From IMG/VR virus record IMGVR_UViG_3300045988_135453: a DNA stretch of 64,000 nucleotides; one strand, 5' to 3'. This DNA comes from a virus. Numbering within the stretch: position 1 is the first letter of the stretch; each line of letters opens with the position of its first letter. Below, one piece after another: positions 1 to 64,000 of this stretch. The notes beneath the pieces were generated by a model. The model was not told the DNA's origin, did not search any database, and was given only the letters and a program-made list of their open reading frames with translations. The position numbers and the translations under genes are program-made.

Positions 1-366
1 GGCACCATCAAAACAAGGAATGTCGCACTTTCCTGTACGAGTCTCGTCTGTACTATATTCCATTGTCAGACTCTTCTTGTCGTTAAACGTAAACGTGACA
101 ACACAATCGGACAAAGAAGACAGAAGCGAAACAATCTCCTTGTAAGGAATACACACAGGACCCTCATATTTACCTCCGACAAGAGTCAAGGGTGCAGGGA
201 GAGAAAGACGCGACTCGCCCGTTGACGACACGAAAAAGAAACGGTCGTCTTTCTGTGTTATCAGCACATTGCCAAGGATGGCTATCGTGTTTCTTGAACT
301 TATACATTTTATAGACTTGTTGAGCGCCGCATAAAGAGCACGTGAAGATTGAGCTTGAAGTTTCAT
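1..366 (-). CDS. sliding-clamp (DNA pol III beta-like) protein, first 122 codons only; gene runs off the window start
   Basis: Own translation from ATG 366..364, open to nt 1: MKLQAQSSRALYAALNKSIKCISSRNTIAILGNVLITQKDDRFFFVSSTGESRLSLPAPL...IPYKEIVSLLSSL. The layout resembles beta-clamp domain I. Absent from the ORF track because it is truncated. Confidence 0.45.
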   Translation of the reverse strand, partial: MKLQAQSSRALYAALNKSIKCISSRNTIAILGNVLITQKDDRFFFVSSTGESRLSLPAPLTLVGGKYEGPVCIPYKEIVSLLSSLSDCVVTFTFNDKKSLTMEYSTDETRTGKCDIPCFDGA

Positions 367-519
367 ATTTTTGAGTTTTGAATTATGAATTATGCGCGTC
401 GCACATTTTGAGTTGTCGAGTTTTGAATTTTGAGTTTGTTTATCATCTTAATTCAAAAATGAATAATTCAAAATGCGCTTGCGCATAATTCAAAACTCAA
501 AACTCAAAACTCCTAATTC
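367..519. repeat. AT-rich palindromic spacer built from TTGAGTTTTGAATT units around two short GC hairpins
   Basis: Left half carries ttgagttttgaatt copies flanking atgcgcgtcgcacat. Right half carries the complement aattcaaaactcaa flanking atgcgcttgcgcat. Confidence 0.7.
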
Positions 520-1125
520 TTAAAACGGCAGGTCGCCTACGTCGGCATCGGTAAAGCCAGCGAGCGGATCGGTGCCCTCGGCTGGTGCCACATATCCGGT
601 GGCTGCTCCTGCTACGCCTACATTCGGTGTGGCGTATGGTGAAGGCTGCTGTGTAGGCTGTGGCTGGTAGAGCATAGCCAGGCGCTTGTTCATGCGCTGA
701 CGGATAGCCTTGAAGAGGTGGGTGTTCTCATCGGTGGGGTCTTGGCCCATAATCTCGGGGTCGCGTTCTTTGTTGGCTTCCTTCACTTGCTCTACGAGCT
801 TCGGGAATTTCTGCGCTACCGACTTGATGTAGCCAACCGAGAAAGACATCTGCATCTCGTGCGTCGGTACGGAAACATTGGCATTGCCACGTTCCTGGGC
901 TGAACGACGCACTACATTCTTATAATTCTCACTCAGAGGCCAGATGTTAACACGCATCTTTGCCACCATACGGTTGGGGTCTTGCGGATGACGCTCCAAC
1001 TTGATTTCGTTTACATCCAAAGGAGTGCAAATGTACACTCTCTCGGGATTGTCATTGTCAATGCCCTTTAACACCTTTACACCGTTAGGTGCAAGATAGT
1101 CAATGTTGCCGCTGTAACTTGCCAT
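520..1125 (-). CDS. putative ssDNA-binding protein (non-canonical) with SSB-type acidic C-terminal tip
   Basis: 201-aa ORF with a Q/P/G-rich linker, ending ...TDADVGDLPF like the DDDIPF tip of bacterial SSB. It sits between the clamp-like and primase genes. Confidence 0.5.
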   Translation of the reverse strand: MASYSGNIDYLAPNGVKVLKGIDNDNPERVYICTPLDVNEIKLERHPQDPNRMVAKMRVNIWPLSENYKNVVRRSAQERGNANVSVPTHEMQMSFSVGYIKSVAQKFPKLVEQVKEANKERDPEIMGQDPTDENTHLFKAIRQRMNKRLAMLYQPQPTQQPSPYATPNVGVAGAATGYVAPAEGTDPLAGFTDADVGDLPF

Positions 1126-1178
1126 TTCGTTTATTGTTTTAATTATTTATGTTTATTACTAACCATCAAAGCATTGCT

Positions 1179-2021
1179 TTACTCTTCTACCGGAAGCTTT
1201 TTTCGCTCATCCTTGATATACTCATTGCAGTACTCAGCAGGGACATAAGTATGCGCATAGAACTGTGTGGCCCCTACAATGCGCAAGGTCTCCCGGTCGT
1301 TCAATACGGTTTTAAATTTGTGCTTGAGATAGCCAAAGACGATGTTTTTAGCTGTCACCACATCGTATGCCCACACAACAAACATTTCGTTTTTATGAAC
1401 TCCACAATGAGATCGGTCATTGGGGATATAGATTTCAGCATCTATAAAGTTAGCCTTCACCTTGAACGGCTCTTTTACAAGTGCATCGGGATCCTTTTTC
1501 AGCTGTTCTTCTTCCTCCTCAATGTCGGCACTTGTACGACCAATGAAATGGAACTTGCCGATGATTTCCGACTTGGTGATATACACATAGTTTGCTTCTT
1601 TAGAATTAAAGATCTTGTTTACCGCTCCCTCGGCATAGTCAATGGCGCAATCTTGTGCTCCACGCAGAGAGTCGCTACGCACGATAAGCACGGCATTCTC
1701 GTTGTTGCTGCTACGAACAGTAACTTTTACATGAACGAGACGAGAAAAATACTGTTCCTCTTCCGCACGGAAAGGACAGTCAGAGATTTCAACCTCATTA
1801 ACGCCTTGCTTTTTAAGTCCGTTAGCCAACTTGTCGGTGATAAGTTTTCCTCGCTCCAGCAACACCTCGCAACGGTCTATTTTTACCGTTTCTTTTGTGC
1901 TTTCATCGACGAACTCTTCGGTCCATGTGCGAGCGGCCATCTTTGTTAAATAATGGCCAACCGCTTCTTCAACAGGCACTACTCTTGTCTTGTAGTCCTT
2001 TCGTAAAATTATCTTTTCCAT
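1179..2021 (-). CDS. hypothetical protein (replication-module neighbour)
   Basis: 280-aa ORF, co-oriented and tightly packed. No motif recognised. Confidence 0.75.
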   Translation of the reverse strand: MEKIILRKDYKTRVVPVEEAVGHYLTKMAARTWTEEFVDESTKETVKIDRCEVLLERGKLITDKLANGLKKQGVNEVEISDCPFRAEEEQYFSRLVHVKVTVRSSNNENAVLIVRSDSLRGAQDCAIDYAEGAVNKIFNSKEANYVYITKSEIIGKFHFIGRTSADIEEEEEQLKKDPDALVKEPFKVKANFIDAEIYIPNDRSHCGVHKNEMFVVWAYDVVTAKNIVFGYLKHKFKTVLNDRETLRIVGATQFYAHTYVPAEYCNEYIKDERKKLPVEE

Positions 2022-2063
2022 AATCTATAATGAATTAAAATGTTACATTCTTGTTTTTGATTC

Positions 2064-5000
2064 TCAGAACGGCATATTCTCCTCATCCTTTATATCTGGA
2101 ACACTTGCCGCTGTGCTATTTGTTGCCACAAATGGAGCCATTCGCCTACCCTGTTTGCGCGTCTTGTTGTTCTCCCAGCGCTCCTTTTCTTCATCGGTGA
2201 GCTGTATGATATTACCGTCATCATCGCGGTATGGCAGCGGGTCGGGCTGCTCGGCATATTGCTTAGCTATACGCTTGAGCTCTCGGTAGTCCTTCGGTAT
2301 TACGTCCTTGCCAGGACGGTAGAAGAAGAAAACGTGCTTCGACGTTTGCAAGTAGCGGATGAACTTTGGCTCGATGGTATTGTCGTTTTCCCACTCGCGT
2401 CCGGTGAAGTATTCCTGCGTAACCCATGCCTGTAGCTTGAAACATTTGCGCTGTTTGTCGCTCTCGTTCTCGAAGAGGTGCTTCGGGTTGCACGTTATCG
2501 ACATATTCTCGCAATAGTCGTATATCTTCTTCTTGAAGGTAGCACGGCTATACTCTTTACTCTTACCCTCGGAAGCATCTGCCCAATCACGCATAAACTC
2601 GTTGAACATATCGTCCGTACATATCGGCACTCCGTAGACCTCGTTACGAGAGAAGAACCACTCGAAATAGCGCACGATGCTCTCGGTGAGCTTCTGCACC
2701 ATCTGGCGGCGACGCACATTGCCTTGCGGTGCAATGGCAAAGGTATGGTAACGCATCAGGAACTGCACTGCAAGGGCGCAAATGTAAATGGCTTGGTTAC
2801 GGTCAGTGTCGTCAATTTCCTCCGGCTTATCACTGAAGTTCTTCATCAATGCCGACATCAGACGTGCTGCCTTACGCTTCTGCGGATTGGCTCGGGCAAA
2901 ACGATTCGAGAAGCTGACGAGAGGGAAACGTCCTACGGTCGAATCATCATCATCGGACAGCGGATAGTTGCAGGTGATGACGTGTTTAGGGGCATCTTTT
3001 AGTGGGACAAGTTCCTGGTCTACGCTCTTCTTTTCTACCGTCAGTCCTGTAGTAACCATATTATAAAAATACTTCATTGGGAATCCTTTTTGCTTATCCT
3101 CCCAGTGTAGAACCCTATACTTGAACGGCTCGCTGAGTAGATTGCCCAGCACAAACCTTGCATCGTTAATATGCTCCATACGCTTCATGTCAATGTCGAG
3201 CACGTTCACAGCACTGCCAACTACCAGTTTCACGATGATAGACTTGCCCGAACCACCAGTAGCCTGTTTCTCGTCGGGAATGTCATCTTCAAGGAAATAC
3301 GGACAGACTGGCATCATACCCTTGTCGGAACGATAACACAAACGTCCAATGCCTGAAATCATATTGACGAAATGAGCACCGATAACGGCTTTTTCCAATT
3401 CCGTCAATTCTTCTTTGTTGCGCTGCGCTTCCTGCTCTCGTTCCCAAAGAACATTGGAGCATCCTCGCACGATACGCAAAATGGGCCAAAGATCTTTTTC
3501 TTGCTTCCCCTGCCAATTGACATCCCAACGGTAGGTTTGCGCCCATTCTTCAAGGTCGGCTTTCATCTGCCCTATCTCGAATGTAGAGAACACCAAAGAC
3601 CCGTCCTCATTTTGCATCTTCTCCTTCTTGTCTATCGCTTCCAGTCGATCGCGGTATTCCTGTCGCTCAGTTATGGTGAAAGGTGTCTTAAACGCTCGCA
3701 TCGTGAAGTCAAACGGCTTCTTGGCAAGCGAGGGGATGAAGAAGTTGATGTCGTCATAAGACACCGTGCGGATGCTGTCGGGCGTTATCTTCAATGCAAC
3801 ATTATTGAAGTAGAAATACTCAGTCTTTGCATCAAACGCATCGGCAAAATTTATCACCATGCTCTGTAAACCTCCGGCAGACTTTTCCGTAAAGGCCTTG
3901 TCCACCATATTAGCACAGTCGGACATCAAGCGTCTCTCTGGGTCGCTATATCGCCATGCCTGTTTTGTATATTTCAACAGTAATGTCTTTGCTGCCTGGA
4001 TAATGCTCTTTACGTCAATATACTCCACGAAGCATTTGTTCAGGTGGATATATTGACCAACAAGGTCGGTGCTCTCGGGGTCTATCATGCGGTAATATCC
4101 GCGTGCCGTCATAAAGAGCCACAATCGCGTAGGCGACACCTTGCAGGTAGGTGGCTTTAGCTTGCCGCTTCTGGGATCACGCGGCCATTCTATATCAAAC
4201 GGCTCTGTGTTGCTCGCTCCACGCAAACTGGAGTAAAGCGGTAGACGGACATCATGGTCGAACTGGAAGTTCTCTTCTGCGTTCATGGTGTACGCCAGCA
4301 GATAGTCGCGCACGCTTCGGGGAGAGCAGCCATATAGCCACTGCCAGCGTCGGCAATAACGTGACCGGAACCCTTCAGGTAACATGGCATAGTACAATGA
4401 GCTGAACTTGGTGCATATAGCTCCGCAGTCGCGCTGTGAGACAATATCGTTGGGGTATAGGATGATGACGTGCTCGGCAAAGCGGTTCATTTTCTGAAAT
4501 TGAACACCGCTAAAGTCAAGATTCTCACGTTTCCACTCGCCATGCTCTATATACCAAAAGTTTCTCCGTCCAATGGAGAAAGCGACATGATACCAACAGA
4601 AATCTTGGAAATGCTGGTCTTCTATCTTGTCAAGGCGCAAGGAACGCATTGCATAATACACGCTCAATGCGTCTTCGGGTGTGCGGCAAAAAACGATGTT
4701 GCGAGCCTTTATCTCGGCAGTGGGTATCTTCTTCTTTTCTTGCTTGAACGTACCCTTGCCCACACCATCCTTGTCTTCACGTTCCACCCATATTTCCTTC
4801 TGCTCGGTGTATTTCTCTTCAGGGTCGTACTTAGCGATGGCAGCATGTACGGCTGTGTTGTCGCTCTTGCGCTGATCCATTGCATATACGAACACGTTGT
4901 CACCCATGAGCCACTTGCTCACCTTCCTCACGCTGTGCTCCTCGGCGGTAGAGAACACTATCGGCTCGCTCCCAGCCATTGCCGGACGGAAGAAACATCC

Positions 5001-5792
5001 GTATGAGTTTTGCGGACCTATCTCCTGCGAGGCAAAGCACACGAAAAGCGGATTCCAGGGTGTGCCGTGGATAATCTCGCTAACATGCTGACCGTCGCGT
5101 ATCACATCAGGCAGCGTCACGCTCAGAAGGGAATAGATACGGAAGTCCTTGTTAAGCATGTCGGGCGTAAACGTACTGCCAAAGCCGAAACGAGGCAGCC
5201 CCCTGTCAAGCGTCACCTCACAGCCTAGGGCTGCAAGCTCTTGTGGAGAGAAGTCGGTCTTCGGCATAAATGAGAATGTCTCGATGGTCTGCTGTGCCTG
5301 AGTACGATAGTCCATCTTGGCAAACACCTCTGGGAAGGCACGGCGCACTTCGTCGGTATCGCCATACACATCCTTTACGAGTCTTTGGCAGATACACTGA
5401 AGACTATATCCGTGCATCGGAAGATTCATCTTGGCTGCGTACAGCTCGAGGGCTCCGTAGCCGGTCTTGCCCGTGCGGGTGCATTTCCACTTTACGGCAT
5501 CATGCTCTGCCATTCGGTTGTCATCAACGCCCACGCCCGAATACAGTCCACCTCGCTCATTTTCATAGATAATGAAGTGGGGTGTCTGCTTGACATCGGC
5601 ATCCGCGTCCTGTCCCTTCTTGCAGATAGGACAGAAACACGCGGTCTGACCCTCGATGCGCTGCTCGTTGGCAGACTTCACGAGAAGATGCAGGTCGATG
5701 TTAGCGAGACGATTTATTATCGGGTGATAGAACATGATTGCAGTCGTTGTTTTAAAAGGATAGCCGGTGATTTGCCAAACGTTTTTCGACAT
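2064..5792 (-). CDS. DNA primase-helicase
   Basis: 1242 aa. N-terminal CHC2-like zinc finger (CFCPICKK...TPHFIIY...WKCTRTGKTGYG). Walker A ATGGSGKS in the C-terminal third (SF3/D5-like). Acidic end ...IKDEENMPF. Confidence 0.8.
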   Translation of the reverse strand: MSKNVWQITGYPFKTTTAIMFYHPIINRLANIDLHLLVKSANEQRIEGQTACFCPICKKGQDADADVKQTPHFIIYENERGGLYSGVGVDDNRMAEHDAVKWKCTRTGKTGYGALELYAAKMNLPMHGYSLQCICQRLVKDVYGDTDEVRRAFPEVFAKMDYRTQAQQTIETFSFMPKTDFSPQELAALGCEVTLDRGLPRFGFGSTFTPDMLNKDFRIYSLLSVTLPDVIRDGQHVSEIIHGTPWNPLFVCFASQEIGPQNSYGCFFRPAMAGSEPIVFSTAEEHSVRKVSKWLMGDNVFVYAMDQRKSDNTAVHAAIAKYDPEEKYTEQKEIWVEREDKDGVGKGTFKQEKKKIPTAEIKARNIVFCRTPEDALSVYYAMRSLRLDKIEDQHFQDFCWYHVAFSIGRRNFWYIEHGEWKRENLDFSGVQFQKMNRFAEHVIILYPNDIVSQRDCGAICTKFSSLYYAMLPEGFRSRYCRRWQWLYGCSPRSVRDYLLAYTMNAEENFQFDHDVRLPLYSSLRGASNTEPFDIEWPRDPRSGKLKPPTCKVSPTRLWLFMTARGYYRMIDPESTDLVGQYIHLNKCFVEYIDVKSIIQAAKTLLLKYTKQAWRYSDPERRLMSDCANMVDKAFTEKSAGGLQSMVINFADAFDAKTEYFYFNNVALKITPDSIRTVSYDDINFFIPSLAKKPFDFTMRAFKTPFTITERQEYRDRLEAIDKKEKMQNEDGSLVFSTFEIGQMKADLEEWAQTYRWDVNWQGKQEKDLWPILRIVRGCSNVLWEREQEAQRNKEELTELEKAVIGAHFVNMISGIGRLCYRSDKGMMPVCPYFLEDDIPDEKQATGGSGKSIIVKLVVGSAVNVLDIDMKRMEHINDARFVLGNLLSEPFKYRVLHWEDKQKGFPMKYFYNMVTTGLTVEKKSVDQELVPLKDAPKHVITCNYPLSDDDDSTVGRFPLVSFSNRFARANPQKRKAARLMSALMKNFSDKPEEIDDTDRNQAIYICALAVQFLMRYHTFAIAPQGNVRRRQMVQKLTESIVRYFEWFFSRNEVYGVPICTDDMFNEFMRDWADASEGKSKEYSRATFKKKIYDYCENMSITCNPKHLFENESDKQRKCFKLQAWVTQEYFTGREWENDNTIEPKFIRYLQTSKHVFFFYRPGKDVIPKDYRELKRIAKQYAEQPDPLPYRDDDGNIIQLTDEEKERWENNKTRKQGRRMAPFVATNSTAASVPDIKDEENMPF

Positions 5793-6051
5793 CGCAGGTG
5801 TTCTCAGGCTTTTACATCCACACCTTGCAGCCTACTTATAGGAGGACGTTGCCGCTACCTCTGTCACCATACTACCCTTTATATTTTACATTTGTTTACA
5901 ACTGTCTTTGCAACAATTGTCGTTGAAATCTTTAGAGAAAGGACAGCCGACGAGCATCGCTCTAAGAAGGGCGACGGGTCCCCTACGATTTTTAATCAGC
6001 TACCTTCACGTCGTACTGTCCTTTATGTCGTTACATTTTCGAGACCTTCTT

Positions 6052-6447
6052 TTAGAGGTTCAAGAACGTCTCTGTCCTGTAATGTCGGATCTTGCAATAG
6101 CAAAGACGCTGCATGCAGGAAACCAACATCCTGACAAACTCCTCAAGAGCTAAAAAGAGTTCGTTCAGACCTACTATAGTCACGGCTATACGCCAATAAC
6201 ATTTTCCGTTTCTGAATCTACATGAGTGCTCTCTGTCTATGTAGAGATTCCTTACGTTACCAGGCATCCTTTTGTATATCATCTGGCAAGCGTCCCTTAC
6301 AAGAAGAAAAGGAGCACCGTAGAACAGAAGAGTTGGTACATCAAAATTATCGCCCCGCATCAGCATGGTGTAGGCGATACGGTGCTTCTCCATACGCTTC
6401 TTCGGCACGAACGGCATCTTTATGTATGTGTCTTGAAGAGTGGGCAT
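6052..6447 (-). CDS. hypothetical protein
   Basis: 131-aa ORF whose ATG lies 1 nt after the stop of the exonuclease gene. Confidence 0.5.
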   Translation of the reverse strand: MPTLQDTYIKMPFVPKKRMEKHRIAYTMLMRGDNFDVPTLLFYGAPFLLVRDACQMIYKRMPGNVRNLYIDREHSCRFRNGKCYWRIAVTIVGLNELFLALEEFVRMLVSCMQRLCYCKIRHYRTETFLNL

Positions 6448-6448
6448 T

Positions 6449-7198
6449 TTACTTTTGTACTTTATTTCTTATATCTTCGATTATTTTTTTAGCCGCGTCC
6501 GGGTCGGACGTATCTAAAAGTCTTTTTACCATACCCGACAGCTGCCAGGTTGTATAGATGCTGCGCTTGCAATCGTACACAGGACTATGAACAACACCGT
6601 TCTTCTCTTTGTAATCGCTCACCAAAGCATAAGGTGAACGTTTCTGTAGAAACATATAATCAGAGATGACGGTCTTCTGTTCAAGGACTTTGTAGATAAG
6701 GTCGCCAACTTCATATATATACGTCCTGTGATCACGGAAATGTGTATGTTGCACAGGTAAGGCGTAAACAAGACGCGAACAGAGGTTGCGAAGAATGGCA
6801 ATATCAAAATCCGTTCCCTGTGCCCACAAATGAACCTCCTTTTCCCCTAACACTTCCTTGACTGAATTGATCCAGTCAAAAAAACCTAAGATAACCATCT
6901 GAATGGGATAACAAGGCATGTCATCATTGTCGGATGCGGTCAGCTCGTTTTTTGCTTCCTGCGATTGTGAGGCCCACCAGTCAGATGTTTTCTTCTCGAA
7001 CGTAAAGCCGCCGAGCACCCAAAGGCTTCGAAGATCCACATGATAATAGTAACTGAAAAAAGGATCTTCTTTCTTCTCGTCGTTTAGAAGAAACGGAGTA
7101 TCCTCGGCATCTTTCTTCCAGGCCACAGCCCCAAGCGAGATCACGGCCGCCGTGGGGGCAAGGCCAGTGGTTTCTAAATCGACAGAAACATCAATCAT
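6449..7198 (-). CDS. DEDDh-type 3'-5' exonuclease
   Basis: Exo I motif VDLETTG at the N-terminus and an H-x4-D motif (HSPVYD) near the C-terminus. Confidence 0.75.
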   Translation of the reverse strand: MIDVSVDLETTGLAPTAAVISLGAVAWKKDAEDTPFLLNDEKKEDPFFSYYYHVDLRSLWVLGGFTFEKKTSDWWASQSQEAKNELTASDNDDMPCYPIQMVILGFFDWINSVKEVLGEKEVHLWAQGTDFDIAILRNLCSRLVYALPVQHTHFRDHRTYIYEVGDLIYKVLEQKTVISDYMFLQKRSPYALVSDYKEKNGVVHSPVYDCKRSIYTTWQLSGMVKRLLDTSDPDAAKKIIEDIRNKVQK

Positions 7199-7215
7199 AT
7201 ATTTTACGGTTTACT

Positions 7216-7722
7216 TTAATCTATATTGTTTTGGTGTAGCGAGGTTTGTTCTGAAAAGACTTTTAGCAAAGGTAAAATGCCGATGCCTTCCCAGTCTTTC
7301 CATTTGTCAGACGTAAAACGGGTGCATGTCGTCCGCTCGCTCATTCCGTTCTCTTTCATGAAAGAAGCGAATTTCTTGCAAAGGCCTTGACCCTGCTCCT
7401 TGAGCTTTGCATAAAAACGCCCGTTATCTTCGTCCGCCAGCGAAAGAGGGAAATCCTCGGGGGCGTTCTGCTCAGGATAATAAAAATCTTCAATTTTCCG
7501 CTTCACCTCTGGCGACGCTAAAAATTGCCTTTTACATTCCTTAACACCTATCAATTCCCAAGCTGAAAAACCTTTTTGAAAGAACCTCTTATAAAAGGTC
7601 GCAATTGAAAAGCCCTTGGGCATCAAAAAAAGCAACAGTGCTTTTTTCTCTTCTGCTGACACGTCTTTTATGTCAATAGGTGTCCGAGGACCCGTTATTT
7701 TTCTAAAAATTTCCTTGGTCAT
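7216..7722 (-). CDS. hypothetical protein
   Basis: 168-aa ORF, first gene of the minus-strand replication operon, divergent from the HTH gene. Confidence 0.7.
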   Translation of the reverse strand: MTKEIFRKITGPRTPIDIKDVSAEEKKALLLFLMPKGFSIATFYKRFFQKGFSAWELIGVKECKRQFLASPEVKRKIEDFYYPEQNAPEDFPLSLADEDNGRFYAKLKEQGQGLCKKFASFMKENGMSERTTCTRFTSDKWKDWEGIGILPLLKVFSEQTSLHQNNID

Positions 7723-7850
7723 TCGATTTTTAATTCTTAAATTTGATGCAAAGATATATTTTTAATATCGTTGTTGCAAATTTTAAAATCGTTTTAACAA
7801 TTTCTTTAACTTATATTTACACTATAATCAATTTTTATAATATTTACGTT

Positions 7851-8555
7851 ATGAAATATCAGTACAATTTTGGGTTTTTGAAACAGTGGTTGGCTGCTAA
7901 CCCGCAGCTTCAAGTCAAGACTATACAGGCCGCGCTGGGTTCAAAATCAAGCAACAGTTGGAAAGGCTGGCTTAACGGCGAGGGAACTTTACCTATAATC
8001 AGTCTTCTTCGCCTGTGCAATGCGTTTCAAATTCCACTGTCTGCCTTCTTCCGCGATGCCGACTCCAATGGCGAGGCTGCCGTTGTGCCCGGCACACCGA
8101 CAATTGATGATGAACTTGAACCAAAGGGCGGCTTTGACCGTGCGCCATCTGAGCGTCTGCCGGGTGAAAAGAGTTACCTTGACCCGCTTGATGTCGAGGT
8201 CTGTGCCACCACTATTCCAGGGAGAACGGTTAGACAAGACAAAAAAGAAAATGCAGTCGAAGACGAGCAGGAGGCATCTGATAACAAAGATGTAGCAGAC
8301 ACGAAAAATGATGATGCCGCGTTGCCTGCAAATCTGGGCAACATGAACAGCGAGAACCTTAAAAGTCTGATTAAACTACAGATGCAGCATGCCGCAATAG
8401 AGTCGCGCTATCTTGACAACCAAAATCGGCTCCTCGACATCATAGCCGCACAGCAGAACCAGATCGCTAATCTCACTCGACAATTAAACAATTACGAGTT
8501 GTTGAAAGCAAGAGAATATGGCAGCGACATGGTATCAGACGAACTGAACAAATAA
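7851..8555 (+). CDS. HTH (XRE/CI-like) transcriptional regulator with C-terminal coiled coil
   Basis: Start taken at MKYQYNFGFLKQW... (ATG 7851) inside the 7743..8555 ORF. HTH-like segment TIQAALGSKSSNSWKGWLNGEG. One of very few plus-strand genes. Followed by a hairpin. Confidence 0.7.
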   Translation: MKYQYNFGFLKQWLAANPQLQVKTIQAALGSKSSNSWKGWLNGEGTLPIISLLRLCNAFQIPLSAFFRDADSNGEAAVVPGTPTIDDELEPKGGFDRAPSERLPGEKSYLDPLDVEVCATTIPGRTVRQDKKENAVEDEQEASDNKDVADTKNDDAALPANLGNMNSENLKSLIKLQMQHAAIESRYLDNQNRLLDIIAAQQNQIANLTRQLNNYELLKAREYGSDMVSDELNK

Positions 8556-8562
8556 TCAAAAA

Positions 8563-8597
8563 AGCAGCCACCTGTTCATCACGAATAAGTGGCTGCT
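8563..8597. terminator. hairpin between convergent genes
   Basis: agcagccac (8563..8571) pairs with gtggctgct (8589..8597). A-run before and TTT after. Confidence 0.6.
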
Positions 8598-8663
8598 TTC
8601 GTATAACAAAGGGAACATGTGCTATACTTTAGTGTAACTTAACTTCATACGAAAAACAAAAAA

Positions 8664-9194
8664 TCATATTACATTACGTTCGTTGATGGCTGCCATCTTG
8701 CGACGATAAAACTCTTTCTCTTCTATCTTCGTTAGCGTCATGTCGGCACTTACATACGGCACGTCGGCATACCAGTAGCCTTGATACAGAAACACGATAG
8801 GCGTGCTGTTGCCGAAGGTCATAGGCAATGGCAGGTTGTCTTTCGTGCGATTCGGTTGAAGGTTGAGTATGCCGAACAGCTCTGCCTCACTCACGACTGG
8901 CAGATTATTCATTTCTTTTTCTAAGTCGGTGCCTTCGATGGGGAAGAAGAACACTCGTCCTTCAGGCGACACCGCCCTGTCCCATCCGTCACGTTCGGTA
9001 GTGTCGGCAAACTCCACGGCTCCCACTCCACCTGCCATGCCTACGGGCGACTCGTAATAGTGCTCTGCTCCATGTTTCTTGGCCCAATCGAGAGCCTTCT
9101 GTTCGGCTTCTTGACAACGGTGCATGAATTTTTGCAACTCTTCGCCAACATCTGATATAGCCAAAATTTTGTAATAATAATGCAATTTCTTCAT
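8664..9194 (-). CDS. hypothetical protein
   Basis: 176-aa ORF from the ORF track. Confidence 0.7.
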   Translation of the reverse strand: MKKLHYYYKILAISDVGEELQKFMHRCQEAEQKALDWAKKHGAEHYYESPVGMAGGVGAVEFADTTERDGWDRAVSPEGRVFFFPIEGTDLEKEMNNLPVVSEAELFGILNLQPNRTKDNLPLPMTFGNSTPIVFLYQGYWYADVPYVSADMTLTKIEEKEFYRRKMAAINERNVI

Positions 9195-9237
9195 TTCTAT
9201 ATTTTTAATTAGTAATTATTAATTAGTAATTCAAACA

Positions 9238-9531
9238 TCATCGTAGCGCAGCGTAGATGACCGGTTCTCCGCATTCATCGTCCTTCATCTTGAAGCCCTT
9301 CGCAGCCAACTCCTGAAGATACAAAGCCAAAGGATCGCCCAGCGGACAAACTACGGCCTTAAAATACGAGCGAAGCTGATAGTCGGTAAACACGTCGCAG
9401 TCCTCACGCCAATGGTCCAACGGCTTGTATTTTTCACAGAAGGCTTCTATCTTGGCAGGAATAACAAAGTCTTGCAAGGTAACTTCCGGCTGCTCGGTGT
9501 TTTCTATTATGTCTTGTTTCTTTCTACTCAT
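9238..9531 (-). CDS. hypothetical protein
   Basis: 97-aa ORF from the ORF track. Confidence 0.65.
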   Translation of the reverse strand: MSRKKQDIIENTEQPEVTLQDFVIPAKIEAFCEKYKPLDHWREDCDVFTDYQLRSYFKAVVCPLGDPLALYLQELAAKGFKMKDDECGEPVIYAALR

Positions 9532-9536
9532 GCCTT

Positions 9537-10118
9537 CTATCGTTTATTGTAAAGCCATGTACAAATTCCAACAACAGCTATCCAGAATAAAAAGAGTGTG
9601 ATTAGATCAAAAGTTGATGTTGACTTTATCTCCTTCGTGTTCTTCTCCTTCACCACATTCGTGCTATCCTTTTTCGCCCAGTGGGTGCCAACGTCCTGTC
9701 TATTGCTCAACACTAAGCTATCTATTGTGTGCTGCATCCGTGATATTATCTCTTCTTGATGCTTCAGTCGTGCCTCGTATGTGGCATTGCGCTCATAGTC
9801 GCCCTTGCGGTGTATTGTCCGGTCGGTGGTGGTGGTCTTGTTGCCCTGGGCATCCGTGCTCTCGGTCACTCGCTCGGTAATGGTCTCCTCGTTACAACCC
9901 TTGTCGGTCATGCTGCCGAACGTATGATTCTCGTCCGTGACTATAACGGCGCTACTGTCCGTCCTCGTTTCCGATTTTGTCACGCTGTCCTTAACGATGG
10001 TTACGGTGCTATCACGCCGTTGCTCACTACTCCCCTGCTCCACCTTTCTTGAGGCAGCGCAGCTCGCAAACGTGATTACAGCCAGAAGCCATAATGTAAT
10101 GATCTTGATTTTTCCCAT
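9537..10118 (-). CDS. putative lipoprotein with C-terminal membrane anchor, S/T-rich
   Basis: Start moved to MGKIKIITLWLLAVITFASC (lipobox-like FASC). C-terminal hydrophobic FDLITLFLFWIAVVGICTWLY. Confidence 0.6.
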   Translation of the reverse strand: MGKIKIITLWLLAVITFASCAASRKVEQGSSEQRRDSTVTIVKDSVTKSETRTDSSAVIVTDENHTFGSMTDKGCNEETITERVTESTDAQGNKTTTTDRTIHRKGDYERNATYEARLKHQEEIISRMQHTIDSLVLSNRQDVGTHWAKKDSTNVVKEKNTKEIKSTSTFDLITLFLFWIAVVGICTWLYNKR

Positions 10119-10232
10119 GTGTTTTAATATATCTTGTTGGTTTCTGCATACAAAAGTAAAAAAAGTTGCTGACACAAACAGGACATATTAAAACACCGCC
10201 TACCCTTGGGAATGGGTAAGCGGTGTGAATTT

Positions 10233-11789
10233 TTATTGCTTTACGATCTTATATTTTAAGGTTATTGTCTTGCCGAATACCTTTGCCAAACATTTTTTAG
10301 TATGATTTAAAACGGCAACATCCGTGAAATGTGCTTCTATCATTTCCACTTGGGCCTTGCTCGTAGCACCAAGACATACTGTACCGTTCTCAAGCGATAT
10401 GTACCTAACCCTTCTCAAGTCAGAAGCAAGTTGTTTGTCAATTAAGTTTAAAAACATCTGCCATTCTTTTTCCCAAGGTTCCTCCTCAACTTCGGCAAAG
10501 TTAAACGTCTGCTGCCGTGGCTCGGGCTTCGCACTATGCTGCTTTATCCATTGCTCCATGATGTAAAACACGAACTCTTCCATCGTACCACTCCATCTAT
10601 GCGGCTGCTCCACTGCCTTGTGCACACCATTATAGGCATACGTCTTGAAGTCGTTCCAAAGGTCTTCAGGAACACCGGCAACAAACGTTTTGAGCCGTTC
10701 TTCGTCGAGTGTAGGATATAGCGACATCAGCTTGGCGCACAAACGCTTTTCTGACGAGCCACGATGCAGTTCCAGATCTCGCGCCACACCCAACGGCGTG
10801 CGCTTGATATGAAACTTTATCTTTTCCGGATTGCCTCGTTTTGCGCTGCCTCTATAAATAGGCTCGTAGCCTTTTTTGTCTGGGTCAACACACGAGAGCA
10901 TTATCTCTATCTTGTTTTCCTCGCACAGTCGTTCCATGTCACCACGCGCCACATCCAACACCTGTTTGCGGAACTGTGAGAATTTTTGATATTTCTCAGT
11001 AGTCACGACCTTTGCGGGTTGCGTATCGTCGCTTTTCTCAACGTCTACCTTAAACATACCCAACGCATCTTTCAACTCATGATAGTCTATAACCGGGTGC
11101 ATCTGCCCTTTGCTCGCATACTTCATCAACAGGAGGTAAAGACGTGACGTGTAAGCCGAGTTGCAGAAATAGGCTATTCGTTCAAGATGATTGAAATATC
11201 CGTCCGTCATATCAAACACGGCTTTTGCTACCTCGATGTTGATCGTCACCTCAATATATCCGTCACGTCTAAACTTGCGCACCTCCTGTCCGTCCTCGTC
11301 TAACTTTGTACCGCTATCCCCCGAATAGTTAAGGTCTTCTCCTTCTCGCGACGTGAAATTCTTAGGAATAAATATCTTACTGAAGATAGGCATGTAGTCC
11401 TCACCTTTTCTAAGTCCTGTTGCTGGATCAAAACGCGGAAGGTGAAACTCAATTTTCTTCATTTGGTTTATCACCTTCACCGACTCGTCATAATGACTAC
11501 TGTCTATACCAAAGTCAGCCAGACGCAAACGTATCGATCCCATCTTTAGCAGGTCTTCTTTCGTTATGCCTCCATTCGGACGTTCTTTGCTCAAATATCG
11601 GTGCTCATTCAAGAACTTGGCAAAATGGTCTTGCAGTCGTCCGCTTACCAACAACATAACATCCTGCTGTATGAGGGAATAGCTTTTAGCGTATGATGTA
11701 TAGTTGACGGGCGTGTTAATCCAGCGCAGCTCATTTAGGGCAAGTTGTAGTTGGTTTTCTCTATCTTCTTTTCTCGCTTTCTTTGCCAT
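10233..11789 (-). CDS. plasmid-type replication initiator (Rep_3-like)
   Basis: 518 aa. Contains segments typical of iteron-binding winged-helix initiators (YSLIQQDVMLLVSGRL, SAYTSRLYLLLMKY). The start codon abuts the iteron array. Confidence 0.65.
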   Translation of the reverse strand: MAKKARKEDRENQLQLALNELRWINTPVNYTSYAKSYSLIQQDVMLLVSGRLQDHFAKFLNEHRYLSKERPNGGITKEDLLKMGSIRLRLADFGIDSSHYDESVKVINQMKKIEFHLPRFDPATGLRKGEDYMPIFSKIFIPKNFTSREGEDLNYSGDSGTKLDEDGQEVRKFRRDGYIEVTINIEVAKAVFDMTDGYFNHLERIAYFCNSAYTSRLYLLLMKYASKGQMHPVIDYHELKDALGMFKVDVEKSDDTQPAKVVTTEKYQKFSQFRKQVLDVARGDMERLCEENKIEIMLSCVDPDKKGYEPIYRGSAKRGNPEKIKFHIKRTPLGVARDLELHRGSSEKRLCAKLMSLYPTLDEERLKTFVAGVPEDLWNDFKTYAYNGVHKAVEQPHRWSGTMEEFVFYIMEQWIKQHSAKPEPRQQTFNFAEVEEEPWEKEWQMFLNLIDKQLASDLRRVRYISLENGTVCLGATSKAQVEMIEAHFTDVAVLNHTKKCLAKVFGKTITLKYKIVKQ

Positions 11790-12133
11790 ACCTACGTTTT
11801 TATTTACTTAAACCTACGTTTTTATGTACCAAAACCTACGGATTTGTTTACCAACTCCTACGTTTTTGTCTACTTCGTATGCTCTAACTCGTTGGTTTTC
11901 AGCTTCTCAAAAAATCTTTAATATAATATAATTACAATCTATTATTTTATTCCGTTTTTAAAACAAAAAAAAATCCATATCTTATAATTATATTATATTA
12001 AGAGGTTTTAGAAGAATTGATTATCAGTTAGTTATCTACGGTGAAGTAAACAAAAACGTAGGAGTTGGTAAACAAATCCGTAGGTTTAAGTAAACAAATC
12101 CGTAGGAGTTGGTAAACAAATCCGTAGGTGTTG
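11790..12133. repeat. iteron cassette 1, candidate replication origin
   Basis: Four direct copies of (A)ACCTACG(T/G)(T/A)TTTNT(T)TAC at 11790..11860 and four inverted copies (GTAAACAAAWCCGTAGG) at 12046..12133, flanking an AT-rich core. Confidence 0.75.
11919..12000. repeat. 50-bp AT-rich core bounded by perfect 16-bp inverted repeats (copy 1)
   Basis: taatataatataatta at 11919..11934 and its exact reverse complement at 11985..12000. Confidence 0.85.
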
Positions 12134-12193
12134 TAAACCAAAACAGCACACTTTTGTAGTGACTTGGTAAAAACTTTATTAGGATTTTACATA

Positions 12194-12751
12194 TTACAAG
12201 TCCTCGTTGAGTATCGCCTCGCTTTTTTCAAAGTTATCCATATCGGTGTACATCAGACAAATAGAAACACCAGACCCGAAGCTGGGCGTTTTCAATGATT
12301 GAAGGATAAAACCAATGCTGTTGCCACCTGTTTCGTCAGGAATATTAAACGCCAGTCCAATAACATCGCCGTCTGGACCTCGGTTTTCCTCGGGCGTGGT
12401 GTTAGGATATTTCCGTTGCAAACTCTCGGTTAAGTTCAAGAAGGGGATATGAGCAGACTCTACAGTTGGATATTGCATTTCAACCGCAGCACTGAACACC
12501 ATTTTGCTTTTAGGATTATAAGCAACATTAATCGTAGCGTTCTCACCCATAAACGTGCCGTTAAAGACTCTACAGCCTTGCCCAGCTGCTTTCGACTTCG
12601 CTGCATCGTATGTCACGCCCTTAGCCTTCAGCTTCAAGGCAAAGTTGTCCACCGTTCCGTCTAATGGTATGCCCATAAACTTCATGTGCTGCTGTGCGCT
12701 TGCTGCCATACACAGGCAGAACGCGAACAATACTGATATTATCTTCTTCAT
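12194..12751 (-). CDS. secreted protein or lipoprotein (moron-like)
   Basis: Signal peptide MKKIISVLFAFCLCMAASAQQ. Lies between the two iteron cassettes. Confidence 0.75.
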   Translation of the reverse strand: MKKIISVLFAFCLCMAASAQQHMKFMGIPLDGTVDNFALKLKAKGVTYDAAKSKAAGQGCRVFNGTFMGENATINVAYNPKSKMVFSAAVEMQYPTVESAHIPFLNLTESLQRKYPNTTPEENRGPDGDVIGLAFNIPDETGGNSIGFILQSLKTPSFGSGVSICLMYTDMDNFEKSEAILNEDL

Positions 12752-12774
12752 AAGAAATTAGTCTATTACATTTG

Positions 12775-13032
12775 TTCCTATTTACGTTTTTATATGCCAA
12801 AACCTACGTTTTTGTTTACCAACTCCTACGTTTTTGTTTACTTCGTATGCTCTAACTCGTTGATTTTCAACTTCTCAAAAATTCCTTAACATAATATAAT
12901 TATAAGATATGAATTTTTTCGTTTTAAAAAGGAATAAAATAATAACTTATAATTATATCATATTAAGAGGTTTTGGAAGTGTTAATTATCAATTAGTTAT
13001 CTACAATGATGTAAACAAATCCGTAGGTGTTG
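12775..13032. repeat. iteron cassette 2, a shorter paralogue of cassette 1
   Basis: Three direct iterons (12775..12841) and one inverted iteron (13011..13032). Long stretches are near-identical to cassette 1 (ccaactcctacgtttttgt.tacttcgtatgctctaactcgttg; aaacagcacacttttgtagtgacttggtaaaaa). Confidence 0.75.
12887..12965. repeat. 47-bp AT-rich core bounded by 16-bp inverted repeats (copy 2), inverted relative to copy 1
   Basis: Arms are taacataatataatta and taattatatcatatta. The core taagatatgaattttttcgttttaaaaaggaataaaataataactta matches the reverse complement of core 1. Confidence 0.8.
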
Positions 13033-13091
13033 CAAACCCAAACAGCACACTTTTGTAGTGACTTGGTAAAAAGATTTAGTAGGATTTTACC

Positions 13092-13514
13092 TTACTTATT
13101 CCGCTCAACAAACTCATGTATTGCTTGCAAAGCGAGGTCCTTCAACGTGCGCCCAGTTTGAAATTTCATCATTGTCAACTGCATATAGTCCTCCATAGGC
13201 ACGTTTACGACGATGCCGTTCTCAGTCTTTTTCCCCTTTGTAGCAAATGAGGTGTCTGTCAGGGTTCTTCTATGATTACGCCCTTTGGCTGCTTGTGTCG
13301 AGGTGTTTTTGGCTCTATTCTCTGCTGCTTCACTCTCTTTATTATCGACTACTGCCTCATTCGTAGGCTCAGTTGTTGGTTTTCTTTCCGACTTGGCCAC
13401 AACAGCAGAAGATTCCTCTTGCTGTGTACTCTGTGTCAAAAGGGGTGCTTCGCTGTTGTCCCTTATATCGTCTGCCACTTTTTTTACTGGCGAATCGTTC
13501 CAATTAAATCCCAT
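13092..13514 (-). CDS. ParG/CopG-like ribbon-helix-helix partner of ParA (centromere-binding candidate)
   Basis: 140 aa. Disordered basic N-terminal part and a C-terminal segment IVVNVPMEDYMQL...LKDLALQAIHEFVERNK. Immediately downstream of parA. Confidence 0.5.
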   Translation of the reverse strand: MGFNWNDSPVKKVADDIRDNSEAPLLTQSTQQEESSAVVAKSERKPTTEPTNEAVVDNKESEAAENRAKNTSTQAAKGRNHRRTLTDTSFATKGKKTENGIVVNVPMEDYMQLTMMKFQTGRTLKDLALQAIHEFVERNK

Positions 13515-13526
13515 GGTTATCTCTTT

Positions 13527-14378
13527 TTATTGATTCTTGAATGTGTCAACTATTTCTTTTGCAAACGCCTCATAGCTCTGAGCTGCGTCACAGTCGGGAG
13601 CATAAGTGAAGATGTCCTGCATCATCGCCTGGGCTTCCACAATCTTTGTGCGACGCGGAATCTCTGTCTTGAACACATAACTGCCGTATTCCTCATCAAT
13701 ATGTTTCGAGAAGCCCACGCTTGCCTTTGTGCGCTTGTCAACCATCACCTTCAGCAGTCCGCGAAGTTCAAGGTTGGGGTTAATCTCGTTTCTCACTTCC
13801 TTTGCCCAGTGTATCACGCTTGACGAGCCAAATGTTGGCAGCGCTTCAAGCTGCATGGGGATGATGATGCCTGTTGCCACAGACATGGCGTTCTTGGTCA
13901 CGAGGTTCATGGCAGGAGGACAGTCGATGATGATATAGTCGAAGGCTTCTATTACACTCTGCTTGCCGCCTTTGTCTTCTGGGAGCACTACGGGTAATGC
14001 GAACAACTTACACAGCACTTTTAATGGGTTCAACTCACGCAGCAGAAACGGCTCCACGTTTAGCATGTCTTCAGATGAAGGAGCGATAAAAAGGTTGCCG
14101 TAATAGTCCTGCTTGTCAATGCTCACCTGGTACACAGGCATCGCAGTCTTGTCTACCAAGGCTTCGTACATTGTGCCGTGCTTGTCCTGACGATCACGCC
14201 AGCCGCACAGCAACGAAACGTTCGCAACCTGAGCATCGAGGTCTACAATAAGCACTCGCATGTCTGGGTTCAGCTTGATCAATCCGCAAGCCAAATTGTG
14301 GGCAGTTGTGCTCTTACCCACCCCGCCTTTGTCATTCACAATGGCGAGAACTTCTCTTAGTCTTTCCATAATTATCAA
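13527..14378 (-). CDS. parA: ParA-family partition ATPase
   Basis: Deviant Walker A IVNDKGGVGKSTTAHNLA and the typical ParA/Soj length and layout. Confidence 0.9.
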   Translation of the reverse strand: MIIMERLREVLAIVNDKGGVGKSTTAHNLACGLIKLNPDMRVLIVDLDAQVANVSLLCGWRDRQDKHGTMYEALVDKTAMPVYQVSIDKQDYYGNLFIAPSSEDMLNVEPFLLRELNPLKVLCKLFALPVVLPEDKGGKQSVIEAFDYIIIDCPPAMNLVTKNAMSVATGIIIPMQLEALPTFGSSSVIHWAKEVRNEINPNLELRGLLKVMVDKRTKASVGFSKHIDEEYGSYVFKTEIPRRTKIVEAQAMMQDIFTYAPDCDAAQSYEAFAKEIVDTFKNQ

Positions 14379-14419
14379 TATTAAAATGTTTTACGCTGCA
14401 AATTTAAGAATAATATTTA

Positions 14420-14660
14420 ACCTTACCAAATTTTTATCTACTTATTTATTTACCTATTTACTTACGCATTTATCTATCTACCTATTTACCTACTTACCTA
14501 AATATTTATCTAAGTATTTATCTAAATATCTAACAACCTATTTACATACATAAGTAAGTAAGTAAATATGTAAATAAAAGCCTATATAGTTATCTATGTA
14601 GATAAATAAATATATAGGTAAATAAATATATAAGTACGTTCGTAAATACTAACGTAAGTA
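14420..14660. promoter_or_regulatory. centromere-like (parC/parS-type) repeat field upstream of parA
   Basis: At least 8 plus-strand copies of TATTTA(C/T)NTA (14430..14550), then at least 5 copies of the complement (GRTAAATA) at 14555..14650. Includes an (AAGT)3 microsatellite at about 14553..14566. Confidence 0.6.
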
Positions 14661-14702
14661 CTAAAATACAGAAATATAAAAGTATTAAAGTATAAAAGTA
14701 TC

Positions 14703-15221
14703 TTATTCCCATTTGTCTTCTATCTTTATATCTATGTGTACGTCACCTTTTGTTCTCACGGTTCTTATGGGCAATAGGCAATAGCGAGTTATCGTACCCG
14801 CCATTGTCACATTGCCGTGGGGCTTGAATGTATAGAAACGGCCTGTGCCAAACGTCGTACTGCCAGCCTTTATGCCCTTGTCTTTGGAATCGTCAAAACA
14901 CAGGATGCGCTGTTTGCTGTGCCAACATCCGACAGGCGCGTCAACGAGTTTCAAGAAGCGCGTAGCCTCCAATCTTGTAGGAAGTCGGTAGCGCGGATCT
15001 TTGATCAACGACGATGGGGTAGGGTAGTCGGTCAGTGTCACGTCCTTCACCTCGCGCCTTTGCATGTAGAACCGTGCCGTGTCGTTCTCCGCCCACAGCA
15101 CCTCACCAGCCTGTTCTTGCTCAACATCGCCCGAGCCTCCATCAGGTACAGCCACATCGGGCTTGCTACCCTCATTGCTCGGTGTATAGGGCTTGTCGCA
15201 TGCTACCGTTACGCACGTCAT
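14703..15221 (-). CDS. hypothetical protein
   Basis: 172-aa ORF. ATGA start/stop overlap with the upstream gene. Confidence 0.6.
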   Translation of the reverse strand: MTCVTVACDKPYTPSNEGSKPDVAVPDGGSGDVEQEQAGEVLWAENDTARFYMQRREVKDVTLTDYPTPSSLIKDPRYRLPTRLEATRFLKLVDAPVGCWHSKQRILCFDDSKDKGIKAGSTTFGTGRFYTFKPHGNVTMAGTITRYCLLPIRTVRTKGDVHIDIKIEDKWE

Positions 15222-15463
15222 TTCGCACGCAACTGCTGGTATTGCTCATCGCTGAGTTTCCCTTCTTTGTGTAGCTGTTCGATATACAGCCGTGCTACAA
15301 CGCCCAAGGCATTCTTCATGCTCTCGTATGCAAGTCGCAGGTTATCACCCTCAAGCAATCTAAAGTCAGAGGTCCTCCCGTCCTTCCATACTTCAATTTC
15401 CATTTTCACATTCTCGTCATCGCCGCCTACGACAATGCGGATCTCAAATTTCTGGTTTTTCAT
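15218..15463 (-). CDS. hypothetical protein
   Basis: 81-aa ORF, translationally coupled to the next gene. Confidence 0.6.
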   Translation of the reverse strand: MKNQKFEIRIVVGGDDENVKMEIEVWKDGRTSDFRLLEGDNLRLAYESMKNALGVVARLYIEQLHKEGKLSDEQYQQLRAK

Positions 15464-15480
15464 AAATGCTCTACTTTTGT

Positions 15481-15621
15481 TTCTTACTTTTTATTTTTTT
15501 TCTTAGTTATCGTGATTTCGATACAATACCCGTCATCGGTATCAATCTTCACTCCAGTCTTGTCTGCTCCTGCGTGATCCGCAAGAGCCTTCAAGTTTTC
15601 AAAATACTCTCCTATAGTCAT
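15481..15621 (-). CDS. possible 46-aa protein
   Basis: Own translation: MTIGEYFENLKALADHAGADKTGVKIDTDDGYCIEITITKKKNKK. It fills an otherwise empty gap. Below the ORF-track cut-off. Confidence 0.3.
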
Positions 15622-15648
15622 AATAGTTGTGTTTTATAATTATATGAA

Positions 15649-15840
15649 TCACATTACAAGTGACCTCACCAGACTTTTGCCCTTCTCTGTCAACCTATAC
15701 ACATCCTCATTGAACATTTCCATATAGCTCTCTGAGAGATACCCAGCTTCCACAAGTTCCTTCAGTTCCGGACGTGCTGCCGTTCCATTCACTCGACCAT
15801 ATCCTGCAAAGCCCTTCTTCAAGATATGCTCCATCGTCAC
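15649..15840 (-). CDS. hypothetical small protein
   Basis: 63-aa ORF from the ORF track. Confidence 0.5.
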   Translation of the reverse strand: MTMEHILKKGFAGYGRVNGTAARPELKELVEAGYLSESYMEMFNEDVYRLTEKGKSLVRSLVM

Positions 15841-15885
15841 AATCTGATCCTTTGAAAAGGATCTTTGTTTCTGTCATAGTTAAAT

Positions 15886-15951
15886 AAAATTCAAAATTGA
15901 TAATTCAAAATCGCGAAGCGATAACTCAAAACTCAAAATTCAAAATTCAAC
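15886..15951. repeat. AATTCAAAA(CTCAAAA) repeat block around hairpin atcgc-gaa-gcgat
   Basis: Same unit family as 367..519 and 49366..49446. On the minus strand the hairpin is followed by TTTTGAATT, so it may terminate the 15954 gene. Confidence 0.6.
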
Positions 15952-15953
15952 AC

Positions 15954-16199
15954 TCACTCTCGCATCCCGCCGATCATCGGCATTAAGAACACCGCAGCGC
16001 CCGCAAACGCTAACATCACGACACCAGTTGACACAGCCATCAGCACCGCCAGTACACCCGCCAACACAGTCTTCACGCTCACGCCCTTGTCTTCACTTTC
16101 CGACGTGTCTTCGCGTTCTCTTCGTAGTGTCGGCTCGCCTACCTGCGGATAGTTACGCTTTCGCTTCGGCTTTTCCTCAAAATTCTCAATCTTAGTCAT
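15954..16199 (-). CDS. small membrane protein
   Basis: 81 aa with a hydrophobic C-terminal half VLAGVLAVLMAVSTGVVMLAFAGAAVFLMPMIGG. Confidence 0.6.
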   Translation of the reverse strand: MTKIENFEEKPKRKRNYPQVGEPTLRREREDTSESEDKGVSVKTVLAGVLAVLMAVSTGVVMLAFAGAAVFLMPMIGGMRE

Positions 16200-16235
16200 A
16201 TTCTATAAAATATTAAAATGTTGTTTTTTGGTGTG

Positions 16236-16544
16236 TTAATCCTCGTCCTCGTTAGGCGTAGAATCCTCGTTGTCGTGCCAGAAATGAGTGTATTGCGCCA
16301 AATCAATTCTTGTAATCAGATTGTCATCAGGATAACACTCCTCGTCAAGCCCGAGATACATATCTATTTCCTTGCCCGATTTGAAGCCAACTGTCACAAT
16401 GTCCCCGTTGCCGCCCAATCCCTCATGACGGTGGTAATATGCCACCTCACGAGCATCAAATGTAATTACATGATCCTCAAGTGTTTCATCGACACCTGCT
16501 GCAATTCTCGCATTGATAAATGGATATACCTTCTTTGTTGCCAT
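16236..16544 (-). CDS. hypothetical acidic protein
   Basis: 102-aa ORF from the ORF track. Confidence 0.6.
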   Translation of the reverse strand: MATKKVYPFINARIAAGVDETLEDHVITFDAREVAYYHRHEGLGGNGDIVTVGFKSGKEIDMYLGLDEECYPDDNLITRIDLAQYTHFWHDNEDSTPNEDED

Positions 16545-16580
16545 AACACTTTGTTTTTTTATTATTGTTATTATTTGTTT

Positions 16581-17138
16581 TCACTTCTCTACTTGCGCCA
16601 ATACGCCTACGACTCGTGCTTTGTCGTCGATATACCGATTAACCAAACAATAGTCTCCTGTCTTCACCCACTTGTAAGGAATACGCTTATAATCCCCGAA
16701 GTTTCCCAACGGCCTGTAATAACGTCGCTTGCTTTCGTCTTCAGGACATTCTGACGATGAACTGATAGCAAGGGAGCCAATGTTATTACAGAAAACGCCA
16801 TCTTTCCACGTCCCTTCCTTGTACACATGATATGTCTCAGGCTCTTTTGCCTCCGACAATATCATGTCGCGAGCCTTCAATCCCAAGTCAGCATAAGGCT
16901 CGGTAAGATCTACCTCAAAATCGAAGCAAGTTGCAGCGCGAAGAATGCACATCGCATAATCAGTCACAGCACCTTTGCCCCCGCTCGTAACACGCACACA
17001 GCGCATGGTGTCCGTGATATACTGTCCGCCACCGTGCTGGAGGATCCACTCATGCACATCGTCGGCCACGATATATCGCCGCGTTTTGCCTTCCATGGCA
17101 GGGCGGCCAGCTCTTGTGTTACTTGTTGTTGTTTCCAT
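16581..17138 (-). CDS. hypothetical protein
   Basis: 185-aa ORF directly downstream of an HTH gene. Confidence 0.65.
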   Translation of the reverse strand: METTTSNTRAGRPAMEGKTRRYIVADDVHEWILQHGGGQYITDTMRCVRVTSGGKGAVTDYAMCILRAATCFDFEVDLTEPYADLGLKARDMILSEAKEPETYHVYKEGTWKDGVFCNNIGSLAISSSSECPEDESKRRYYRPLGNFGDYKRIPYKWVKTGDYCLVNRYIDDKARVVGVLAQVEK

Positions 17139-17158
17139 ATCGTTTTACCTTTTTACCT

Positions 17159-17389
17159 TTAAAAGCTCTTTTCCACCATCCTCAGCTCGGCACCTAACGC
17201 TCCTGCAATCTTGTTAAGCACATCAATATTGACGGCATACTTGCCGGCTTCCACGCTGCGGACGTTTGCTGCTGTGATGCCCGCAATCTGGGCGAGCTGC
17301 TCCTGCTCCCAGCCCTGGGCGGTGCGCATCGCGCGGATGCTCTCGCCCATGGCCTTACGTTTGTCGTAAATGATTTTGTCTTTTTCCAT
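17159..17389 (-). CDS. XRE-family HTH protein
   Basis: 76 aa with the classic HTH_3 pattern SIRAMRTAQGWEQEQLAQIAGITAANVRSVEAGKYAVNIDVLNKIAGAL. Confidence 0.8.
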   Translation of the reverse strand: MEKDKIIYDKRKAMGESIRAMRTAQGWEQEQLAQIAGITAANVRSVEAGKYAVNIDVLNKIAGALGAELRMVEKSF

Positions 17390-17408
17390 ATTGTCTATAA
17401 TAAATCAA

Positions 17409-18191
17409 TTAATTATCGTTCTGTTCTATCTGCTCAAGTTTCAAGTACACCAAAGTGTTCTTGTCATAATATCTTCGAGGCGCAGCCGAGGAAAAGTAGG
17501 TGTTTTTGCTCTCTTTGATGTAGGGAGCTGCATCCACTATTTTCTTCCCGAAGCTTGTCAGGGCGTGCGTCTTACCGATGATGTTTATGCCAGACTCGTA
17601 AGCCTTCCGCACAGCAACGGCGAAACGATGCAAAGATGCTTTTGAAGGTTTATCCTCCTTTGCGACCGTTGTCAATACTTTCAGATGATCAGACTCGCGA
17701 GCCTTTGCCCGAAGCTCTAAACTCCCATACTTCTTATAATTTATGCACACGACATAATCACCAGGCTTCAAGACTTCAAGGCGCTCTTCTAACAGGTCGT
17801 AACTTTGCAGAACCTCAAAAGGTTTGACCGTGACATTCTCCTTTGTTCCTGCCAGTGCAGCTCTCGCCGCCTTGGCTTCTTCGAGAGCTTTAGCCCTTGC
17901 TTCAATTTCGGCTTTCGCTTGCAAGGCTTCGTGTTCTCGCCGTGCTTCGTCCTCAGCAATCTCTCGCTCTACTGCTGAGCGTATCTCTTCAATAGTCTTG
18001 CCCATATCACGACAATACGCCCAAAGACTACCACCAAACATGTTATAACTGTTTATCAGGTCCTTCTCGTTGTCGCATTTTCTGCCATCCATCCGAGTGA
18101 CACGCAGCCTCCCCGTCAGCTCGTCTCTATATACAAGCATATAGGTGGAGCGTAGGTTCTTCGACTTCCATACTCTGATCTGTTCTGCCAT
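17409..18191 (-). CDS. hypothetical protein with central Ala/Glu-rich coiled coil
   Basis: 260-aa ORF from the ORF track. Confidence 0.7.
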   Translation of the reverse strand: MAEQIRVWKSKNLRSTYMLVYRDELTGRLRVTRMDGRKCDNEKDLINSYNMFGGSLWAYCRDMGKTIEEIRSAVEREIAEDEARREHEALQAKAEIEARAKALEEAKAARAALAGTKENVTVKPFEVLQSYDLLEERLEVLKPGDYVVCINYKKYGSLELRAKARESDHLKVLTTVAKEDKPSKASLHRFAVAVRKAYESGINIIGKTHALTSFGKKIVDAAPYIKESKNTYFSSAAPRRYYDKNTLVYLKLEQIEQNDN

Positions 18192-18236
18192 AATAGAATT
18201 GTTTTTTAAATATTTGTTAATAATACAGCCAATTTC

Positions 18237-18267
18237 TTTGTCCGTACCGTTTTAATTCTTATATTTG
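18237..18267 (+). promoter_or_regulatory. Bacteroidota-type promoter (-33 TTTG, -7 TATATTTG) on the plus strand
   Basis: TTTG at 18237..18240 and TATATTTG at 18260..18267, with 19-nt spacing. It points away from all neighbouring genes. Confidence 0.55.
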
Positions 18268-18272
18268 CACCA

Positions 18273-18443
18273 GTCTTCGGAGGCTTTTTAATCGTACCTT
18301 TATGGAATTGAAAGAAATAACAACTTCCGTTGACCGTCAATTCTTCGGAATTGTAAATTCAAACGTTCTCCAAAGAACGAATTTCTACTATCGTAGATTC
18401 GAGCCAGATGGCTCGCGTAGCCCGGCTTAGGTCGGGCTTTTTT
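18273..18443 (+). ncRNA. orphan plus-strand transcription unit: structured RNA or 42-aa micro-ORF
   Basis: Lies between a consensus promoter and an intrinsic terminator. Perfect hairpins caattc-TTCG-gaattg, cgttct-ccaa-agaacg and cgagcc-agat-ggctcg. Also contains ATG 18302 to TAG 18430 (MELKEITTSVDRQFFGIVNSNVLQRTNFYYRRFEPDGSRSPA). Confidence 0.45.
18419..18443 (+). terminator. rho-independent terminator, plus strand only
   Basis: Stem agcccgg/tcgggct followed by TTTTTT. There is no T-run on the minus-strand side. Confidence 0.65.
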
Positions 18444-19002
18444 ATTCATCTTCCTCTTTCTCGTCTTCTGTTGAATCGCTCGAATACTCCTGTAGAGAGG
18501 TATGAATTTTTACATCAGTCATAAATTTCTCTATACTATTATCATCAATGCAGAGATCATTACACCAATCAATCCATTCCTGACAAGCTTCATCCTCATT
18601 ATCGTAGGAGGAAGGCTCAAAATCAAAAGTACGACAGCCATCAGAAGTGAACATTTCCCAATTAGAAGGAAAAAATTCTATACGGTGAATACGATGCATT
18701 CCCTGCAACTCCACGAAGTTGTCCATCAATTCCTCCTTATATTCAGGATATATAATCCCAATATACTTTATAACCTCGGACACAGAGGTGGCATAAAAAA
18801 TATAGTCATCATCTGGCAAAAACGCTGCAACAACATCTGCATCTTTATTGACTGCTGCAATACTATATATCTCGCCAAAGTCAATATTGAATTTCAAGTC
18901 AGCAGGATTCTCCATGTCAATAAATTCATCGAACTCTTCGTAGAACTGTTCACGCTTCTCAATACAGAAACGCTCATATTCGTCATAAGTCATTTTTTTC
19001 AT
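18442..19002 (-). CDS. hypothetical, strongly acidic protein
   Basis: 186 aa, D/E-rich throughout, ending STEDEKEEDE. Confidence 0.7.
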   Translation of the reverse strand: MKKMTYDEYERFCIEKREQFYEEFDEFIDMENPADLKFNIDFGEIYSIAAVNKDADVVAAFLPDDDYIFYATSVSEVIKYIGIIYPEYKEELMDNFVELQGMHRIHRIEFFPSNWEMFTSDGCRTFDFEPSSYDNEDEACQEWIDWCNDLCIDDNSIEKFMTDVKIHTSLQEYSSDSTEDEKEEDE

Positions 19003-19007
19003 TCTGT

Positions 19008-19039
19008 TTCGCTTACCGTGCTGCGATAGGGCTGAAAAG
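19008..19039 (-). promoter_or_regulatory. conserved leader element, copy a
   Basis: ttcgcttaccgtgctgcgatagggctgaaaag, directly upstream of ATG 19002. Confidence 0.5.
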
Positions 19040-19054
19040 ATGTCAAATTATAAG

Positions 19055-19579
19055 TTATTTCCCTGCTTCCACCCAATCTCCATAATCAGGCAGCTTATCT
19101 ATAATGAGACCTTTCAAATCCTTCACGCCGTGCTCCTTGCACAGCCACTCCTCCAGGTCATCCCAATACTTCCACTCTCTTGTCACGCCCGTCTGCACAT
19201 CGCGCAGACGGAGCGTAACAAACAGATATTCGCGTATTACGTCTGTTATCTCGTACATGACATTACGAATTAAAATCCTTCTTCGTCGTCTTGCTTTGCA
19301 AGTTCCAATATCTGTCTTCGGGTGTAATACTTTGTTTCTCCGTTCAAAAAAACGAAAAAAGAAAGTATTGTTATCCTCAGAAAGACGGCCGTAATCATCC
19401 AAATCTAACTGATTACGCAACTTGTCAAAATAACGCTGTGCCAACTCGTTTCTAAACAAACGCTTTCCGGTCAAGGGAGACCCTTCACATTTGACATTAG
19501 TTTCCACACCTCCACAAAAACTGGAGATTCTACCTTCGTACTTCAACATAAGAAATTTGTTAATTAATATATTCGTCAA
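19055..19579 (-). CDS. hypothetical protein
   Basis: 174-aa ORF from the ORF track. Confidence 0.65.
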   Translation of the reverse strand: MTNILINKFLMLKYEGRISSFCGGVETNVKCEGSPLTGKRLFRNELAQRYFDKLRNQLDLDDYGRLSEDNNTFFFRFFERRNKVLHPKTDIGTCKARRRRRILIRNVMYEITDVIREYLFVTLRLRDVQTGVTREWKYWDDLEEWLCKEHGVKDLKGLIIDKLPDYGDWVEAGK

Positions 19580-19823
19580 TACACTGGTCGTAGATGGCTC
19601 TCTCTAAGGTCCAATCCTCCTTGGGATATTCTCCCCATCCTGCTCCGCAGTTATTATCAACATACCAGAGTTCATCGTCCTCCTTGACGGTTGCGGCGTG
19701 ATACATGCTGAGACCTGCGAAGAAGGCATCATGGTTATGGTCGTAACAAACATCAAAAGATCCGTCTTCATTATCGCGATAGCAATAAACAGTCTTAATC
19801 AACTCTTGCTCTATTGTTGTCAT
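19560..19823 (-). CDS. hypothetical protein
   Basis: 87-aa ORF from the ORF track. Confidence 0.6.
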   Translation of the reverse strand: MTTIEQELIKTVYCYRDNEDGSFDVCYDHNHDAFFAGLSMYHAATVKEDDELWYVDNNCGAGWGEYPKEDWTLERAIYDQCIDEYIN

Positions 19824-19827
19824 ATCA

Positions 19828-19860
19828 TTCCGCTTAACCGTGTTGCGGTAGGGCTAAAAT
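19828..19860 (-). promoter_or_regulatory. conserved leader element, copy b
   Basis: ttccgcttaaccgtgttgcggtagggctaaaat, upstream of ATG 19823. Confidence 0.5.
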
Positions 19861-19866
19861 TGGTTT

Positions 19867-20415
19867 TTAAATTCTACAATAATCACGAAGATGTCCGCTC
19901 GGCGCTCCATACTGGAACTGTGCAACCTTTTCGCCACGATATTTTATAGGCCTATCGAGCTTAATAGTAGTGGCCGTCTTGCCGTCACAATCATACTGGT
20001 TGCAGCTGTAGCCGATGGTCATGGGAGGGAGCTGCCACACGCCCCAGTTGATGTCGTTGAGGTAACGCAGCAATGTGCGGATGTTCTCAACCGTTGTCTC
20101 CACCACGTCACCGTTAAACACTGCGTCATATTCCTCTTCATGACGCTTGCGGTTGGCCATGGCGAGCTCCTGAGAGCGCTGCTTTGCCTGCTCATGGCGC
20201 AAAAGCAGCTGTTTGCGATCCTCGGCAAACTGCTCCTCAGTGACCTCCTTACACTTCGCGAGGATGGCATCAATGCCACCTTGTGAGACGATGAAAGAGC
20301 CAGCGTTTTCCAAAGGCTTCATGGTCGATGTCTTGATGATGAGCAACGTGCCGTCAGCGTTCTGCTCAACAAGAAAACTCTTCTTGCTTGTGAAATACAT
20401 TTTTCGCATATTCAT
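19867..20415 (-). CDS. hypothetical protein
   Basis: 182-aa ORF from the ORF track. Confidence 0.65.
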   Translation of the reverse strand: MNMRKMYFTSKKSFLVEQNADGTLLIIKTSTMKPLENAGSFIVSQGGIDAILAKCKEVTEEQFAEDRKQLLLRHEQAKQRSQELAMANRKRHEEEYDAVFNGDVVETTVENIRTLLRYLNDINWGVWQLPPMTIGYSCNQYDCDGKTATTIKLDRPIKYRGEKVAQFQYGAPSGHLRDYCRI

Positions 20416-20449
20416 TCCGCTTATCCGTGATGCGGTAGGGCTTAATAGG
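20416..20449 (-). promoter_or_regulatory. conserved leader element, copy c
   Basis: tccgcttatccgtgatgcggtagggcttaatagg, upstream of ATG 20415. Confidence 0.5.
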
Positions 20450-20463
20450 TTTCTTTATTTCGG

Positions 20464-20703
20464 TTATACTTGTGGCATTGCGCACAGTGAAAAAACAATG
20501 TTGCTGTTAAAGATAAGTTTTTTGTATGCCTTGATGCGTATGCTTGCATCCAAAGTCGTTACTCCCATGTGGCGTTCCTGATGCCAGTCAATGTATTCTG
20601 GAAGGTTCTTAATAGCATTTATCTTGCTGTTGATAAACTTGATTTTTTCAACCCTATTAGCTAACGCACAAAGGTAGTTAATCTGCTTGTCTGTTGCTAA
20701 CAT
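20464..20703 (-). CDS. hypothetical protein
   Basis: 79-aa ORF from the ORF track. Confidence 0.55.
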   Translation of the reverse strand: MLATDKQINYLCALANRVEKIKFINSKINAIKNLPEYIDWHQERHMGVTTLDASIRIKAYKKLIFNSNIVFSLCAMPQV

Positions 20704-20710
20704 AATGTTT

Positions 20711-20742
20711 CTGCCGCTTAACGGTTGCCGCCCGATCTAATG
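20711..20742 (-). promoter_or_regulatory. conserved leader element, divergent copy d
   Basis: ctgccgcttaacggttgccgcccgatctaatg, upstream of ATG 20703. Confidence 0.35.
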
Positions 20743-21053
20743 ATTAATAATGTTTCTTTCTTTATCTGTTGCAAAGTTAGTAATTATTTTTGTAACTACC
20801 AAATAAAAAGGACTTTTATTTAGAATAAAATGTACTTTTATTGTTTCCTTTGCAATTTTCCGTCAGGCTCCATCGAGGGCACCGTTTTTTTTCGTGTCTT
20901 CTGCGTCGTCTGTTTTGGGGGGGCTCGTCGCCCAGACAGGAACTCGGACCTGCTGCCACGCTTTGCCATGGTGGGCGTTGTGCTGCTTGCTATCCTCGCA
21001 GACCGCAAGCAGCCTAAAACAAAAAATACTCGATTATGATCTCGGGATGGGAG

Positions 21054-21368
21054 CTATCTAAGCTCGGACAATTCCAAATGCCCGTATATAAGTTTGTCCT
21101 GCAAGTCTCGAAAAAAGGTCGTTGCACATTCTCTCTTTTCGTCCTCTTTGAACGTCAGAATCTGTTCCTCACGCGACATGCTTTCATCCTCATACGCGAA
21201 TGTGCCGTCTTTAATGCCATCTATGATGGTCTTGTATAGCCGTTTGCAACCGGCCTTTGTAGACGCCCATGTGCCGTACAACTGAAAAGAAGCGTAAGAC
21301 TTCCATTCGTTGCAGGTGCTCAGTATAATTATTCTTGCCATAGATCTGTATGTTTTTAAAAAGTTCAT
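21054..21368 (-). CDS. hypothetical protein
   Basis: Start moved to MNFLKTYRS (ATG 21368), 4 nt after the upstream stop. Confidence 0.6.
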   Translation of the reverse strand: MNFLKTYRSMARIIILSTCNEWKSYASFQLYGTWASTKAGCKRLYKTIIDGIKDGTFAYEDESMSREEQILTFKEDEKRECATTFFRDLQDKLIYGHLELSELR

Positions 21369-21372
21369 AATA

Positions 21373-21537
21373 TTACTTAGCCTTGTTGCACTCCACATCC
21401 GTAATAACTCTCACCTTAACGTGATAATTATCGGCTTGCTTAAAAGACGCATCCGTAATAGCTTTATAAATTGCATTGTAGGCATGTATATTGTTGTGAA
21501 ATATTTCAATAGTAATCGTTTCTTTTTGTAATTTCAT
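21373..21537 (-). CDS. hypothetical small protein
   Basis: Start taken at MKLQKETITIEI inside the 21373..21585 ORF. Confidence 0.45.
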   Translation of the reverse strand: MKLQKETITIEIFHNNIHAYNAIYKAITDASFKQADNYHVKVRVITDVECNKAK

Positions 21538-21562
21538 ATTTTCCTGTCGTTTTTTAAAGGTT

Positions 21563-21898
21563 CTATAATATTCGTTTCGTACCACACAGCCGCCTGGCCA
21601 TCGTGTCCTTCAGATCCTTGATGATCTGCTTGTAATTGTCTTGAGTGATGACTATGTGCCGTTCAGGATGTTTCCCGCCGTGGGAGCCACTTGCCAGGTG
21701 GATGATGCAGAATGTGCGGTCGGTATCGTGATGGGCTACCAGGCCTCGTTCCTCGAGAGTTGCCACTGTGCGGTCGAAGTCTGCCGGAGTGGTGGGTATC
21801 ACCTGTAGCACGCTCCAGGGATATTCCAGAGCCGTGAGGAGCGTCTGTTCCTCCTGCTGGCTGAGCAGGAAGGAATGAACCGTTCTTGATGTTTTCAT
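21563..21898 (-). CDS. hypothetical protein
   Basis: 111-aa ORF overlapping the upstream gene by 4 nt. Confidence 0.6.
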   Translation of the reverse strand: MKTSRTVHSFLLSQQEEQTLLTALEYPWSVLQVIPTTPADFDRTVATLEERGLVAHHDTDRTFCIIHLASGSHGGKHPERHIVITQDNYKQIIKDLKDTMARRLCGTKRIL

Positions 21899-22317
21899 AC
21901 TGCAAAGTTAAGCGAAAATTGGCGTGCGTCTACTTCGTGACGGCGATGTCTTCTTCTTCTCGTCTTCATGTTCTCTTCTCGCATAACAGCATCCAAACGT
22001 TGCTGTTCTGTCTCGATGTACTGTTTCTCCTCGTTGGTGAGCGGAGGCAATACAAATGACTCAAGGGCTTTTTTAAAGCGGTACTCGCTTACTTGCTCGT
22101 CGCCAATAAAGCAGTCAACACTTTGGTATGATCCGTGACGGAGGCGGACCTTGCCTCCTTTCCATGTCATATTGCCAATAGTGTAGCTCTTGTAATACCA
22201 CAACAGACTGTGATAAGTCAAACCCCATGATTTTGCCCAATGCTCAGCGGCATTGGCGCTGTTGTCGTAATAGTTTCCTCTTCTTTGCGCTTCGCGCTTA
22301 AACTCCTGTAAAGTCAT
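21895..22317 (-). CDS. hypothetical protein with Arg-rich C-terminus
   Basis: 140-aa ORF from the ORF track. Confidence 0.65.
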   Translation of the reverse strand: MTLQEFKREAQRRGNYYDNSANAAEHWAKSWGLTYHSLLWYYKSYTIGNMTWKGGKVRLRHGSYQSVDCFIGDEQVSEYRFKKALESFVLPPLTNEEKQYIETEQQRLDAVMREENMKTRRRRHRRHEVDARQFSLNFAV

Positions 22318-22372
22318 AATCCTTAGTATTTTTAATGTTCTATAATAGAGGGTATTCCACCCCCATGATACC

Positions 22373-23056
22373 TTACTTCCAATTTTCCGCTAATATTTTT
22401 CTCACGCTATAATAAGGCGTGTTAAACGGATATTTCACTTCGTTGATGACGTACACCACGGTCGGCTCCGTCATGCGCAATGTGTCGCGACACTCCACAC
22501 GGCCGTACATGCCATGTGCCATGAGGTTCAGGGCGCACATCTTGCAAGCAATAGGATCGCTGTCTTGTGCCACATACTCGAAGCGTCTGCCAGCCGAATG
22601 GTCCAGCTTGCTCTTCTCCATATAGTGAGCCAGGAGCAAACGTCCGCTACCTGCTGCGCAGTCATTCACCTTGCCATGATCCCCGGCTCCCAGTGTGCTA
22701 ATCCGTGCCATAAGGTCCGAAATGCTCTGAGGCGTGAAGAACTGCCCCATCTTCGATGCCTTGCCACGGCTCAGATACATATCCTCGTACAGGTTGCCGA
22801 ACACGTCCAGCCACTCGCCACGCTCCATCGCTGTTGTCACATCCTTTAGCCACTGAAGGGCGAGAACGGCAAACTCAGGATTCTGCTCCGTGCAGCTCAA
22901 AATGTGTTGGCTATATTCAACGGTGCCAGCCTTAAAAGCATCAACGCTGAAGAACTCTATAAGATAGTCACAGAAGTCACTGAGAGCCATTTCCTGTAGT
23001 CTGCTGTGTTTGTTTGCCTGTTCGGTCAATACGTCGATATAATTCTTTTTATCCAT
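22373..23056 (-). CDS. N6-adenine DNA methyltransferase-like protein, truncated, no canonical catalytic motif
   Basis: GQFFTPQSISDLM plus the AdoMet motif VNDCAAGSGRLLL, as in gamma-class (HsdM-like) MTases. No NPPF/NPPY, and the ORF ends about 45 aa after RDTL. Confidence 0.55.
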   Translation of the reverse strand: MDKKNYIDVLTEQANKHSRLQEMALSDFCDYLIEFFSVDAFKAGTVEYSQHILSCTEQNPEFAVLALQWLKDVTTAMERGEWLDVFGNLYEDMYLSRGKASKMGQFFTPQSISDLMARISTLGAGDHGKVNDCAAGSGRLLLAHYMEKSKLDHSAGRRFEYVAQDSDPIACKMCALNLMAHGMYGRVECRDTLRMTEPTVVYVINEVKYPFNTPYYSVRKILAENWK

Positions 23057-23088
23057 GATTTTCTCAAAATTTTATGTGTTCTATAATA

Positions 23089-23119
23089 GGGGAGCTGCCC
23101 TGCTGCCAGGTGCAGCCCC
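23089..23119 (-). terminator. GC-rich hairpin 3' of the 23132 gene
   Basis: ggggagctgccctgctgccaggtgcagcccc. On the minus strand it is followed by TATTATAGAAC. Confidence 0.55.
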
Positions 23120-23131
23120 GTGAATGATGAT

Positions 23132-23938
23132 TTAATAACCCTTCCAGAAGTAAGAGTGATGGCTATACTGGCTTAATGCCTTCTCCTTGGCAAACTCGCG
23201 GATGGTGTAGTCGTAGCCTTCCATCTCCTTCATAATTGCCTCTGCTTTTCGTGCCAGACGCAGATAGGCTGCATACTTCTTCTTTGATGCCTTGAGGTTC
23301 TCAATCGTCGCCAAACGCTCTTTTTTATAGTGTTCTATAACGGAAATGGCTTTTTCTGCCTCCAGACGGTCGCCAGTATTCCACTGCCATGCGTTTGGGT
23401 CGATCTCCTTCTTCTTACCGGAGTAACGGTTATACCCGTGGCTCCAGTCAACGAACATTGAAACGTTAGGGCGATATTCTACAATACGATAATAGTCGTA
23501 ACAATTCAGCTTGAAGTAGTATTCCCCAAACGAACTATAAAAGCCTGTCGCCTCCTTCACGGCATCATGGAAGCGTTTATTCAGCACCTTGCCATCAAAC
23601 TTTCGGCACACCTGAATAAGTCCGTCCAGGGCCTTGATTTCAAGCTGTCGGCGCTCTATCAATGCGTCCGCGTGCTTGCAATACGCCTTCACTTCGTTGG
23701 CCTTCTTGTCGGCTTCATGCTTTTTTGCAGCCGCCATAAAGTCCGCCTCCGTGCCGATACTGTAGGCTTCTTCCTCGTTGCCATTCTCGCGGCTAAACTG
23801 GTGATGCAGGTCTATATACTTTTGTGCATCATCCTTTGTGGCAAAGTGGCGAACGCCGTCCAATGTTTCAGACTTCCACAACCACACCTCGCCATTGTTG
23901 CAAATAAGATTTTTTGCTTCAACAAATATCTGGATCAT
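23132..23938 (-). CDS. hypothetical protein
   Basis: 268-aa ORF from the ORF track. Confidence 0.7.
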   Translation of the reverse strand: MIQIFVEAKNLICNNGEVWLWKSETLDGVRHFATKDDAQKYIDLHHQFSRENGNEEEAYSIGTEADFMAAAKKHEADKKANEVKAYCKHADALIERRQLEIKALDGLIQVCRKFDGKVLNKRFHDAVKEATGFYSSFGEYYFKLNCYDYYRIVEYRPNVSMFVDWSHGYNRYSGKKKEIDPNAWQWNTGDRLEAEKAISVIEHYKKERLATIENLKASKKKYAAYLRLARKAEAIMKEMEGYDYTIREFAKEKALSQYSHHSYFWKGY

Positions 23939-23972
23939 AATATTCTCAATTTTAAATGTGTTCTATAATAGA

Positions 23973-23997
23973 GGCTGTCCTGCTGCCAGGAGCAGCC
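23973..23997 (-). terminator. GC-rich hairpin 3' of the 24010 gene
   Basis: ggctgtcctgctgccaggagcagcc. On the minus strand it is followed by TCTATTATAGAAC. Confidence 0.55.
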
Positions 23998-24009
23998 CGT
24001 GAATGATTA

Positions 24010-24402
24010 TTAGTAAGACAATACGGCTATACGGTAGTATTCCGTTTCTCCTTCCTCCGGAATGTTGGCAATACACAGATCGCCCGTGGAAGCCTCGTAA
24101 ATATACGAGCTGCCTATAATATCATACACCGTAAACTCGCCCCGCTGCTGGCTGTGCTCGCCGCCGTTGGCAATACATGTGATGCCGTTGTGATAGCCTC
24201 CCGAAGGTGCCGGGAAGTCCCCGCCTACCATCCTGTCCTGAAGGAAGTGTGACGAGCGGCGGGCTGCCTCCTTACTGTGCTGCTTGAGCACCTGGGCAAA
24301 GAGACGCTTTGCCTCGTTCCATCGTGCATCGTTGAACATGTCTCGACGCTGCGGGAAATACTTATCTTCGTTGCTAACGTTGAATAATACTATCTGTGCC
24401 AT
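24010..24402 (-). CDS. hypothetical protein
   Basis: 130-aa ORF from the ORF track. Confidence 0.65.
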   Translation of the reverse strand: MAQIVLFNVSNEDKYFPQRRDMFNDARWNEAKRLFAQVLKQHSKEAARRSSHFLQDRMVGGDFPAPSGGYHNGITCIANGGEHSQQRGEFTVYDIIGSSYIYEASTGDLCIANIPEEGETEYYRIAVLSY

Positions 24403-24456
24403 GATCTGTAAAATTTTAAAAGTTGGTGGTGTTTTTATCTGCCTATAATAAGCGGT

Positions 24457-24780
24457 TTATGCGTGAAGCATACGGTGCCAGAAGCTGAAACACTGAAACG
24501 GCATACGGCATGGGAAAAAACGGGGAAATATACGGTCAACCACTGCCAGGGCGTTGCATTCTACATTGACAGTCAGCTCAAGAACGGGACCAAAAATAAA
24601 TATTAAAGTGCAAATAAATTGTACTGTCCCCGTTATGCCTAACACGTCACACAACAAGAGAAATAGCGGAACGCAAACGACTATACACGAAAAAGAAATT
24701 ACGGCTACTAACACATGCGAGAGAAGGAAAGCGGCACGCTTTGCGGCCTTAACTACTTTATTTGCAAAATTTGTTTTCAT
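24457..24780 (-). CDS. small membrane protein
   Basis: 107 aa with two or three hydrophobic helices. Confidence 0.55.
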   Translation of the reverse strand: MKTNFANKVVKAAKRAAFLLSHVLVAVISFSCIVVCVPLFLLLCDVLGITGTVQFICTLIFIFGPVLELTVNVECNALAVVDRIFPRFFPCRMPFQCFSFWHRMLHA

Positions 24781-24835
24781 AATCTGTGAAGTATTAAAAG
24801 TTGTGATGTTTTTATCTGCCTATAATAAGGCGTAA

Positions 24836-25093
24836 TTAATACTCGATGCAGAGCAATATTGCCACTACTGCTGCAATGATGTTGTAACCGACAAACTGCC
24901 AGCCGGTGCACAGGATGGGGTCGCCATCCTGGCCATAAAAGCTGTGCTGAGTCTGGAGCCACTGACGGACCGTTTTAAAGGCCGTCAGGGCGTTTTTAAC
25001 CGTGCGAGCGACAAGTAATACAACGATGGCGAATAAAGCCGTCAGAAGGGCGCGTGTGCCCGTTGTGCGTGATATTGTGATGTTCTGTGCCAT
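24836..25093 (-). CDS. small membrane protein
   Basis: 85 aa with two hydrophobic helices. Its upstream region is near-identical to that of the 24457..24780 gene. Confidence 0.55.
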   Translation of the reverse strand: MAQNITISRTTGTRALLTALFAIVVLLVARTVKNALTAFKTVRQWLQTQHSFYGQDGDPILCTGWQFVGYNIIAAVVAILLCIEY

Positions 25094-25105
25094 GATGATC
25101 TTGTT

Positions 25106-25780
25106 TTATGCTGTTTTCTTCTTCTGTTCTTCCACTTCTTGCCACAGGCGCTTGTCCGTTCTGCCGTAGCCGGCCTCGCCGTTGGAACATTGATAGGCGC
25201 AGTACATTTCCTCGTCGCAATACATCGAGAAAGCCAGCTCAGCCTCGCTGCTTAGCTCTTTTACAACCGCCTCAATTTTTTTAATAATATGTGTAGCATG
25301 GATCTTGCTGAGTCCGGCGTTATCGTACCAATCGTCTCGGATCACGTCGTCGGCATTAAAGTCGCCATAAACATAATCACACGTTTCGTAACAATAATCA
25401 ACCCTTTTGTAGGTCTTGACAACCACGAACCAATCGAAAATGGATGCCTCATAATAACCAGACGTGCAGCCAGCTTGAATAGTAATATCCATTCGATTGT
25501 CCCCGCACTTTATAGTTTTTGTTTTCTCAGAGAAAAAATGTGTGGGGTAATTACGGTCATAATCATGCTCTTCTATATCGTGCCAGCCCTTCGCCTTCAA
25601 CTCGTAGGCTACATTCTCTCTGTCGGCTTCAGAATTAGCCTCTATGCCGATCTCGTCGAAATGGTCCAAAAGGTCTTGATCCAGCCCATTCTCAGTTATA
25701 TCTTCCTGTGTATAATATACAGGCATACCAAAAACGAAATAACGCGATGCGTTGTTTAAAGAAAAATTAGGTGTACTCAT
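25106..25780 (-). CDS. hypothetical acidic protein
   Basis: 224-aa ORF from the ORF track. Confidence 0.65.
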   Translation of the reverse strand: MSTPNFSLNNASRYFVFGMPVYYTQEDITENGLDQDLLDHFDEIGIEANSEADRENVAYELKAKGWHDIEEHDYDRNYPTHFFSEKTKTIKCGDNRMDITIQAGCTSGYYEASIFDWFVVVKTYKRVDYCYETCDYVYGDFNADDVIRDDWYDNAGLSKIHATHIIKKIEAVVKELSSEAELAFSMYCDEEMYCAYQCSNGEAGYGRTDKRLWQEVEEQKKKTA

Positions 25781-25828
25781 AATCGTAAAGTATTTTTAAT
25801 GTTGTGATTTAATATGTTATTTATAATA

Positions 25829-25848
25829 GGGGAGGCCGGAACCTCCCC
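25829..25848 (-). terminator. hairpin ggggagg-ccggaa-cctcccc 3' of the 25857 gene
   Basis: Perfect 7-bp GC stem, followed on the minus strand by TATTATAAATAA. Confidence 0.6.
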
Positions 25849-25856
25849 GGTATGGT

Positions 25857-26132
25857 TTAAGCGCAGCGCATGAAGTCGTCCAGATAATAGCGGGTGCCGT
25901 ATATGGTAAAATACGGGCGCGATTCGGCTTCAGGATCACGCGGGCAAGTGTATTTAATACGCTGCCATCGTTGTGCCGTGTGCTCTTTTCTGCTGGTGCA
26001 GTCGCGCCACAATACCCCTTCTCCGCCATCGTCAACGACGATGCAATAACCGCCATAATTGTTAGTCTGAAGGAAAGCGCAGCCAAACTTTGAAAGCTCG
26101 TCGAACTCCTGTTTTTTGGTGATATGTGCCAT
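25857..26132 (-). CDS. hypothetical protein
   Basis: 91-aa ORF. The alternative-frame ORF 25817..26086 was judged to be a shadow ORF. Confidence 0.6.
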   Translation of the reverse strand: MAHITKKQEFDELSKFGCAFLQTNNYGGYCIVVDDGGEGVLWRDCTSRKEHTAQRWQRIKYTCPRDPEAESRPYFTIYGTRYYLDDFMRCA

Positions 26133-26345
26133 AATTTATAAGCCGAATTGCTGTTGCCGCCAGATTTAAATTGTTATTTGTTTCTTGTTTACATTTGCAA
26201 AGGTATTATATAAATTTGAGATAGCCAAATTTTACGGTTAAAAAATTATCAAATACATTTACTTTTAACATTTATCTACAATTGTATATAGTTTGTTTGC
26301 ACTTGTTTATATATATATATAATTGTACACCTTATTATATAAATG

Positions 26346-26439
26346 GGGTGGTGTCCTCAGTGTGCTTGTTGGCATATATGCAGCCGACCACCCAAGCGGG
26401 TACACGCAAGGCTCCTCAGTGCGGCGGCGCTCTCGCTTG
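26346..26439 (+). other. GC-rich island with two stem-loops, each carrying TCCTCAGTG (structured RNA or small-protein start)
   Basis: Stem gggtggt (26346..26352) pairs with accaccc (26387..26393). Stem caagcggg (26393..26400) pairs with ctcgcttg (26432..26439). The motif occurs at 26354..26362 and 26413..26421. Confidence 0.35.
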
Positions 26440-26712
26440 TGAATCGAAGTTTCAGGGCAAGTTTGCTGGATGCGATTGCTCTAATTATCAATTATTTAGG
26501 TGTTCCTCTTGGGATGGCTTTTACAGGTTGATTTTTCACTTAAGCCATTGATTATTAACTATTTATAGGGGTAAAATAATAATTCAGATACAATAAAATA
26601 GTTTATACACACCTCTTTTTTACAAAAAAATACAAAAGAAACACTGCAAATAGATAAAACTATACTCTTTTGAACAGAAATAAACGTATATAATAATTGT
26701 TTTTCAGAAAAA

Positions 26713-26744
26713 CTTGCAAAATACAAATATATGTATTAACTTTG
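26713..26744 (+). promoter_or_regulatory. Bacteroidota-type promoter for the 26770 gene
   Basis: TTG at 26714..26716 and TAACTTTG at 26737..26744, with 20-nt spacing. Confidence 0.55.
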
Positions 26745-26769
26745 CAGCCAAAACAATACAAATATAAAC

Positions 26770-27063
26770 ATGAGAACGAAAATCGACATTCGTCGCGCCA
26801 TAAAAGAACGCGGTTACACCATTACGTCTTTCTGTCAGAAGTTCGACCTAAAGACGCAGAACATCATTCAGAATTACATCAAAGGAAACCCTACAATAAA
26901 ACGTTTGGAGGACCTTTGCGAGAAACTGGATTGCGACATCACTGATTTGTTCTATCCAATAGGCGATTCGAGCGATGCACAGCCTACTATTAACACCACC
27001 GCCTTCTGTCCCCATTGTGGTGCAAAGGTTCGTGTCGGTGTGATGCTCCTGCCCGAAGAATAA
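26770..27063 (+). CDS. HTH protein with C-terminal zinc-ribbon-like CPHCG
   Basis: 97 aa. HTH-like IKERGYTITSFCQKFDLKTQNIIQNYIKG. Confidence 0.7.
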   Translation: MRTKIDIRRAIKERGYTITSFCQKFDLKTQNIIQNYIKGNPTIKRLEDLCEKLDCDITDLFYPIGDSSDAQPTINTTAFCPHCGAKVRVGVMLLPEE

Positions 27064-27066
27064 AAA

Positions 27067-27097
27067 TCCCACGGCAAGCCGTGTGCCTACCGTGGGA
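27067..27097. terminator. hairpin between convergent genes
   Basis: tcccacgg (27067..27074) pairs with ccgtggga (27090..27097). Confidence 0.55.
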
Positions 27098-27128
27098 AAT
27101 GTTAAAGCCTTCTCGCGCTTAGCGGCCT

Positions 27129-27314
27129 TTAAGGCTCCATCTCACCTCCAGGCTTCTGACCGCTGCCGCCACCTTCAGTGGTGGAGCCGTCGGGCTTCAC
27201 GCCACCCGTGAGGTCGTTGCCAGCGAGCATGACCTTGAGGTCGTCGGTGACGAGGGAGCGCATGAAGCTGTAGGGGTTGCCGATCTTGTGCTGCGCCTTG
27301 TACGCCTTCATCAC
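27129..27314 (-). CDS. doubtful small ORF, Gly-rich C-terminus
   Basis: 61-aa ORF, isolated, locally GC-rich, with no recognisable start context. Confidence 0.3.
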   Translation of the reverse strand: MMKAYKAQHKIGNPYSFMRSLVTDDLKVMLAGNDLTGGVKPDGSTTEGGGSGQKPGGEMEP

Positions 27315-27369
27315 GGCGAGGTAAGCCTCCGAAACCTACGAAAGTATTAACGTATTAAAATATAAAATT

Positions 27370-27939
27370 ATGAAGAAAATCTTTAGAATGACAATGCTGT
27401 TGGCGATGATGGCGGCGTGTGTAAGCATGGGCAGTTGCAGCAGCGACGATGAGGAACCGGAATATGTGCCGGTAGAGTCGGCTTTTTCGACACTCCTAAA
27501 GAAAAAGCCCGTACATCAGTTGTCTTATCAGAGCAACTACGGCAAAGGCTTTTTCTCTCTTTGGAGCAACCCCTTGTCGGACAAGACTTATTACAAATCC
27601 GACTACTACGTTGTCAGCTTTTCGGTAAATAACGCTCCTTCAAACGGCATGTATAACGGCCGTTACGAGGTGTCACAGGTAGACGGAAGCGTGTGGGGAT
27701 GGGAAAAGCAATGGGATCCCGAATACAAAAAGCACGAACTAAGTACATGGGAAAACAAACAGCCTGTTAAAGGCGCATGGGTGGAAATAAAAACTCTTGA
27801 CAAAGGCGACGAATACGGCAAGAAGATGTTCAAGATAACGCTACATGTGGATGAAATGACGGAAAAAAACGGCGATTATGCCCGTAATATCAACATCTCA
27901 TTCACAGGACGCGATGTAGGCCCTATGCTGATAAATTAA
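27370..27939 (+). CDS. lipoprotein (moron-like)
   Basis: Signal peptide plus lipobox MKKIFRMTMLLAMMAACVSMGSCSSDDEE. Confidence 0.8.
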   Translation: MKKIFRMTMLLAMMAACVSMGSCSSDDEEPEYVPVESAFSTLLKKKPVHQLSYQSNYGKGFFSLWSNPLSDKTYYKSDYYVVSFSVNNAPSNGMYNGRYEVSQVDGSVWGWEKQWDPEYKKHELSTWENKQPVKGAWVEIKTLDKGDEYGKKMFKITLHVDEMTEKNGDYARNINISFTGRDVGPMLIN

Positions 27940-28052
27940 AACATTCATAATAATCCGTCAAATTCGATGTAAAAATTATTTACTCAACTGATAGGTTTTT
28001 AACATCGGATTTGACGACCTGGCGGATTTTCCTTTAACTGAGTTTTTGCTTT

Positions 28053-28088
28053 AAACTACGAACGATGCGGAAGACACGGAAAAAACGA
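28053..28088. repeat. single arm of the AACTACGAA...CACGGAAAA element
   Basis: aaactacgaacgatgcggaagacacggaaaaaacga resembles the left arm of the 62015..62099 palindrome. Confidence 0.45.
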
Positions 28089-28112
28089 GAATGAGATCAA
28101 AACATTAAAGAT

Positions 28113-28316
28113 ATGATTACAGAATTTGAAAAAGGACAATGGTCGGTCATTCAAACTGTTATTGTCTTCATGGAGGATGACCATACCGCCATGGAACTTT
28201 GTAGGGAAGCCGGGTTTGGCAAGAAGAAGATTCTTGAGCTGGAAACGGATTCAGGTTCATTCATGGAAGAAACCAGGCTTTTTCTGAAAAAGGAAGGACA
28301 TTTATTGGAAGACTGA
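28113..28316 (+). CDS. hypothetical small protein
   Basis: 67-aa ORF from the ORF track. Confidence 0.5.
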   Translation: MITEFEKGQWSVIQTVIVFMEDDHTAMELCREAGFGKKKILELETDSGSFMEETRLFLKKEGHLLED

Positions 28317-28378
28317 AACGTTGTTTTACAGAACAATAGCCCGTGGCAGGATGTAAAACGCCGTTGAGAGGGAAAATA

Positions 28379-28410
28379 TTTGCAGCAACAACAAAATTTT
28401 CGTATCTTTG
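28379..28410 (+). promoter_or_regulatory. Bacteroidota-type promoter
   Basis: TTTG at 28379..28382 and TATCTTTG at 28403..28410, with 20-nt spacing. Confidence 0.55.
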
Positions 28411-28416
28411 CAAACG

Positions 28417-28495
28417 AAACATGGTCAACCATGATCATAATCCAAAGTAAAGTATTAAAATGTTGCCCGTCACCTGTGAAGGTGGCGGGTTTTTT
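28417..28495 (+). ncRNA. candidate ~75-nt small RNA
   Basis: Promoter plus an intrinsic terminator (cccgtcacc-tgtgaa-ggtggcggg then TTTTTT, 28466..28495). The only ORF inside has 9 codons. Internal hairpin catgg-tcaa-ccatg. Confidence 0.45.
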
Positions 28496-28503
28496 GTTTA
28501 CCG

Positions 28504-28932
28504 TCAACACTCCATCCACCGTTTTGCCTCCCATTCGCGCCGCGTCACAAGTCCGCTCAGCACCCTGCCGCCAGCATAGACCCATTTTCTCAGCTCTTTA
28601 CACACCCTCTCGTCAGGAGCACCGCTTTGAATGAGCTTCAGCAGCGTACTTGACCGCAGGTTGCCGAGGCCGAGGTTAAAGGCGAAGTCGACGATCGCAT
28701 CAAACTTGCCCTGTGTGTTGACGTTATGGATGGCGTTGACAAAGTTTTCAACGGGCTGCAAATCATCTCGCAGCCATGCTTCTGCTCTTTCTTCCGTACA
28801 TGTGGTCAGACGTGTCACGCCGCGTGTGTGGCCGTAGCCACAAGTGTAGCGCCCTGCCGGGCAGCGGTAGGCTTTGGCCCTGTAGCCCTCTGCCTGCTTG
28901 ATATGGTTTATAAGTTTCTCGCTTGCTTTCAT
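28504..28932 (-). CDS. phage lysozyme (GH24/T4-lysozyme-like endolysin)
   Basis: N-terminal IKQAEGYRAKAYRCPAGRYTCGYGHT matches the E-x8-D/C-x5-T catalytic-region pattern of GH24 lysozymes. Confidence 0.8.
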   Translation of the reverse strand: MKASEKLINHIKQAEGYRAKAYRCPAGRYTCGYGHTRGVTRLTTCTEERAEAWLRDDLQPVENFVNAIHNVNTQGKFDAIVDFAFNLGLGNLRSSTLLKLIQSGAPDERVCKELRKWVYAGGRVLSGLVTRREWEAKRWMEC

Positions 28933-29030
28933 ATTGTCCTGAAAAATTATGTTTAAAGATATTTATTAAAGATTATAAGCCCATAAGCCTTGCGCAACTT
29001 ATGGGGTGTATGAGAGGCAAAAAACTCGGG

Positions 29031-29573
29031 TTATCCTATTATCCTCACCGCCCAATAGGTGAAGAACACATCGGCCATTCCTGCCACCTCAAGCCAATAA
29101 AACGCCTTCACATCCTGTCCGTCGTCCTTCCGTCCTGCATAAGCCATTCCTGCAAGATACGCGAGGGCTATAACGAGCGTAACAGGGTAACATGCCGTAA
29201 TGCACCAAAATATGCATCCTGCCGTGGCTACCAAAGCACCAAATCTGTGTACCTCATGTTGATCCTCGCTAAGATAGCGGGGTGCCAGCCCCACCGTTAT
29301 CATGCCGCAACAGCCCAAGAAGGCCATCGGCAGCACGCCCTTCTCCGTGTCGAGCATGCACACCATCATCAGGAAGGCCGAGACCACCATCACAACCGAG
29401 AATATCCATCCTCTCTTGTGCTCCGTCGTTCCGCCCAGCACCGTGCTGTCAGTCGTGTGCTGAAGCTGATAATACACACCGCTCACCATGTCGGGCACGC
29501 CGAAGCGCAGCGCCGTGAGCAACAGGAAACCTCCCAACAGCAGGAAGGCCCAAATACTTAATACTATCATCAT
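29031..29573 (-). CDS. multi-pass membrane protein (lysis-cassette neighbour)
   Basis: 180 aa with 5 to 6 hydrophobic segments. Confidence 0.65.
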   Translation of the reverse strand: MMIVLSIWAFLLLGGFLLLTALRFGVPDMVSGVYYQLQHTTDSTVLGGTTEHKRGWIFSVVMVVSAFLMMVCMLDTEKGVLPMAFLGCCGMITVGLAPRYLSEDQHEVHRFGALVATAGCIFWCITACYPVTLVIALAYLAGMAYAGRKDDGQDVKAFYWLEVAGMADVFFTYWAVRIIG

Positions 29574-29606
29574 ATATCTCTTTTTTTTAATTTTTCTTTA
29601 TATTGT

Positions 29607-29751
29607 GAAGTTATTGGAAGTTAAGGGGAAGTTAATTCGCTTCACGAATGAAGTGAACAGACAATAGTTTTAAAGCTCAAGCGAAAAAGCATTTGTCCGT
29701 TACCTTCTCGCGCGAAGCGCGTTACCTTCTCACTAACTCCCGTTACCTCCC
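29607..29751. promoter_or_regulatory. two helically phased repeat sets (GAAGTTA x3-4; CGTTACCTTCTC x3)
   Basis: GAAGTTA at 29607, 29617 and 29628, plus GAAGTGA at 29650. CGTTACCT(T/C)C at 29698, 29720 and 29741. The two sets are mutually inverted (GAAGKTAA). Confidence 0.5.
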
Positions 29752-29841
29752 TTTCTCCAAATTTACAAAATTTTCTTCACACGGCAAAGCCCTGTCGGGT
29801 GCAAATTGCCATCCCGACAAGGCCATGCCGTCCGTTTCCTC

Positions 29842-30072
29842 TCACAGCAGACCGAAAGCCCAATACCTCAGCCCCATGCCCACGCCCACTGCCAGACAGC
29901 CGCGCACAAGGTCGCCCCTGTTCCACGTCCCGCCATAGTAATGGCATCTGTCGTTGTCCTCCTTCACGATAAGGGCCAGCAGACCGAAGCCGCCGCCAAA
30001 CGCGAAAGCGATGGTCATATACACCAACATACCTAAAAGGTTTCTCTTTGTCGTTTTCTTCATGTCCGTCAA
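29842..30072 (-). CDS. holin-like small membrane protein
   Basis: 76 aa with two hydrophobic helices and a charged N-terminus MTDMKKTTKRN. Preferred over the overlapping 29777..30133 frame. Confidence 0.45.
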   Translation of the reverse strand: MTDMKKTTKRNLLGMLVYMTIAFAFGGGFGLLALIVKEDNDRCHYYGGTWNRGDLVRGCLAVGVGMGLRYWAFGLL

Positions 30073-30199
30073 TTTTTAAAGCAGTTAACACAATTTTAAA
30101 AGATGTTGTTACGAATTTTAGGTCTGTTAACACAATCCTTAGACCTGTTGAAATAATCCTTTAAATCGTCAAGCCGATTTTCAGACCATCAAACCGTGC

Positions 30200-30760
30200 C
30201 TAAACCGTCATCGTCAGCTTCGCAGGGTAGTCCTTAGTGTAGTCGTAGGTCAGCACCTCCTCAACGCTCGTCAGCTCGCCCACAGCCTTCTTGTGAGCCG
30301 CCGTAACGTTAAAGCACTCCAGGGCATACATCTCAAGTGCCGAGAGCAGCTGAATGGCCATGTCACAGCCCACCTCCAGCTTTGTGTTCCCGAGCCACAG
30401 CGTCGTCGTAGCCTGTCCCATAGCCTTCGCGATGGTCGTTGAGTTCATCAGCCCCACGCGCGTGGCCTTGTCGAGCCACACCACCGCGCCGTTGAGCATA
30501 AAGCCGTTCACGGCAGACGAGGTGTCATAGCCCGCGATCTGCTTCAGGACCTCCTCACGCGCCGCAGCCACCGGGTCATGCTGCTTCGTCAGGTCAAGCC
30601 ATGTCGCGTCATAGACATAGACTGTAACCTCCGTCTTCTCACCGTCGGGAGACTCCTGCTCCCGTTTTTCCTCACTCTCGCCCAGCAGCACCAACGCCTG
30701 TCTGCCGCCCTTGCAAATGGTCAGCGTTTGCTGACGCTCCATAAATTCTAATCTCATCAT
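30200..30760 (-). CDS. hypothetical protein downstream of the DGR RT
   Basis: 186-aa ORF. Not Avd-like (too long and acidic). Confidence 0.65.
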   Translation of the reverse strand: MMRLEFMERQQTLTICKGGRQALVLLGESEEKREQESPDGEKTEVTVYVYDATWLDLTKQHDPVAAAREEVLKQIAGYDTSSAVNGFMLNGAVVWLDKATRVGLMNSTTIAKAMGQATTTLWLGNTKLEVGCDMAIQLLSALEMYALECFNVTAAHKKAVGELTSVEEVLTYDYTKDYPAKLTMTV

Positions 30761-30786
30761 GCAAAAAATAATAAATAATAAATTAT

Positions 30787-32160
30787 CTAAATTCCCAGCT
30801 CAGCACATATCAGGTCACACGCCTCCTGCTTCGTGGTGTGATATTCGTCGAAGAACACCTTTGTGCTGTCATGTTTCACATGCAGCCGCTGGTGAAGCTC
30901 TGCCGTGCCGTTGACAACGAGACGGAAAAATTCAACTATCTCCTCGCTGCCCTCCGTCGAGTGACACAGCCGCTTCTGGCCATTCAACAGATGAATGTAT
31001 GTCAACCTTACCATGTAGCCCTCCTTACCCTCCTTGGCTTTCGCCTCCGACGGCTCGATGTTAAACTCCACAGGCACCACCACGCTGCCGTCTGCCAGGT
31101 CACGCAGCTTCACCTTGTCGCCTCTCTGTGTCGTCACGGTCATGCCGTGCTTGTTTACAAGTTTCATAAAGTTGTTCTCTATCATGTGTCTCAACCTCAC
31201 ACTGTCCGTCTTTAGCAGCATGCCACGGTAGCCTGCATAGTGTTTCCAGCCCGCCGACCTACCTCTTATGGCGCGTCGCCGCATCTCTGCACGCACATGC
31301 ACAAAGCTCTGCTTGTAGTCATACTTGCAGAAACGGAAGCCGTCGCCCACGCGACGCATCTGGTAATCGCCCTTCACTTTCAGCGAGAAGCGCCCCGCAT
31401 AGAAAGACATGAGAAAGCTCATCGCCTCTCTCACCTCCTTCTTCTCGCCACACATCAGTCTGTTGTCGCCAAAGCCAAACAGATCGACCTTGTAGCGGCG
31501 CAACACCTCGCGGTCGGCGATGACAAGCACAAACATGGCAAGCAGCTGACTGAGGCATCCCCCGATGGGCAGATATTCCATGTGTATGAACAGCCGCGCA
31601 AGCAGCCAGCGCGTGTATGGACACACCACCACCTTGAACAGCTCACCCAGCACGATGCGCGTCTGCAACGTCTCGTAGAAATGGCGAATGTCGGTCTGAC
31701 CCACCCACATGTCGGGATGACCTTTCACCCAGTGGCGTATCTTGTTCACCATGCAGTACCGTCGGTCGTTGCTCAGCAGCGAACGGCCCTTGATGCCCGA
31801 GTAGATGTTGCGGACCATCATGCCACGAAGCTTCTTCTCTATCATGATGAGCACCAGCGTCTGGACAATGCGGTCATACATCGCCGATACGTCGGCGTTC
31901 CTGTCCTTGTCGCCCTTGCCCTTCTTGTGTATGACCTTGCGCTTCGGCGGCTTCGGCGTGTAGGTCATGTCGCGCAGCTCGCGCTCAATCCTGTCACACA
32001 CCTTCTGTTTCTGTGCCGTCCACGCTTCAATCACGCTGTCGGGCGCATCCGTCCGGTCCATCGTGCGGTCAAACGCCTTCTCAATAATTGTTCTGTTCGC
32101 AAAGAAACGTCTGAGGCTTTTCAGTTTCCTCTTCTTGTTGGCTGACTTCAACTCTATCAT
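30787..32160 (-). CDS. DGR-type reverse transcriptase (conservative start; the ORF is open up to 32622)
   Basis: RT motifs TDIRHFYETL, LPIGGCLSQLLAMFVL (the I/LGxxxSQ hallmark of DGR RTs) and FGFGDNRLM at the YxDD position. The TR lies immediately upstream. Confidence 0.8.
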   Translation of the reverse strand: MIELKSANKKRKLKSLRRFFANRTIIEKAFDRTMDRTDAPDSVIEAWTAQKQKVCDRIERELRDMTYTPKPPKRKVIHKKGKGDKDRNADVSAMYDRIVQTLVLIMIEKKLRGMMVRNIYSGIKGRSLLSNDRRYCMVNKIRHWVKGHPDMWVGQTDIRHFYETLQTRIVLGELFKVVVCPYTRWLLARLFIHMEYLPIGGCLSQLLAMFVLVIADREVLRRYKVDLFGFGDNRLMCGEKKEVREAMSFLMSFYAGRFSLKVKGDYQMRRVGDGFRFCKYDYKQSFVHVRAEMRRRAIRGRSAGWKHYAGYRGMLLKTDSVRLRHMIENNFMKLVNKHGMTVTTQRGDKVKLRDLADGSVVVPVEFNIEPSEAKAKEGKEGYMVRLTYIHLLNGQKRLCHSTEGSEEIVEFFRLVVNGTAELHQRLHVKHDSTKVFFDEYHTTKQEACDLICAELGI

Positions 32161-32334
32161 AACGTCAGCGTCCTCAACGGTAGCCGACACGTTGCTTTCC
32201 GCGCTCCCGCAGCTGTCCCAGAAGGGCAGCTCCGAGCCGTAGTCGCATCGTCCATGCCCACCAGTGGCGACATGGCCATCTTTAGTCTTTGAGCTTGCTG
32301 CTCCCGATGTGAGAGGTCTCCCTTTTTCCGTGTT

Positions 32335-32447
32335 GACAGCGAACGCCCCAGCGTAGTTGTTGTTGCCATTGCCAGCGTGATTGTTACAGTTCGCAGTACG
32401 AGCCGAGACCTGGCCATTGTTCGCATTGCAACCAACCACAGAGCCGT
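32335..32447 (-). repeat. DGR template repeat (TR)
   Basis: 113 nt matching the VR at 101 of 113 positions. AAY-rich on the minus strand (NANNGQVSARTANCNNHAGNGNNNY). Confidence 0.85.
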
Positions 32448-32684
32448 TCTTCTCACCTTCGGTCTTGCATGTGTCGTCCGCGTGTGCGTTGTCGTGACTG
32501 GGATAGGTCGCGCACACACCTCTCGCCACATGCTCACACACCATGCCGACGTACCCGCGGCCCTTGCCGCGAGGCGCAGAGGCTGTCGCCTCCCCATGCA
32601 CGTTGTGGTTTTGTTTCTTCATGTTAAAACTCTTTTTTGATGTCGTCCTTCCGCGTCTTCAGCTTGAAAATCGGGGCGGGGGGG

Positions 32685-32716
32685 GGAGCGGCTACACTAA
32701 GACGTTTCGCCGCTCC
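32685..32716 (-). other. 8-bp GC hairpin next to a 9-nt homopolymer, between VR and TR
   Basis: ggagcggc (32685..32692) pairs with gccgctcc (32709..32716). A G9 run at 32678..32686 overlaps the stem by 2 nt (C9 on the coding strand). Confidence 0.5.
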
Positions 32717-32827
32717 GCTGGGCTTAAAGTCATGGCCTTCTTGCTTGGGCTCTCGCCGCAGCTTGCTAAGACGCAACTTGCGATTGAGACTTTTGTTAAT
32801 TATTATTGATTATTACTCTCGATTAAA

Positions 32828-35800
32828 TTATTGATTAAAAAGGACAGCGAACGCCCCAGCGTAGATGAAGTAGCCATTGCCAGCGAGATTGAAACATTTC
32901 GCAGAACGAGCCGAGACCTGGCCATCGTCCGCACTGCAACCAACCACAGAGCCGTGTACCTGAGACGTGTTCACTCCTCCATTATTTGACGGATATAACC
33001 ACAAATAGGCACATTCGTGCGTGTGGAGCGAAGAACCTACCGTCTTATAGCAGAAATACGACATGTTATAATCGGAAGACTTTATAAAACTCTCTTGCAA
33101 GTCCGTCGCGCCATAATCCTTCTTCTTGTTGAGTCCAACGAGCATTGGAGGCTTGGTGTCGTAAGCACATTGATAGGCATTCTGGTTGAATACCGTCAGC
33201 GGCTGCACATCTTCCATGCTCTCCGTGCAACGGTAGTCTACATGCGTGGCTCCATCAATGTTATGTATTGTGTAATAGGCGTAGCTCATCTGACGAAACT
33301 GCCCGACGTAAGGCAAGGTGAAACCGCGATACACGGGTATGCTTACCTTCAGAATGGCAATAGCCCCGTCAAATGACACCTTCTTGTCGGTGCTCTGACA
33401 ACCGTCGGCAATCTCTGTCTTGACATATCGGTTCACCACAGCGGTCATAACACCGTCCTTCATTCCTTCACAGCGAGGAACATCGCGCACGACAAAATAG
33501 AATTTTAGCATCTCCATGCCCTCGCCTGTGTCGAGGTTCACGCTGCCGTCGCTTGCACACACGGCGTTGCCGTTCTCGTCATAATAGAAAATGTTGGCTT
33601 TGTTGCCGATCTTGTCGATAAATCCTGCCTTGGCGATGGCATCAAGTATGCGTTGGCCTTCAAGCAGCTGCACAGGATTGTATAAGGCTGTTGACAAGCC
33701 GTTCGCAAGCCGAATGTTCTTGTTCTTGCTTACGACATAGGCCTGTGAACTTAAATAATGGTTATAGTAGGTCTCGCCTGTAGCAGCAATGATCTTCCAG
33801 CCGCTCACACCACTTATCGCATCGTCGTTAAACTGGCTCGCGCTTATGTTTTGCGCTGTCACGCCCGAGCCAAACATCTTCACGTCTGTGTGGTCAACCG
33901 AGCCTATCTCCGCAAACATGGTGGTCAGAAGAGCCTCGTAGGTGCCATGGTGCCAGCCCATGTAAGGACGGGCGGTCAACGGATCTGTATTCTTGTTCTG
34001 TGCGTTCTGTATGCTTGACACAGCACTTATGTTTGAAGCGTGTCCCGCCCCTCTGTTTATGTAAGATGCTTTCAGCACAGACGTGTCGGCCGTGCCGTAC
34101 ATTCCGTTCACCGCCGTGTTGTATATGCAATGTGCCTGAGACCTTGTGTCGCCCTCGATCTTCGCGTTCACGGTCTCGCAAGGTGTCATGCCGAACGCAG
34201 GCATCTTTTTTGATTCCACACCGTACCATTTTGCCGCCGTCTTGCCGATAGCCAGACAGTTCATCTCGCGTCCGTCAACAACCTTCGTCGCGTTGATCAC
34301 GTTGGCGTTGCGGTTTATGAGCATTACGTCGCCGTCAGTGCCGTCAATCTTCACCTCCTCGCCGTTCTCGTCGAGGGTCAGACGGCCAGGGGCCATGACG
34401 TGTGTCACCACACCGTTCTTCACTGTCGCCAGCTTCCACTCGGCTCCCACCTCGCGCATCAACTGCTTGTCTCCAAACGTCATCTCCGCGTCAGGACTCG
34501 CGTCACCGTTCATCCTCACCATGCCCACATAGGGGTTGGTGTCAACAAATGTCGCCATCTTCTCCTTCAGCTCAACGGCGAGGCTTCGTGTCTCATTCTC
34601 CTTCTGACTCAGGTTGCCGAGCTGGGTGGAGATAGAAGCGAACACACCGTCACGCAGCACCTTCATCGTCAGGTCTGCCGTGCCTACCTTGTAGCTCACG
34701 GCGACGGTCATGGAGGCGTTGCCCTGGAAATGGCTCATGAAGCGGCAATAGCCGTCTTCGGGCAGCTCGGCTTCAGCGTTAAGGCGCACAAGCGGGGCGT
34801 AGGAACCTACGGTGGTCTTATATTGATAAGGCAGCTCTGTCACCACAGCTCCGCTCTCGTCGGTAATGGTCACGCTCTTCGTGCCGTCCTCGCCGTCGGC
34901 ATAGGCATAGCTGTAGGTATGTGTCTTGCCGAGGTAGGTGGCGGTTGCGCTCGCTGTTGTTCCGTCCTCGTTGTAGCTGTAGGTGTAGTCGATGCTTCGT
35001 GTCTCCACTCTGCTTATCTTCTCTGCAAAGATGCACACCGTGCCGTCCACGACGTTGGGCTTGAACAGATATTCGTTGCCCTTCTCTGCCGTAAACTCGG
35101 CGATGGTCCAACCTGTCTTTGCCACCTTCACACCGTCGGCGCTTATAGCCACGTTCTGTTCCGAGGGAGTGAGCACAATGTCGGGACGCGCCGTGTAATG
35201 GCCCAGGCTCTCCTTTACACGCTCCATCGAGGCAGCAAGCTCTTTCACCTTCTCTCCCTCGCCTATGTTTATAGAGGCTTCATGTCCCTCTCTGTCGGTT
35301 ATCGTCAGTGTGCCGTCTTCGGCAAGCGTGGCGTTCACGTTGTTCGCGGCTGTTGCGCTCTGTTCTGCCTTAGACGCTGCTGTCTGTGCCGATTCCGCAG
35401 CGTCTAAGGCGGCCTTCGTGGCGGTCTTCACCTCGTCGAGGGCCTTCGTGGTCTTCTCCGCACGGCCCTGTTCTGCCTTGTCGCGCAGCTTCTCGGCTGT
35501 AACGCGCCGTGCTTCGGCATCGGCACGAAGTTCCTCGGCACTCTTGCGCTCTGTCTCGTCTGTGCTCCGTGTGCTCTCTGCCTCCGTGCGCTGTGTCTCA
35601 GCTGTCGCGCGACCCTGCTCCGCCTCGCTTCGCACCATCTCGGCCATTATGCGCTTCTTCTCAGCAGCTGTTGCCGTGGCATTGAACTCGTTGAAGGCCG
35701 TGGCGGTCTTCTCCAACGCCGCGAGGTTGTCATCCATGAGCTTATTCATAGCCTCACCATGCTCGGCTGCGGTCTGTGCGCGTGCGGCAGCTGACATTGC

Positions 35801-36184
35801 GCTCTCCGCGCTTCCATTGGCGTTGCTCGTCGCCTCCGTCACCTTGCCGAGGGCGTTGTTCAGCTTGTCGCTCGCTGTGTTGGCTCTCGTTGCCGACTGT
35901 TCGGCTGCAAGGGCCTTGGTGTTGGCGTTGTCCGCAGCTGTCGTGGCGGTCTGTGCGGCAGTCCGCGCGTCCTCGGCTGCCGTGTAAGCAGCCTGTCCGT
36001 CAACAAGGATGCCCCACCATTCATCTTCACCCGCAGGCTCATGTCCCGTGTTTCCCTCCTGCTTGCTCCAGTAGGTGGTGTTCTTATACGTTACCACATG
36101 CAGCCTGCCGTAAGTGACATCGGGCGAGTATGCGCCCTTTGGCGCAAAGCCTACTCTTCCTAAATTAATTTTCTTTGTTACCAT
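32828..36184 (-). CDS. tail-fibre-like protein, DGR target
   Basis: 1118 aa. Long Ala-rich coiled coil at aa ~65-290. The VR encodes the last ~40 aa (GSVVGCSADDGQVSARSAKCFNLAGNGYFIYAGAFAV). Confidence 0.85.
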   Translation of the reverse strand: MVTKKINLGRVGFAPKGAYSPDVTYGRLHVVTYKNTTYWSKQEGNTGHEPAGEDEWWGILVDGQAAYTAAEDARTAAQTATTAADNANTKALAAEQSATRANTASDKLNNALGKVTEATSNANGSAESAMSAAARAQTAAEHGEAMNKLMDDNLAALEKTATAFNEFNATATAAEKKRIMAEMVRSEAEQGRATAETQRTEAESTRSTDETERKSAEELRADAEARRVTAEKLRDKAEQGRAEKTTKALDEVKTATKAALDAAESAQTAASKAEQSATAANNVNATLAEDGTLTITDREGHEASINIGEGEKVKELAASMERVKESLGHYTARPDIVLTPSEQNVAISADGVKVAKTGWTIAEFTAEKGNEYLFKPNVVDGTVCIFAEKISRVETRSIDYTYSYNEDGTTASATATYLGKTHTYSYAYADGEDGTKSVTITDESGAVVTELPYQYKTTVGSYAPLVRLNAEAELPEDGYCRFMSHFQGNASMTVAVSYKVGTADLTMKVLRDGVFASISTQLGNLSQKENETRSLAVELKEKMATFVDTNPYVGMVRMNGDASPDAEMTFGDKQLMREVGAEWKLATVKNGVVTHVMAPGRLTLDENGEEVKIDGTDGDVMLINRNANVINATKVVDGREMNCLAIGKTAAKWYGVESKKMPAFGMTPCETVNAKIEGDTRSQAHCIYNTAVNGMYGTADTSVLKASYINRGAGHASNISAVSSIQNAQNKNTDPLTARPYMGWHHGTYEALLTTMFAEIGSVDHTDVKMFGSGVTAQNISASQFNDDAISGVSGWKIIAATGETYYNHYLSSQAYVVSKNKNIRLANGLSTALYNPVQLLEGQRILDAIAKAGFIDKIGNKANIFYYDENGNAVCASDGSVNLDTGEGMEMLKFYFVVRDVPRCEGMKDGVMTAVVNRYVKTEIADGCQSTDKKVSFDGAIAILKVSIPVYRGFTLPYVGQFRQMSYAYYTIHNIDGATHVDYRCTESMEDVQPLTVFNQNAYQCAYDTKPPMLVGLNKKKDYGATDLQESFIKSSDYNMSYFCYKTVGSSLHTHECAYLWLYPSNNGGVNTSQVHGSVVGCSADDGQVSARSAKCFNLAGNGYFIYAGAFAVLFNQ
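32843..32955 (-). repeat. DGR variable repeat (VR)
   Basis: Differs from the TR at 12 positions. Eleven correspond to TR adenines on the minus strand. Confidence 0.85.
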
Positions 36185-36196
36185 ATCGCGATATAA

Positions 36197-36985
36197 TTAA
36201 TAGTTCGTGTTAATGACGAGCTCACCGTCTTCAGTCAACTCATATCTTTTTTCGTTCCCGTCCGTGATTTTCACGTTCAGCTCCATCTCGTCGGTGTTAA
36301 CCTCGAAGGTGGGGAAGTCGACCGTGCCGCGGGAAAACTTGTCGGTCTTATCGTAAGCACCTTTTTCTATGTTCCACACCATCCAGTAGCCGTCTTCCGA
36401 TATGATGTTGGGGTGCTCCGCCGTGCTCTTTGCCCTGTCTGCCTGTGTGTTCGCGTTCTCGGCAGCTGTCGTGGCTGCGCCAATGGCTGTGTCGGCACGC
36501 TGCTCGATGGCGCCCATCTTGGTCTCCACGCCCTTCAAGGCCTCCTTGGTGTCGGCAATTGTCTCTTCAGCATCCTTTATCAGGTTGCCCAGCTCCACCG
36601 CGGGAGCCAGTACCACAAGGGCTGTGTCCATCTCCACGCTGTCCTCGCCCTCCTGCGGCTCAAACACCGTGTCACCGGCAGCGTTGTTGTCAACAATCTG
36701 AAACTGCTCATACTCGTTAGATCTCCAATCGTTGCCGAACAACTTTCCTTTTACCTCCAAGGCGTAGGTTCCCACAGCCACCTTGTCGCCCTCCACACGC
36801 GCAAGCAGCACGTTGTCGGCAGAAACGTCAATGGTATAGCCGAGAGCCACACGTCTGTATTGGTTCACGACGTTCACCTTGATGTCCGTACACCCGGGCA
36901 GAGGAAACGCCACCTTCGCGCCGTCAACAATCTTCATGACGGGCACACGCAACGTAAAGTCGTTGCCCCTAACAATCTTCTTCAT
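36197..36985 (-). CDS. fibre- or tail-associated structural protein
   Basis: 262 aa with an Ala/Thr-rich coiled segment similar to that of the DGR target. Function assigned by context only. Confidence 0.6.
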   Translation of the reverse strand: MKKIVRGNDFTLRVPVMKIVDGAKVAFPLPGCTDIKVNVVNQYRRVALGYTIDVSADNVLLARVEGDKVAVGTYALEVKGKLFGNDWRSNEYEQFQIVDNNAAGDTVFEPQEGEDSVEMDTALVVLAPAVELGNLIKDAEETIADTKEALKGVETKMGAIEQRADTAIGAATTAAENANTQADRAKSTAEHPNIISEDGYWMVWNIEKGAYDKTDKFSRGTVDFPTFEVNTDEMELNVKITDGNEKRYELTEDGELVINTNY

Positions 36986-37000
36986 AAACTCATAACAACA

Positions 37001-37057
37001 AAATAATAAATAATAAATAATAAATAATAAATAATAAATAATAAATAATTAAATAAT
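37001..37057. repeat. heptamer tandem repeat (AAATAAT)x7 plus one more copy after a T
   Basis: Seven perfect copies at 37001..37049. Fills the spacer between the 37061 stop and the 36985 start. Confidence 0.9.
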
Positions 37058-37060
37058 CAT

Positions 37061-38881
37061 CTAAGAAATTGCCCCCTTGCCAATGACCTCTCCGTTGAGC
37101 TTCAGCTGGCATCCTCTCGCGCCGCTCGGCTTCGCAATCACCGATCCGTCGCTACCTGTCGTAGGCATGGTTTCGCCGATCGTGTTTATCTCAAACTCGG
37201 CCTGCATCAGCTTACCGGGCATTAGCGTCATGACCTTGCCTTGGCCCACCTCTGTCATGGGGAAGCTGCTGTCCTTGAAACTCGCTGTGAGCGTCTGCGT
37301 GAAGCCGTCGATGATGAGCTGCAACTTGCTCTGATAAATCTTCGCGCTCTCAGACCCAAAGTTCTGAAGCGTCACAGAACCACTATAGCTGATCCAGTAG
37401 TTTTTCTTTGATACAAGATCTATCGTCGAGACGCTATATTTCACGCCACAAGCCGTCATCTGCACACCCACTTTGCCCGATGCCTGTCCGCCGCTCGGTC
37501 CGATGGCGTAACACACCACACCTGCCGCGTTTGTAAACTGCAAATAGGGCAAACCGTCTATAAGACCAAAGAAGGCAGTAGCACCGCTCAGTCCGCTCAG
37601 GGCCGTGAACGCGCCATCCTTGATGATAGCTGTCAGGCTACCGTCCTTCGACACACTCTTCAACGAACGCGCTTCAAGGTTGCCGTCTTCGTCCACGCCG
37701 AAACTCTTCTCGCCGTGATTGTTCCTTAGCGTAAACTTGTCAGCCGTCATGTCGATCGTCTTGTTCTTAATGTCGATGCCCGTGGCCTCTAACGCACGCG
37801 ATGACACATCGGCATAAGAGGCAGGGGTCCAGCCATTATAGGTGCCGCTCTCGTCAAGCATCAGCTTGCAGCAGCGGCCTCTTCCGTTTTTTCTCACGGC
37901 AAGCTCCACCCTCACGTTGTTGCAGCTCGCTTCTGTATCGCCTGTCTTGAAGGTAGCCTTAAACATCTTCCAATCATGTGTTTCGTTCGCTGTCGCAAGG
38001 TTCAGATAGCAGAAGTTTGTGTCTTGGCCGATGCTGAGATACATGACATCATCCAGATCGCCATCGGCTCTCGCCCAAACGCTCGCCGTATAGTAGGTTT
38101 TGGGTTTCAGAACCACACCTTTCCATACGAGGCCGCTCCATGTCGTATCTGTCGCTCCCTTTTGGTTTATCACCATCGCTCCCGTACCTTCAAGACCACC
38201 TAAAGGCAGTATGGTGCAAGGGAACGTGTCGGGACGTTGCTGTGTCACGTCCGTCTCTCTGTTAAACGCCGTGCCCGGCAACACATTCAACCGTCCAACC
38301 GTCTCCTGTGCCACCTTTGCAGATATGCTCTTTGTCGTCTGCTCGATCTTGGATGTATATTTCGTCAGCACGTTGGGAGCCTCGCTCTGCAAGTCCTGCT
38401 GAAACTCGCCAAACTCTCTCTTCAGACCATTCACCAAGGTCTCGACACCGCCCCACACCGTGCTCATCTCCACGCTTACGCCGATGGTGTGACTAAGCGT
38501 TGTACCTCCCACTCTGATATTCACCGTCACAGAACCCGAGGTGAGAGGGTAGATCTCGCCGTCTGCCGTGGTGTAGGTAGACATGCGTGTGACCTTAATT
38601 AGGCCAGAGCCTCCAACGTTTGGCCCCGTCGCTGTACAGTTCTCTGTGCTCGCCACCGTCACCCTGCATGTCGCCGTAACGTCAAGATTACCTTTCAGCA
38701 CCTTCACCGTAGACGTGTTGTTCTTCGTCGTGTCGGCAGCAAACACCGTGTCCGACACCTTCCTTATGCCGAGCGTAATGACCGACGGCGTAGCGCAGAC
38801 GGTGTAACCATTAGCACCGTCTGCACCGTCCACGCCGTCACGAATCACGGCAATAGTGATATATCCTTTTCCTATTACCAT
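37061..38881 (-). CDS. tail or fibre structural protein
   Basis: 606 aa. N-terminus ITIAVIRDGVDGADGANG is typical of phage fibre and host-specificity proteins. Function assigned by context. Confidence 0.6.
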   Translation of the reverse strand: MVIGKGYITIAVIRDGVDGADGANGYTVCATPSVITLGIRKVSDTVFAADTTKNNTSTVKVLKGNLDVTATCRVTVASTENCTATGPNVGGSGLIKVTRMSTYTTADGEIYPLTSGSVTVNIRVGGTTLSHTIGVSVEMSTVWGGVETLVNGLKREFGEFQQDLQSEAPNVLTKYTSKIEQTTKSISAKVAQETVGRLNVLPGTAFNRETDVTQQRPDTFPCTILPLGGLEGTGAMVINQKGATDTTWSGLVWKGVVLKPKTYYTASVWARADGDLDDVMYLSIGQDTNFCYLNLATANETHDWKMFKATFKTGDTEASCNNVRVELAVRKNGRGRCCKLMLDESGTYNGWTPASYADVSSRALEATGIDIKNKTIDMTADKFTLRNNHGEKSFGVDEDGNLEARSLKSVSKDGSLTAIIKDGAFTALSGLSGATAFFGLIDGLPYLQFTNAAGVVCYAIGPSGGQASGKVGVQMTACGVKYSVSTIDLVSKKNYWISYSGSVTLQNFGSESAKIYQSKLQLIIDGFTQTLTASFKDSSFPMTEVGQGKVMTLMPGKLMQAEFEINTIGETMPTTGSDGSVIAKPSGARGCQLKLNGEVIGKGAIS

Positions 38882-38900
38882 CTCTTTCTCGTCTTTAGGG

Positions 38901-39944
38901 CTATTTTGTGCTCACCTCACAGGTGAACGTTGCTCTAACCGATACGTCCGCGCTGCTCACCGTCACATAGGGCAGCTTGCTCGTGTGTACAGGACTGCTT
39001 GTGCCGTTCCAGTTTGTAGCCACGCCGTTGGCGTTATATTTCGTCCATTTGTAAGTGAACTTTGTCGTGTGCGATGTGTCGGCCTTCACCGTCGCGCCGT
39101 CCTCCACAATGTTGCCGTCGCGCCACACGCGGGCATACAGCTCCGTGTTCTGTGCTCCGTTCACGATCTTGTCGCCCGTGAGCGAAAACACCTCCACGAC
39201 GTAAGGGTCTGAGGCATCGAAGAAGGTCACAATCTGATAGGCTGTGTCCTTGCCGTCAGTTACGGTACACTTGAAGGTCTGGAAGTTGAGCACATCGTCT
39301 GCTACCACGTTCAGTGTGCTCACGCCGTTGGCCGTGCTCACGCCTGCCGAGATGTCGGTCCATGTTCCTTCGCTTATGTTGAGCTTTGCCCATTTCATGC
39401 TCGTCACCACCGTGTCCTGTACATTGCCTCTGAAGAACTTTGCCACGGCTCTAAGGGTCTTGCTCGCGTTAGACGAGTCAAACGTGTTGCCGTCGGGAGT
39501 CTCTATCTGCACTATCTGCAAGGCACCTCCACTCTTCGCCATGCTGATAGTCTTGTAGCCCATACATTTTGTAGTGGCACCCGTCTGGGGGTCTGTATAG
39601 GTGCAAGACCACTCTATCTGCTTGTTCGGGCTGTCCTTGGCTATGTTCGCGGATATGTTCAGCTGCCAGCTCTTGCCGCTCACGGGAGTGGCCGCCACGC
39701 CGTCCACCTTCCACGACCAGCCTGTGCATGCCGACGTGGGGGCCTGGTCGTCAGAGCTGCCCGTCACATACACCTTGGCCGTTATCACGTTGGGCGCACT
39801 TGCCGAGTAGCTGGGCGTGTAGGTGTTGGTGTCGGGGGTGTAAATCTGGGTGTCGCCGAGCGATGCCTGTGTGAAACACTGTACGGCCTTGCCGTCATTC
39901 AAGTCAACGATGGTGATTTGACCATTTGCTAAAACTTTTGCCAT
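38901..39944 (-). CDS. tail structural protein with Ig-like repeats
   Basis: 347 aa. N-terminus QITIVDLNDG. Beta-rich repeated segments. Function assigned by context. Confidence 0.6.
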   Translation of the reverse strand: MAKVLANGQITIVDLNDGKAVQCFTQASLGDTQIYTPDTNTYTPSYSASAPNVITAKVYVTGSSDDQAPTSACTGWSWKVDGVAATPVSGKSWQLNISANIAKDSPNKQIEWSCTYTDPQTGATTKCMGYKTISMAKSGGALQIVQIETPDGNTFDSSNASKTLRAVAKFFRGNVQDTVVTSMKWAKLNISEGTWTDISAGVSTANGVSTLNVVADDVLNFQTFKCTVTDGKDTAYQIVTFFDASDPYVVEVFSLTGDKIVNGAQNTELYARVWRDGNIVEDGATVKADTSHTTKFTYKWTKYNANGVATNWNGTSSPVHTSKLPYVTVSSADVSVRATFTCEVSTK

Positions 39945-39996
39945 GTCTTTCTCTTTTTTTTATTTATTGTTATGTCGTTAAATATCTTTTTCTATA

Positions 39997-42243
39997 TCAT
40001 TGCTCCAACGAGTCGATGGTGAGGACCTTTGCAGACGATGTGTCTTGAACGTAAGCCCTACAGCCGAATTGTGCCACACGCGACACATCTTCGCCTGTGA
40101 TCCTACAAGTGTTGCCCACACCCTCATGCAGACGGTTCCACACAGCATCGTCTGCCGTGTCTGCCGACACCCTGTACCATGACCATCTGCTCTCGGCAAT
40201 GGTTGAGGTCACATCCTCGCCGTTTCTGTACAGCGTGCCTGTGAGCAGGAGTGACCCCGCGCCGTTCACCAACACCGTGCCCTTGTCGCTCGTCACCTGC
40301 AAGACGTAGGCAAGGCCGTCAGCACCAGAGGGGCCAGGTATGCCGCCCGTCAGCTCCTTTCGCCACACCTCGCTCTCGTCTGTAGGTTCTTCCGTTGTGC
40401 TGCTGTCTTCCGCAACGATGCAAGTCCAGATAGCGTTGTTGTGACTCACCTGATCGTAATAGTAATAGGTCTCACCTTGCTTCCACGCGCCGCGGAAATT
40501 AACAAGCGTAATCGGCGCACCGCTCGCGCTTATCCATTTGAATCGTGAGCTAAGGAACACCACCTCCTCGGGAGAGAGAATAAAGACCGTGTTGCTATAT
40601 TTGTTGTTTGACGCGCTGTGCTTGTAGTCAACGATGCCTTGCAACGAAATGATGTTAGGCACGCTGCCCTCACTACCCGTCGTCTGAAGCATCATGATGT
40701 TCGTTCGCGAAGCGTCGTTATTCATGGCCCTTGGGTCGTCCTCAGCAAACTGCCTGTGACCGTCAAGAACGATAACATCGCCAGCCGCTGGCACATCGTT
40801 CGTCTGTCTGTCTTCGCAGTCGGTAGCCGAGAGCACTACCCACGCAAATTTCTTCCCGTTGTACAGGTCGTTGCCCTCTGCATCTGTTATCGCCACGTTC
40901 TCGCCGCTCACACCCTCGACAAGTCTCCAATAGCTGCGGTTGCCCACACCCTCATAGCTGTCCGCGGCGATGTTGAAAGTCTGGCAACGCGCCTGGTCAA
41001 ACGGCCGCCAGCCGTTCTGTGTCGCTGTCGTGCCGTCGTCGGCAAGAATGTAGCAACGCCAGCCGATAAACTTTCCTTTTAGATACTCCTCCTTCACATA
41101 TACTATCTTGCTCGAAGCACCGCTCAGATAGACGTTGCCGCCCACGCTGCTCAGCTTCCGTATCTCCAGCTCATTGAAGATAGCCTTGCCCCACACCATG
41201 AGGTCAGTCACGCTTAGCGTAAACTTGCCGTTCACGCCCTTCGTGAAGCCGAAGCCCCGTTGCAGCAGCGCATCAAAGTCCTTGCTCTGCAAAGCCTTCA
41301 GCACCATGTCGCCGAGCAGGGCATCGCCGCTTTCGCCGTCAATATGAGGCGTGTTTGTCTTGTCATCCACAGGCCCTGTGCCGAAGAACGTGTCGCCTTG
41401 CAGCTGTGTGTCGCCACGCACCGTCAGCTTGCCGTCAGACGTGAGAGACCCTACTGTCAGAGCGTGCTCTGTGCTGTCGTCATGATTCTTTGACAGCGCA
41501 TTGTCGCCAACATACTTAGGCGTTGCAATATGATCTTCCGCCGTTACAGGCGTTGCGCTGTTGGCAACACCAACGACGCTACCCTGATTCTCGAACGTTA
41601 TGCTACCTCCCGACACGACGGTAAGAGCTTTGACGAAGATCTGTCTGAATTTAGTGCCGATCTTCATCGTGAGGTCCTTGAGGAACGTCACGGTCTGATC
41701 AACGGTACTGTACTGATACCAAACCGTGTCAACCAGTCCTGCCGATATTGCCTCGTCTGAAGCAAGGTAGCCAGTGGCCACCGTCTTGCCGCCGTCCCAT
41801 TCGCGAGCCGTTGTTCCGTTGTCGCCCGATGATGTGATTTTGGCCTGTAGATAAATATAGTATTTGTCTTCAGAACCAGTCTGCTTTCCATCGGCGTTCT
41901 TGCCATAGAGGTCAATAAGCTCAGAAGGGAATACGACAAGGGCAGAGTCGTTGGAGTCCAGATTGCGCGGAATGGCCACATAGACATATTTCTCGCTGTT
42001 CGTATTAAACATTGTAGGCACAGCCCGCAGTGGCCAGCGTCGGTAGTTATGGCCGTTGTCGTAAGAAACGATGCCTTTTATGTACACAAGAACCTGGGCT
42101 CCTGTTGCACAAGAAGCCTGAATGAAATTAGGTATGCCGAGGGCGTTCAGCTCTATATATAAAGCCGATGGAGAGATCCAGTAGTCCTGGGTTCTCGCCT
42201 GCGTCATCGTGTAAGTCGGGCTTTCGTTGTTGTCTTGTGCCAT
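39997..42243 (-). CDS. tail fibre or baseplate protein
   Basis: 748 aa. Contains a carbohydrate-binding-like segment GETYYYYDQVSHNNAIWTCI...EVW. Function assigned by context. Confidence 0.6.
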   Translation of the reverse strand: MAQDNNESPTYTMTQARTQDYWISPSALYIELNALGIPNFIQASCATGAQVLVYIKGIVSYDNGHNYRRWPLRAVPTMFNTNSEKYVYVAIPRNLDSNDSALVVFPSELIDLYGKNADGKQTGSEDKYYIYLQAKITSSGDNGTTAREWDGGKTVATGYLASDEAISAGLVDTVWYQYSTVDQTVTFLKDLTMKIGTKFRQIFVKALTVVSGGSITFENQGSVVGVANSATPVTAEDHIATPKYVGDNALSKNHDDSTEHALTVGSLTSDGKLTVRGDTQLQGDTFFGTGPVDDKTNTPHIDGESGDALLGDMVLKALQSKDFDALLQRGFGFTKGVNGKFTLSVTDLMVWGKAIFNELEIRKLSSVGGNVYLSGASSKIVYVKEEYLKGKFIGWRCYILADDGTTATQNGWRPFDQARCQTFNIAADSYEGVGNRSYWRLVEGVSGENVAITDAEGNDLYNGKKFAWVVLSATDCEDRQTNDVPAAGDVIVLDGHRQFAEDDPRAMNNDASRTNIMMLQTTGSEGSVPNIISLQGIVDYKHSASNNKYSNTVFILSPEEVVFLSSRFKWISASGAPITLVNFRGAWKQGETYYYYDQVSHNNAIWTCIVAEDSSTTEEPTDESEVWRKELTGGIPGPSGADGLAYVLQVTSDKGTVLVNGAGSLLLTGTLYRNGEDVTSTIAESRWSWYRVSADTADDAVWNRLHEGVGNTCRITGEDVSRVAQFGCRAYVQDTSSAKVLTIDSLEQ

Positions 42244-42425
42244 GTCCTGTGTTATTATAGTTTTCTGTAATGGTTGATTTTTTTATTTCTATTACAAAGA
42301 TAAAAAAAACGTCAGGACTGGTTAGGACAACGATACACCGGAAAACAAAAGCAACCTCGGGACAGCAGCGTGCCCGAGGTTGCAAACAAATAACAAATAA
42401 TAAATAATAACTAATAAATAATAAA

Positions 42426-43472
42426 TCAGTATAGAGGACTGCCGTCAATGTCCATCTTGACCGTGAACTCAACAGCATAATATTTTTCCTGCGTGTCGTT
42501 TTTCATTTCATATTCGTCACCGATGCTCAGACGGCACGGCACAAAGAGAGAGCCACACAGCAGCCACACATGGTTAGACATTAAAAACTCGTGAAGATAC
42601 CACGAAAGCCATTCCTCATTTAAAGGATCAGTAGAAAAGCGCCATACCTCCTTGTCAGAGATCTTTCTTACCGTTGCGCGGGAGAACACGTTGAAGGTCT
42701 CCGGCATGGTCTTAATATAATCGGTTGCCTTGTGAGTGAAGGTCTTGCCGCTCACCTGGGGGACACTGATGCTCTCCACCACACCGAAGGAGTTGACGAA
42801 ACGGAATGTTGCGCGGTTCTGTGCTTCGGTGGCGGGAAGGGCATAGAGCTGTTGGTCGCCGACGGTCTGCAAGCCTTCCTTGGTAATGTCAACATAGGAA
42901 GGGGTGGGTGCAACAAGGTCGGCACTTTTAGGAAGGAGTTGTCCCTCGGCGTAAGAAGCCGAATAGACAAAACGGTCGCCCACACACACCAACTGAGGTA
43001 GCGACTGGGGCTTTCGTGACAACCGGGTAACACGCAAGGTGGTGCCCGATGCAGTCAAGCGTTCGCGGTCGGAAAAAGAGCCAAACAAAGTATTCATATA
43101 CTGATCTTCAGCTGGGTACCACAACACATCCGTTGTTTTCAGTTCTCCGTCATACATATACTCGTCATGGGCCTTGACGTTAAACCTAACCAAAGGGTAG
43201 CTCGCCGTCGGGGTTGCCGTATAGGTATAGGCATCATGAAACGAGCGAAGAGCCGACGACACGTCTATCTGTACCGAAGCTCCGTTTTCGGCAAGAACGG
43301 GCTTCGACAGGGATATAGTCTCCATGTTGCCGCCACTCATGCCACACACTACATCAAGGATGACGCGATGAAACGACGGCGGCGTGCCGTAGAAGCGCCG
43401 CGGCTGCACGTTAAACACAATGGGGTTGCCGTTAAGGATAGATCCGGAAGCGAGAGATATTGATGTTGCCAT
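42426..43472 (-). CDS. virion structural protein (unknown role)
   Basis: 348-aa ORF in the structural block. Confidence 0.6.
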   Translation of the reverse strand: MATSISLASGSILNGNPIVFNVQPRRFYGTPPSFHRVILDVVCGMSGGNMETISLSKPVLAENGASVQIDVSSALRSFHDAYTYTATPTASYPLVRFNVKAHDEYMYDGELKTTDVLWYPAEDQYMNTLFGSFSDRERLTASGTTLRVTRLSRKPQSLPQLVCVGDRFVYSASYAEGQLLPKSADLVAPTPSYVDITKEGLQTVGDQQLYALPATEAQNRATFRFVNSFGVVESISVPQVSGKTFTHKATDYIKTMPETFNVFSRATVRKISDKEVWRFSTDPLNEEWLSWYLHEFLMSNHVWLLCGSLFVPCRLSIGDEYEMKNDTQEKYYAVEFTVKMDIDGSPLY

Positions 43473-43535
43473 AATTTATCTTGTTGTTTTGTTGATCATT
43501 GCTGCTTGCATATAATATATAAGGAGATACGAGGA

Positions 43536-46328
43536 TCAGAACGCATAGACCTCCATTTCCACCTCGCCCATGCCGTCGGTGCCTGTTATCGTGGTGTTGA
43601 CCTTGTTGACAAGACACTTGCGCCCTCCGATGTTCCACCACTCCTTCCAGTGGTTGGGAATGTCGGCTATCTGCGCAACTGTAGCGAGGCAACGCACATA
43701 AAATTTCTTGCGGTTAAGCAGGAAATATACGTTATCAACCAGGAACGTGTCTATCCATCCGCGGTTCTTGACCGAAGGTGTGCTGACCACAAGCGGACTG
43801 ACCGCCCAATCGGGCTGCACCCATGCGCGTGGAGTGAGAGAGAAATGCTCTTCGGTATCAACGCTGTTATAGGCGTAAGAATTGCCGTAGTTGTCGATAG
43901 AGTCGGATGTGACGGCGTAGTTGCCCACCGTTGTGCGCCATTTGGAGTTTCCGAAGCCGTCATAATCGTAATCGTAGGTCTCACGACTTGATCCATCTCC
44001 ACCTCCACGCATGATGGCGACGGTGAGTCCCCAGTCGTATGACTGCAAAGGCGAGTTTCCGTCATCGGTTTTCGAGGGGTCATAGCTCTCACGCAGCGAC
44101 AGCACCTCGGTGACATAGAAGTCGGCAACGGTAGAGGAGAGTGGGTTCTTGATATACTGCTCCACAAACTCATGTTCCATGTCGGTATCTATGAACGGCA
44201 CCATTACACACTCGGCTTTATTGCTGTTCACCTCGGTGGCCATATAGCCGTCAATGTTGCTACCCTCAGACGGCTGTACATCCCCGTCGGTATAGAAGAA
44301 GCGGTCGAAGCTCGCCGAGAGAGCTTTACGGTAGTTGGTATCTACGAGAGGCACGGGCACAAAGTCGGATTTATACTCCTGCACATAGTCTTCGTTGACA
44401 TCAGAGCAGTCGCCAAACTCAACACCCTTGTATGCAGCTACGCGAAACAACCGCGGGCGCATGTCGTTGGTGTTGGTAAACTGAGAGTCTATCTTCACGC
44501 GATAACTGTTGCCTGTCTGCATGTCCACGAACACATTCATCTGTCCGTTGTAGACCGTATGTATGATCTCCTTGTAAGTGAGCGACGTTACCGTGCGGTC
44601 CTTCGGGTATTCAATATAGTCGTAGTCGGTCGCATAGTCCTTGATGTTGTCCGTTATATTCTTCTTCTGTTCCTTGCTCTCGCTCTCGGCCGAATAGCCC
44701 ACGCGCACACCCGTGATCTTCTCCGTGATCGGCACCATTGACAGAATTTCGGCGTTGAAAGGCCGTGGCTTGTCGTTCTGTTTGCGGAAAACATCGCGTA
44801 TGAGGTAAGCCGTGACGTGCTTGCGCTCATAGTCGTAATAAAACTTGATGCCAAACTGCTGCTCAAGCGAGTCGATGACCGACTGCACGTCCTCGTCAGG
44901 GAAATTTCTCTCGTTGGCATACATGTTGACCACGCTCGCGTTCATCTCGGCTGCCGTTATGTAGCTCTTCGATGTAATGCTCGCCACGCCGTCCTGTCCC
45001 ACGATGGCTGTTTTCTTGCTGTCCTCCTTCATCTTCACGATCTCGGCTTTCTTGAACACCTTGTCGGGGAAGCGGTTATCAATGTCATCGACAAAGCGGA
45101 ACATAACAGGATAGTAGACAATCTGCTGCAAGGTCTTGTCTTTCGGGTTTTCCAGTTTTAGCTTGCCGCCACAACCGCGCGAGTCGAGCCACTCGTTTAC
45201 GCTGTTAAACAGATTTTTCAGCGCATCCTTGCCCGATGAGCAGGTTTTGCGGAAACAGCCATACTTTATGTCTCCCACCTTCTTCTTGCCTGCCAACACC
45301 TCGGGATCGTTCTCCTTATAAGTGTCGCCATAATGTAGCGGCTTGGTGTCGTAGGCACACTTGGTCGTGAAGAAGCAGAGGCGTTTGAAGTCGCCGACAG
45401 CCGTGAGAGCCGAGTTGTCAAACGTCACGCCGAGATGATCGAAAAGACAGTCAAGAAAGAACAGCACATAGAAACAGATGCCCGACTGGGGACGGTCGGC
45501 ATCGAGTGCCCAGATAGGACCGCAATCTTCAAACATCTCCTTGCCGTCATCCTCCTTAAGATATTCAACGAGCGAGTCGGATGTGGTGCCGTCGTCGTTG
45601 ATGTCGTGGTGGCCGTAGCACACGCGGGCGTTGCAGAATGGTTTTACGGGATATGGATCGCTGACGTTGATATACGACTGCTCCACCTCCGGCATGGTCA
45701 CTTTCGTGCCATCAGTGTAGACGCGATCCTCTTTCTTGTAAGCCAGAAACGACGGGGTTTCATGACACTTTCCGGGGAAAGAGAAACCGAGGGCCTGGGG
45801 GGAGAACGTGCCCGACGTTCTGTAGCTGCCCACCGAACCAATCTTCTTGTTGCCCTTCTTGCCTTCATATTGCACCACCACGTCGGTGGTGTAGCTCACG
45901 TTCACGTTTACCTCGTCAATCTTCTCGCCTATAAGTAGACTGTCATGATATTTTGCAGGAATGGGGACCTCGTTACATTTCAGGTTACTTATAAGATCAG
46001 CAAACGACTGCACGCTTGCATCGATGCTCAGGGACAGGGTGTCATCTACACGCTCGTCTTCCTGAATGACGGCAGGACCGAACGCGAGAGGCACACCGTC
46101 GGCAAGGATCTGTATGGGCATGTGCTCGTAGCTCATAGGGCGCACGGCCGAGTTGACATCATCAATGTTTTTCAAGACGTGCCTGTTGCCATCTACAGGC
46201 AACGCCACGGGATAGGAAAACATCTCCACATCGTTGAATAGCGGATTGCTCAGTTCGAGCTGAACCGAGCAGTCTTCGCTGACGGTAAGGGGAGTGTTCT
46301 TAGCAAGTATAGTCAGTTTGCTGTTCAT
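43536..46328 (-). CDS. large virion structural protein (baseplate or tail candidate)
   Basis: 930-aa ORF in the structural block. Confidence 0.6.
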   Translation of the reverse strand: MNSKLTILAKNTPLTVSEDCSVQLELSNPLFNDVEMFSYPVALPVDGNRHVLKNIDDVNSAVRPMSYEHMPIQILADGVPLAFGPAVIQEDERVDDTLSLSIDASVQSFADLISNLKCNEVPIPAKYHDSLLIGEKIDEVNVNVSYTTDVVVQYEGKKGNKKIGSVGSYRTSGTFSPQALGFSFPGKCHETPSFLAYKKEDRVYTDGTKVTMPEVEQSYINVSDPYPVKPFCNARVCYGHHDINDDGTTSDSLVEYLKEDDGKEMFEDCGPIWALDADRPQSGICFYVLFFLDCLFDHLGVTFDNSALTAVGDFKRLCFFTTKCAYDTKPLHYGDTYKENDPEVLAGKKKVGDIKYGCFRKTCSSGKDALKNLFNSVNEWLDSRGCGGKLKLENPKDKTLQQIVYYPVMFRFVDDIDNRFPDKVFKKAEIVKMKEDSKKTAIVGQDGVASITSKSYITAAEMNASVVNMYANERNFPDEDVQSVIDSLEQQFGIKFYYDYERKHVTAYLIRDVFRKQNDKPRPFNAEILSMVPITEKITGVRVGYSAESESKEQKKNITDNIKDYATDYDYIEYPKDRTVTSLTYKEIIHTVYNGQMNVFVDMQTGNSYRVKIDSQFTNTNDMRPRLFRVAAYKGVEFGDCSDVNEDYVQEYKSDFVPVPLVDTNYRKALSASFDRFFYTDGDVQPSEGSNIDGYMATEVNSNKAECVMVPFIDTDMEHEFVEQYIKNPLSSTVADFYVTEVLSLRESYDPSKTDDGNSPLQSYDWGLTVAIMRGGGDGSSRETYDYDYDGFGNSKWRTTVGNYAVTSDSIDNYGNSYAYNSVDTEEHFSLTPRAWVQPDWAVSPLVVSTPSVKNRGWIDTFLVDNVYFLLNRKKFYVRCLATVAQIADIPNHWKEWWNIGGRKCLVNKVNTTITGTDGMGEVEMEVYAF

Positions 46329-46376
46329 TGTTTCTGTTTTTATATGTATTGTTTCGTGTTGCTGTCTTCATGCGCG

Positions 46377-47024
46377 TCACACCACGATGTGGGCGTTGCC
46401 ATATAACGTAATGTTACGGTCGGTCTTGCTGAACACCTTTGTGTCGCCGAAGGCCGATATTGTGCGATAGCCCTCGGCGTGTACCTCGCCCCCATGTGCC
46501 TCACAGGACGTGCCGTCATGGAGCCATGCCTTTGTTGCCGAAAACCAAAGACGGGAGAAGCCGTAGGCTATGACGTGACCCTTGCCGATATGTCCGTAAG
46601 CGTGTTGTCTCAAAATGATGCGGGCATCGTCGCTCTTTTTGCTATAGACCTGACTGTGACCCCACGCCCAGACGTTGGCTGCACCCAAGACATAACACCG
46701 GGCATGGTCATGAATCTCAACAACGTCATCACAGTCGGTCACGATAACAAGAATGTTCACATGAGCCACCTTGGGACATTCGTTCACATAGATGCCGGCA
46801 GCGTTCATCTCTTTTTTTAACGAAGGATATAAGGACGGAAGCTTTTCATTAATAATGTCGGCATATTTGCTTTCAACAACATCCTCCCAGTTGGCTCGCC
46901 ACACAGCCATGAGCTGACTGATGTTTTCGGCGGCGAGCATGGCACGATAGCCTTCGGTGCAAGCCTTGCGCTCATGACAGGCTTCTGTACAGAGAGCTTT
47001 TAGCGTTTCAAAAGAATTTTTCAT
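46377..47024 (-). CDS. hypothetical structural-block protein
   Basis: 215-aa ORF from the ORF track. Confidence 0.6.
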   Translation of the reverse strand: MKNSFETLKALCTEACHERKACTEGYRAMLAAENISQLMAVWRANWEDVVESKYADIINEKLPSLYPSLKKEMNAAGIYVNECPKVAHVNILVIVTDCDDVVEIHDHARCYVLGAANVWAWGHSQVYSKKSDDARIILRQHAYGHIGKGHVIAYGFSRLWFSATKAWLHDGTSCEAHGGEVHAEGYRTISAFGDTKVFSKTDRNITLYGNAHIVV

Positions 47025-47039
47025 CGTGTTATCGTTTTT

Positions 47040-48113
47040 CTATTGGATTCTTCGTTCTTCACTCTCCACTTCTTCCTTAACTTTAAGGAGGATTGCCTCG
47101 TAGCCCTTCAGTTCGTCTTCGGTCACGATGTCGGCGTAGTTCTTGCGGAGTTTTTCTATGCGGTCGGTAAGGCCCTTTACGCGGGCTTTGGTCGATGGTT
47201 TGTCCTTGCGCATGATGTACTTAATGAGAGCGTCGGCTTCGGCTTTGTGCTTGGCTGCTGCGTCGCGGGCGGCTTTCACCTCGGGTCGGTCGTTGGCTAT
47301 CTTGTCGGCTACCGACTGTGCGAAGAGAGGGTCGCGGGAGAGTGCCTTGTCGTAGAAAGGGCGGAACTGAGCGCGTAGGTTCTGTGGTGGCACGTTGCAC
47401 GCTTTCTCTATTCGGGCGATGTATTCGGGGTCGCCGGTGCGCGGTGATAGGCGAAGGTATGCCTCGCCTATTTCGCGGTCAACGTTGATGTAGATACGAG
47501 GCAGGATTTCGCTTTCTATCTTTACGGCACGGGTGGCGAGAAGGGCAATCTCTTCTTCGGTGTAGATAGGTCTGCCAGCCTTCTCGTTGGCTTCGGCCAT
47601 GGTCTTGGCTTGCTCTGCCTTTGCTGCCATCTCGTTGCGCAAGGAGCGCACTGTGTTGACCTGCTCTTGCAGACGTTCGGAGAGGAACGGTCGGAGCTGC
47701 ATGAGGTTGGGCATGGTGGACGCAATGGTCTCGCCGTTGGGGTTGGCTACGATGCCGCCGTAGGTGAGAGGCTGCAAGGTGAGGTCGGGCTTTAGGTCGG
47801 GGAAGAGCGAGCGACGCGCTTCCTCAAGAGCCTTCTCTTTCTGCTGCTCGGCATAGAGGGCCTGTTCCTCCTTGGTGGGGCGACCGACGTGACGCTTTAT
47901 CTCCGTACAAGAGGTCTGCATGGTTTGCAGATAGGTGAGGAGCTGACGCACACGACGATGATAGTCGCGGAAACGGCGGCTCTCCTTTACGAACGACATT
48001 GCCCGTGGGTTCTGCTCAAGAAGAGTAAGACCACGCTCGAAGGCTTCACGCTGGTCGGAGGTGAGGATGCGAGCGGTGAGGGCAGGGGTTAGGATGCGGA
48101 TTATTTCTTCCAT
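47040..48113 (-). CDS. alpha-helical protein (scaffold-like by composition only)
   Basis: 357 aa, rich in E/K/A/R. Confidence 0.55.
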   Translation of the reverse strand: MEEIIRILTPALTARILTSDQREAFERGLTLLEQNPRAMSFVKESRRFRDYHRRVRQLLTYLQTMQTSCTEIKRHVGRPTKEEQALYAEQQKEKALEEARRSLFPDLKPDLTLQPLTYGGIVANPNGETIASTMPNLMQLRPFLSERLQEQVNTVRSLRNEMAAKAEQAKTMAEANEKAGRPIYTEEEIALLATRAVKIESEILPRIYINVDREIGEAYLRLSPRTGDPEYIARIEKACNVPPQNLRAQFRPFYDKALSRDPLFAQSVADKIANDRPEVKAARDAAAKHKAEADALIKYIMRKDKPSTKARVKGLTDRIEKLRKNYADIVTEDELKGYEAILLKVKEEVESEERRIQ

Positions 48114-48138
48114 ATTATAACTAATTTAAATTGTTTTG

Positions 48139-48322
48139 CGCTCAGACGCGGTAACAACAAATTTATCGAATTAACGAATTGTTGGTTACGGCGAATTGAA
48201 TTTTATTTTAAACTACGAATTTCGCGAATTTCACAAATGTTTTTTTCGTGTAATTAGCGTAATTCGTAGTTGACTTCCTAATTCGTTAATTCGTTGTTCT
48301 GCCGAGCGGCACCGTCTGAGGC
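48139..48322. repeat. ~185-bp nested imperfect palindrome
   Basis: Three nested arm pairs: ctcagacg/cgtctgag; cgaattaacgaatt/aattcgttaattcg (14 nt, perfect); aactacgaatttcgcgaatttcac/gtgtaattagcgtaattcgtagtt. Confidence 0.75.
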
Positions 48323-48328
48323 TATTTT

Positions 48329-49363
48329 CTAATACAGTAGTGGCGACACGAATATCTTGCTGTCTGGTTGGTTGTTCTCGTAGCCTTTGCTTGTTGAGTC
48401 GGTGGTGTTGGTTGAGGACTTGTCTGGGGTGTAGTTGGCGGCATCCACTGCCTTGCGCATTTCCATGAGCCGGAGCACCGAAGATCGTAGGGCGATGGCT
48501 TCGTTGTGGGCAGCGGCTCGGCGTGCCTTGTCAATAGTGAGAATTGATGTGCGCTCTTCGAGGTGGGCCACCATCAGACGACGTACCTTGCGAAGGAGTG
48601 GCTTGTCGGCAGGGTCGTCGGTATGGAGCAGACGCTGCACCGTGTCCTCGCCAATAGCCTCACTGATGTATTCGTCTTGAATGAAGTGGAGGTCGGGCAG
48701 AAGACGGATGAACTTCTCACGGCTCTCGTAGATGTCAAGATAGTGCTGAAGGTCGGCACAGGTGGCAATGAGGAGGTCATGGTGAAGGTAGTAGTACTGA
48801 CTCTCCTGCCATAATAGGCTTATCTCCTCAATGGCTTTATGCTGCTCGTCTGGGGGGTCGGTGGTCGGTGGCTCGGTGGAGTCGGCATCGGCGATGGGTG
48901 CGGGTGTAGTCATCTTACGCGCCCAACCTTCGAGCATCACAAGCATTTGGTTGAGCGACACCATTGCCTCGCGCTTGTAGCCTTGCACTCCCTTGTCGAG
49001 GAGGTCTTTGGATGCAGCGCCGTAGTCTTCGCTCGACGTTACGTTGATGCCCGTGCCGTTGATGGAGAGGGCTTGCGTGTAGGCGAAGCGCGACATAGCA
49101 TCATAAACCACCATGCGCTGTGCCATAAGCAGAAGTTGCTGCCAAGGCAGGTGAGTATGCTCGCCGTTGGTGACGGAGAGGTAGAACTCGTCGGGCGAAA
49201 TACTCTGATAATACTCGCACAGTTGGTCGTAGAGCGAGTCGCCTAACTTGTCGCGAAGAAAATCCTTCTCGCTGTTGTCGAGTGTACCTTGAAGAGAACT
49301 TATCTCGTCAATGGCGTTGCTGGGGATGTGGAGTCGTAGCTCCTTGATGGTTGATAAAATCAT
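48329..49363 (-). CDS. hypothetical structural-block protein
   Basis: 344-aa ORF from the ORF track. Confidence 0.65.
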   Translation of the reverse strand: MILSTIKELRLHIPSNAIDEISSLQGTLDNSEKDFLRDKLGDSLYDQLCEYYQSISPDEFYLSVTNGEHTHLPWQQLLLMAQRMVVYDAMSRFAYTQALSINGTGINVTSSEDYGAASKDLLDKGVQGYKREAMVSLNQMLVMLEGWARKMTTPAPIADADSTEPPTTDPPDEQHKAIEEISLLWQESQYYYLHHDLLIATCADLQHYLDIYESREKFIRLLPDLHFIQDEYISEAIGEDTVQRLLHTDDPADKPLLRKVRRLMVAHLEERTSILTIDKARRAAAHNEAIALRSSVLRLMEMRKAVDAANYTPDKSSTNTTDSTSKGYENNQPDSKIFVSPLLY

Positions 49364-49365
49364 AC

Positions 49366-49446
49366 GAGTTTTGAATTTTGAGTTTTGAGTTTTGAATTTT
49401 GAATTGTCGGCAAGCCGATTAGGATTTATCCATTTTTGAGTTGTCA
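49366..49446. repeat. TTGAGTTTTGAATT repeat block plus hairpin tcggc-aa-gccga
   Basis: gagttttgaattttgagttttgagttttgaattttgaatt followed by gtcggcaagccgat. Confidence 0.7.
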
Positions 49447-50217
49447 GAACAGCGTGAGCTGCGCTTGCTCCTGCTTAATGCGCTTGCAAACCTTGTCGTA
49501 ATACTCCTTGTTGAGTTCAAAGCCGATGAAGTTGCGCTTCTCGCGGATGGCTGCAATTGCAGTGGTGCCGCTTCCCATACAGTTGCCTAATATGGTGTCG
49601 CCCTCGTTGGAGTAGGTGCGAATGAGGTACTGAATAAGAGCTACGGGCTTTTGAGTGGGGTGGAAGGTGTCAGCTGAATGTTCCTTATCGAAGCAGATAA
49701 TGCTCTTTGGAAATTTTTCATCTGATACGATAGTAGGCACTTCTTTATGGTCGCCGTAACAACCTCGCTTCAAACTATGAGAACCATCGCCCTTTCGATG
49801 GTTTCGTTGATGTGGCGCACATTTTACCATCTGAGGGTTGTAGATAGGCTGCTTCCGATAGAATACTGCAATATCCTCATGCGAGCGCAGAGGCATCTTG
49901 TTGACATTTAAAAAACCCGTTGCTCTGTTTTTGCTCCAAATAAGATTATATTTCCAAAGTTTCGGCTGCGACATCATAAGCTGTGCAGTGAACATGCCTT
50001 GACAGAAAAGGATAATCGCTGCATTGGGTTTGGCTATGCGTAGATATTCTTTCCATAATGACTCAAGCGGAATAATGCTATCCCATCCCCCTCCCTCGCT
50101 CTGCTTGTTGAGGACACCATACGGCAAATCGCACACAATGCAATCCACACTCCCGTCCGGAATCCTTTTCATTCCTTCGAGGCAGTCTTCATTATATATC
50201 TTATTCAGTTCTATCAT
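49444..50217 (-). CDS. beta-class DNA methyltransferase (N6-adenine or N4-cytosine)
   Basis: Motif IV-like CDLPYG comes before AdoMet motif I GNCMGSGTTAIAA...FIGFE. Note DLPY rather than DPPY/SPPY. Confidence 0.8.
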   Translation of the reverse strand: MIELNKIYNEDCLEGMKRIPDGSVDCIVCDLPYGVLNKQSEGGGWDSIIPLESLWKEYLRIAKPNAAIILFCQGMFTAQLMMSQPKLWKYNLIWSKNRATGFLNVNKMPLRSHEDIAVFYRKQPIYNPQMVKCAPHQRNHRKGDGSHSLKRGCYGDHKEVPTIVSDEKFPKSIICFDKEHSADTFHPTQKPVALIQYLIRTYSNEGDTILGNCMGSGTTAIAAIREKRNFIGFELNKEYYDKVCKRIKQEQAQLTLF

Positions 50218-50239
50218 TCTCTATATTATTTGTTCGTTA

Positions 50240-52000
50240 CTATTCCTGCATCGTCACCCCCGTTTTAGAGTTATCCAGTGTGGTGAGCACTTCTCGGTCA
50301 ATCTGCCACACTAAGTGAGAATCCCATTCGTTGAAGCGTGAGATCACCTCCAATGGTCGGAGCATGAGCTGCTGCAATGGGGCAAACTGGATTTGCTTTA
50401 CGAGGAAACGCTCGCGGAGGTCGGTGCCGCCCGATGATGTAGCGTCGCCTGGGGTGTTGCCTATGAGCTTCGAGTCCAAGCCCATGGCGAAGAAGATGAT
50501 GGATGATATTTCCTGAAGCTCGGTTTTTTCGGCTTGCGCTTGCGAGTTGGCCTTGGTCTCAATCTCCACAATCTCCCACGCCTTGTGCTCCTTGCCGTCC
50601 AATCCGGTGAACACGGCAGAGATAAGAGCCTGACCTGCGTTGTCGGGATTAGACAGCCAGCGGTTGATGTCGGTGAACACCTCCTGTTGAATCTGAGCCA
50701 TCGTCTTGCTCTTGTTCTCGCCCTGCTGGGTGTAGAGCTGCTTGAGATATTCCTGATGGATGTAGATCACGCGACCGATGATGTTGCTGTTGCGCTTGCG
50801 AGTTAGTCGGTCGTCGATGATGGTGAAGGCATACTCAAAGATGCTTCCGGCAAAGATGCTGTGCCACATGGCATCGGCATAGTAAGGACCTCCGAAGTCG
50901 CGTGGCGACATGATGAAGCGGGTGGGACGGTTCTTGCGGCTCACACGCTGCTGACGTGCCTCACGCACATGGCGGTTGAGGTCAGCTACGGCTGTGTCGG
51001 CTGCAAGATAAGGCACGGCGGCAATGCGACGGTCGGTTTCGGTGAGCGTCTGGGTGGAGTCGAGCCATTGATTGGAGAGGTAGGCATAGTTGATGCGATA
51101 CTGACTATCCATGCGCTCCAGTCGGGTAGTGAACACCGAGCGTGGCTTTATGCCGACAATCTTCGGGTTCCATTGCGACGTAGGCACGGGGCGGCCATTC
51201 TCGTCCAACTGGCGTTGGTTAAGCTGCAACTCGCAGAAGCATTGCGACATGAGCGACATATCGCCTGCCATCTCAAGGTAGGTCTTGTGGAGGTCGTTGT
51301 TCTCAACAAACGCCTGCAACTCCTCATCGGTGCGCTCCCATTCTTTCAGTGCCGCCTTGAGCGACTTCATCTCTTCGCTGTCTTCACTATCAGAATTGTT
51401 CGCCGATTGTGAGAGTTGATTAACCGATTTTGAGAATTGGTTATCCGATTGTGAAGATTGATTATCCGAATCTGACATTTGCTTTTCCTTAGCCTTGAGG
51501 TCGGCTATCTGTCCGCGGAGCAAGGTGCCAGCCGAAGGGTAGGGGATAGACTTCTCGGTGATATTGCCACCGACGTATTGCGTGTAGTGATACTTGGGCG
51601 AAGGACCACGGCCAACGAGAATTTTCTTCACGAAGTCAACTCCCGCTGCTGTGAAGGGCGACATCTTGGAGAGCAGATACACGAGGTTAGGCAGTCGGTT
51701 GCCCAATCCCCACTCCATAAAGCCAAGGTCGGGTGTGCCCACACCCTGCGGCTTAGCTTTGTTCTCGCCACCGCTTGAACCGAACACGGCGGAAATCTCC
51801 CGTCTTGCCGCATTGCCTTCCGCTCCGGTCATGGTGGCGGAAGCCGTGAGCTTCTGGTGAATGTAATCGCCCCACGAACACACACTGCTGCCTCCCTGCT
51901 TGGGCGCACAGAACGCGCCAGGCAGAACGGCCTCGTAGCCTTGCGACTGGAGCTCCTCACTACGCTGTTGGAGCTCGCTTAAGTTGCTAACTGTTGTCAT
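50240..52000 (-). CDS. portal-like protein (tentative)
   Basis: 586 aa. First gene after a terminator/promoter pair, at the head of the structural block. Carries an internal heptapeptide repeat insert. Confidence 0.45.
   Translation of the reverse strand: MTTVSNLSELQQRSEELQSQGYEAVLPGAFCAPKQGGSSVCSWGDYIHQKLTASATMTGAEGNAARREISAVFGSSGGENKAKPQGVGTPDLGFMEWGLGNRLPNLVYLLSKMSPFTAAGVDFVKKILVGRGPSPKYHYTQYVGGNITEKSIPYPSAGTLLRGQIADLKAKEKQMSDSDNQSSQSDNQFSKSVNQLSQSANNSDSEDSEEMKSLKAALKEWERTDEELQAFVENNDLHKTYLEMAGDMSLMSQCFCELQLNQRQLDENGRPVPTSQWNPKIVGIKPRSVFTTRLERMDSQYRINYAYLSNQWLDSTQTLTETDRRIAAVPYLAADTAVADLNRHVREARQQRVSRKNRPTRFIMSPRDFGGPYYADAMWHSIFAGSIFEYAFTIIDDRLTRKRNSNIIGRVIYIHQEYLKQLYTQQGENKSKTMAQIQQEVFTDINRWLSNPDNAGQALISAVFTGLDGKEHKAWEIVEIETKANSQAQAEKTELQEISSIIFFAMGLDSKLIGNTPGDATSSGGTDLRERFLVKQIQFAPLQQLMLRPLEVISRFNEWDSHLVWQIDREVLTTLDNSKTGVTMQE
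51403..51465 (-). repeat. three full 21-bp tandem repeats inside the portal-like gene
   Basis: ccgattgtgagagttgattaa / ccgattttgagaattggttat / ccgattgtgaagattgattat, with partial copies on both sides. Encodes DSDNQSS-QSDNQFS-KSVNQLS-QSANNSD. Confidence 0.85.
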
Positions 52001-52038
52001 TGTGTTGAATATGTGTTTTGTTGAATGTTTTTATAATG

Positions 52039-52046
52039 CAAATATA
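52039..52046 (-). promoter_or_regulatory. -7 box TATATTTG upstream of the portal-like gene
   Basis: Reverse complement of caaatata, about 38 nt before ATG 52000. No clear -33 TTTG. Confidence 0.35.
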
Positions 52047-52097
52047 GGGAAAGACGGGGAGAAGGGGCGGACATGCTCGGGGAGGGAATAAACAAAA

Positions 52098-52127
52098 AGC
52101 CCTGCTATCCTCACGGACGGCAGAGCT
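52098..52127 (-). terminator. rho-independent terminator after the 52199 gene
   Basis: Stem agctctgc/gcagggct with a 14-nt loop, followed by TTTTTGTTT on the minus strand. Confidence 0.6.
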
Positions 52128-52198
52128 AAATGGAAAGTTCGAAGTTCTATATTATCAATGAAAACATCCAGTCAAAATATATTGTTAGTTGCGCCCGC

Positions 52199-52579
52199 CT
52201 ACATGTCGTAGTCGCACATCTCGTTGCCCGAGCATAGCTCGTAGTTCTCCACATTCTCGATCACCATATCCTCATTACAGAACTGCTTGATAATGATCTT
52301 GCGGTTCTTCGGGTCAGGGTGTACGCTACGGATATTGTTGTTAGAGACCCATATCGGATAGTTGCTATCTTTGGTATAAACCGCGAGATACCACGGTCCG
52401 GTCTTGTACTGCTCCATCACCAATGCAATCTTGGAGTTTAGAAGCGATGAAACCTTGTCGATGGCTTTCTCAATGAACGCCTCCTTGTGTTTTGCGTTGA
52501 ACTTGTCTATCCATGCTGCAAAAATGGTGAACAACAGGATGATGAGGATCACGATGAGTGTTGAAAAAATGAAATTCAT
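52199..52579 (-). CDS. membrane-anchored protein
   Basis: 126 aa with N-terminal helix MNFIFSTLIVILIILLFTIFAAWI. Confidence 0.6.
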   Translation of the reverse strand: MNFIFSTLIVILIILLFTIFAAWIDKFNAKHKEAFIEKAIDKVSSLLNSKIALVMEQYKTGPWYLAVYTKDSNYPIWVSNNNIRSVHPDPKNRKIIIKQFCNEDMVIENVENYELCSGNEMCDYDM

Positions 52580-52610
52580 AATTGTTTTTGTTTAATTGTT
52601 ATTGTTTATA

Positions 52611-53708
52611 CTAATTTTTATAATTGTTCCTCACTACCCACACGCTCAGCCCTATGTTGAGCAAGAGCATGATGATAATGATGGCCCAATACTCCTTATT
52701 GCTCAGTTCTACCGAGAGATACTTGAAGTCGGAAAACTCCTTTCGTTTCCACTCCTTCTGCACAATCGGTTCGATGTACGAGGCGAAAGCGCAGAGGTCA
52801 AGTCGGTGCGACGTAAACCAGTCGCGGCTCTTCACGGCAAGCACGGGAGAGTCACACCAAGAGAAGGCATCGCTCCACATTACGCGGTTACGGCTGTCAA
52901 GACCTACGCACACCACAAGCTCGTTCTTGTTGCCTCCCTGCCAATAGGAGCGTTGTCGGTCGGCAATGGATAGCGACTTGTTGCGGTAGAAAAGCAGATA
53001 GAGGCGAAACTCCTTCTTCGGTCCGTATCGGGCATTGAGCACGCGGATGGCTCGTTCCTGACGGGCAGAGAACATTGCTCCGATGATAGGCGACTGGTCG
53101 CAAAACCGTATCTTGGGATAATCGTGCAAACCAAGTCGGCGAGCCTCCTTTTCGCTGATGTCCTCAAACTTAAACACCGAGCGCGAAGCCTTCACCTTGT
53201 TCTCATATTCATGTTCACGGGTAACGGAGTAGAGCGTAGCGGGTTGACCGTTCCATCGGTATTCATACGCATCGCCGTCACGGGTGTAATAGTGGCGGTG
53301 CATATCCACGAACTCCGAAGCCACCGACAAGCGACGCTTCATAGCCGAAAAGTCTTCATTGGAACACTTTCGCTCACGTCCCGAATGGTCGTAATAGGTC
53401 CAACGTTCGGGATGGTTTACAGTGACATAGTAGGTTTGGGTGTGGCTATGCCCCTTAGAGTCCCTATAGGTCTGCGTCCTTCTTTGAAGTTCATTCCACG
53501 GCTCATAATAGCGTATCTTCGTAACGTAGCTGCCCAGGTATTCTGTGTCGCTCGACTCTACGCGCTCAAACGCCCATATCATCGCTGCGCCCACAAGGAG
53601 CGAGGGGATGATAAGTATGGCATGTTCCCACCATACGGTTTGCTTGCGGAAGAACAGTAGCAACACAGCCGACACGAAGAAGGGGATGAGAAAAACGAGT
53701 AGTTCCAT
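52611..53708 (-). CDS. membrane protein (two N-terminal helices and one C-terminal helix)
   Basis: 365-aa ORF immediately downstream of the LemA-like gene. Confidence 0.65.
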   Translation of the reverse strand: MELLVFLIPFFVSAVLLLFFRKQTVWWEHAILIIPSLLVGAAMIWAFERVESSDTEYLGSYVTKIRYYEPWNELQRRTQTYRDSKGHSHTQTYYVTVNHPERWTYYDHSGRERKCSNEDFSAMKRRLSVASEFVDMHRHYYTRDGDAYEYRWNGQPATLYSVTREHEYENKVKASRSVFKFEDISEKEARRLGLHDYPKIRFCDQSPIIGAMFSARQERAIRVLNARYGPKKEFRLYLLFYRNKSLSIADRQRSYWQGGNKNELVVCVGLDSRNRVMWSDAFSWCDSPVLAVKSRDWFTSHRLDLCAFASYIEPIVQKEWKRKEFSDFKYLSVELSNKEYWAIIIIMLLLNIGLSVWVVRNNYKN

Positions 53709-53714
53709 ACACCT

Positions 53715-54266
53715 TTACTCTTTCTTGCCGAACAGATCCACGTCGTTGTCTTCGCCTACATCCATCACTTCCTTGGAGCGCGACGACGAAATAACCTTAT
53801 ACTCGATAGGCATGGTATTTGACACAAACCATCGGGCAGGGTAGGTGCGAGTAAGCGTTTCGTGTTCGCGGATAATGTCAAGCATACGTTCCTGAGAGGT
53901 CTGAAACTCGGTGCGCTGTATCTCAATGGCCTGCATGAGGTCGCGGTAGAGCGACACATCAAAGTTGGGGTTGCTCTCCTTTATCCACTTCATCATCGTG
54001 CCCTTGTCGTTCTGATAGCGTCCGGCAATAAGCTGCGGATAAATTTTCTCGAAGGTCTGCTTGTACTCGTCGGTGACCTGCGCCTTCTGCTGAATGATTT
54101 TCCACATCTTGTCGTGAACGCCCTCAATCTTGCCTCGTTGCGCTTCGGCTTGCTGGCGAAGCGCAATCTCACGGTTGTTATAACTAAAGTAGGTGGCTAC
54201 AAGTGAGCCGATAACGATGGCAACCACAAGTAGTATGGATGCCGTAATAATGTTTTTTGTTTTCAT
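53715..54266 (-). CDS. LemA-like membrane protein
   Basis: 183 aa. N-terminal helix followed by a helical domain with a LemA-like layout (SYNNREIALRQQAEAQRGKIE...). Confidence 0.45.
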   Translation of the reverse strand: MKTKNIITASILLVVAIVIGSLVATYFSYNNREIALRQQAEAQRGKIEGVHDKMWKIIQQKAQVTDEYKQTFEKIYPQLIAGRYQNDKGTMMKWIKESNPNFDVSLYRDLMQAIEIQRTEFQTSQERMLDIIREHETLTRTYPARWFVSNTMPIEYKVISSSRSKEVMDVGEDNDVDLFGKKE

Positions 54267-54285
54267 TTGCTTGTTGTATTTGTTA

Positions 54286-54906
54286 TTATATTCTTGTTTC
54301 TTTCAAGAGATATTTGTAAGAGCCCAGTCCGTCATCTTCGCCCTTCTCAATCTTCCAGTCGACCCCAGCCTTTTGCAAGCTTTGCACAAAGGCGTTGTAG
54401 TCTCTATCTGTGATATACGGAGAAATGCTCTCTTCTTCAAAGACAACGAGGTGAGGATTACAGTCGAAGTCGATGCGCAGGGGCTTGTTGCCAATAAAAT
54501 TGCGTAATTTAAATATACCGCGAGGGTCACTAACGTGCAGATTATACACACCACGTCCGCTTATCCAAAGGTAAGCATAGCAATAGAGCCTTTGTTCTTC
54601 GGCATCATATCGCTTTGCGCATACAATGGTGGTGTCAGAGCCATAGAGCGACGAGATTTCATAAAAACGACCGTCCTCGATGTGGTTGAGCATGTATTCG
54701 CGACGATCTTTCGGAGTGAGGAGCAAAGGCATGTCGTCAGAGTCGCTCTTCCGCTTCTCCTCGCTCTTTCGCTGACTTTTCTTTGCAAGACGTTCCTTGT
54801 GCATTATCCGCACACGCCAAACGACAAAGGCGAGGAAAAACGTCCAGCCGAAGATGGCAGCAAGAAAGAATGCCCATCCTAAAAAAGTAGATATAAATGT
54901 GTTCAT
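54286..54906 (-). CDS. membrane-anchored protein
   Basis: 206 aa with the internally repeated N-terminal hydrophobic segment LGWAFFLAAIFGWTFFLAFVVW. Confidence 0.6.
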   Translation of the reverse strand: MNTFISTFLGWAFFLAAIFGWTFFLAFVVWRVRIMHKERLAKKSQRKSEEKRKSDSDDMPLLLTPKDRREYMLNHIEDGRFYEISSLYGSDTTIVCAKRYDAEEQRLYCYAYLWISGRGVYNLHVSDPRGIFKLRNFIGNKPLRIDFDCNPHLVVFEEESISPYITDRDYNAFVQSLQKAGVDWKIEKGEDDGLGSYKYLLKETRI

Positions 54907-54934
54907 TGTTCTCTATAAATTCATTAATAAAAAG
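54907..54934 (-). promoter_or_regulatory. conserved leader TTATTAATGAATTTATAGAGAACA-ATG
   Basis: Variant of the leader motif also found at 61685, 62543 and 63769. Confidence 0.4.
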
Positions 54935-54945
54935 AAATGCGTACC

Positions 54946-55299
54946 TTACAGCCGTTTGAGCAGCGTGCTGCATTGATGGCCTAACGCCTTTTCTTCGTAA
55001 CCCAACCTTTCGTACCAATGCAACACCCATAGGGGAGAGTCGCGTCCGTCCCACGAAATAGCGACGGTCTGTACGCCGCAATACTTCAACTCTTTTTCTA
55101 CTGCCTCCATCAGATGTTTTGCTACCTCATGACCGCGGTGAGCTTCGTCAACCCACAGCGAGTAGATGAGAGCATCAGCTGCACCATCCAAAGGCTTGTC
55201 TTCGGTGCGGTGAGGAATAAACACCTGTATGCTACCATGATGCTGCTCGTTGGTGACGAGTATTCGGATTGAATCTTCCCAGTGTTGATGTTGTATCAT
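54946..55299 (-). CDS. GNAT-family acetyltransferase
   Basis: 117 aa. Acetyl-CoA motif A-like LWVDEAHRGHEVAKHLMEAV. Confidence 0.7.
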   Translation of the reverse strand: MIQHQHWEDSIRILVTNEQHHGSIQVFIPHRTEDKPLDGAADALIYSLWVDEAHRGHEVAKHLMEAVEKELKYCGVQTVAISWDGRDSPLWVLHWYERLGYEEKALGHQCSTLLKRL

Positions 55300-55387
55300 A
55301 GATGAAATGTTATGCAGTTTTGTTTAGTCAGACGACTGTGACCGTCCCTTTTTCTTCGTATGTTTGTGCAAAGGTAGATTATTCCTT

Positions 55388-55756
55388 TTACTCGATATGG
55401 ACATTCTCCTCGAAGTCGTATCTCACGTCTCGGTTTTGCAACAAAGCCACAGACGTTTTAGAGAAGATGTCTGCCTCACAGTCGGCAATGGCTTGCACGA
55501 ACGCCTCGTACATCTTCTGTTCGTCATGTTCTTCCTGAAAGTCCTGGTTCTTCCACTGCCATATCAGATTAGGGCGTTTGCCATCCTTCATGTTTCCTTT
55601 AACAATCAGCATGATACCTACGGAGTTTTCACCCTCGCGCACATCCGCACGAAGTATGCCGTAGCCAAGCGGTTTGCCAAAAGTGTAGCAACCGCTCTGA
55701 TTCTCAAGAAAGCGATAGCCGTAGTTTCGCAATGCCTTTATCACAAATTCTCTCAT
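55388..55756 (-). CDS. hypothetical protein
   Basis: Start moved to MREFVIKALRNYG inside the 55388..55831 ORF. Confidence 0.55.
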   Translation of the reverse strand: MREFVIKALRNYGYRFLENQSGCYTFGKPLGYGILRADVREGENSVGIMLIVKGNMKDGKRPNLIWQWKNQDFQEEHDEQKMYEAFVQAIADCEADIFSKTSVALLQNRDVRYDFEENVHIE

Positions 55757-55928
55757 GTTCAATATTTTTATAGTTCTATTAAAACTTTTATCTCTTGGTT
55801 GACTCCTCCGTGTGTGAGACAAGCAGGGCATAAGCCTCGAGCGGAATATACCCGACGCATACTCTCAAACATACGGTCGTAGGGTGGCGTCTGCATCAAG
55901 CCGACTACGAGGGTGCGTGCAGTGTCAG

Positions 55929-56378
55929 TCATCGTTTTACGGAACTAACCTTCACATCGTGAAGCACCTGTCGGCAGATTACGCCACATTCTTCAATTAC
56001 GCCCAGGCAATAGTCGCATTCCAGACAGGCTGTAGAACACACAGCAGGGGAGCCTTGTATGTAGCCGCAGGACGTTCCTTTTTCCAAATAGATTTTCTTG
56101 TCCTTCATAAAGGAATGAATTACATTTGCAAAGCCCTTCAGCTCCTTGTTTTCCTTTTCCAGCTTGTCGCAATGGCCGCGCATCTTCAGCATCTCGCCGA
56201 GCGTCTGCCTTGACGGGTCTTCGTCCTTGCACTTCTCTTTGCCGTTCAACTGGCGCACGACTTCGTTGTAGTCGTTCATGAGTTGATGCACGCGCTGCTC
56301 AAGCTCAATGTTCTCTGCCTTGAAGTCGGCGATGATGTAGGCCAATGCCTCCATGCGTTTGTTTTCTTCTGTTGTCAT
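55929..56378 (-). CDS. coiled-coil plus Cys-rich protein, paralogue A
   Basis: 149 aa. N-terminal half aligns with the 56481..56972 product (AENIELEQRVHQLMNDYNEVV vs AENVAMEQRIHRLVKDYNRVV). Confidence 0.65.
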   Translation of the reverse strand: MTTEENKRMEALAYIIADFKAENIELEQRVHQLMNDYNEVVRQLNGKEKCKDEDPSRQTLGEMLKMRGHCDKLEKENKELKGFANVIHSFMKDKKIYLEKGTSCGYIQGSPAVCSTACLECDYCLGVIEECGVICRQVLHDVKVSSVKR

Positions 56379-56420
56379 TGTCTCTATAATTTTTATTACA
56401 TATTATACAATAGCGACATC
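56379..56420 (-). promoter_or_regulatory. leader shared by paralogues A and B
   Basis: tgtctctataatttttattacatattatacaatagcgacatc, compared with the copy at 56973..57014. Confidence 0.45.
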
Positions 56421-56480
56421 AACATTATTGTCTTTCTGATTCCGTTTTTGCCCTTCCTTGCAAACTATCTTGCCTCTGTC

Positions 56481-56972
56481 TTACAGTCGGAGGCAGAAAT
56501 ATTCACAATTCCAACATGCGCAGCTATCCACTCTTACTGTTTCGGGATTTTCTTTGCAGAATGGGTCCCCCGTCTCCACCATGTCGTGAGGACATTCGGT
56601 GTTCTTGACGAGAGTGAACCCTTTTTCCTCAAGTAAGTCGATAAGGGTGCGGCGCTCTTGCTTTAAGTCTGCGTTCTCGCTTCGTAATTTGGCAAGCTCG
56701 TTTCTGAGATTGTCGGTCTCACGCCCTTGCGCTGTGTTAGCGTTGCAGACGTTGGTGTAGCCCTTAGACAATTCCTCGTGAGCAGCTTTCGCCTTTTCCA
56801 GTTCCGCCACCACATCCTCATGCTTGTATTCCAGCTTGCAGAGTTTTTTTACTACTCTGTTATAGTCTTTGACAAGACGATGTATTCTTTGTTCCATCGC
56901 TACGTTTTCGGCTACCAACTCTCCATAACGTCTTGCATAGGCATCACGATTTTTAAATTCCTGATGTTTCAT
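56481..56972 (-). CDS. coiled-coil plus Cys-rich protein, paralogue B
   Basis: 163-aa ORF, as described for paralogue A. Confidence 0.65.
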   Translation of the reverse strand: MKHQEFKNRDAYARRYGELVAENVAMEQRIHRLVKDYNRVVKKLCKLEYKHEDVVAELEKAKAAHEELSKGYTNVCNANTAQGRETDNLRNELAKLRSENADLKQERRTLIDLLEEKGFTLVKNTECPHDMVETGDPFCKENPETVRVDSCACWNCEYFCLRL

Positions 56973-57014
56973 TGTCTCTATTGTTTTTATTACATATTAT
57001 ACAACAGCGACATT
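56973..57014 (-). promoter_or_regulatory. leader shared by paralogues A and B, second copy
   Basis: tgtctctattgtttttattacatattatacaacagcgacatt. Confidence 0.45.
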
Positions 57015-57160
57015 AGTGCCACTGCCTTTTTCTTGTCGGAAAATCCTTTGATGTTTATCCATTTGCCGAATGGGAAGTGATCGACATATTTCTGAACCAT
57101 CCAAACGGTCACGGGTATGCAACCGTTGTAGGCTTCCATTGGAACAATTCTTAGCTTCAT
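56990..57160 (-). CDS. possible 56-aa protein
   Basis: Own translation: MKLRIVPMEAYNGCIPVTVWMVQKYVDHFPFGKWINIKGFSDKKKAVALMSLLYNM. The ATG lies 3 nt after the upstream stop. Confidence 0.3.
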   Translation of the reverse strand: MKLRIVPMEAYNGCIPVTVWMVQKYVDHFPFGKWINIKGFSDKKKAVALMSLLYNM

Positions 57161-57163
57161 ATC

Positions 57164-57349
57164 TTATTCAAATTCATATACAATATGCGGTGTGGTGTTG
57201 CCGAGTCCGTCACGAGGGTCGGCAAAACAGCCTGGTGGCGATGTTGTCACGGCATTGGCTATCCGTTTGCGCGGTCGGTACTTTACAAGGCCCTTGCCGT
57301 CCTTGCCGCTGCGTACAAAAACGATGTAATACTTGTCAATCATATTCAT
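57164..57349 (-). CDS. hypothetical small protein, distant paralogue of 60198..60515
   Basis: Start taken at MNMIDKYY. KDGKGLVKYRP and TTSPPGCFADP resemble KDGKLYGRYPD and TDCPCPGAADL. Confidence 0.45.
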   Translation of the reverse strand: MNMIDKYYIVFVRSGKDGKGLVKYRPRKRIANAVTTSPPGCFADPRDGLGNTTPHIVYEFE

Positions 57350-57406
57350 ACTCTTACAGTGGAATGAGGACATTTGCCACATTTCCCGATATTATCGTAT
57401 AGGCTA

Positions 57407-57413
57407 CCCCCCC
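57407..57413. repeat. C7 homopolymer (G7 on the coding strand)
   Basis: The 40-codon ORF 57404..57526 stops right after the tract. Confidence 0.9.
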
Positions 57414-57628
57414 ACATTGTTTATTACCAATTCGCTCACTCCTCGCTTGTCGGGCGTGTCGCGATAGAAGCGGATGGTGTCGTCATCGCGCCACCTCATT
57501 CTTATAAGGTCTTTACGGTTACTCATATTCTATCAATATTGCGGGTGCTTTGATGAGCGAGCTTGTACCTTGTATGATATTGCTTGCTCCGTCTTTGTAA
57601 TAATGCGTACAGATTGTAGTACATACTT

Positions 57629-57636
57629 GGGGGGGG
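57629..57636. repeat. G8 homopolymer
   Basis: Counted directly from the sequence. Confidence 0.9.
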
Positions 57637-57748
57637 TGAATTGATGATTTGCTATCTAATCATATTCTATCAATACCATAGTGTGCTGCCCGTGTTCGTC
57701 GTATAGTCCTGCCCATCCATCGTAGCGTGCGGACAATGCCGTGGAGTA

Positions 57749-57757
57749 CCCCCCCCC
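57749..57757. repeat. C9 homopolymer (G9 on the coding strand)
   Basis: Counted directly. The flanks resemble those of the 60259..60266 tract (TAC(n)GAC). Confidence 0.9.
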
Positions 57758-57927
57758 GACGTGGGCAGAGCTGCGATGTGCGTTGCACGAAAGGAATTTG
57801 GTTACACATAATCGGGATTGAAAAATATACCATTTACACCTTCAATATCGATGGTGTTTTTGTTACAGTCAAAATCAGCATCTGATAGTGCGTGATGTGC
57901 CATCGGATTCTGTGTTAAATGGGAGTA

Positions 57928-58119
57928 TCATAATTCTACTGCTACAAAGAATGCGTCGCCGCAATCGATGCTTGACATGATGGTTATTGCTATGCCGTGA
58001 AAAGCTCCGTTTAAGCGTCCTGTATTGAACATCGAGGCAGGGCAGGTGAGCAACCTACCACCCATAATCATATCAGCTATGATGCGGATTGTACGGTCGG
58101 GTGGGTTGTCAGTTCGCAT
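57928..58119 (-). CDS. hypothetical small protein
   Basis: Start moved to MRTDNPPDR. Overlaps the MTase stop by 11 nt. Confidence 0.4.
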   Translation of the reverse strand: MRTDNPPDRTIRIIADMIMGGRLLTCPASMFNTGRLNGAFHGIAITIMSSIDCGDAFFVAVEL

Positions 58120-59434
58120 CCTTTTGTCTCTCCAAGTTCCACTTATACATTTTATAGAAGCCACGCCAATATTCCACGTCCAGTTTCTTTGGGTTCTCCT
58201 TGAACTTTTCGTAGAGACGGGCGATGGCTGGGCGATGATAGCTCAGTTCTTTCTCGTTCCACTCAATGCCCTTGTCCCATCCGTCGTGACGCTCCATGAA
58301 TATCTGAAGCACGGTCTTGAGGAACATTGCCGCCTCGTGTGTCGGTGGCAGGTCGAATTGAAGGAATAAGGCATTGTCAGAGTCGTTTGCCTTGAGGAAC
58401 TTGCTCACGGCATCGTCCTTGAGGAAATAGCGGTCGGACACTTCCTCTTCGAGCACATCTTCCAGTCGGGTAAGCAGCTCGACGGGCTCGGGAAACTGAT
58501 AGTCGAAGGCTACGTCACGGCGCATGGAGAGGCAGAACACACGGTCGCGGTTTTGCGGCACACCGTAGTTCTTGGCGTTGAGTCGCGCCCAACGGCTCAC
58601 ATAGCCGAGCGACGAGAGTTTGTCGAGCCACTTCTGAAAGTCGGGCATGAACTTTTGGCTTACCAGTGCCGCCACGTTCTCCTGCAAGAGATACTTCGGG
58701 CGAAGCACCTCCACGGCATCCGCCACACGCCAAAGCAGTGCGCTTCGGGTGTCGCTGCCCTCCTGCAAACCCATCTGCTTGCCCGCCTGACTGATGTCCT
58801 GACAGGGCGAGGAATAGGTGAAGAGGTCCACTTCGCGGCCTTGGAGCGAGTCTTTCACCTCGTGCCAATCAATCTTGGTGATGTCGCCCAGGGCGCAGTC
58901 GGCAAACTGTGGGAAGACAAGGTTGTGCATCTGACAGGCATATTTGTCAATGTCGCTCCATCCCTTGCACGTCCATCTGAAGTCGGGATGCCACTGCTTC
59001 AGCACGTCGGCTGCCATGAGCTGCGAGTCGTAGCCGGAAAACGTGGTGAGGAATATCTTTTCCTCGTTCTTGTCGGCGGTGGGCGGCAGGGCGGACAACG
59101 TGTCTTCAAGGTCGTCGAAGAGCGAGAGTTGTTCGCCTGGGCGTGGCTTGGGGAGTGCAGGGTAGAAAAGCTGCTCGTAGATGTGGGCCAACACGTCCAC
59201 CACGATGCTGTTTCCGGCTTGCTTGTACTGCTGTGAGGCAGATATAGCCATGTCTTCGGGTTTACCCTTGCCCTTCCAGTCGGGCAGACGTTCGGCTGCT
59301 TGAGCATTGCTGCTCTGCATCGTGCCGATTACGTTGTCGCGAACGCCCATCAAGCGAAAACACTCCTTGGGTGTGAGCTTGCGGATGGCATAGCTCTTGA
59401 TGGTGCGGTCGGTGAAATTGAGTTTTGTGATCAT
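58109..59434 (-). CDS. DNA (cytosine-5) methyltransferase with circularly permuted motif order
   Basis: Motif order along the protein: IX (RKLTPKECFRLMG), X (YKQAGNSIVVDVL), I (FSGYDS), IV (SSPCQDIS), VI (QENV), VIII (QNRDRVF). Confidence 0.8.
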   Translation of the reverse strand: MITKLNFTDRTIKSYAIRKLTPKECFRLMGVRDNVIGTMQSSNAQAAERLPDWKGKGKPEDMAISASQQYKQAGNSIVVDVLAHIYEQLFYPALPKPRPGEQLSLFDDLEDTLSALPPTADKNEEKIFLTTFSGYDSQLMAADVLKQWHPDFRWTCKGWSDIDKYACQMHNLVFPQFADCALGDITKIDWHEVKDSLQGREVDLFTYSSPCQDISQAGKQMGLQEGSDTRSALLWRVADAVEVLRPKYLLQENVAALVSQKFMPDFQKWLDKLSSLGYVSRWARLNAKNYGVPQNRDRVFCLSMRRDVAFDYQFPEPVELLTRLEDVLEEEVSDRYFLKDDAVSKFLKANDSDNALFLQFDLPPTHEAAMFLKTVLQIFMERHDGWDKGIEWNEKELSYHRPAIARLYEKFKENPKKLDVEYWRGFYKMYKWNLERQKDAN

Positions 59435-59436
59435 TG

Positions 59437-59574
59437 TTATATATATTCTAAAATTGCTCTTTGTATGCGGTCGCTCATTGGGGTGGCAGGGATGGTGTAA
59501 ACACTACATCGGCAGAAAGAATAGGCTTCCTTGTCGCGGTCACCACAACGCTGAAAAATTATGATGTTAGTCAT
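59437..59574 (-). CDS. possible 45-aa protein
   Basis: Own translation: MTNIIIFQRCGDRDKEAYSFCRCSVYTIPATPMSDRIQRAILEYI. Its stop lies 2 nt before the MTase ATG. Confidence 0.3.
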   Translation of the reverse strand: MTNIIIFQRCGDRDKEAYSFCRCSVYTIPATPMSDRIQRAILEYI

Positions 59575-59586
59575 ATACCTTAACTA

Positions 59587-59883
59587 TTATTGGTGTTTGT
59601 CCTCCCCTAATCCCATTGCAGACGTAAGGGTAAAACATTCGCTGTGTAGTGAACGAGGGGTTATCAGACCCTTTGTTTGCATGTTCTGAAATATAGAGGT
59701 CTGCTCTACCTTCTTCACCATTATGGATATAGCTTTTGCTCTAAGCATACGTTATTCATATTCTTCAATCAGAAATACATTTTGCTGCCATGAGTTGATT
59801 GTCACGGTCGGGCAAACGTCAGTACCTAATCTACCTCCATCGTTATTGCCACGAGGATATTGGTAGAAGTCAAGATTAATCAT
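59587..59883 (-). pseudogene. possible decayed C5-MTase fragment (TRD-like plus degenerate motif IX) with an in-frame TAA
   Basis: Own translation: MINLDFYQYPRGNNDGGRLGTDVCPTVTINSWQQNVFLIEEYE*RMLRAKAISIMVKKVEQTSIFQNMQTKGLITPRSLHSECFTLTSAMGLGEDKHQ*. PTVT and ITP..EC..L..MG recall the PTLT and LTPREC.RLMG regions. Confidence 0.3.
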
Positions 59884-59884
59884 A

Positions 59885-60178
59885 TCAATCCTTTTCTACC
59901 TCCAGTTCCCAGTTCTTTCCATCATGGGAAGAATAGACGTTATAGGGACATTCGCAACAACTGATAGCCACACGCATTTCATTCAACATGTCTCTTGTAT
60001 AGAAACATCTCCTCATAAGATAAGCCAAAGCCTTAAACTGGTCTTGAGTAAGAAAAACCTCCTGCTCGCCGCAAGTGATACCTACATTGTCAGTAATGGT
60101 AGAATAGAAGAGCTTTACGTCTTCATCCTTTTCCTTTTCGTCGTTAAATACGGTTATCTTCGTTGTGTTGTAACTCAT
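59885..60178 (-). CDS. hypothetical protein
   Basis: 97-aa ORF from the ORF track. Confidence 0.6.
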   Translation of the reverse strand: MSYNTTKITVFNDEKEKDEDVKLFYSTITDNVGITCGEQEVFLTQDQFKALAYLMRRCFYTRDMLNEMRVAISCCECPYNVYSSHDGKNWELEVEKD

Positions 60179-60197
60179 ATTTCATTTCTCCTTTTAT

Positions 60198-60515
60198 TTA
60201 TAATTCAACAAACACGCAGATTCCGCCACTTGCAGCGGTCAGTGCGTTTACGAGCTTACCCCCCCCGACTGTGCGACTGCGCCTCAGAGCCGAGGACGGA
60301 TAACTTAGGTCGGCGGCTCCAGGGCAGGGACAGTCGGTGTAGCCCAGTTCGGTGGCTTGGCGTATGCGAAGGAACGTCTCGTCCGCTCGATCCACCAACT
60401 GAAGGAACGGTCGGTCGGTGGTGGAGTAGATGCGGTAGAGCGATCCGTCTGGATAGCGGCCATACAGCTTGCCGTCCTTGTGGATGGTGCCGCGCTTGTA
60501 GTGAGGGTCAGTCAT
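60198..60515 (-). CDS. hypothetical small protein carrying a G8 tract
   Basis: ATG start at MTDPHYKRG (the ORF track begins at an upstream TTG). The tract encodes GGG in RTVGGGKLV. Confidence 0.55.
   Translation of the reverse strand: MTDPHYKRGTIHKDGKLYGRYPDGSLYRIYSTTDRPFLQLVDRADETFLRIRQATELGYTDCPCPGAADLSYPSSALRRSRTVGGGKLVNALTAASGGICVFVEL
60259..60266. repeat. C8 homopolymer (G8 on the coding strand)
   Basis: Counted directly from the sequence. Confidence 0.9.
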
Positions 60516-60744
60516 ATTCAATCATTAATCGCCATCCGTGACGAGGTGCAGGATTACCCCATTGCTGAGTTACGGTTCCTATGCAGGTTCCGCTCCAATG
60601 GATGCGCTGATGAAAATCGTCAAATGGATGCTTTTTAATCATATTCAATCATTATACAGTGTGGCATTTGTAGTCGTTGGCTCGAAGGGCGGGCGAGAAG
60701 TCTCGTATCTATCAAACAACACCTTGTTTCTTGTTTTCATAGTG

Positions 60745-61206
60745 CTATACTTTAATTTCCGGACTAAATTTCATTATCTTGAGGGCGAGCTGTAGTTCGT
60801 GAACGTACTTTATATGACATAAGAGTGCATAGCCTGTCACGTTGTAATACTTTATGAATATTGCCCAAGCGTATTTTTTCCGTTCTACAACCAAATATCT
60901 GGCAAGGGAACTGCCTGCTCTGGCTTTGATTGGCCTTGTGAAGTACTTGCCCTCGACCTCTTCCTTAAAGTCATTATTGCAAAGTATTTCGGGCGTGACG
61001 GGCACGCCATCAATGTTACAGCACCAAGCCACCCAGGGACCGTCATCGTCGTCGTTGACAGCCTTCAGACTGACAACTCCCTTCTTGTCTTCATACTGTC
61101 GGTCGGGATGAATTTCGGTAACGATGCACAACGTGTCTTTCAGAAACATGCAGTCTTTGTTTGTCTGCACAATGTCGCCTATTCTAAGGTCTTCTGCATT
61201 AATCAT
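60745..61206 (-). CDS. hypothetical protein
   Basis: Start moved to MINAEDLRIGDIV, just past the upstream stop at 61217. Confidence 0.55.
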   Translation of the reverse strand: MINAEDLRIGDIVQTNKDCMFLKDTLCIVTEIHPDRQYEDKKGVVSLKAVNDDDDGPWVAWCCNIDGVPVTPEILCNNDFKEEVEGKYFTRPIKARAGSSLARYLVVERKKYAWAIFIKYYNVTGYALLCHIKYVHELQLALKIMKFSPEIKV

Positions 61207-61216
61207 TGTCTGCCTC

Positions 61217-61684
61217 CTATTCTTCAGTCTTAAAGTATTCGCCGTATTGTTGCCACTTCTCTTCATGGATATTGCCGACAACCTCGAAGTCTTGTATTAT
61301 CTCTTGCGAAATGGAATTACAGATGTCTCTGACGGACAACTTGGGTGTCTTGATAGCCGCAATATAGAACGATGCCGCTTTCTCGCTCCAACTTATCGCG
61401 CCGTAATAATTGTCATACTCGTGGGCTTCGGTACAACTGAACGGATAGATGTCGGACCGCAGTACGTCGCCTTCATAAACCTCCTTGCCATTCTTATCGG
61501 TGAAGCCGGTGAACTGGCAGACGGTGGAGGGGTCAACTTGAAATACCCCGGTAAAACCCATTCTGCCATCTTCTTCTTCAACAAAACCCAAGATGTTTAA
61601 TTTGCCATCAAGAGAATGGGCCAAATCACCTGAAACCCACTGCCCATTCATAAGACTTTTGCCCTTAAACTTAATTGTTCTCAT
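61217..61684 (-). CDS. YopX-family protein
   Basis: MRTIKFKGKSL...QFTGFTDKNGKEVYEGDVL...FEVVGNIHE follows the YopX pattern (IKFRaW...YTGlkDknGkeIyEGDIv...eViGNIyE). Confidence 0.75.
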   Translation of the reverse strand: MRTIKFKGKSLMNGQWVSGDLAHSLDGKLNILGFVEEEDGRMGFTGVFQVDPSTVCQFTGFTDKNGKEVYEGDVLRSDIYPFSCTEAHEYDNYYGAISWSEKAASFYIAAIKTPKLSVRDICNSISQEIIQDFEVVGNIHEEKWQQYGEYFKTEE

Positions 61685-61712
61685 TGTTCTCTATATTTTC
61701 GTTAATACTCAC
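61685..61712 (-). promoter_or_regulatory. conserved leader GTATTAACGAAAATATAGAGAACA-ATG
   Basis: Plus strand reads tgttctctatattttcgttaatactcac. Confidence 0.45.
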
Positions 61713-61717
61713 ATCGT

Positions 61718-61981
61718 TTATCTCTTTCTTCGTTTCGCCTTGCGTCGCTCTTGCAGGTTATGCCGCACAAGTGTCGTAATGGTGAACGATGGCGATCCGT
61801 CGGGCAAGATTAAACGGAATATCCTCTTTATCTTGCCTTCAAGAAAATCGTCTATCTCTTTCAGTACTACGCGAAGAACCTCACTCTGCGGCTTCTTCTC
61901 TCCAGTCTGATGCAAATACATTTGACGAACATATTCCCAATTGACGGTCACGATGTATTGTCTTTCTTTATGTATCTTCAT
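61718..61981 (-). CDS. hypothetical protein
   Basis: 87-aa ORF from the ORF track. Confidence 0.6.
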   Translation of the reverse strand: MKIHKERQYIVTVNWEYVRQMYLHQTGEKKPQSEVLRVVLKEIDDFLEGKIKRIFRLILPDGSPSFTITTLVRHNLQERRKAKRRKR

Positions 61982-62014
61982 ATTCCTCTACAAATCCTTC
62001 ATGTTGTTTTAATT

Positions 62015-62099
62015 AACTACGGATGACACGGAAAACACGAACATCTTTCTTTGCACGTCGCGACGAAGCGTTTTCGTGATTTTCGTGAAATTCGTAGTT
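62015..62099. repeat. 85-bp palindrome with AACTACGAATTTCACGAAAATCACGAA-type arms
   Basis: Left arm aactacggatgacacggaaaacacgaa. Right arm ttcgtgattttcgtgaaattcgtagtt (22/27 complementary). Central 10-bp palindrome cgtcgcgacg. Confidence 0.75.
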
Positions 62100-62107
62100 T
62101 CTTATCT

Positions 62108-62542
62108 TTATTCCTCTTTTATGCCGAAGGGTGTGCCGTCGGCGAATGTGAAAGCCTTAAAAGCATCCTTGAAATCGTATTGTGGTCTATCACTAATTTC
62201 AACATTTGTATTATACACAGCACTTATACAAGCCCTAAATCGTAGATTTTTAATACTATCTAAGAACAGAACCCATCCGAACGGCTGATGATTGAGCATC
62301 TCCTGCCAGCATTCTTCAGCGTTCTTAAACGAGCGGTACCTGGGTCCGGGCTTGATACGGTAGTCGTACAAATCAGGTATAAAAAGATGGTCTTCATCCA
62401 CATCTACCCATTTATTGTTGAAATTAAGCTCTCCTGGATGTTCAATCTTAAAGCTAAGGTCAACTTTGTAATATTGGATAGTTTTGCCATTTACATACGC
62501 CTGCATTACATCCACCAACTGCTTTATTTTCTCTTTTCTCAT
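62108..62542 (-). CDS. hypothetical protein
   Basis: 144-aa ORF from the ORF track. Confidence 0.65.
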   Translation of the reverse strand: MRKEKIKQLVDVMQAYVNGKTIQYYKVDLSFKIEHPGELNFNNKWVDVDEDHLFIPDLYDYRIKPGPRYRSFKNAEECWQEMLNHQPFGWVLFLDSIKNLRFRACISAVYNTNVEISDRPQYDFKDAFKAFTFADGTPFGIKEE

Positions 62543-62570
62543 TGTCTTCTACATTTTCGTTAATACTTAC
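62543..62570 (-). promoter_or_regulatory. conserved leader, copy
   Basis: Plus strand reads tgtcttctacattttcgttaatacttac. Confidence 0.45.
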
Positions 62571-62592
62571 GATAACACAATATATTGTTGTA

Positions 62593-63768
62593 TTATTTCG
62601 CTTTGAAGTTGTATATCGGTTTAATTCTCCTCACCACGTCCACCGTGTCGGCTATAAGCGATTCTATCTCTTCAGCCGACTTATACGCCATGGGCGACTC
62701 GTCGATTGTTGACTCACATACCGATGTGGAGTAAATGTCGTGCATCTGCTGTCGGTATTCCTCCATGCTGAGCTGCTTCTTGGCCGCCGAGCGCGACATT
62801 AGTCTGCCAGCACCGTGGGGAGCCGAGCAAAGCCAGTCTTCATTGCCCTTGCCGCGGCATATCAACGAACCGTCGCGCATATTAAGTGGGATGATAAGCT
62901 GTTCGCCATTTTCGGCACGCACGGCTCCTTTTCGGATGATGCCTGAGTGTATGTCGAAATAGTTATGCCTGGTGGTAAAGAAATCCACGAACGGTAAATG
63001 AAGCCCATGGATGATAGTCATTGCTATATTCCATCTGTTGTCGTCGGCAAAACACTGACAGACGTTCGCTGCAAAAATATAGGCATCGAGGTCTTCTCCC
63101 TCAAGATAGGCGAGATCGGGAGGTACGGTGCCCAAACGACGCAATGTATTGTTAATCTCCTTCTCTAAGCCGTACTTCTTTAAGTCTTCGATGATGCGCT
63201 TGCGCTCCTCGTTTCGATTCACATTCTTCTTGGCTAAGTGTTGGAAATAGTTGCACACCTTAACTCCGAGATTGCGACTGCCCGAATGTATCACAAGATA
63301 CTTATAACCCTGCTCGTCCTCGTCAAGCTCGATAAAGTGATTGCCGCCACCGAGGGTGCCAAGCGAGCGTCCGATATAGTCGGGGTCGAAGCAGCCTTGT
63401 GTCCTTTCGTATAAATCGAGCAAAAGATGTGACGTAAGCGGATTCAAAACTTTTAGCTTGGACTTTTCGTGAACGTCAAATCCACTCGGCACCGACTCGT
63501 TGATGATTCGGTCGAGAAGCGAAAGGTTTATATCCTTCTCGGCGAACTTGAATACCAACATACCACAGCCTATATCCACGCCTACGGTATTAGGCACGAC
63601 CTTGCCACGGGTTTCAATCACAGTGCCTACGGTGCATCCCTTGCCGGCATGGCAGTCAGGCATAATGCGAATCTTGCAGTCGCGGTATGCCTCGCTCTCT
63701 GCCATCTGCCTTACTTGCTTCTGGGCTTCAGGCTCGATGGTCTTGGCAAAAATCTTTACGTTCTTCAT
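62593..63768 (-). CDS. rtcB: RtcB-family RNA ligase (3'-phosphate/5'-hydroxyl)
   Basis: 391 aa. Contains MPDCHAGKGCTVGTV, GVDIGCGM, GGGNHFIELD, HSGSRNLG and APHGAGR, the metal- and GTP-binding His/Cys motifs of RtcB. Confidence 0.9.
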   Translation of the reverse strand: MKNVKIFAKTIEPEAQKQVRQMAESEAYRDCKIRIMPDCHAGKGCTVGTVIETRGKVVPNTVGVDIGCGMLVFKFAEKDINLSLLDRIINESVPSGFDVHEKSKLKVLNPLTSHLLLDLYERTQGCFDPDYIGRSLGTLGGGNHFIELDEDEQGYKYLVIHSGSRNLGVKVCNYFQHLAKKNVNRNEERKRIIEDLKKYGLEKEINNTLRRLGTVPPDLAYLEGEDLDAYIFAANVCQCFADDNRWNIAMTIIHGLHLPFVDFFTTRHNYFDIHSGIIRKGAVRAENGEQLIIPLNMRDGSLICRGKGNEDWLCSAPHGAGRLMSRSAAKKQLSMEEYRQQMHDIYSTSVCESTIDESPMAYKSAEEIESLIADTVDVVRRIKPIYNFKAK

Positions 63769-63797
63769 ACTCTATATTTTCGTTAATACATTATCGC
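63769..63797 (-). promoter_or_regulatory. conserved leader, copy
   Basis: Plus strand reads actctatattttcgttaatacattatcgc. Confidence 0.45.
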
Positions 63798-63800
63798 TTG

Positions 63801-63995
63801 CTATGATTTTAGAATATTGTAGTAATCCTGCAATTCCTCGTCACATTCAGGTGGCCAAAGTGTGCATACCTTCATGCCGTTGTTGTCGATAAGAGGTTTG
63901 GCTAACGGCAGGATTGCGTGCGGCTCTTTGTGCCACTCTATGACTGTTCCATCGTTGTATTTTGTAGGATTGTCATCAGAGCCATACTTTAGCAA
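63801..63995 (-). CDS. hypothetical protein; its start may lie beyond the window end
   Basis: 64-aa ORF touching the window edge. Confidence 0.45.
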   Translation of the reverse strand: MLKYGSDDNPTKYNDGTVIEWHKEPHAILPLAKPLIDNNGMKVCTLWPPECDEELQDYYNILKS

Positions 63996-64000
63996 AAAGA

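Follow-up and report, generated by a model that had tools for sequence, protein, structure and literature searches.

The 64,000-nt stretch of viral DNA that we analyzed (the window) carries two related iteron cassettes, each built around an AT-rich core between inverted arms, and the core of the second lies in the opposite orientation to that of the first (Table 1). This core inversion is real and represents a recurrent but rare spacer inversion in a symmetric iteron origin. Having compared the window with ninety-odd related Prevotella phage-plasmid loci, which formed our comparison set, we consider it probable that cassette 1 is a symmetric origin, that cassette 2 is a captured and decayed second copy, and that the core of this copy was inverted, most likely by template switching.

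The replicon is predicted from its 64 kb of sequence to be a ∼100-kb Prevotella/Segatella phage-plasmid of the human gut. The window combines tail fiber and virion PHROGs, lysozyme and ParA, integrase being without a match, and the relatives are contigs of 94 to 105 kb, two of them within Prevotella MAGs. At least two Rep/iteron specificity types (type A and type B) occur in the family. Every complete type-A locus has a layout of 4 + 4 mirror arrays, which the type-B relatives share with other iterons and a Rep that is ∼40% identical. Across the relatives, par modules and rep occur in shuffled combinations, and the same samples hold different replicon types together. Many short contigs carrying close Rep variants end inside the origin. 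Megablast of positions 10200 to 14400 against GenBank phages and PLSDB plasmids returned no match, and in literature searches we found neither the replicon family nor the origin design described; a paper on crAssphage phage-plasmids deals with RepL and was set aside as unrelated. GC skew over the window had no inflection at the cassettes, which is uninformative since nearly all genes share one direction.

The gene abutting cassette 1 encodes an initiator, Rep, which has the tandem winged-helix fold of the pi/RepE type. Rep reaches E = 0.0015 against Pfam Rep3_N (19.4 bits, under the family cut-off of 22.4) and 1.8e-6 against NCBIfam RepM, while a family profile of Rep matches the pi protein (PDB 2NRA) at 4.4e-6. 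For its AlphaFold model (pLDDT 78), the matches to both 2NRA (pi) and 1REP (RepE54) have a probability of 1.0 and target TM-scores of 0.65 to 0.71. Homologues with 43 to 45% identity carry PF01051 and PF21205, and Rep is 30% identical to Segatella plasmid proteins that PGAP calls "RepB family." According to the fold search, the ∼200 extra C-terminal residues include a module like DnaA domain I or DciA. In the PDB, a search with the single sequence gave no match, and only the profile and fold comparisons succeeded; tblastn of Rep against phages was also without a match. The iterons are presumably bound by this adjacent, pi/RepE-like Rep and, since rep abuts them, binding would also cover its own leader and promoter region. 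A scan for Bacteroidetes promoters located no rep promoter within the cassette.

Table 1. Coordinates of the predicted origin, its second copy and the neighboring genes in the window
Feature	Position	Strand	Description
rep	10233..11789	-	518-aa initiator; N-terminal ∼320 aa with pi/RepE WH1-WH2 fold, plus additional C-terminal domain
Cassette 1 left array	11791..11873	+	4 iterons (11791, 11813, 11835, 11857); 22-bp spacing
Left spacer	11874..11918	.	CTCTAACTCGTTG(G/A)TTTTCA box, TTGA-N3-TCAA-type dyad; conserved in type-A and type-B relatives
Cassette 1 left arm	11919..11934	+	16 nt, AT only; 16/16 complementary to 11985-12000
Cassette 1 core	11935..11984	.	50 nt, GC ∼0.15, near-palindromic; orientation typical of family
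Cassette 1 right arm	11985..12000	-	Complementary to 11919-11934, 16/16
Right spacer	12001..12045	.	Conserved TTGATTATCAG dyad box at 12017-12027
Cassette 1 right array	12046..12128	-	4 mirror-oriented iterons (12046, 12068, 12090, 12112); 22-bp spacing
Orphan type-B iteron	12146..12163	-	GTCACTACAAAAGTGTGC, 18/18 match; in conserved tail
Gene X	12194..12751	-	185 aa, N-terminal signal peptide; variable accessory slot
parB-like 3'-end remnant	12766..12781	-	TTACATTTGTTCCTAT, 16 nt, fused to first degenerate iteron of cassette 2
Cassette 2 left array	12780..12841	+	Degenerate iteron (12780) and two perfect iterons (12803, 12825)
Cassette 2 left arm	12887..12902	+	14/16 complementary to 12950-12965
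Cassette 2 core	12903..12949	.	47 nt; orientation opposite to cassette 1 and family consensus
Cassette 2 right arm	12950..12965	-	Pairs with 12887-12902, 14/16
Cassette 2 right iteron	13011..13027	-	One remains; 3/4 lost
Second orphan type-B iteron	13045..13062	-	18/18 match
140-aa protein	13092..13514	-	Position of centromere-binding partner of ParA
parA partition ATPase	13527..14378	-	Pfam AAA_31 3.5e-34, CbiA; NCBIfam ParA

When the iteron consensus CCTACGTTTTTGTTTAC was scanned over the 64 kb with up to 3 mismatches allowed, 11 iterons were found, against 0.09 expected by chance, and all of them fall within the two cassettes. An earlier sequence-only reading had placed iteron arrays in both cassettes, bounded each core by 16-nt inverted arms and located the whole arrangement between rep and the partition genes. 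All of this holds: the arm coordinates are correct, with complementarity complete in cassette 1 and interrupted at two positions in cassette 2, and the cassettes are origin-like. Absent from that account was the overall symmetry, each cassette being a large imperfect palindrome with its iteron arrays in mirror orientation. The left array of cassette 1 adjoins the rep start codon, and the arms of this cassette fold as DNA into a 17-bp stem (z = -3.9), the arm hairpin being significant at z values of -3.9 to -5.2. The core between them is presumably the unwinding element at which the duplex is opened. The orphan type-B iteron in the tail of cassette 1 is found at the same place in nearly all type-A relatives. 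Judged by its sequence features, cassette 1 is thus the putative plasmid-mode replication origin, with two-fold symmetry.

A single cassette next to rep is the usual state in the comparison set, and cassette 2 occurs only in the window's clade (nine loci, seven distinct sequences). This second copy of the origin is partly decayed: it has lost one iteron on the left and three on the right and has point changes in both arms. The arm substitutions are present clade-wide, the right dyad box is substituted in the window, and the cassette is self-complementary at 71% across 116-nt arms. Its outer stretches, described previously as same-orientation repeats of those of cassette 1, are indeed direct repeats (79 to 97% identity); the tail repeat at 13011-13072, which holds the second orphan type-B iteron, is 97% identical to 12112-12173. 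The description of the cassettes as paralogous is apt insofar as cassette 2 is a second origin copy, but its most likely source is a related replicon, joined by illegitimate recombination, rather than a simple duplication in place. We prefer this origin because cassette 2 abuts a parB-like 3'-end remnant, identified by eye against three relatives (L010, L013 and L022), at which the left junction of the capture would lie. A tandem duplication in place was rejected as the source since it predicts a second copy of gene X and leaves the parB remnant unexplained. A single capture, in the ancestor of the clade that includes the window and probably from a related co-resident replicon, would have brought in cassette 2 and linked the parB-like 3' end with the incoming origin's second iteron.

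The product of gene X, which lies between the cassettes, had no family match. Homologues occupy the same position in many relatives without cassette 2, and two are present in tandem in L048. Deletion of gene X by recombination between the flanking direct repeats had been suggested, with which one pair of relatives is compatible: L096 corresponds to L094 minus gene X and cassette 2, with an ∼80-nt repeat at the boundary. Beyond cassette 2, the 140-aa protein had no family match either, and a homologue of it follows the origin in all relatives.

Cassette 2 could serve a function of its own, through incA/incC-like Rep titration or handcuffing that lowers the copy number, as a second origin or as a Rep-controlled region for gene X. 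We entertain this possibility tentatively and lean against it; such a function can coexist with our preferred explanation of the flip. The cassette keeps two perfect iterons and one in opposite orientation, both arms, the core and the conserved tail, and it is nearly unchanged in the seven distinct genomes of the clade. Secondary iteron clusters are, moreover, normal for this Rep family, as they are usual in P1, F and R6K. However, four of the eight iterons are lost, the substitutions fall in both arms and in the right dyad box, and no lineage outside the clade has the cassette, not even L096 with its 97% identical Rep.

Within the window, core 1 and core 2 match at 42 of 50 positions when one of them is reversed and at 35 of 50 in the forward comparison. 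The sequence-only reading was correct in that core 2 matches the reverse complement of core 1, but overstated the case in adding that it does not match core 1 itself, since each core agrees with its own reverse complement at 34 to 36 of ∼50 positions. Identity of the reversed core (84%) equals the level of the flanks (∼85%), while identity in the forward direction (70%) is that of the palindrome background. Of the asymmetric columns, 13 in cassette 2 favor the reversed copy and 4 to 5 the forward copy (p = 0.05 to 0.10). Since the core itself is near-palindromic, the evidence for a flip from the window, taken alone, is modest. The self-match of the cores, the forward match and the column test would also fit a diverged palindrome without any inversion, its better reverse match having arisen by chance. 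We regard this as very unlikely, given that contiguous diagnostic blocks match in reverse only (GGAATAAAATAATA versus TATTATTTTATTCC and AAGATATGGATTTTT versus AAAAATCCATATCTT), that reverse identity is on a par with flank identity, that the reverse match holds for each of the seven distinct cassette 2 sequences with all primary cassettes of the clade, and that the homologous segment is unambiguously inverted in another genome, L060.

In the consensus metagenome assemblies, which give the majority orientation per genome, the primary core has the cassette 1 orientation in about 45 distinct sequences and is flipped in one (L060), and all nine loci with cassette 2 have its core flipped. Being clade-limited and always flipped, the inversion in cassette 2 is one fixed event. 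No flips were seen in 15 distinct type-B origins, and further close Rep variants yielded no additional flipped primary cassette.

The flip in L060 affects the primary origin and is independent of cassette 2 (asymmetric columns, 25 versus 0). Positions 7535-7641 of L060 are the exact reverse complement of positions 7526-7632 of its sibling L061, over 107 nt and with a 10-nt offset. In addition, the right outer arm has changed from TTTTGACACATTG to TTTTGTGTAGTTG, the reverse complement of the left arm, and the junctions have microhomologies of 4 to 5 nt (CAAAA and TTGA). The outgroup L062 shares the L061 state, which polarizes that of L060 as derived. The event is non-reciprocal and carries the hallmarks of template switching: in published work, imperfect inverted repeats that undergo such switching show an inverted spacer along with homogenized arms (PMC8604942). 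Palindrome-mediated template switching had been one of two footprints proposed for the core, and it is backed by this independent case. We also considered an assembly artifact in L060, which we rejected on the grounds that the perfect arm stretches (13 to 16 nt) should be shorter than assembler k-mers and that arm conversion should create k-mers which an L061-like molecule would lack.

Since the breakpoints of cassette 2 lie symmetrically inside the arms, with no offset, arm conversion or asymmetric breakpoint visible, the mechanism of its flip is inferred from L060. Reciprocal recombination between the arms and their imperfect extensions, whether RecA dependent or not, would invert the core with no template switching. 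The symmetry of the breakpoints agrees with such a route, as do the flanks outside them, which retain the sequence of their own side, and in some relatives arms and extensions reach ∼33 nt with 2 to 3 mismatches (by eye, L010). Nevertheless, we think it unlikely, since the sole event with resolvable breakpoints, that of L060, is non-reciprocal, and 16 perfect AT pairs are fewer than the usual minimum for efficient RecA recombination.

The other proposed footprint, that of an active invertible element, was not borne out. A site-specific recombinase, encoded by the host or by the ∼36 to 40 kb of the phage genome beyond the window, would in this case switch origin firing or the expression of rep or gene X. 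A segment flanked by inverted repeats in an element of gut Bacteroidota, two independent inversions in the family and the different orientations of the near-identical L060 and L061 would all speak for a programmed switch. However, the orientations behave as fixed, with about 1 in 45 primary cassettes flipped and cassette 2 always flipped. The L060 event, with its offset and arm conversion, is not the product of conservative site-specific recombination, and the flipped state is viable, since the L060 assembly, at 35x coverage, contains it. None of the 72 ORFs of the 64-kb window matched Phage_integrase, Resolvase or Recombinase at E <= 1e-4. A consensus scan of 11760-13140 for the Bacteroidetes promoter (TTTG/TAnnTTTG), which weak promoters may escape, located one site, at 12229-12236 in gene X, and none in the cores. 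The 47 to 50 bp between the sites are, furthermore, very short for recombinase synapsis, and we know of no recombinase sites that the AT-only arms resemble. Programmed inversion is therefore highly improbable.

We also give little credence to a reading in which the core is a flip-flop segment, present in both orientations in every population, and cassette 2 and the orphan iterons additionally link or exclude co-resident phage-plasmids. Initiation may then expose the arms as hairpins, with strand switching inverting the core at a measurable rate. Type-A and type-B phage-plasmids, which are often found in one sample, might be coupled or excluded through cassette 2 and the perfectly conserved orphan type-B iterons (12146-12163 and 13045-13062).

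According to the preferred reading of a captured copy with a template-switched core, the inversion in cassette 2 would have taken place after capture or would already have been present in the donor. It would be a spacer inversion between inverted arms, for which polymerase template switching on the near-palindrome would be the likeliest route. Given the near-palindromic sequence in and around the core, only ∼15 to 20 bases are altered by the flip, which preserves the T-rich-left/A-rich-right layout and is probably close to neutral. The orientation conserved in about 45 primary cores could mean, against neutrality, that orientation matters.

Our analysis defines the predicted origin of an abundant, uncultured family of ∼100-kb Prevotella/Segatella phage-plasmids of the human gut as a two-fold symmetric iteron type, and indicates that partition modules are freely exchanged between Rep/iteron specificity types. 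L060 provides a clean natural case in which template switching inverted and homogenized a near-palindrome within a replication origin. This accounts for the persistence of palindromes in such origins and for assemblies that break or differ there. It also serves as a warning that an inverted segment flanked by inverted repeats in gut Bacteroidota need not be a phase-variation switch. Plasmids of the cultured strain S. copri DSM 18205 hold homologous cassettes, which makes the origin architecture testable.

The predicted initiator shares its WH1-WH2 fold with the pi/RepE/RepA-type (Rep_3) proteins of R6K gamma ori, mini-F ori2, pPS10 and pSC101, and the origin shares with these iteron-controlled theta replicons 22-bp phased iterons beside an AT-rich region, with rep abutting. 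Classical iteron origins have a single direct array on one side, whereas here the AT-rich center lies between two mirror arrays, each of four iterons, and the whole ∼350-bp origin is an imperfect palindrome. Rep differs in its extra C-terminal residues, and the window protein scores under the Pfam Rep3_N threshold. Cultured Segatella copri plasmids encoding a RepB-family homologue have inverted iterons around AT-rich centers, in several cassettes. Cassette 2 resembles P1 incA, F incC, R6K alpha/beta, P4 crr and the extra iterons of RK2 in being a second cluster of the same iterons, here ∼1 kb from the primary origin. It differs from incA-type loci in being a truncated copy of the whole origin, with arms and core, that is clade specific and probably a recombination by-product.

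Exact spacer reversal, arm copying and junction microhomology are shared with quasi-palindrome template-switch mutations (Ripley model; Abraham & Hazkani-Covo 2021, PMC8604942), although the spacers measure 50 to 98 nt here and 2 to 5 nt in the yeast cases (PMC8604942). Unlike in yeast, the spacer lies in the presumed unwinding core of an origin, where single strands would be exposed at each initiation. Such mutations are recurrent and in principle reversible, as here. The minute hairpin-loop inversions of chloroplast DNA are a related case. Programmed invertons of gut Bacteroidales likewise consist of a short segment between inverted repeats that occurs in two orientations on a mobile element of gut Bacteroidota, but here we found neither a recombinase gene nor a promoter consensus, and orientation is fixed in nearly all genomes. 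Mirror initiator sites around an AT-rich center are also known, with unrelated initiators, from archaeal oriC (inverted ORB), HSV oriS and the SV40 core origin. In the flip/flop termini of parvoviruses, too, sequence in a palindromic origin occurs in two orientations; there, the transfer of hairpins at the linear ends makes a 50:50 ratio obligatory, but in the present family one orientation is dominant.

The iteron motif CCTACGTTTTTGTTTAC, scanned for across the whole 64-kb window with up to three mismatches tolerated, gave 11 matches against 0.09 expected by chance, all of them within 11790-13091, an interval flanked on one side by rep and on the other by a small ORF and parA. These iterons belong to two cassettes on either side of gene X. 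Cassette 2 has one degenerate and two perfect iterons on the plus strand and only one on the minus strand; its arms are complementary at 14 of 16 positions and enclose a core of 47 nt. The repeats and positions described in a sequence-only reading of this region proved correct when we re-examined both cassettes, but that reading omitted that each cassette as a whole is a long imperfect palindrome (for cassette 2, 71% self-complementarity over 116-nt arms).

Features of the replication and partition region (window coordinates)
Feature	Position	Strand	Description
rep	10233-11789	minus	518 aa
Cassette 1 left array	11791-11873	+	4 iterons, exact 22-bp spacing
Cassette 1 left arm	11919-11934		16 nt, AT-only
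Cassette 1 core	11935-11984		50 nt, GC ~0.15
Cassette 1 right arm	11985-12000		perfect complement of left arm
Cassette 1 right array	12046-12128	-	4 iterons, exact 22-bp spacing
Cassette 1 spacers			one of 45 nt between each array and the nearer arm
Gene X	12194-12751		185-aa secreted protein, no family match
Cassette 2	12780-13091		layout as cassette 1, reduced
Small ORF	13092-13514	minus	
parA	13527-14378	minus	

The same reading held that the two AT-rich cores are oppositely oriented. The cores match at 42 of 50 positions when one is reversed and at 35 of 50 in forward alignment; each also matches its own reverse complement at 34 to 36 of ~50 positions, and of the orientation-informative columns in cassette 2, 13 are reversed and 4 to 5 forward (p = 0.05-0.10). 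Judged from the window alone, the answer is suggestive rather than decisive. A real flip is nevertheless favoured, since the reversed core identity (84%) equals that of the flanks and since two diagnostic contiguous blocks, GGAATAAAATAATA and AAGATATGGATTTTT, match in reverse orientation only; overall, the observation made in the sequence-only reading was confirmed.

Searches with Rep as a query yielded 40 IMG/VR loci, 44 metagenome loci and 2 genome loci, and look-ups of close Rep variants added 11 more. The relatives' contigs, of up to 94-105 kb, come from human-gut metagenomes, and two of them are part of Prevotella MAGs. Among annotated proteins, the closest homologues of Rep (30% identity) belong to the RepB family and are encoded by plasmids of Segatella copri and S. 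hominis. The window itself contains a lysozyme, a diversity-generating retroelement (DGR) and PHROG families for tail fibre and virion proteins, and no integrase match was obtained in it. On these grounds the element is best described as a phage-plasmid. The DGR spans 30787-36184; its 113-nt template repeat (TR, 32335-32447), situated close to the 5' part of the ORF for the reverse transcriptase, shares 89% identity with the 3' end of a 1118-aa virion or tail-like ORF, and nearly all differences between TR and VR (32843-32955) are at template adenines.

All complete relatives of type A, the Rep/iteron specificity type of the window, have a single cassette adjoining rep, typically with 4+4 iterons, and their primary cores are in the cassette-1 orientation throughout ~45 distinct sequences, with one exception. 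Cassette 2 is confined to the clade of the window (Rep 97-99% identical), comprising the window's own locus and the related loci L001/L043, L027/L049, L070, L071, L094 and L098, and its core is flipped in every locus that carries it. Given this restriction to one clade and the flipped state of all carriers, the inversion in cassette 2 is, on its distribution, one event that is now fixed. Many short-read contigs (L089, L091, L095, L097 and L099) end inside or just short of iteron arrays. Assemblies thus break repeatedly at the palindromic origin, and orientation counts from short contigs are biased.

An independent inversion was found in locus L060 (ERZ1026876, a 93.5-kb contig at 35x coverage), which is essentially identical to locus L061 (ERZ1026780) across ~3.5 kb around the origin except for the cassette centre. 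There, 107 nt of L060 (7535-7641) match the reverse complement of L061 7526-7632 without a single difference; the smallest block that accounts for the replacement, 7540-7637, corresponds to L061 7530-7627 in reverse complement, so that the source was offset from the target by 10 nt. The right outer arm was changed from TTTTGACACATTG to TTTTGTGTAGTTG, the reverse complement of the left arm, and CAAAA and TTGA are shared at the junctions. The outgroup L062 agrees with L061, which makes L060 the derived form, and all 25 informative columns fit inversion (p = 6e-8). A reciprocal crossover would invert the segment in place without copying one arm onto the other. Template switching by a polymerase between imperfect inverted repeats leads to both spacer inversion and arm homogenization (PMC8604942). 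In single-stranded DNA, pairing of the arms into a stem of 17 bp is predicted (z = -3.9 to -5.2). At each initiation, the core of an origin becomes single-stranded. Palindrome-mediated template switching, one of two mechanisms proposed from the sequence, thus gains support through this relative and not through the window itself. Another locus, L090 (~1709-1866 in window orientation), has an L061-like origin with a 7-nt deletion within the right AT arm (..CCATATTTTATTATATTAAG), indicating that slippage occurs in the arms too.

The other proposed mechanism, an invertible element, was not upheld. A programmed switch is unlikely to explain the core inversions, since almost every genome has a fixed orientation, the sole resolvable event (L060) is non-reciprocal, a search of the 72 ORFs of the 64-kb window (~36-40 kb of the genome lie beyond it) turned up no recombinase domain, and the single match to the Bacteroidetes promoter consensus in 11760-13140 falls within gene X. 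A flip alters only ~15-20 bases and, the core being near-palindromic, keeps the T-rich-left/A-rich-right layout. As L060 shows, most molecules in a sample can have a flipped primary origin. Reads showing ongoing flip-flop would make the finding one of greater interest.

Gene X is a variable insert, and many relatives lacking a second cassette have homologues of it between the origin tail and a parB-like gene; its slot may be empty or hold a single copy (51-99% identical) or two tandem paralogues (L048 7967-9126 in window orientation). Each gene X unit ends in ..TAGGATTTTAC, as if inserted cassette-wise. In relatives with gene X and no cassette 2, the parB-like stop codon lies at most ~25 nt past the gene X start; in the window, the equivalent 16 nt, TTACATTTGTTCCTAT (12766-12781), are retained and lead without a gap into the degenerate iteron that comes first in cassette 2. 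Across relatives, rep and the partition modules have been reshuffled with respect to each other: the window ParA is 98% identical to those of L005 and of L034 (type-B Rep) and only 44% identical to that of L001, although the Reps of the window and L001 are 98% identical. A candidate partition centromere lies upstream of parA: in an AT-rich stretch (14420-14700, GC ~0.2), about nine repeats of the TATTTACCTA type recur with a 12-nt period, and copies of TAGGTAAATA in inverted orientation come after them. Replicons of different kinds within the family share single samples (type A with type B in L069/L074, L070/L079, L050/L083, L044/L078, L061/L076 and L059/L080), sometimes at similar coverage (117x vs 102x). 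The simplest history of cassette 2 would be an illegitimate join of two replicons: one bearing rep, origin, gene X and parB, the other a related replicon that was joined from the second iteron of its origin onwards and contributed its own partition module. Three right-hand iterons would have been lost and the core inverted after the join, unless the donor was already in that state. Cassette 2 is ~85-88% identical to its clade's own cassette 1 and no closer to other sampled lineages.

The direct repeats had also been expected to permit deletion of the intervening gene. Locus L096 (Rep 97% identical) corresponds to L094 without gene X and cassette 2; the alignment blocks overlap by ~80 nt in the tail repeat, and the L096 tail resembles cassette 1 at two diagnostic sites and cassette 2 beyond them. 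A crossover in the tail repeat (62 nt, 97% identity between copies) would leave this arrangement, which is thus compatible with deletion; however, an ancestral single-cassette state would look identical, and deletion in L096 is therefore only plausible.

The model of the N-terminal ~320 residues of Rep has the WH1-WH2 fold of the pi and RepE54 initiators, and the Rep family profile finds pi by sequence. The C-terminal ~80 residues (10233-10500) resemble, in the model, DnaA domain I and the DciA DUF721 domain (structure matches 4TPS, 7YKM, 2E0G and 8A3V; probability 0.98-1.0, target TM-score 0.36-0.63), and this module may be a helicase-recruiting domain. It lies in the C-terminal half of Rep, which hardly differs between type-A and type-B Reps; their N-terminal halves are ~40% identical. 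We infer that cassette 1 is a putative plasmid-mode origin and cassette 2 either a decaying relic or a putative Rep-titrating site; GC skew along the window gave no signal for initiation at the cassettes.

Type-B relatives share the type-A layout, with a different 18-nt iteron (GTCACTACAAAAGTGTGC), at most four per side, in mirror orientation; spacer boxes are common to both types (left CTAACTCATTGATTTTC, right GCTGATTATCAG). The window encodes only a type-A Rep and contains orphan type-B iterons at 12146-12163 and 13045-13062. Type-A origins carry one perfect type-B iteron at their right edge, ~35 bp past the last A iteron, and type-B origins an inverted pair of type-A iterons at theirs (e.g., L034 7840-7893, window orientation). 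Such orphans could be recombination scars or cross-regulation sites between co-resident replicons; conserved iterons mediating such cross-talk would be of higher interest.

Cultured S. copri plasmids, including that of DSM 18205, have 22-bp-phased opposed iterons around AT-rich centres. The DSM 18205 plasmid (NZ_CP085934; L088) has three opposed-iteron clusters, one upstream and two downstream of rep (within 3130-3470 and 4828-5590; iteron form GGTAAAC..GTGGTTT), in the synteny parA-ORF-origin-rep; carried by a cultured type strain, it offers a relative of the window's origin that is amenable to experiment. Together with the type-B layout, these plasmids indicate that the family as a whole is characterised by opposed iteron arrays around an AT-rich centre and that it is not uncommon for one of its replicons to have several iteron cassettes; the strictly symmetric 4+4 form is, among the sequences compared, found in the phage-plasmids. 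The origin of this abundant gut phage-plasmid family is undescribed and unusually symmetric, and the feature as a whole brings together an iteron origin, a secondary cluster of iterons and a template-switch inversion at a quasi-palindrome, each of a known kind.

Follow-up and report, generated by a model that had tools for sequence, protein, structure and literature searches.

Organization of the cassette

The window analysed here, a 64-kb stretch of viral DNA, carries on its minus strand a compact cassette (30787-36184) consisting of a gene for a fibre-like protein of 1118 aa (32828..36184) and a reverse transcriptase (RT) gene of 611 aa (30787..32622), with a variable repeat (VR) at the end of the former and a template repeat (TR) within the latter. 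The initial annotation had taken this region for a diversity-generating retroelement (DGR), a reading that is strongly supported by the adenine bias of the repeats, the transfer of sequence from TR to VR and the likeness of the RT to that of the Bordetella DGR (bRT). It had also called the layout canonical. Target-VR, TR and RT do follow one another in this order on a single strand, whereas the cassette has no avd and its TR lies inside the RT ORF.

The genes around the cassette are tail and lysis genes, and the target gene sits in a tail-gene block with a CBM_4_9 protein (37061-38881) and a tail protein (phrog_3267, 38901-39944). Its product combines an Ala-rich coiled-coil N-terminal part with a variable C-terminal tip, gives weak PHROG matches to virion structural and tail proteins and matches no Pfam or NCBIfam family; it is probably a receptor-binding fibre. 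A C-type lectin had been expected for the tip, an expectation that AF2 and Foldseek neither confirmed nor ruled out. The target model is of low confidence (mean pLDDT 66.6, below 50 in the VR) and found nothing below E=0.2 in the PDB, and its one weak BFVD match, a protein that carries the label TvpA-like, has E=8.5e-4 and TM 0.41.

Just downstream of the RT gene lies a gene for a small DUF4376 or tail-fibre-type protein (30200..30760, minus strand; PF14301, E=4.8e-6; phrog_1807 tail fibre protein), which we treat as neighbouring context of the DGR. A gene of ~190-200 aa also follows the RT in the related loci L003-L006, with a faint PF14301 match in L005 and L006. Megablast of 30200-36184 returned no match among GenBank phages, and a scan for sigma-70 promoters and terminators is uninformative for a phage of Bacteroidota.

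Template and variable repeats

The TR (32335..32447) and the VR (32843..32955), both on the minus strand, were recovered by a repeat search (family D1) as segments of 113 nt that align without gaps at 89% identity. The TR lies 175 nt into the RT ORF, where it has the reading frame of the VR. As had been proposed, the VR forms the extreme C-terminus of the target: it comprises the 37 full codons that precede LFNQ, the four residues with which the 1118-aa ORF closes. Our recount agrees with the figures given earlier, with 25 adenines in the TR and 12 differences between the repeats. Adenines of the TR account for 11 of these (8 A>T, 3 A>G), and by the hypergeometric distribution a count of 11 or more out of 12 at A has a probability of 8.0e-8. 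All codon changes from TR to VR are non-synonymous, and the ten changed codons all have an A at TR position 1 or 2, seven of them being AAY. The lone mismatch off adenine, a C>A at position 59 that turns AAC into AAA, was counted against our best explanation. The 64-kb window holds no second VR-like site or remote second target, the next best candidate reaching 43 of 88 non-A positions.

The same bias extends to 30 further loci of this RT family. An adenine-specific TR/VR pair stands beside the RT in 31 of 31 loci examined, and 421 of their 439 TR/VR mismatches (95.9%) lie at TR adenines. The repeats end in an 18-nt GC-rich block (GCTGGGGCGTTCGCTGTC; 32843..32860 in the VR, minus strand) that, as described before, is the same in TR and VR and lacks adenine, and in the aligned loci the homology of the repeats stops exactly after GCTGTC. 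By analogy with the IMH of BPP-1, this A-free block may act as an IMH-like homing boundary.

Comparison with related phages gives a direction to the exchange. The window TR differs from the TRs of two relatives (L001 and L002) at four non-A positions (32, 33, 36 and 38), and these differences are mirrored in the phages' own VRs, a pattern that shows information to flow from TR to VR. L001 encodes an RT 99% identical to that of the window, and the 1.5 kb upstream of its VR are 96.6% identical, while its VR differs from the window VR at 22 of 113 positions; VRs likewise differ among phages with 93-99% identical RTs. The suggestion that variation would concentrate opposite TR adenines is borne out: among seven close target homologues, taken from assembled relatives rather than read pile-ups, the share of comparisons that differ is 88% at adenine-templated VR positions, those with an A as first or second base of the TR codon, and falls to 15% for the rest of the VR and to 14% beyond it. 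Judged from these alignments, diversification between near-identical phages has been recent.

Affinity of the reverse transcriptase

The RT ORF (30787-32622, minus strand) is the sole RT-like ORF in the window and matches phrog_1423 'Reverse transcriptase' (E=1.5e-31). Three parts follow one another in it: a TR-bearing leader of ~150 aa, the RT domain (aa ~150-490) and, at aa ~500-611, a C-terminal domain. The catalytic domain with fingers, palm and thumb (31153..32175, minus strand) is modelled by AF2 with pLDDT mostly of 80-95, has a pN/pS of 0.18 and holds, on the same strand, motif A (TDIRHFY, 31675-31695), motif 4 (IGGCLSQ, 31546-31566, aa 353-359) and motif C (FGDN, encoded by TTT GGC GAC AAC, 31462-31473, aa 384-387). 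The (I/L)GxxxSQ motif noted at the outset is indeed present as IGGCLSQ and pairs with IGSLTSQ of bRT in an HMM alignment. Its I, G, S and Q do not vary among 25 homologues, and SP replaces SQ in some subclades of the RT family.

Foldseek placed the AF2 model closest to the bRT of the Bordetella DGR (8ub7_A; E=4e-13, TM 0.85, rmsd 2.7), and the same chain came first when a profile of the RT family was searched against the PDB (E=5.6e-7). A profile built from 20 canonical DGR-type RTs gives the ORF 117 bits (E=3e-35), with 167-397 bits for three other RTs that have adenine-biased TR/VR pairs; nothing else in the window scored. The RT has a DGR-type fold and a DGR-type motif 4. By tblastn, Yersinia phage fEV-1 is the only match among GenBank phages, at 25% identity. 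Neither Pfam nor NCBIfam yields a family-level match, and because the RT stays below the RVT_1 threshold (15 bits against a cut-off of 29.6), surveys that start from Pfam RVT_1 may under-count such elements.

Single-sequence searches tell a different story, placing group II intron RTs first (6me0, E=1.4e-7; TIGR04416, E=4e-14) and also matching Drt3a (E=1e-5); such a search of the PDB misses bRT entirely, the likeness being visible only by profile. One could accordingly see here a group II intron, retron or defence RT beside a duplicated gene fragment. Yet TIGR04416 (52 bits against a cut-off of 300) and Drt3a (24.7 against 200) fall far short of family level, bRT leads in both profile and fold searches, a gathering scan of the whole window with Rfam gave no match to a group II intron, a retron or any other RNA, and the adenine-specific repeats recur at all 31 loci. 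We give this alternative virtually no weight.

An asparagine in motif C

Motif C of the window RT is aligned to the YMDD of bRT and to the YADD of 6me0, so that the second catalytic aspartate is replaced by asparagine, an observation that we set against our best explanation. FGDN is shared by 25 of 25 aligned homologues, by 29 of 29 loci and by 18 of the 19 family representatives that hold motif C, the sole exception being a YGDD, and it is kept across 36% to 99% identity. The aspartate of motif A and the first aspartate of motif C are invariant. A survey of 155 DGRs in 2012 found both YxDD aspartates 100% conserved (PMC3521204). As YxDD is a conserved feature of RTs as a class and not part of the definition of a DGR, the element is still filed as one. 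No description of the Asp-to-Asn change was found in the literature, where motif strings such as FGDN and YADN returned only noise.

The substitution invites the view that the element has decayed: FGDN would be dead, and the differences between TR and VR would be historical or written in trans by another RT, for example that of the second DGR in L005. The second YxDD aspartate is usually regarded as catalytic, and L005 does possess a second, canonical DGR with a YCDD RT. The RT is, however, under strong purifying selection, its FGDN persists over the whole range of identities together with the two invariant aspartates, and differing VRs stand beside 99% identical RTs, with changes in the TR mirrored in the VRs. 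The window has no other RT-like ORF, the second TR of L005 is unrelated to its first VR, and a second lineage with an asparagine at this site (the YADN RT P0177) also has an adenine-biased TR/VR pair, with 16 of 16 mismatches at adenines. Decay is therefore very improbable, and the FGDN enzyme itself is probably the mutagenic polymerase.

The template repeat within the RT frame

The peptide encoded by the TR (GSVVGCNANN...YAGAFAV) occurs within the RT ORF of every aligned homologue, and across the family loci the ORF encloses the TR completely, at a depth of 119-255 nt. Over 420-610 nt, the RT frame through the TR contains no stop in 27 of 27 distinct sequences, against means of 7.6 and 11.0 stops for the two remaining frames. 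The ATG that starts the RT is conserved in position, the stop-free span beginning 6-90 nt upstream of it, and five loci from three lineages lack an in-frame ATG anywhere from the TR to the RT domain. Synonymous variation is low in the leader (pS 0.23-0.28, against 0.58-0.67 in the RT), pN/pS reaches 0.81 in the spacer after the TR and 0.48 before it, and AF2 gives aa 1-149 a pLDDT below 50, predicting disorder. The ~150-aa leader is constrained as nucleic acid rather than as protein.

Whether the leader is read by the ribosome can be argued both ways. The first 150 codons might be untranslated, with an internal and possibly non-ATG start, and the open frame might be a by-product of the conservation of the template RNA. 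The pN/pS values imply little constraint on the leader as protein, its predicted disorder agrees with this, and the TR frame would be free of stops in any case, because the TR mirrors the codons of the target. However, the frame is also open in the poorly conserved part before the TR, in all 27 sequences, the open span begins just upstream of the conserved ATG, and the five loci offer no downstream ATG as a substitute. We consider the untranslated leader rather unlikely; conservation of the frame suggests that the leader is translated.

RNA elements flanking the template

Directly 3' of the TR, a conserved RNA element (32234..32342, minus strand) was predicted by RNAalifold to form two hairpins, H1 (32291-32303; GAGCAGCAAGCTC) and H2 (32252-32275; CCATGTCGCCACTGGTGGGCATGG), both on the minus strand. 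Across the alignment, 99.7% of cells in H1 and H2 are paired, with compensatory changes in 11 of 14 pairs; this covariation was reached by none of 500 shuffles, and controls slid along the alignment were 22-37% paired. Searched with a covariance model of the element (R1), 30 of 31 family loci yield a single copy each, which closely follows the TR on the RT strand. The element is absent from L029, the most divergent locus of the family, and from three other DGR or RT loci. Covariation across the family thus points firmly to conserved hairpins 3' of the TR, and our literature search found no description of such a two-hairpin element. RNAalifold also proposed long-range pairing of a GCTACC block with the 5' end of the TR; almost all of these pairs are invariant and so lend no support, and they were dropped.

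A GC-rich stem-loop (32685..32716, minus strand) lies in the intergenic stretch that separates the target gene from the RT gene. All 13 loci examined have a strong hairpin there (-17 to -40 kcal/mol); the sequence of the stem varies from locus to locus, and a TTAG-like motif recurs in most of the loops. Since the alignment of the VR-to-TR spacer is too gappy for covariation to be counted, these hairpins are reported locus by locus. Candidate roles are those of a terminator, a 5' element of the template RNA or a DNA cruciform.

The C-terminal domain and the absence of Avd

About 74% of DGRs carry avd, which is hence not universal among them. The cassette has no free ORF longer than 50 aa between VR and RT, no avd-sized ORF occurs there in 29 loci, and no four-helix-bundle Avd family is found among the Pfam matches of the 67 ORFs of the 64-kb window. 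At its C-terminus, the RT bears a beta-rich domain of ~110 aa (aa ~500-611; 30787..31125, minus strand), modelled with pLDDT 84-90 and under a pN/pS of 0.19, that has no Pfam match even at E<=10. The RT-family profile also covers this domain in more distant RTs of the Avd-less type, such as P0182. The domain is a candidate replacement for Avd or for an RNA-binding function, and together with the hairpins it may take over the roles of the spacer RNA and Avd of BPP-1.

The element might instead be a textbook DGR of the BPP-1 type, relying on an Avd encoded at another site in the phage or its host, and with an intergenic TR that the true RT start follows. Its gene order is that of the classical cassette, the fold of its RT is closest to bRT, which works in complex with Avd, and the window is part of a 75-83 kb genome, the rest of which might hold an Avd or a second RT. 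Against this stand the missing avd at 29 loci and in the Pfam matches of the window, the frame kept open through the TR and the five loci devoid of any downstream ATG. Avd-less DGRs are, moreover, an accepted class for which Wu et al. saw no remote avd (PMC5758913). We judge the BPP-1-type arrangement improbable.

A model for the element

Taken together, we read the locus as an active, Avd-less DGR by which a Prevotella/Bacteroidales phage varies the C-terminal tip of a tail-fibre-like protein, with a probability of roughly 0.8. A single transcript starting upstream of the RT start codon would double as RT mRNA and template RNA. The ribosome would begin at the conserved ATG (32622) and read across the TR and the two hairpins, yielding a disordered leader of ~150 aa fused to the RT. 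The enzyme, with FGDN as its motif C and an extra C-terminal domain, would bind the folded RNA immediately 3' of the TR and copy the TR into cDNA, misincorporating opposite adenines. This cDNA would then replace the VR, the shared A-free block setting the boundary.

Beyond this, the RT family may represent a distinct, self-contained mode of mutagenic retrohoming, a proposal that we advance tentatively and that would combine four parts, doubtful as a set. Adenine-mutagenic cDNA synthesis would proceed with one motif C aspartate (FGDN). The RT would be translated through its own template, so that the nascent enzyme would assemble in cis on the same RNA. The family-specific two-hairpin element and the C-terminal domain would replace the spacer RNA and Avd of BPP-1. 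Lastly, the change from Asp to Asn would have arisen repeatedly in DGR RTs (FGDN, YADN/FADN, YNDN, YCDN, YMDN), and the second carboxylate would then be dispensable, or tunable, for these enzymes.

Avd-independent retrohoming was flagged as an open question by Wu et al. 2018 (PMC5758913). The element described here is a compact Avd-less example, with one gene, one RNA, hairpins marked by compensatory changes and an extra RT domain, and is open to reconstitution and mutation. An asparagine at the second YxDD aspartate, at a locus where the evidence points to ongoing mutagenesis, bears on metal binding and selective infidelity in DGR RTs, and the FGDN motif matters for the engineering of DGR-based mutagenesis tools.

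Comparison with known systems

The DGR of Bordetella phage BPP-1 (mtd-avd-TR-brt; structures 8ub7 to 8ubf) shares with the window element the adenine-specific transfer from TR to VR, a target C-terminus of the receptor-binding type, the RT fold, the (I/L)GxxxSQ motif 4 and an A-free, GC-rich block at the 3' end of the repeats. Structured RNA also stands 3' of the window TR, at the site that the spacer (Sp) region takes up in BPP-1. The two differ in that BPP-1 possesses Avd and a YMDD motif C, while the window cassette lacks Avd, has FGDN and holds its TR within the RT ORF. The bRT chain of 328 aa compares with an ORF of 611 aa here, extended by the TR-region leader and the extra C-terminal domain, and the C-type lectin fold of Mtd is no more than a candidate for the window target, whose model is of low confidence.

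Closer in layout are the Avd-less 'Architecture A' or lineage 3 DGRs described by Wu et al. 2018 (PMC5758913) and exemplified by crAssphage LMMB (PMC7290462). Genes g27-g29 of fEV-1 show the same order of target-VR, TR and RT without avd, a tail-fibre target and a TR/VR pair in which 25 of 25 mismatches are adenine-biased. The fEV-1 RT is, however, an enzyme of ~320 aa with YCDD whose TR precedes the RT gene, in contrast to the embedded TR and larger FGDN enzyme of the window, and the RNA element of the window family is absent from fEV-1. Canonical DGR-type neighbours combine IGNYxSQ with Y[CAM]DD, and the RT family of the window forms a separate cluster.

Group II intron RTs and maturases have the fingers-palm-thumb fold in common with the window RT and give its best single-sequence matches, but their motif 4 usually reads SP instead of SQ, and the window has a TR/VR pair and no intron RNA. 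In the Quimbyviridae DGR (PMC8008677) the RT is frameshifted and there are two targets, neither of which is true of the element here. DGRs are common in gut phages, and the element as first described would therefore be ordinary; Avd-less layouts and the overlap of a TR with the RT ORF have both been published. The latter corresponds to 'group 3' of DiGReF (Schillinger et al. 2012, PMC3521204), in which, as here, TR and RT ORF overlap at the 5' end of the latter, and which was given only as an annotation class. Compared with that group, the window family stands out by a TR that is fully embedded, by a frame that is maintained and by several lineages without an alternative start.

Adenine-directed variation in the window and its relatives

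The template repeat (TR, 32335-32447) and the variable repeat (VR, 32843-32955), both on the minus strand, are 113 nt long each and align without gaps. They differ at 12 positions, 11 of which lie at TR adenines (8 A-to-T and 3 A-to-G), and the remaining one is a C-to-A change. With 25 adenines in the TR, the probability that at least 11 of 12 mismatches fall on adenines is 8e-8. These counts had been reported in the initial annotation and were exact on recount. Each of the 10 changed codons carries an A at TR position 1 or 2, and seven of them are AAY. The final 18 nt (GCTGGGGCGTTCGCTGTC) are the same in both repeats and free of adenine, and the stop codon of the 1118-aa target ORF (32828-36184, minus strand) lies four codons past the VR end. 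No second VR-like site was found across the 64-kb window.

Searches of metagenomic protein collections with the reverse transcriptase (RT) returned 347 homologs at E<=1e-5, nearly all of them 570-645 aa long. From IMG/VR viral contigs, ENA and Logan metagenome contigs, and two MAGs (Prevotella sp. UBA1104 and a Bacteroidaceae MAG), we retrieved 31 distinct loci of the FGDN family, made up of the window RT and its relatives; the window and most of these loci are partial genomes. Wherever enough upstream sequence is present, the TR lies within the 5' part of the RT ORF, and the VR closes the preceding gene 400-520 nt upstream. Summed over the family loci, 421 of 439 mismatches (95.9%) are found at TR adenines, counts that are not independent events across the 31 loci, since some of these are close relatives.

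The most informative close relatives are L001 and L002, with RT identities to the window of 99% and 93%. Compared with the window TR, their TRs carry four non-adenine differences, all four of which are repeated in their own VRs, and information therefore moves from TR to VR. Against the window VR, the L001 VR shows 22 and the L002 VR 25 differences in 113 positions, with upstream identities over 1.5 kb of 96.6% and 94.5%, respectively. A check for population-type variation at VR positions opposite TR adenines, as the initial annotation had proposed for reads, was run on assemblies and bore out the expected pattern. When seven close target homologs are set against the window, VR positions with an A at position 1 or 2 of the TR codon are changed in 88% of comparisons, versus 15% for other VR positions and 14% for positions outside the VR.

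Two relatives carry additional repeats. The most divergent family member, L029 (36% identity), is located on a 279-kb contig, where VR copies at 3068-3183 and 5563-5678 match one TR equally, with 20 of 22 mismatches at A; this locus therefore has two targets. Locus L005 holds a second, canonical diversity-generating retroelement (DGR) at 7466-9399, with a YCDD RT, a TR at 7791-7898 and a VR at 7466-7573, and all 26 TR/VR mismatches at adenines. In-frame TAG codons occur in the RT of this second DGR and in several neighboring genes, which suggests that this phage has reassigned its amber codon; none occur in the FGDN RT or the DUF4376 gene of L005.

The TR is embedded in the RT reading frame

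Each of the 29 loci analyzed for frame has a single stop-free frame running from an ATG through the TR and a spacer of ~200 nt into the RT. This ATG is positionally conserved 119-255 nt upstream of the TR, and the stop-free span starts 6-90 nt before it. Across the leader, the N-terminal ~150 aa of the RT ORF that contain the TR (420-610 nt), the RT frame has 0 stops in 27 of 27 distinct sequences, versus means of 7.6 and 11.0 in the other frames. Furthermore, an in-frame ATG between the TR and the RT domain is absent in five loci from three lineages.

The leader has a pS of 0.23-0.28, with pN/pS of 0.48 before the TR, 0.34 in the TR and 0.81 in the spacer. The corresponding pS and pN/pS values are 0.58 and 0.18 for the RT domain, and 0.67 and 0.19 for the C-terminal domain of the RT (aa ~500-611). 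AlphaFold pLDDT is below 50 for RT aa 1-149. The amino-acid sequence of the leader seems to be of little importance, and our reading of the sequence comparisons is that the leader is probably translated, yet under constraint mostly at the nucleic-acid level. Cassettes in which the TR overlaps the annotated RT ORF already form a recognized class (DiGReF group 3, PMC3521204), so the idea of a TR inside the RT ORF is not new; what is new here is the evidence that the frame is maintained through the TR.

A neighboring RT lineage, represented by P0156 and P0159 (locus L036:360-1829), carries FCDD at motif C and, in motif 4, SG in place of SQ. The N-terminus of P0156 holds a TR-like Asn-rich peptide, with the VR off the contig; the TR-in-ORF arrangement therefore reaches beyond the FGDN family.

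Conserved RNA elements of the cassette

Directly after the TR, the minus strand carries two hairpins, H1 (32291-32303) and H2 (32252-32275). Across 21 distinct aligned sequences, standard pairs account for 99.7% of cells, and 11 of 14 pairs show compensatory changes. None of 500 shuffles attained the observed values, and sliding the partners by 1-3 columns as a control gave pairing of 22-37%. The covariance model of H1/H2 (R1) found exactly one copy, on the RT strand just past the TR, in 30 of the 31 family loci searched, with no match in the most divergent locus, L029, and none in Yersinia phage fEV-1, the YADN locus or the FCDD locus. Adenines in the H1 loop and the following bases are invariant, and we speculate that one of them might prime cDNA synthesis, by analogy with the adenosine in the spacer RNA of Bordetella phage BPP-1.

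The intergenic region that separates the target stop from the RT start holds a GC-rich stem-loop (32685-32716, minus strand), and all 13 loci examined have one in this region. Its stem sequences differ among loci, and the loops mostly carry a TTAG-like motif; the structure may be a terminator, an RNA element or a DNA cruciform. Rfam gave no match anywhere in the window.

A divergent DGR-type RT with an FGDN motif C

The 611-aa RT ORF (30787-32622, minus strand) is hard to recognize by standard annotation. Pfam RVT_1 scored E=0.021 and 15 bits (gathering score 29.6), NCBIfam gave sub-threshold matches only, to group II intron RT and Drt3a, and a single-sequence PDB search placed a group II maturase on top and did not find the Bordetella DGR RT. 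More sensitive profile and predicted-fold tests favor a place for the RT among the DGR RTs, in agreement with the initial annotation. More specifically, a profile of 25 family members matched the BPP-1 DGR RT (bRT, 8ub7_A) best in the PDB (E=5.6e-7). The AlphaFold model, with pLDDT mostly 80-95 in the RT domain, had the same best match in Foldseek (E=4e-13, TM 0.85 on target, rmsd 2.7 Å). A canonical DGR-type RT profile built from 20 RTs scored the window RT ORF at 117 bits (E=3e-35), with no other match in the window, and scored 167-397 bits on fEV-1 g29, the second RT of L005 and P0177, all of which have adenine-biased TR/VR pairs. Motif 4 (IGGCLSQ) pairs with IGSLTSQ of bRT in the alignment.

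In motif C, FGDN of the window RT aligns with YMDD of bRT and YADD of group II RT. FGDN is found in 25 of 25 aligned homologs, in 29 of 29 loci and in 18 of the 19 family representatives holding the motif (50% clustering), the one exception being YGDD. Two aspartates, that of motif A and the first one of motif C, are invariant among the 25 aligned homologs; in a 2012 survey, both YxDD aspartates were 100% conserved in 155 DGRs (PMC3521204). Among the 120 nearest representatives holding motif C, 26 have xxDN, and eight of these (P0169, P0172, P0177, P0179, P0186, P0270, P0275 and P0157) lie outside the FGDN family, with YADN, FADN, YNDN, YCDN, YMDN or FTDN. For most of the eight, the nearest relatives include proteins with YxDD or FxDD, suggesting that the change arose independently several times. 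The YADN RT P0177 (L035:902-2870) adjoins a TR/VR pair with all 16 mismatches at adenines.

Polymerases of non-segmented negative-strand RNA viruses have GDN at the equivalent site, and a Ty1 RT mutant with the last YXDD aspartate changed to Asn reportedly keeps polymerase activity. An active FGDN enzyme is plausible because of these analogies. The Asp-to-Asn variant was not found described in the literature searched, the coverage of which was incomplete, and these loci may already be contained, without comment, in large surveys (for example, Roux et al. 2021).

Target protein and genomic context

The target gene is placed after tail genes and before a DUF4376 tail-fiber-type gene, a membrane protein and a lysozyme. 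The N-terminal part of the protein is an alanine-rich coiled coil, PHROG matches are weak and point to structural and tail proteins, and 17 homologs of the C-terminal 340 aa were found. The target model is mediocre (mean pLDDT 66.6, and below 50 over the VR). It had no PDB match. Among viral models, it matches a homolog, a 'receptor binding complex' fragment (E=2.7e-7), and weakly a protein labeled TvpA-like (E=8.5e-4, TM 0.41). By eye, the peptide encoded by the VR has a pattern loosely reminiscent of C-type lectin VRs, the target model being of low confidence. A 35-nt stretch of the target gene (35913-35947) is 86% identical to 36441-36475 in the upstream 262-aa gene, and both match phrog_20680, suggesting a shared N-terminal fiber or anchor module.

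An AT-rich AATAA/AAATAAT repeat run (36987-37056) fills the gap between genes 36197-36985 and 37061-38881, with a shorter run of similar sequence immediately downstream of the RT (30752-30782); both are possible promoter or spacer sequences of the Bacteroidota type. ORFs including 58109-59434 and 62593-63768 (both minus strand) encode an RtcB tRNA ligase, DNA methyltransferases (C5 and N6/N4-type Pfam hits), a ParA/MinD-like ATPase, a GNAT acetyltransferase and a 3'-5' exoribonuclease-like protein; together, these genes look like a counter-defense and maintenance set. No integrase was found among the Pfam hits of the window ORFs scanned.

Proposed mechanism and comparison with known systems

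In the mechanism we propose, a single RNA would serve as both RT mRNA and template, and the ribosome would translate across the TR and both hairpins. Equipped with an additional C-terminal domain, the RT would bind the structured RNA 3' of the TR and copy the TR into cDNA with errors opposite adenines, and this cDNA would substitute for the VR up to the common A-free block.

The element probably works like the BPP-1 DGR. The cassette contains no free ORF, and no family of the DGR accessory protein Avd occurs among the Pfam hits of 67 ORFs in the window, a partial genome. The element is best grouped with those target-TR-RT cassettes that lack Avd (Architecture A and lineage 3; Wu et al. 2018, PMC5758913), of which crAssphage LMMB is a published example (PMC7290462) and whose layout fEV-1 shares. 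C-terminal extensions are found in about 20% of DGR RTs, without assigned function (Wu et al. 2018, PMC5758913). As far as checkable, the FGDN family differs from BPP-1, Architecture A/lineage 3, crAssphage LMMB and fEV-1 in four features: the FGDN motif, an RNA element of its own, a fully embedded TR that keeps the frame, and a conserved C-terminal domain.
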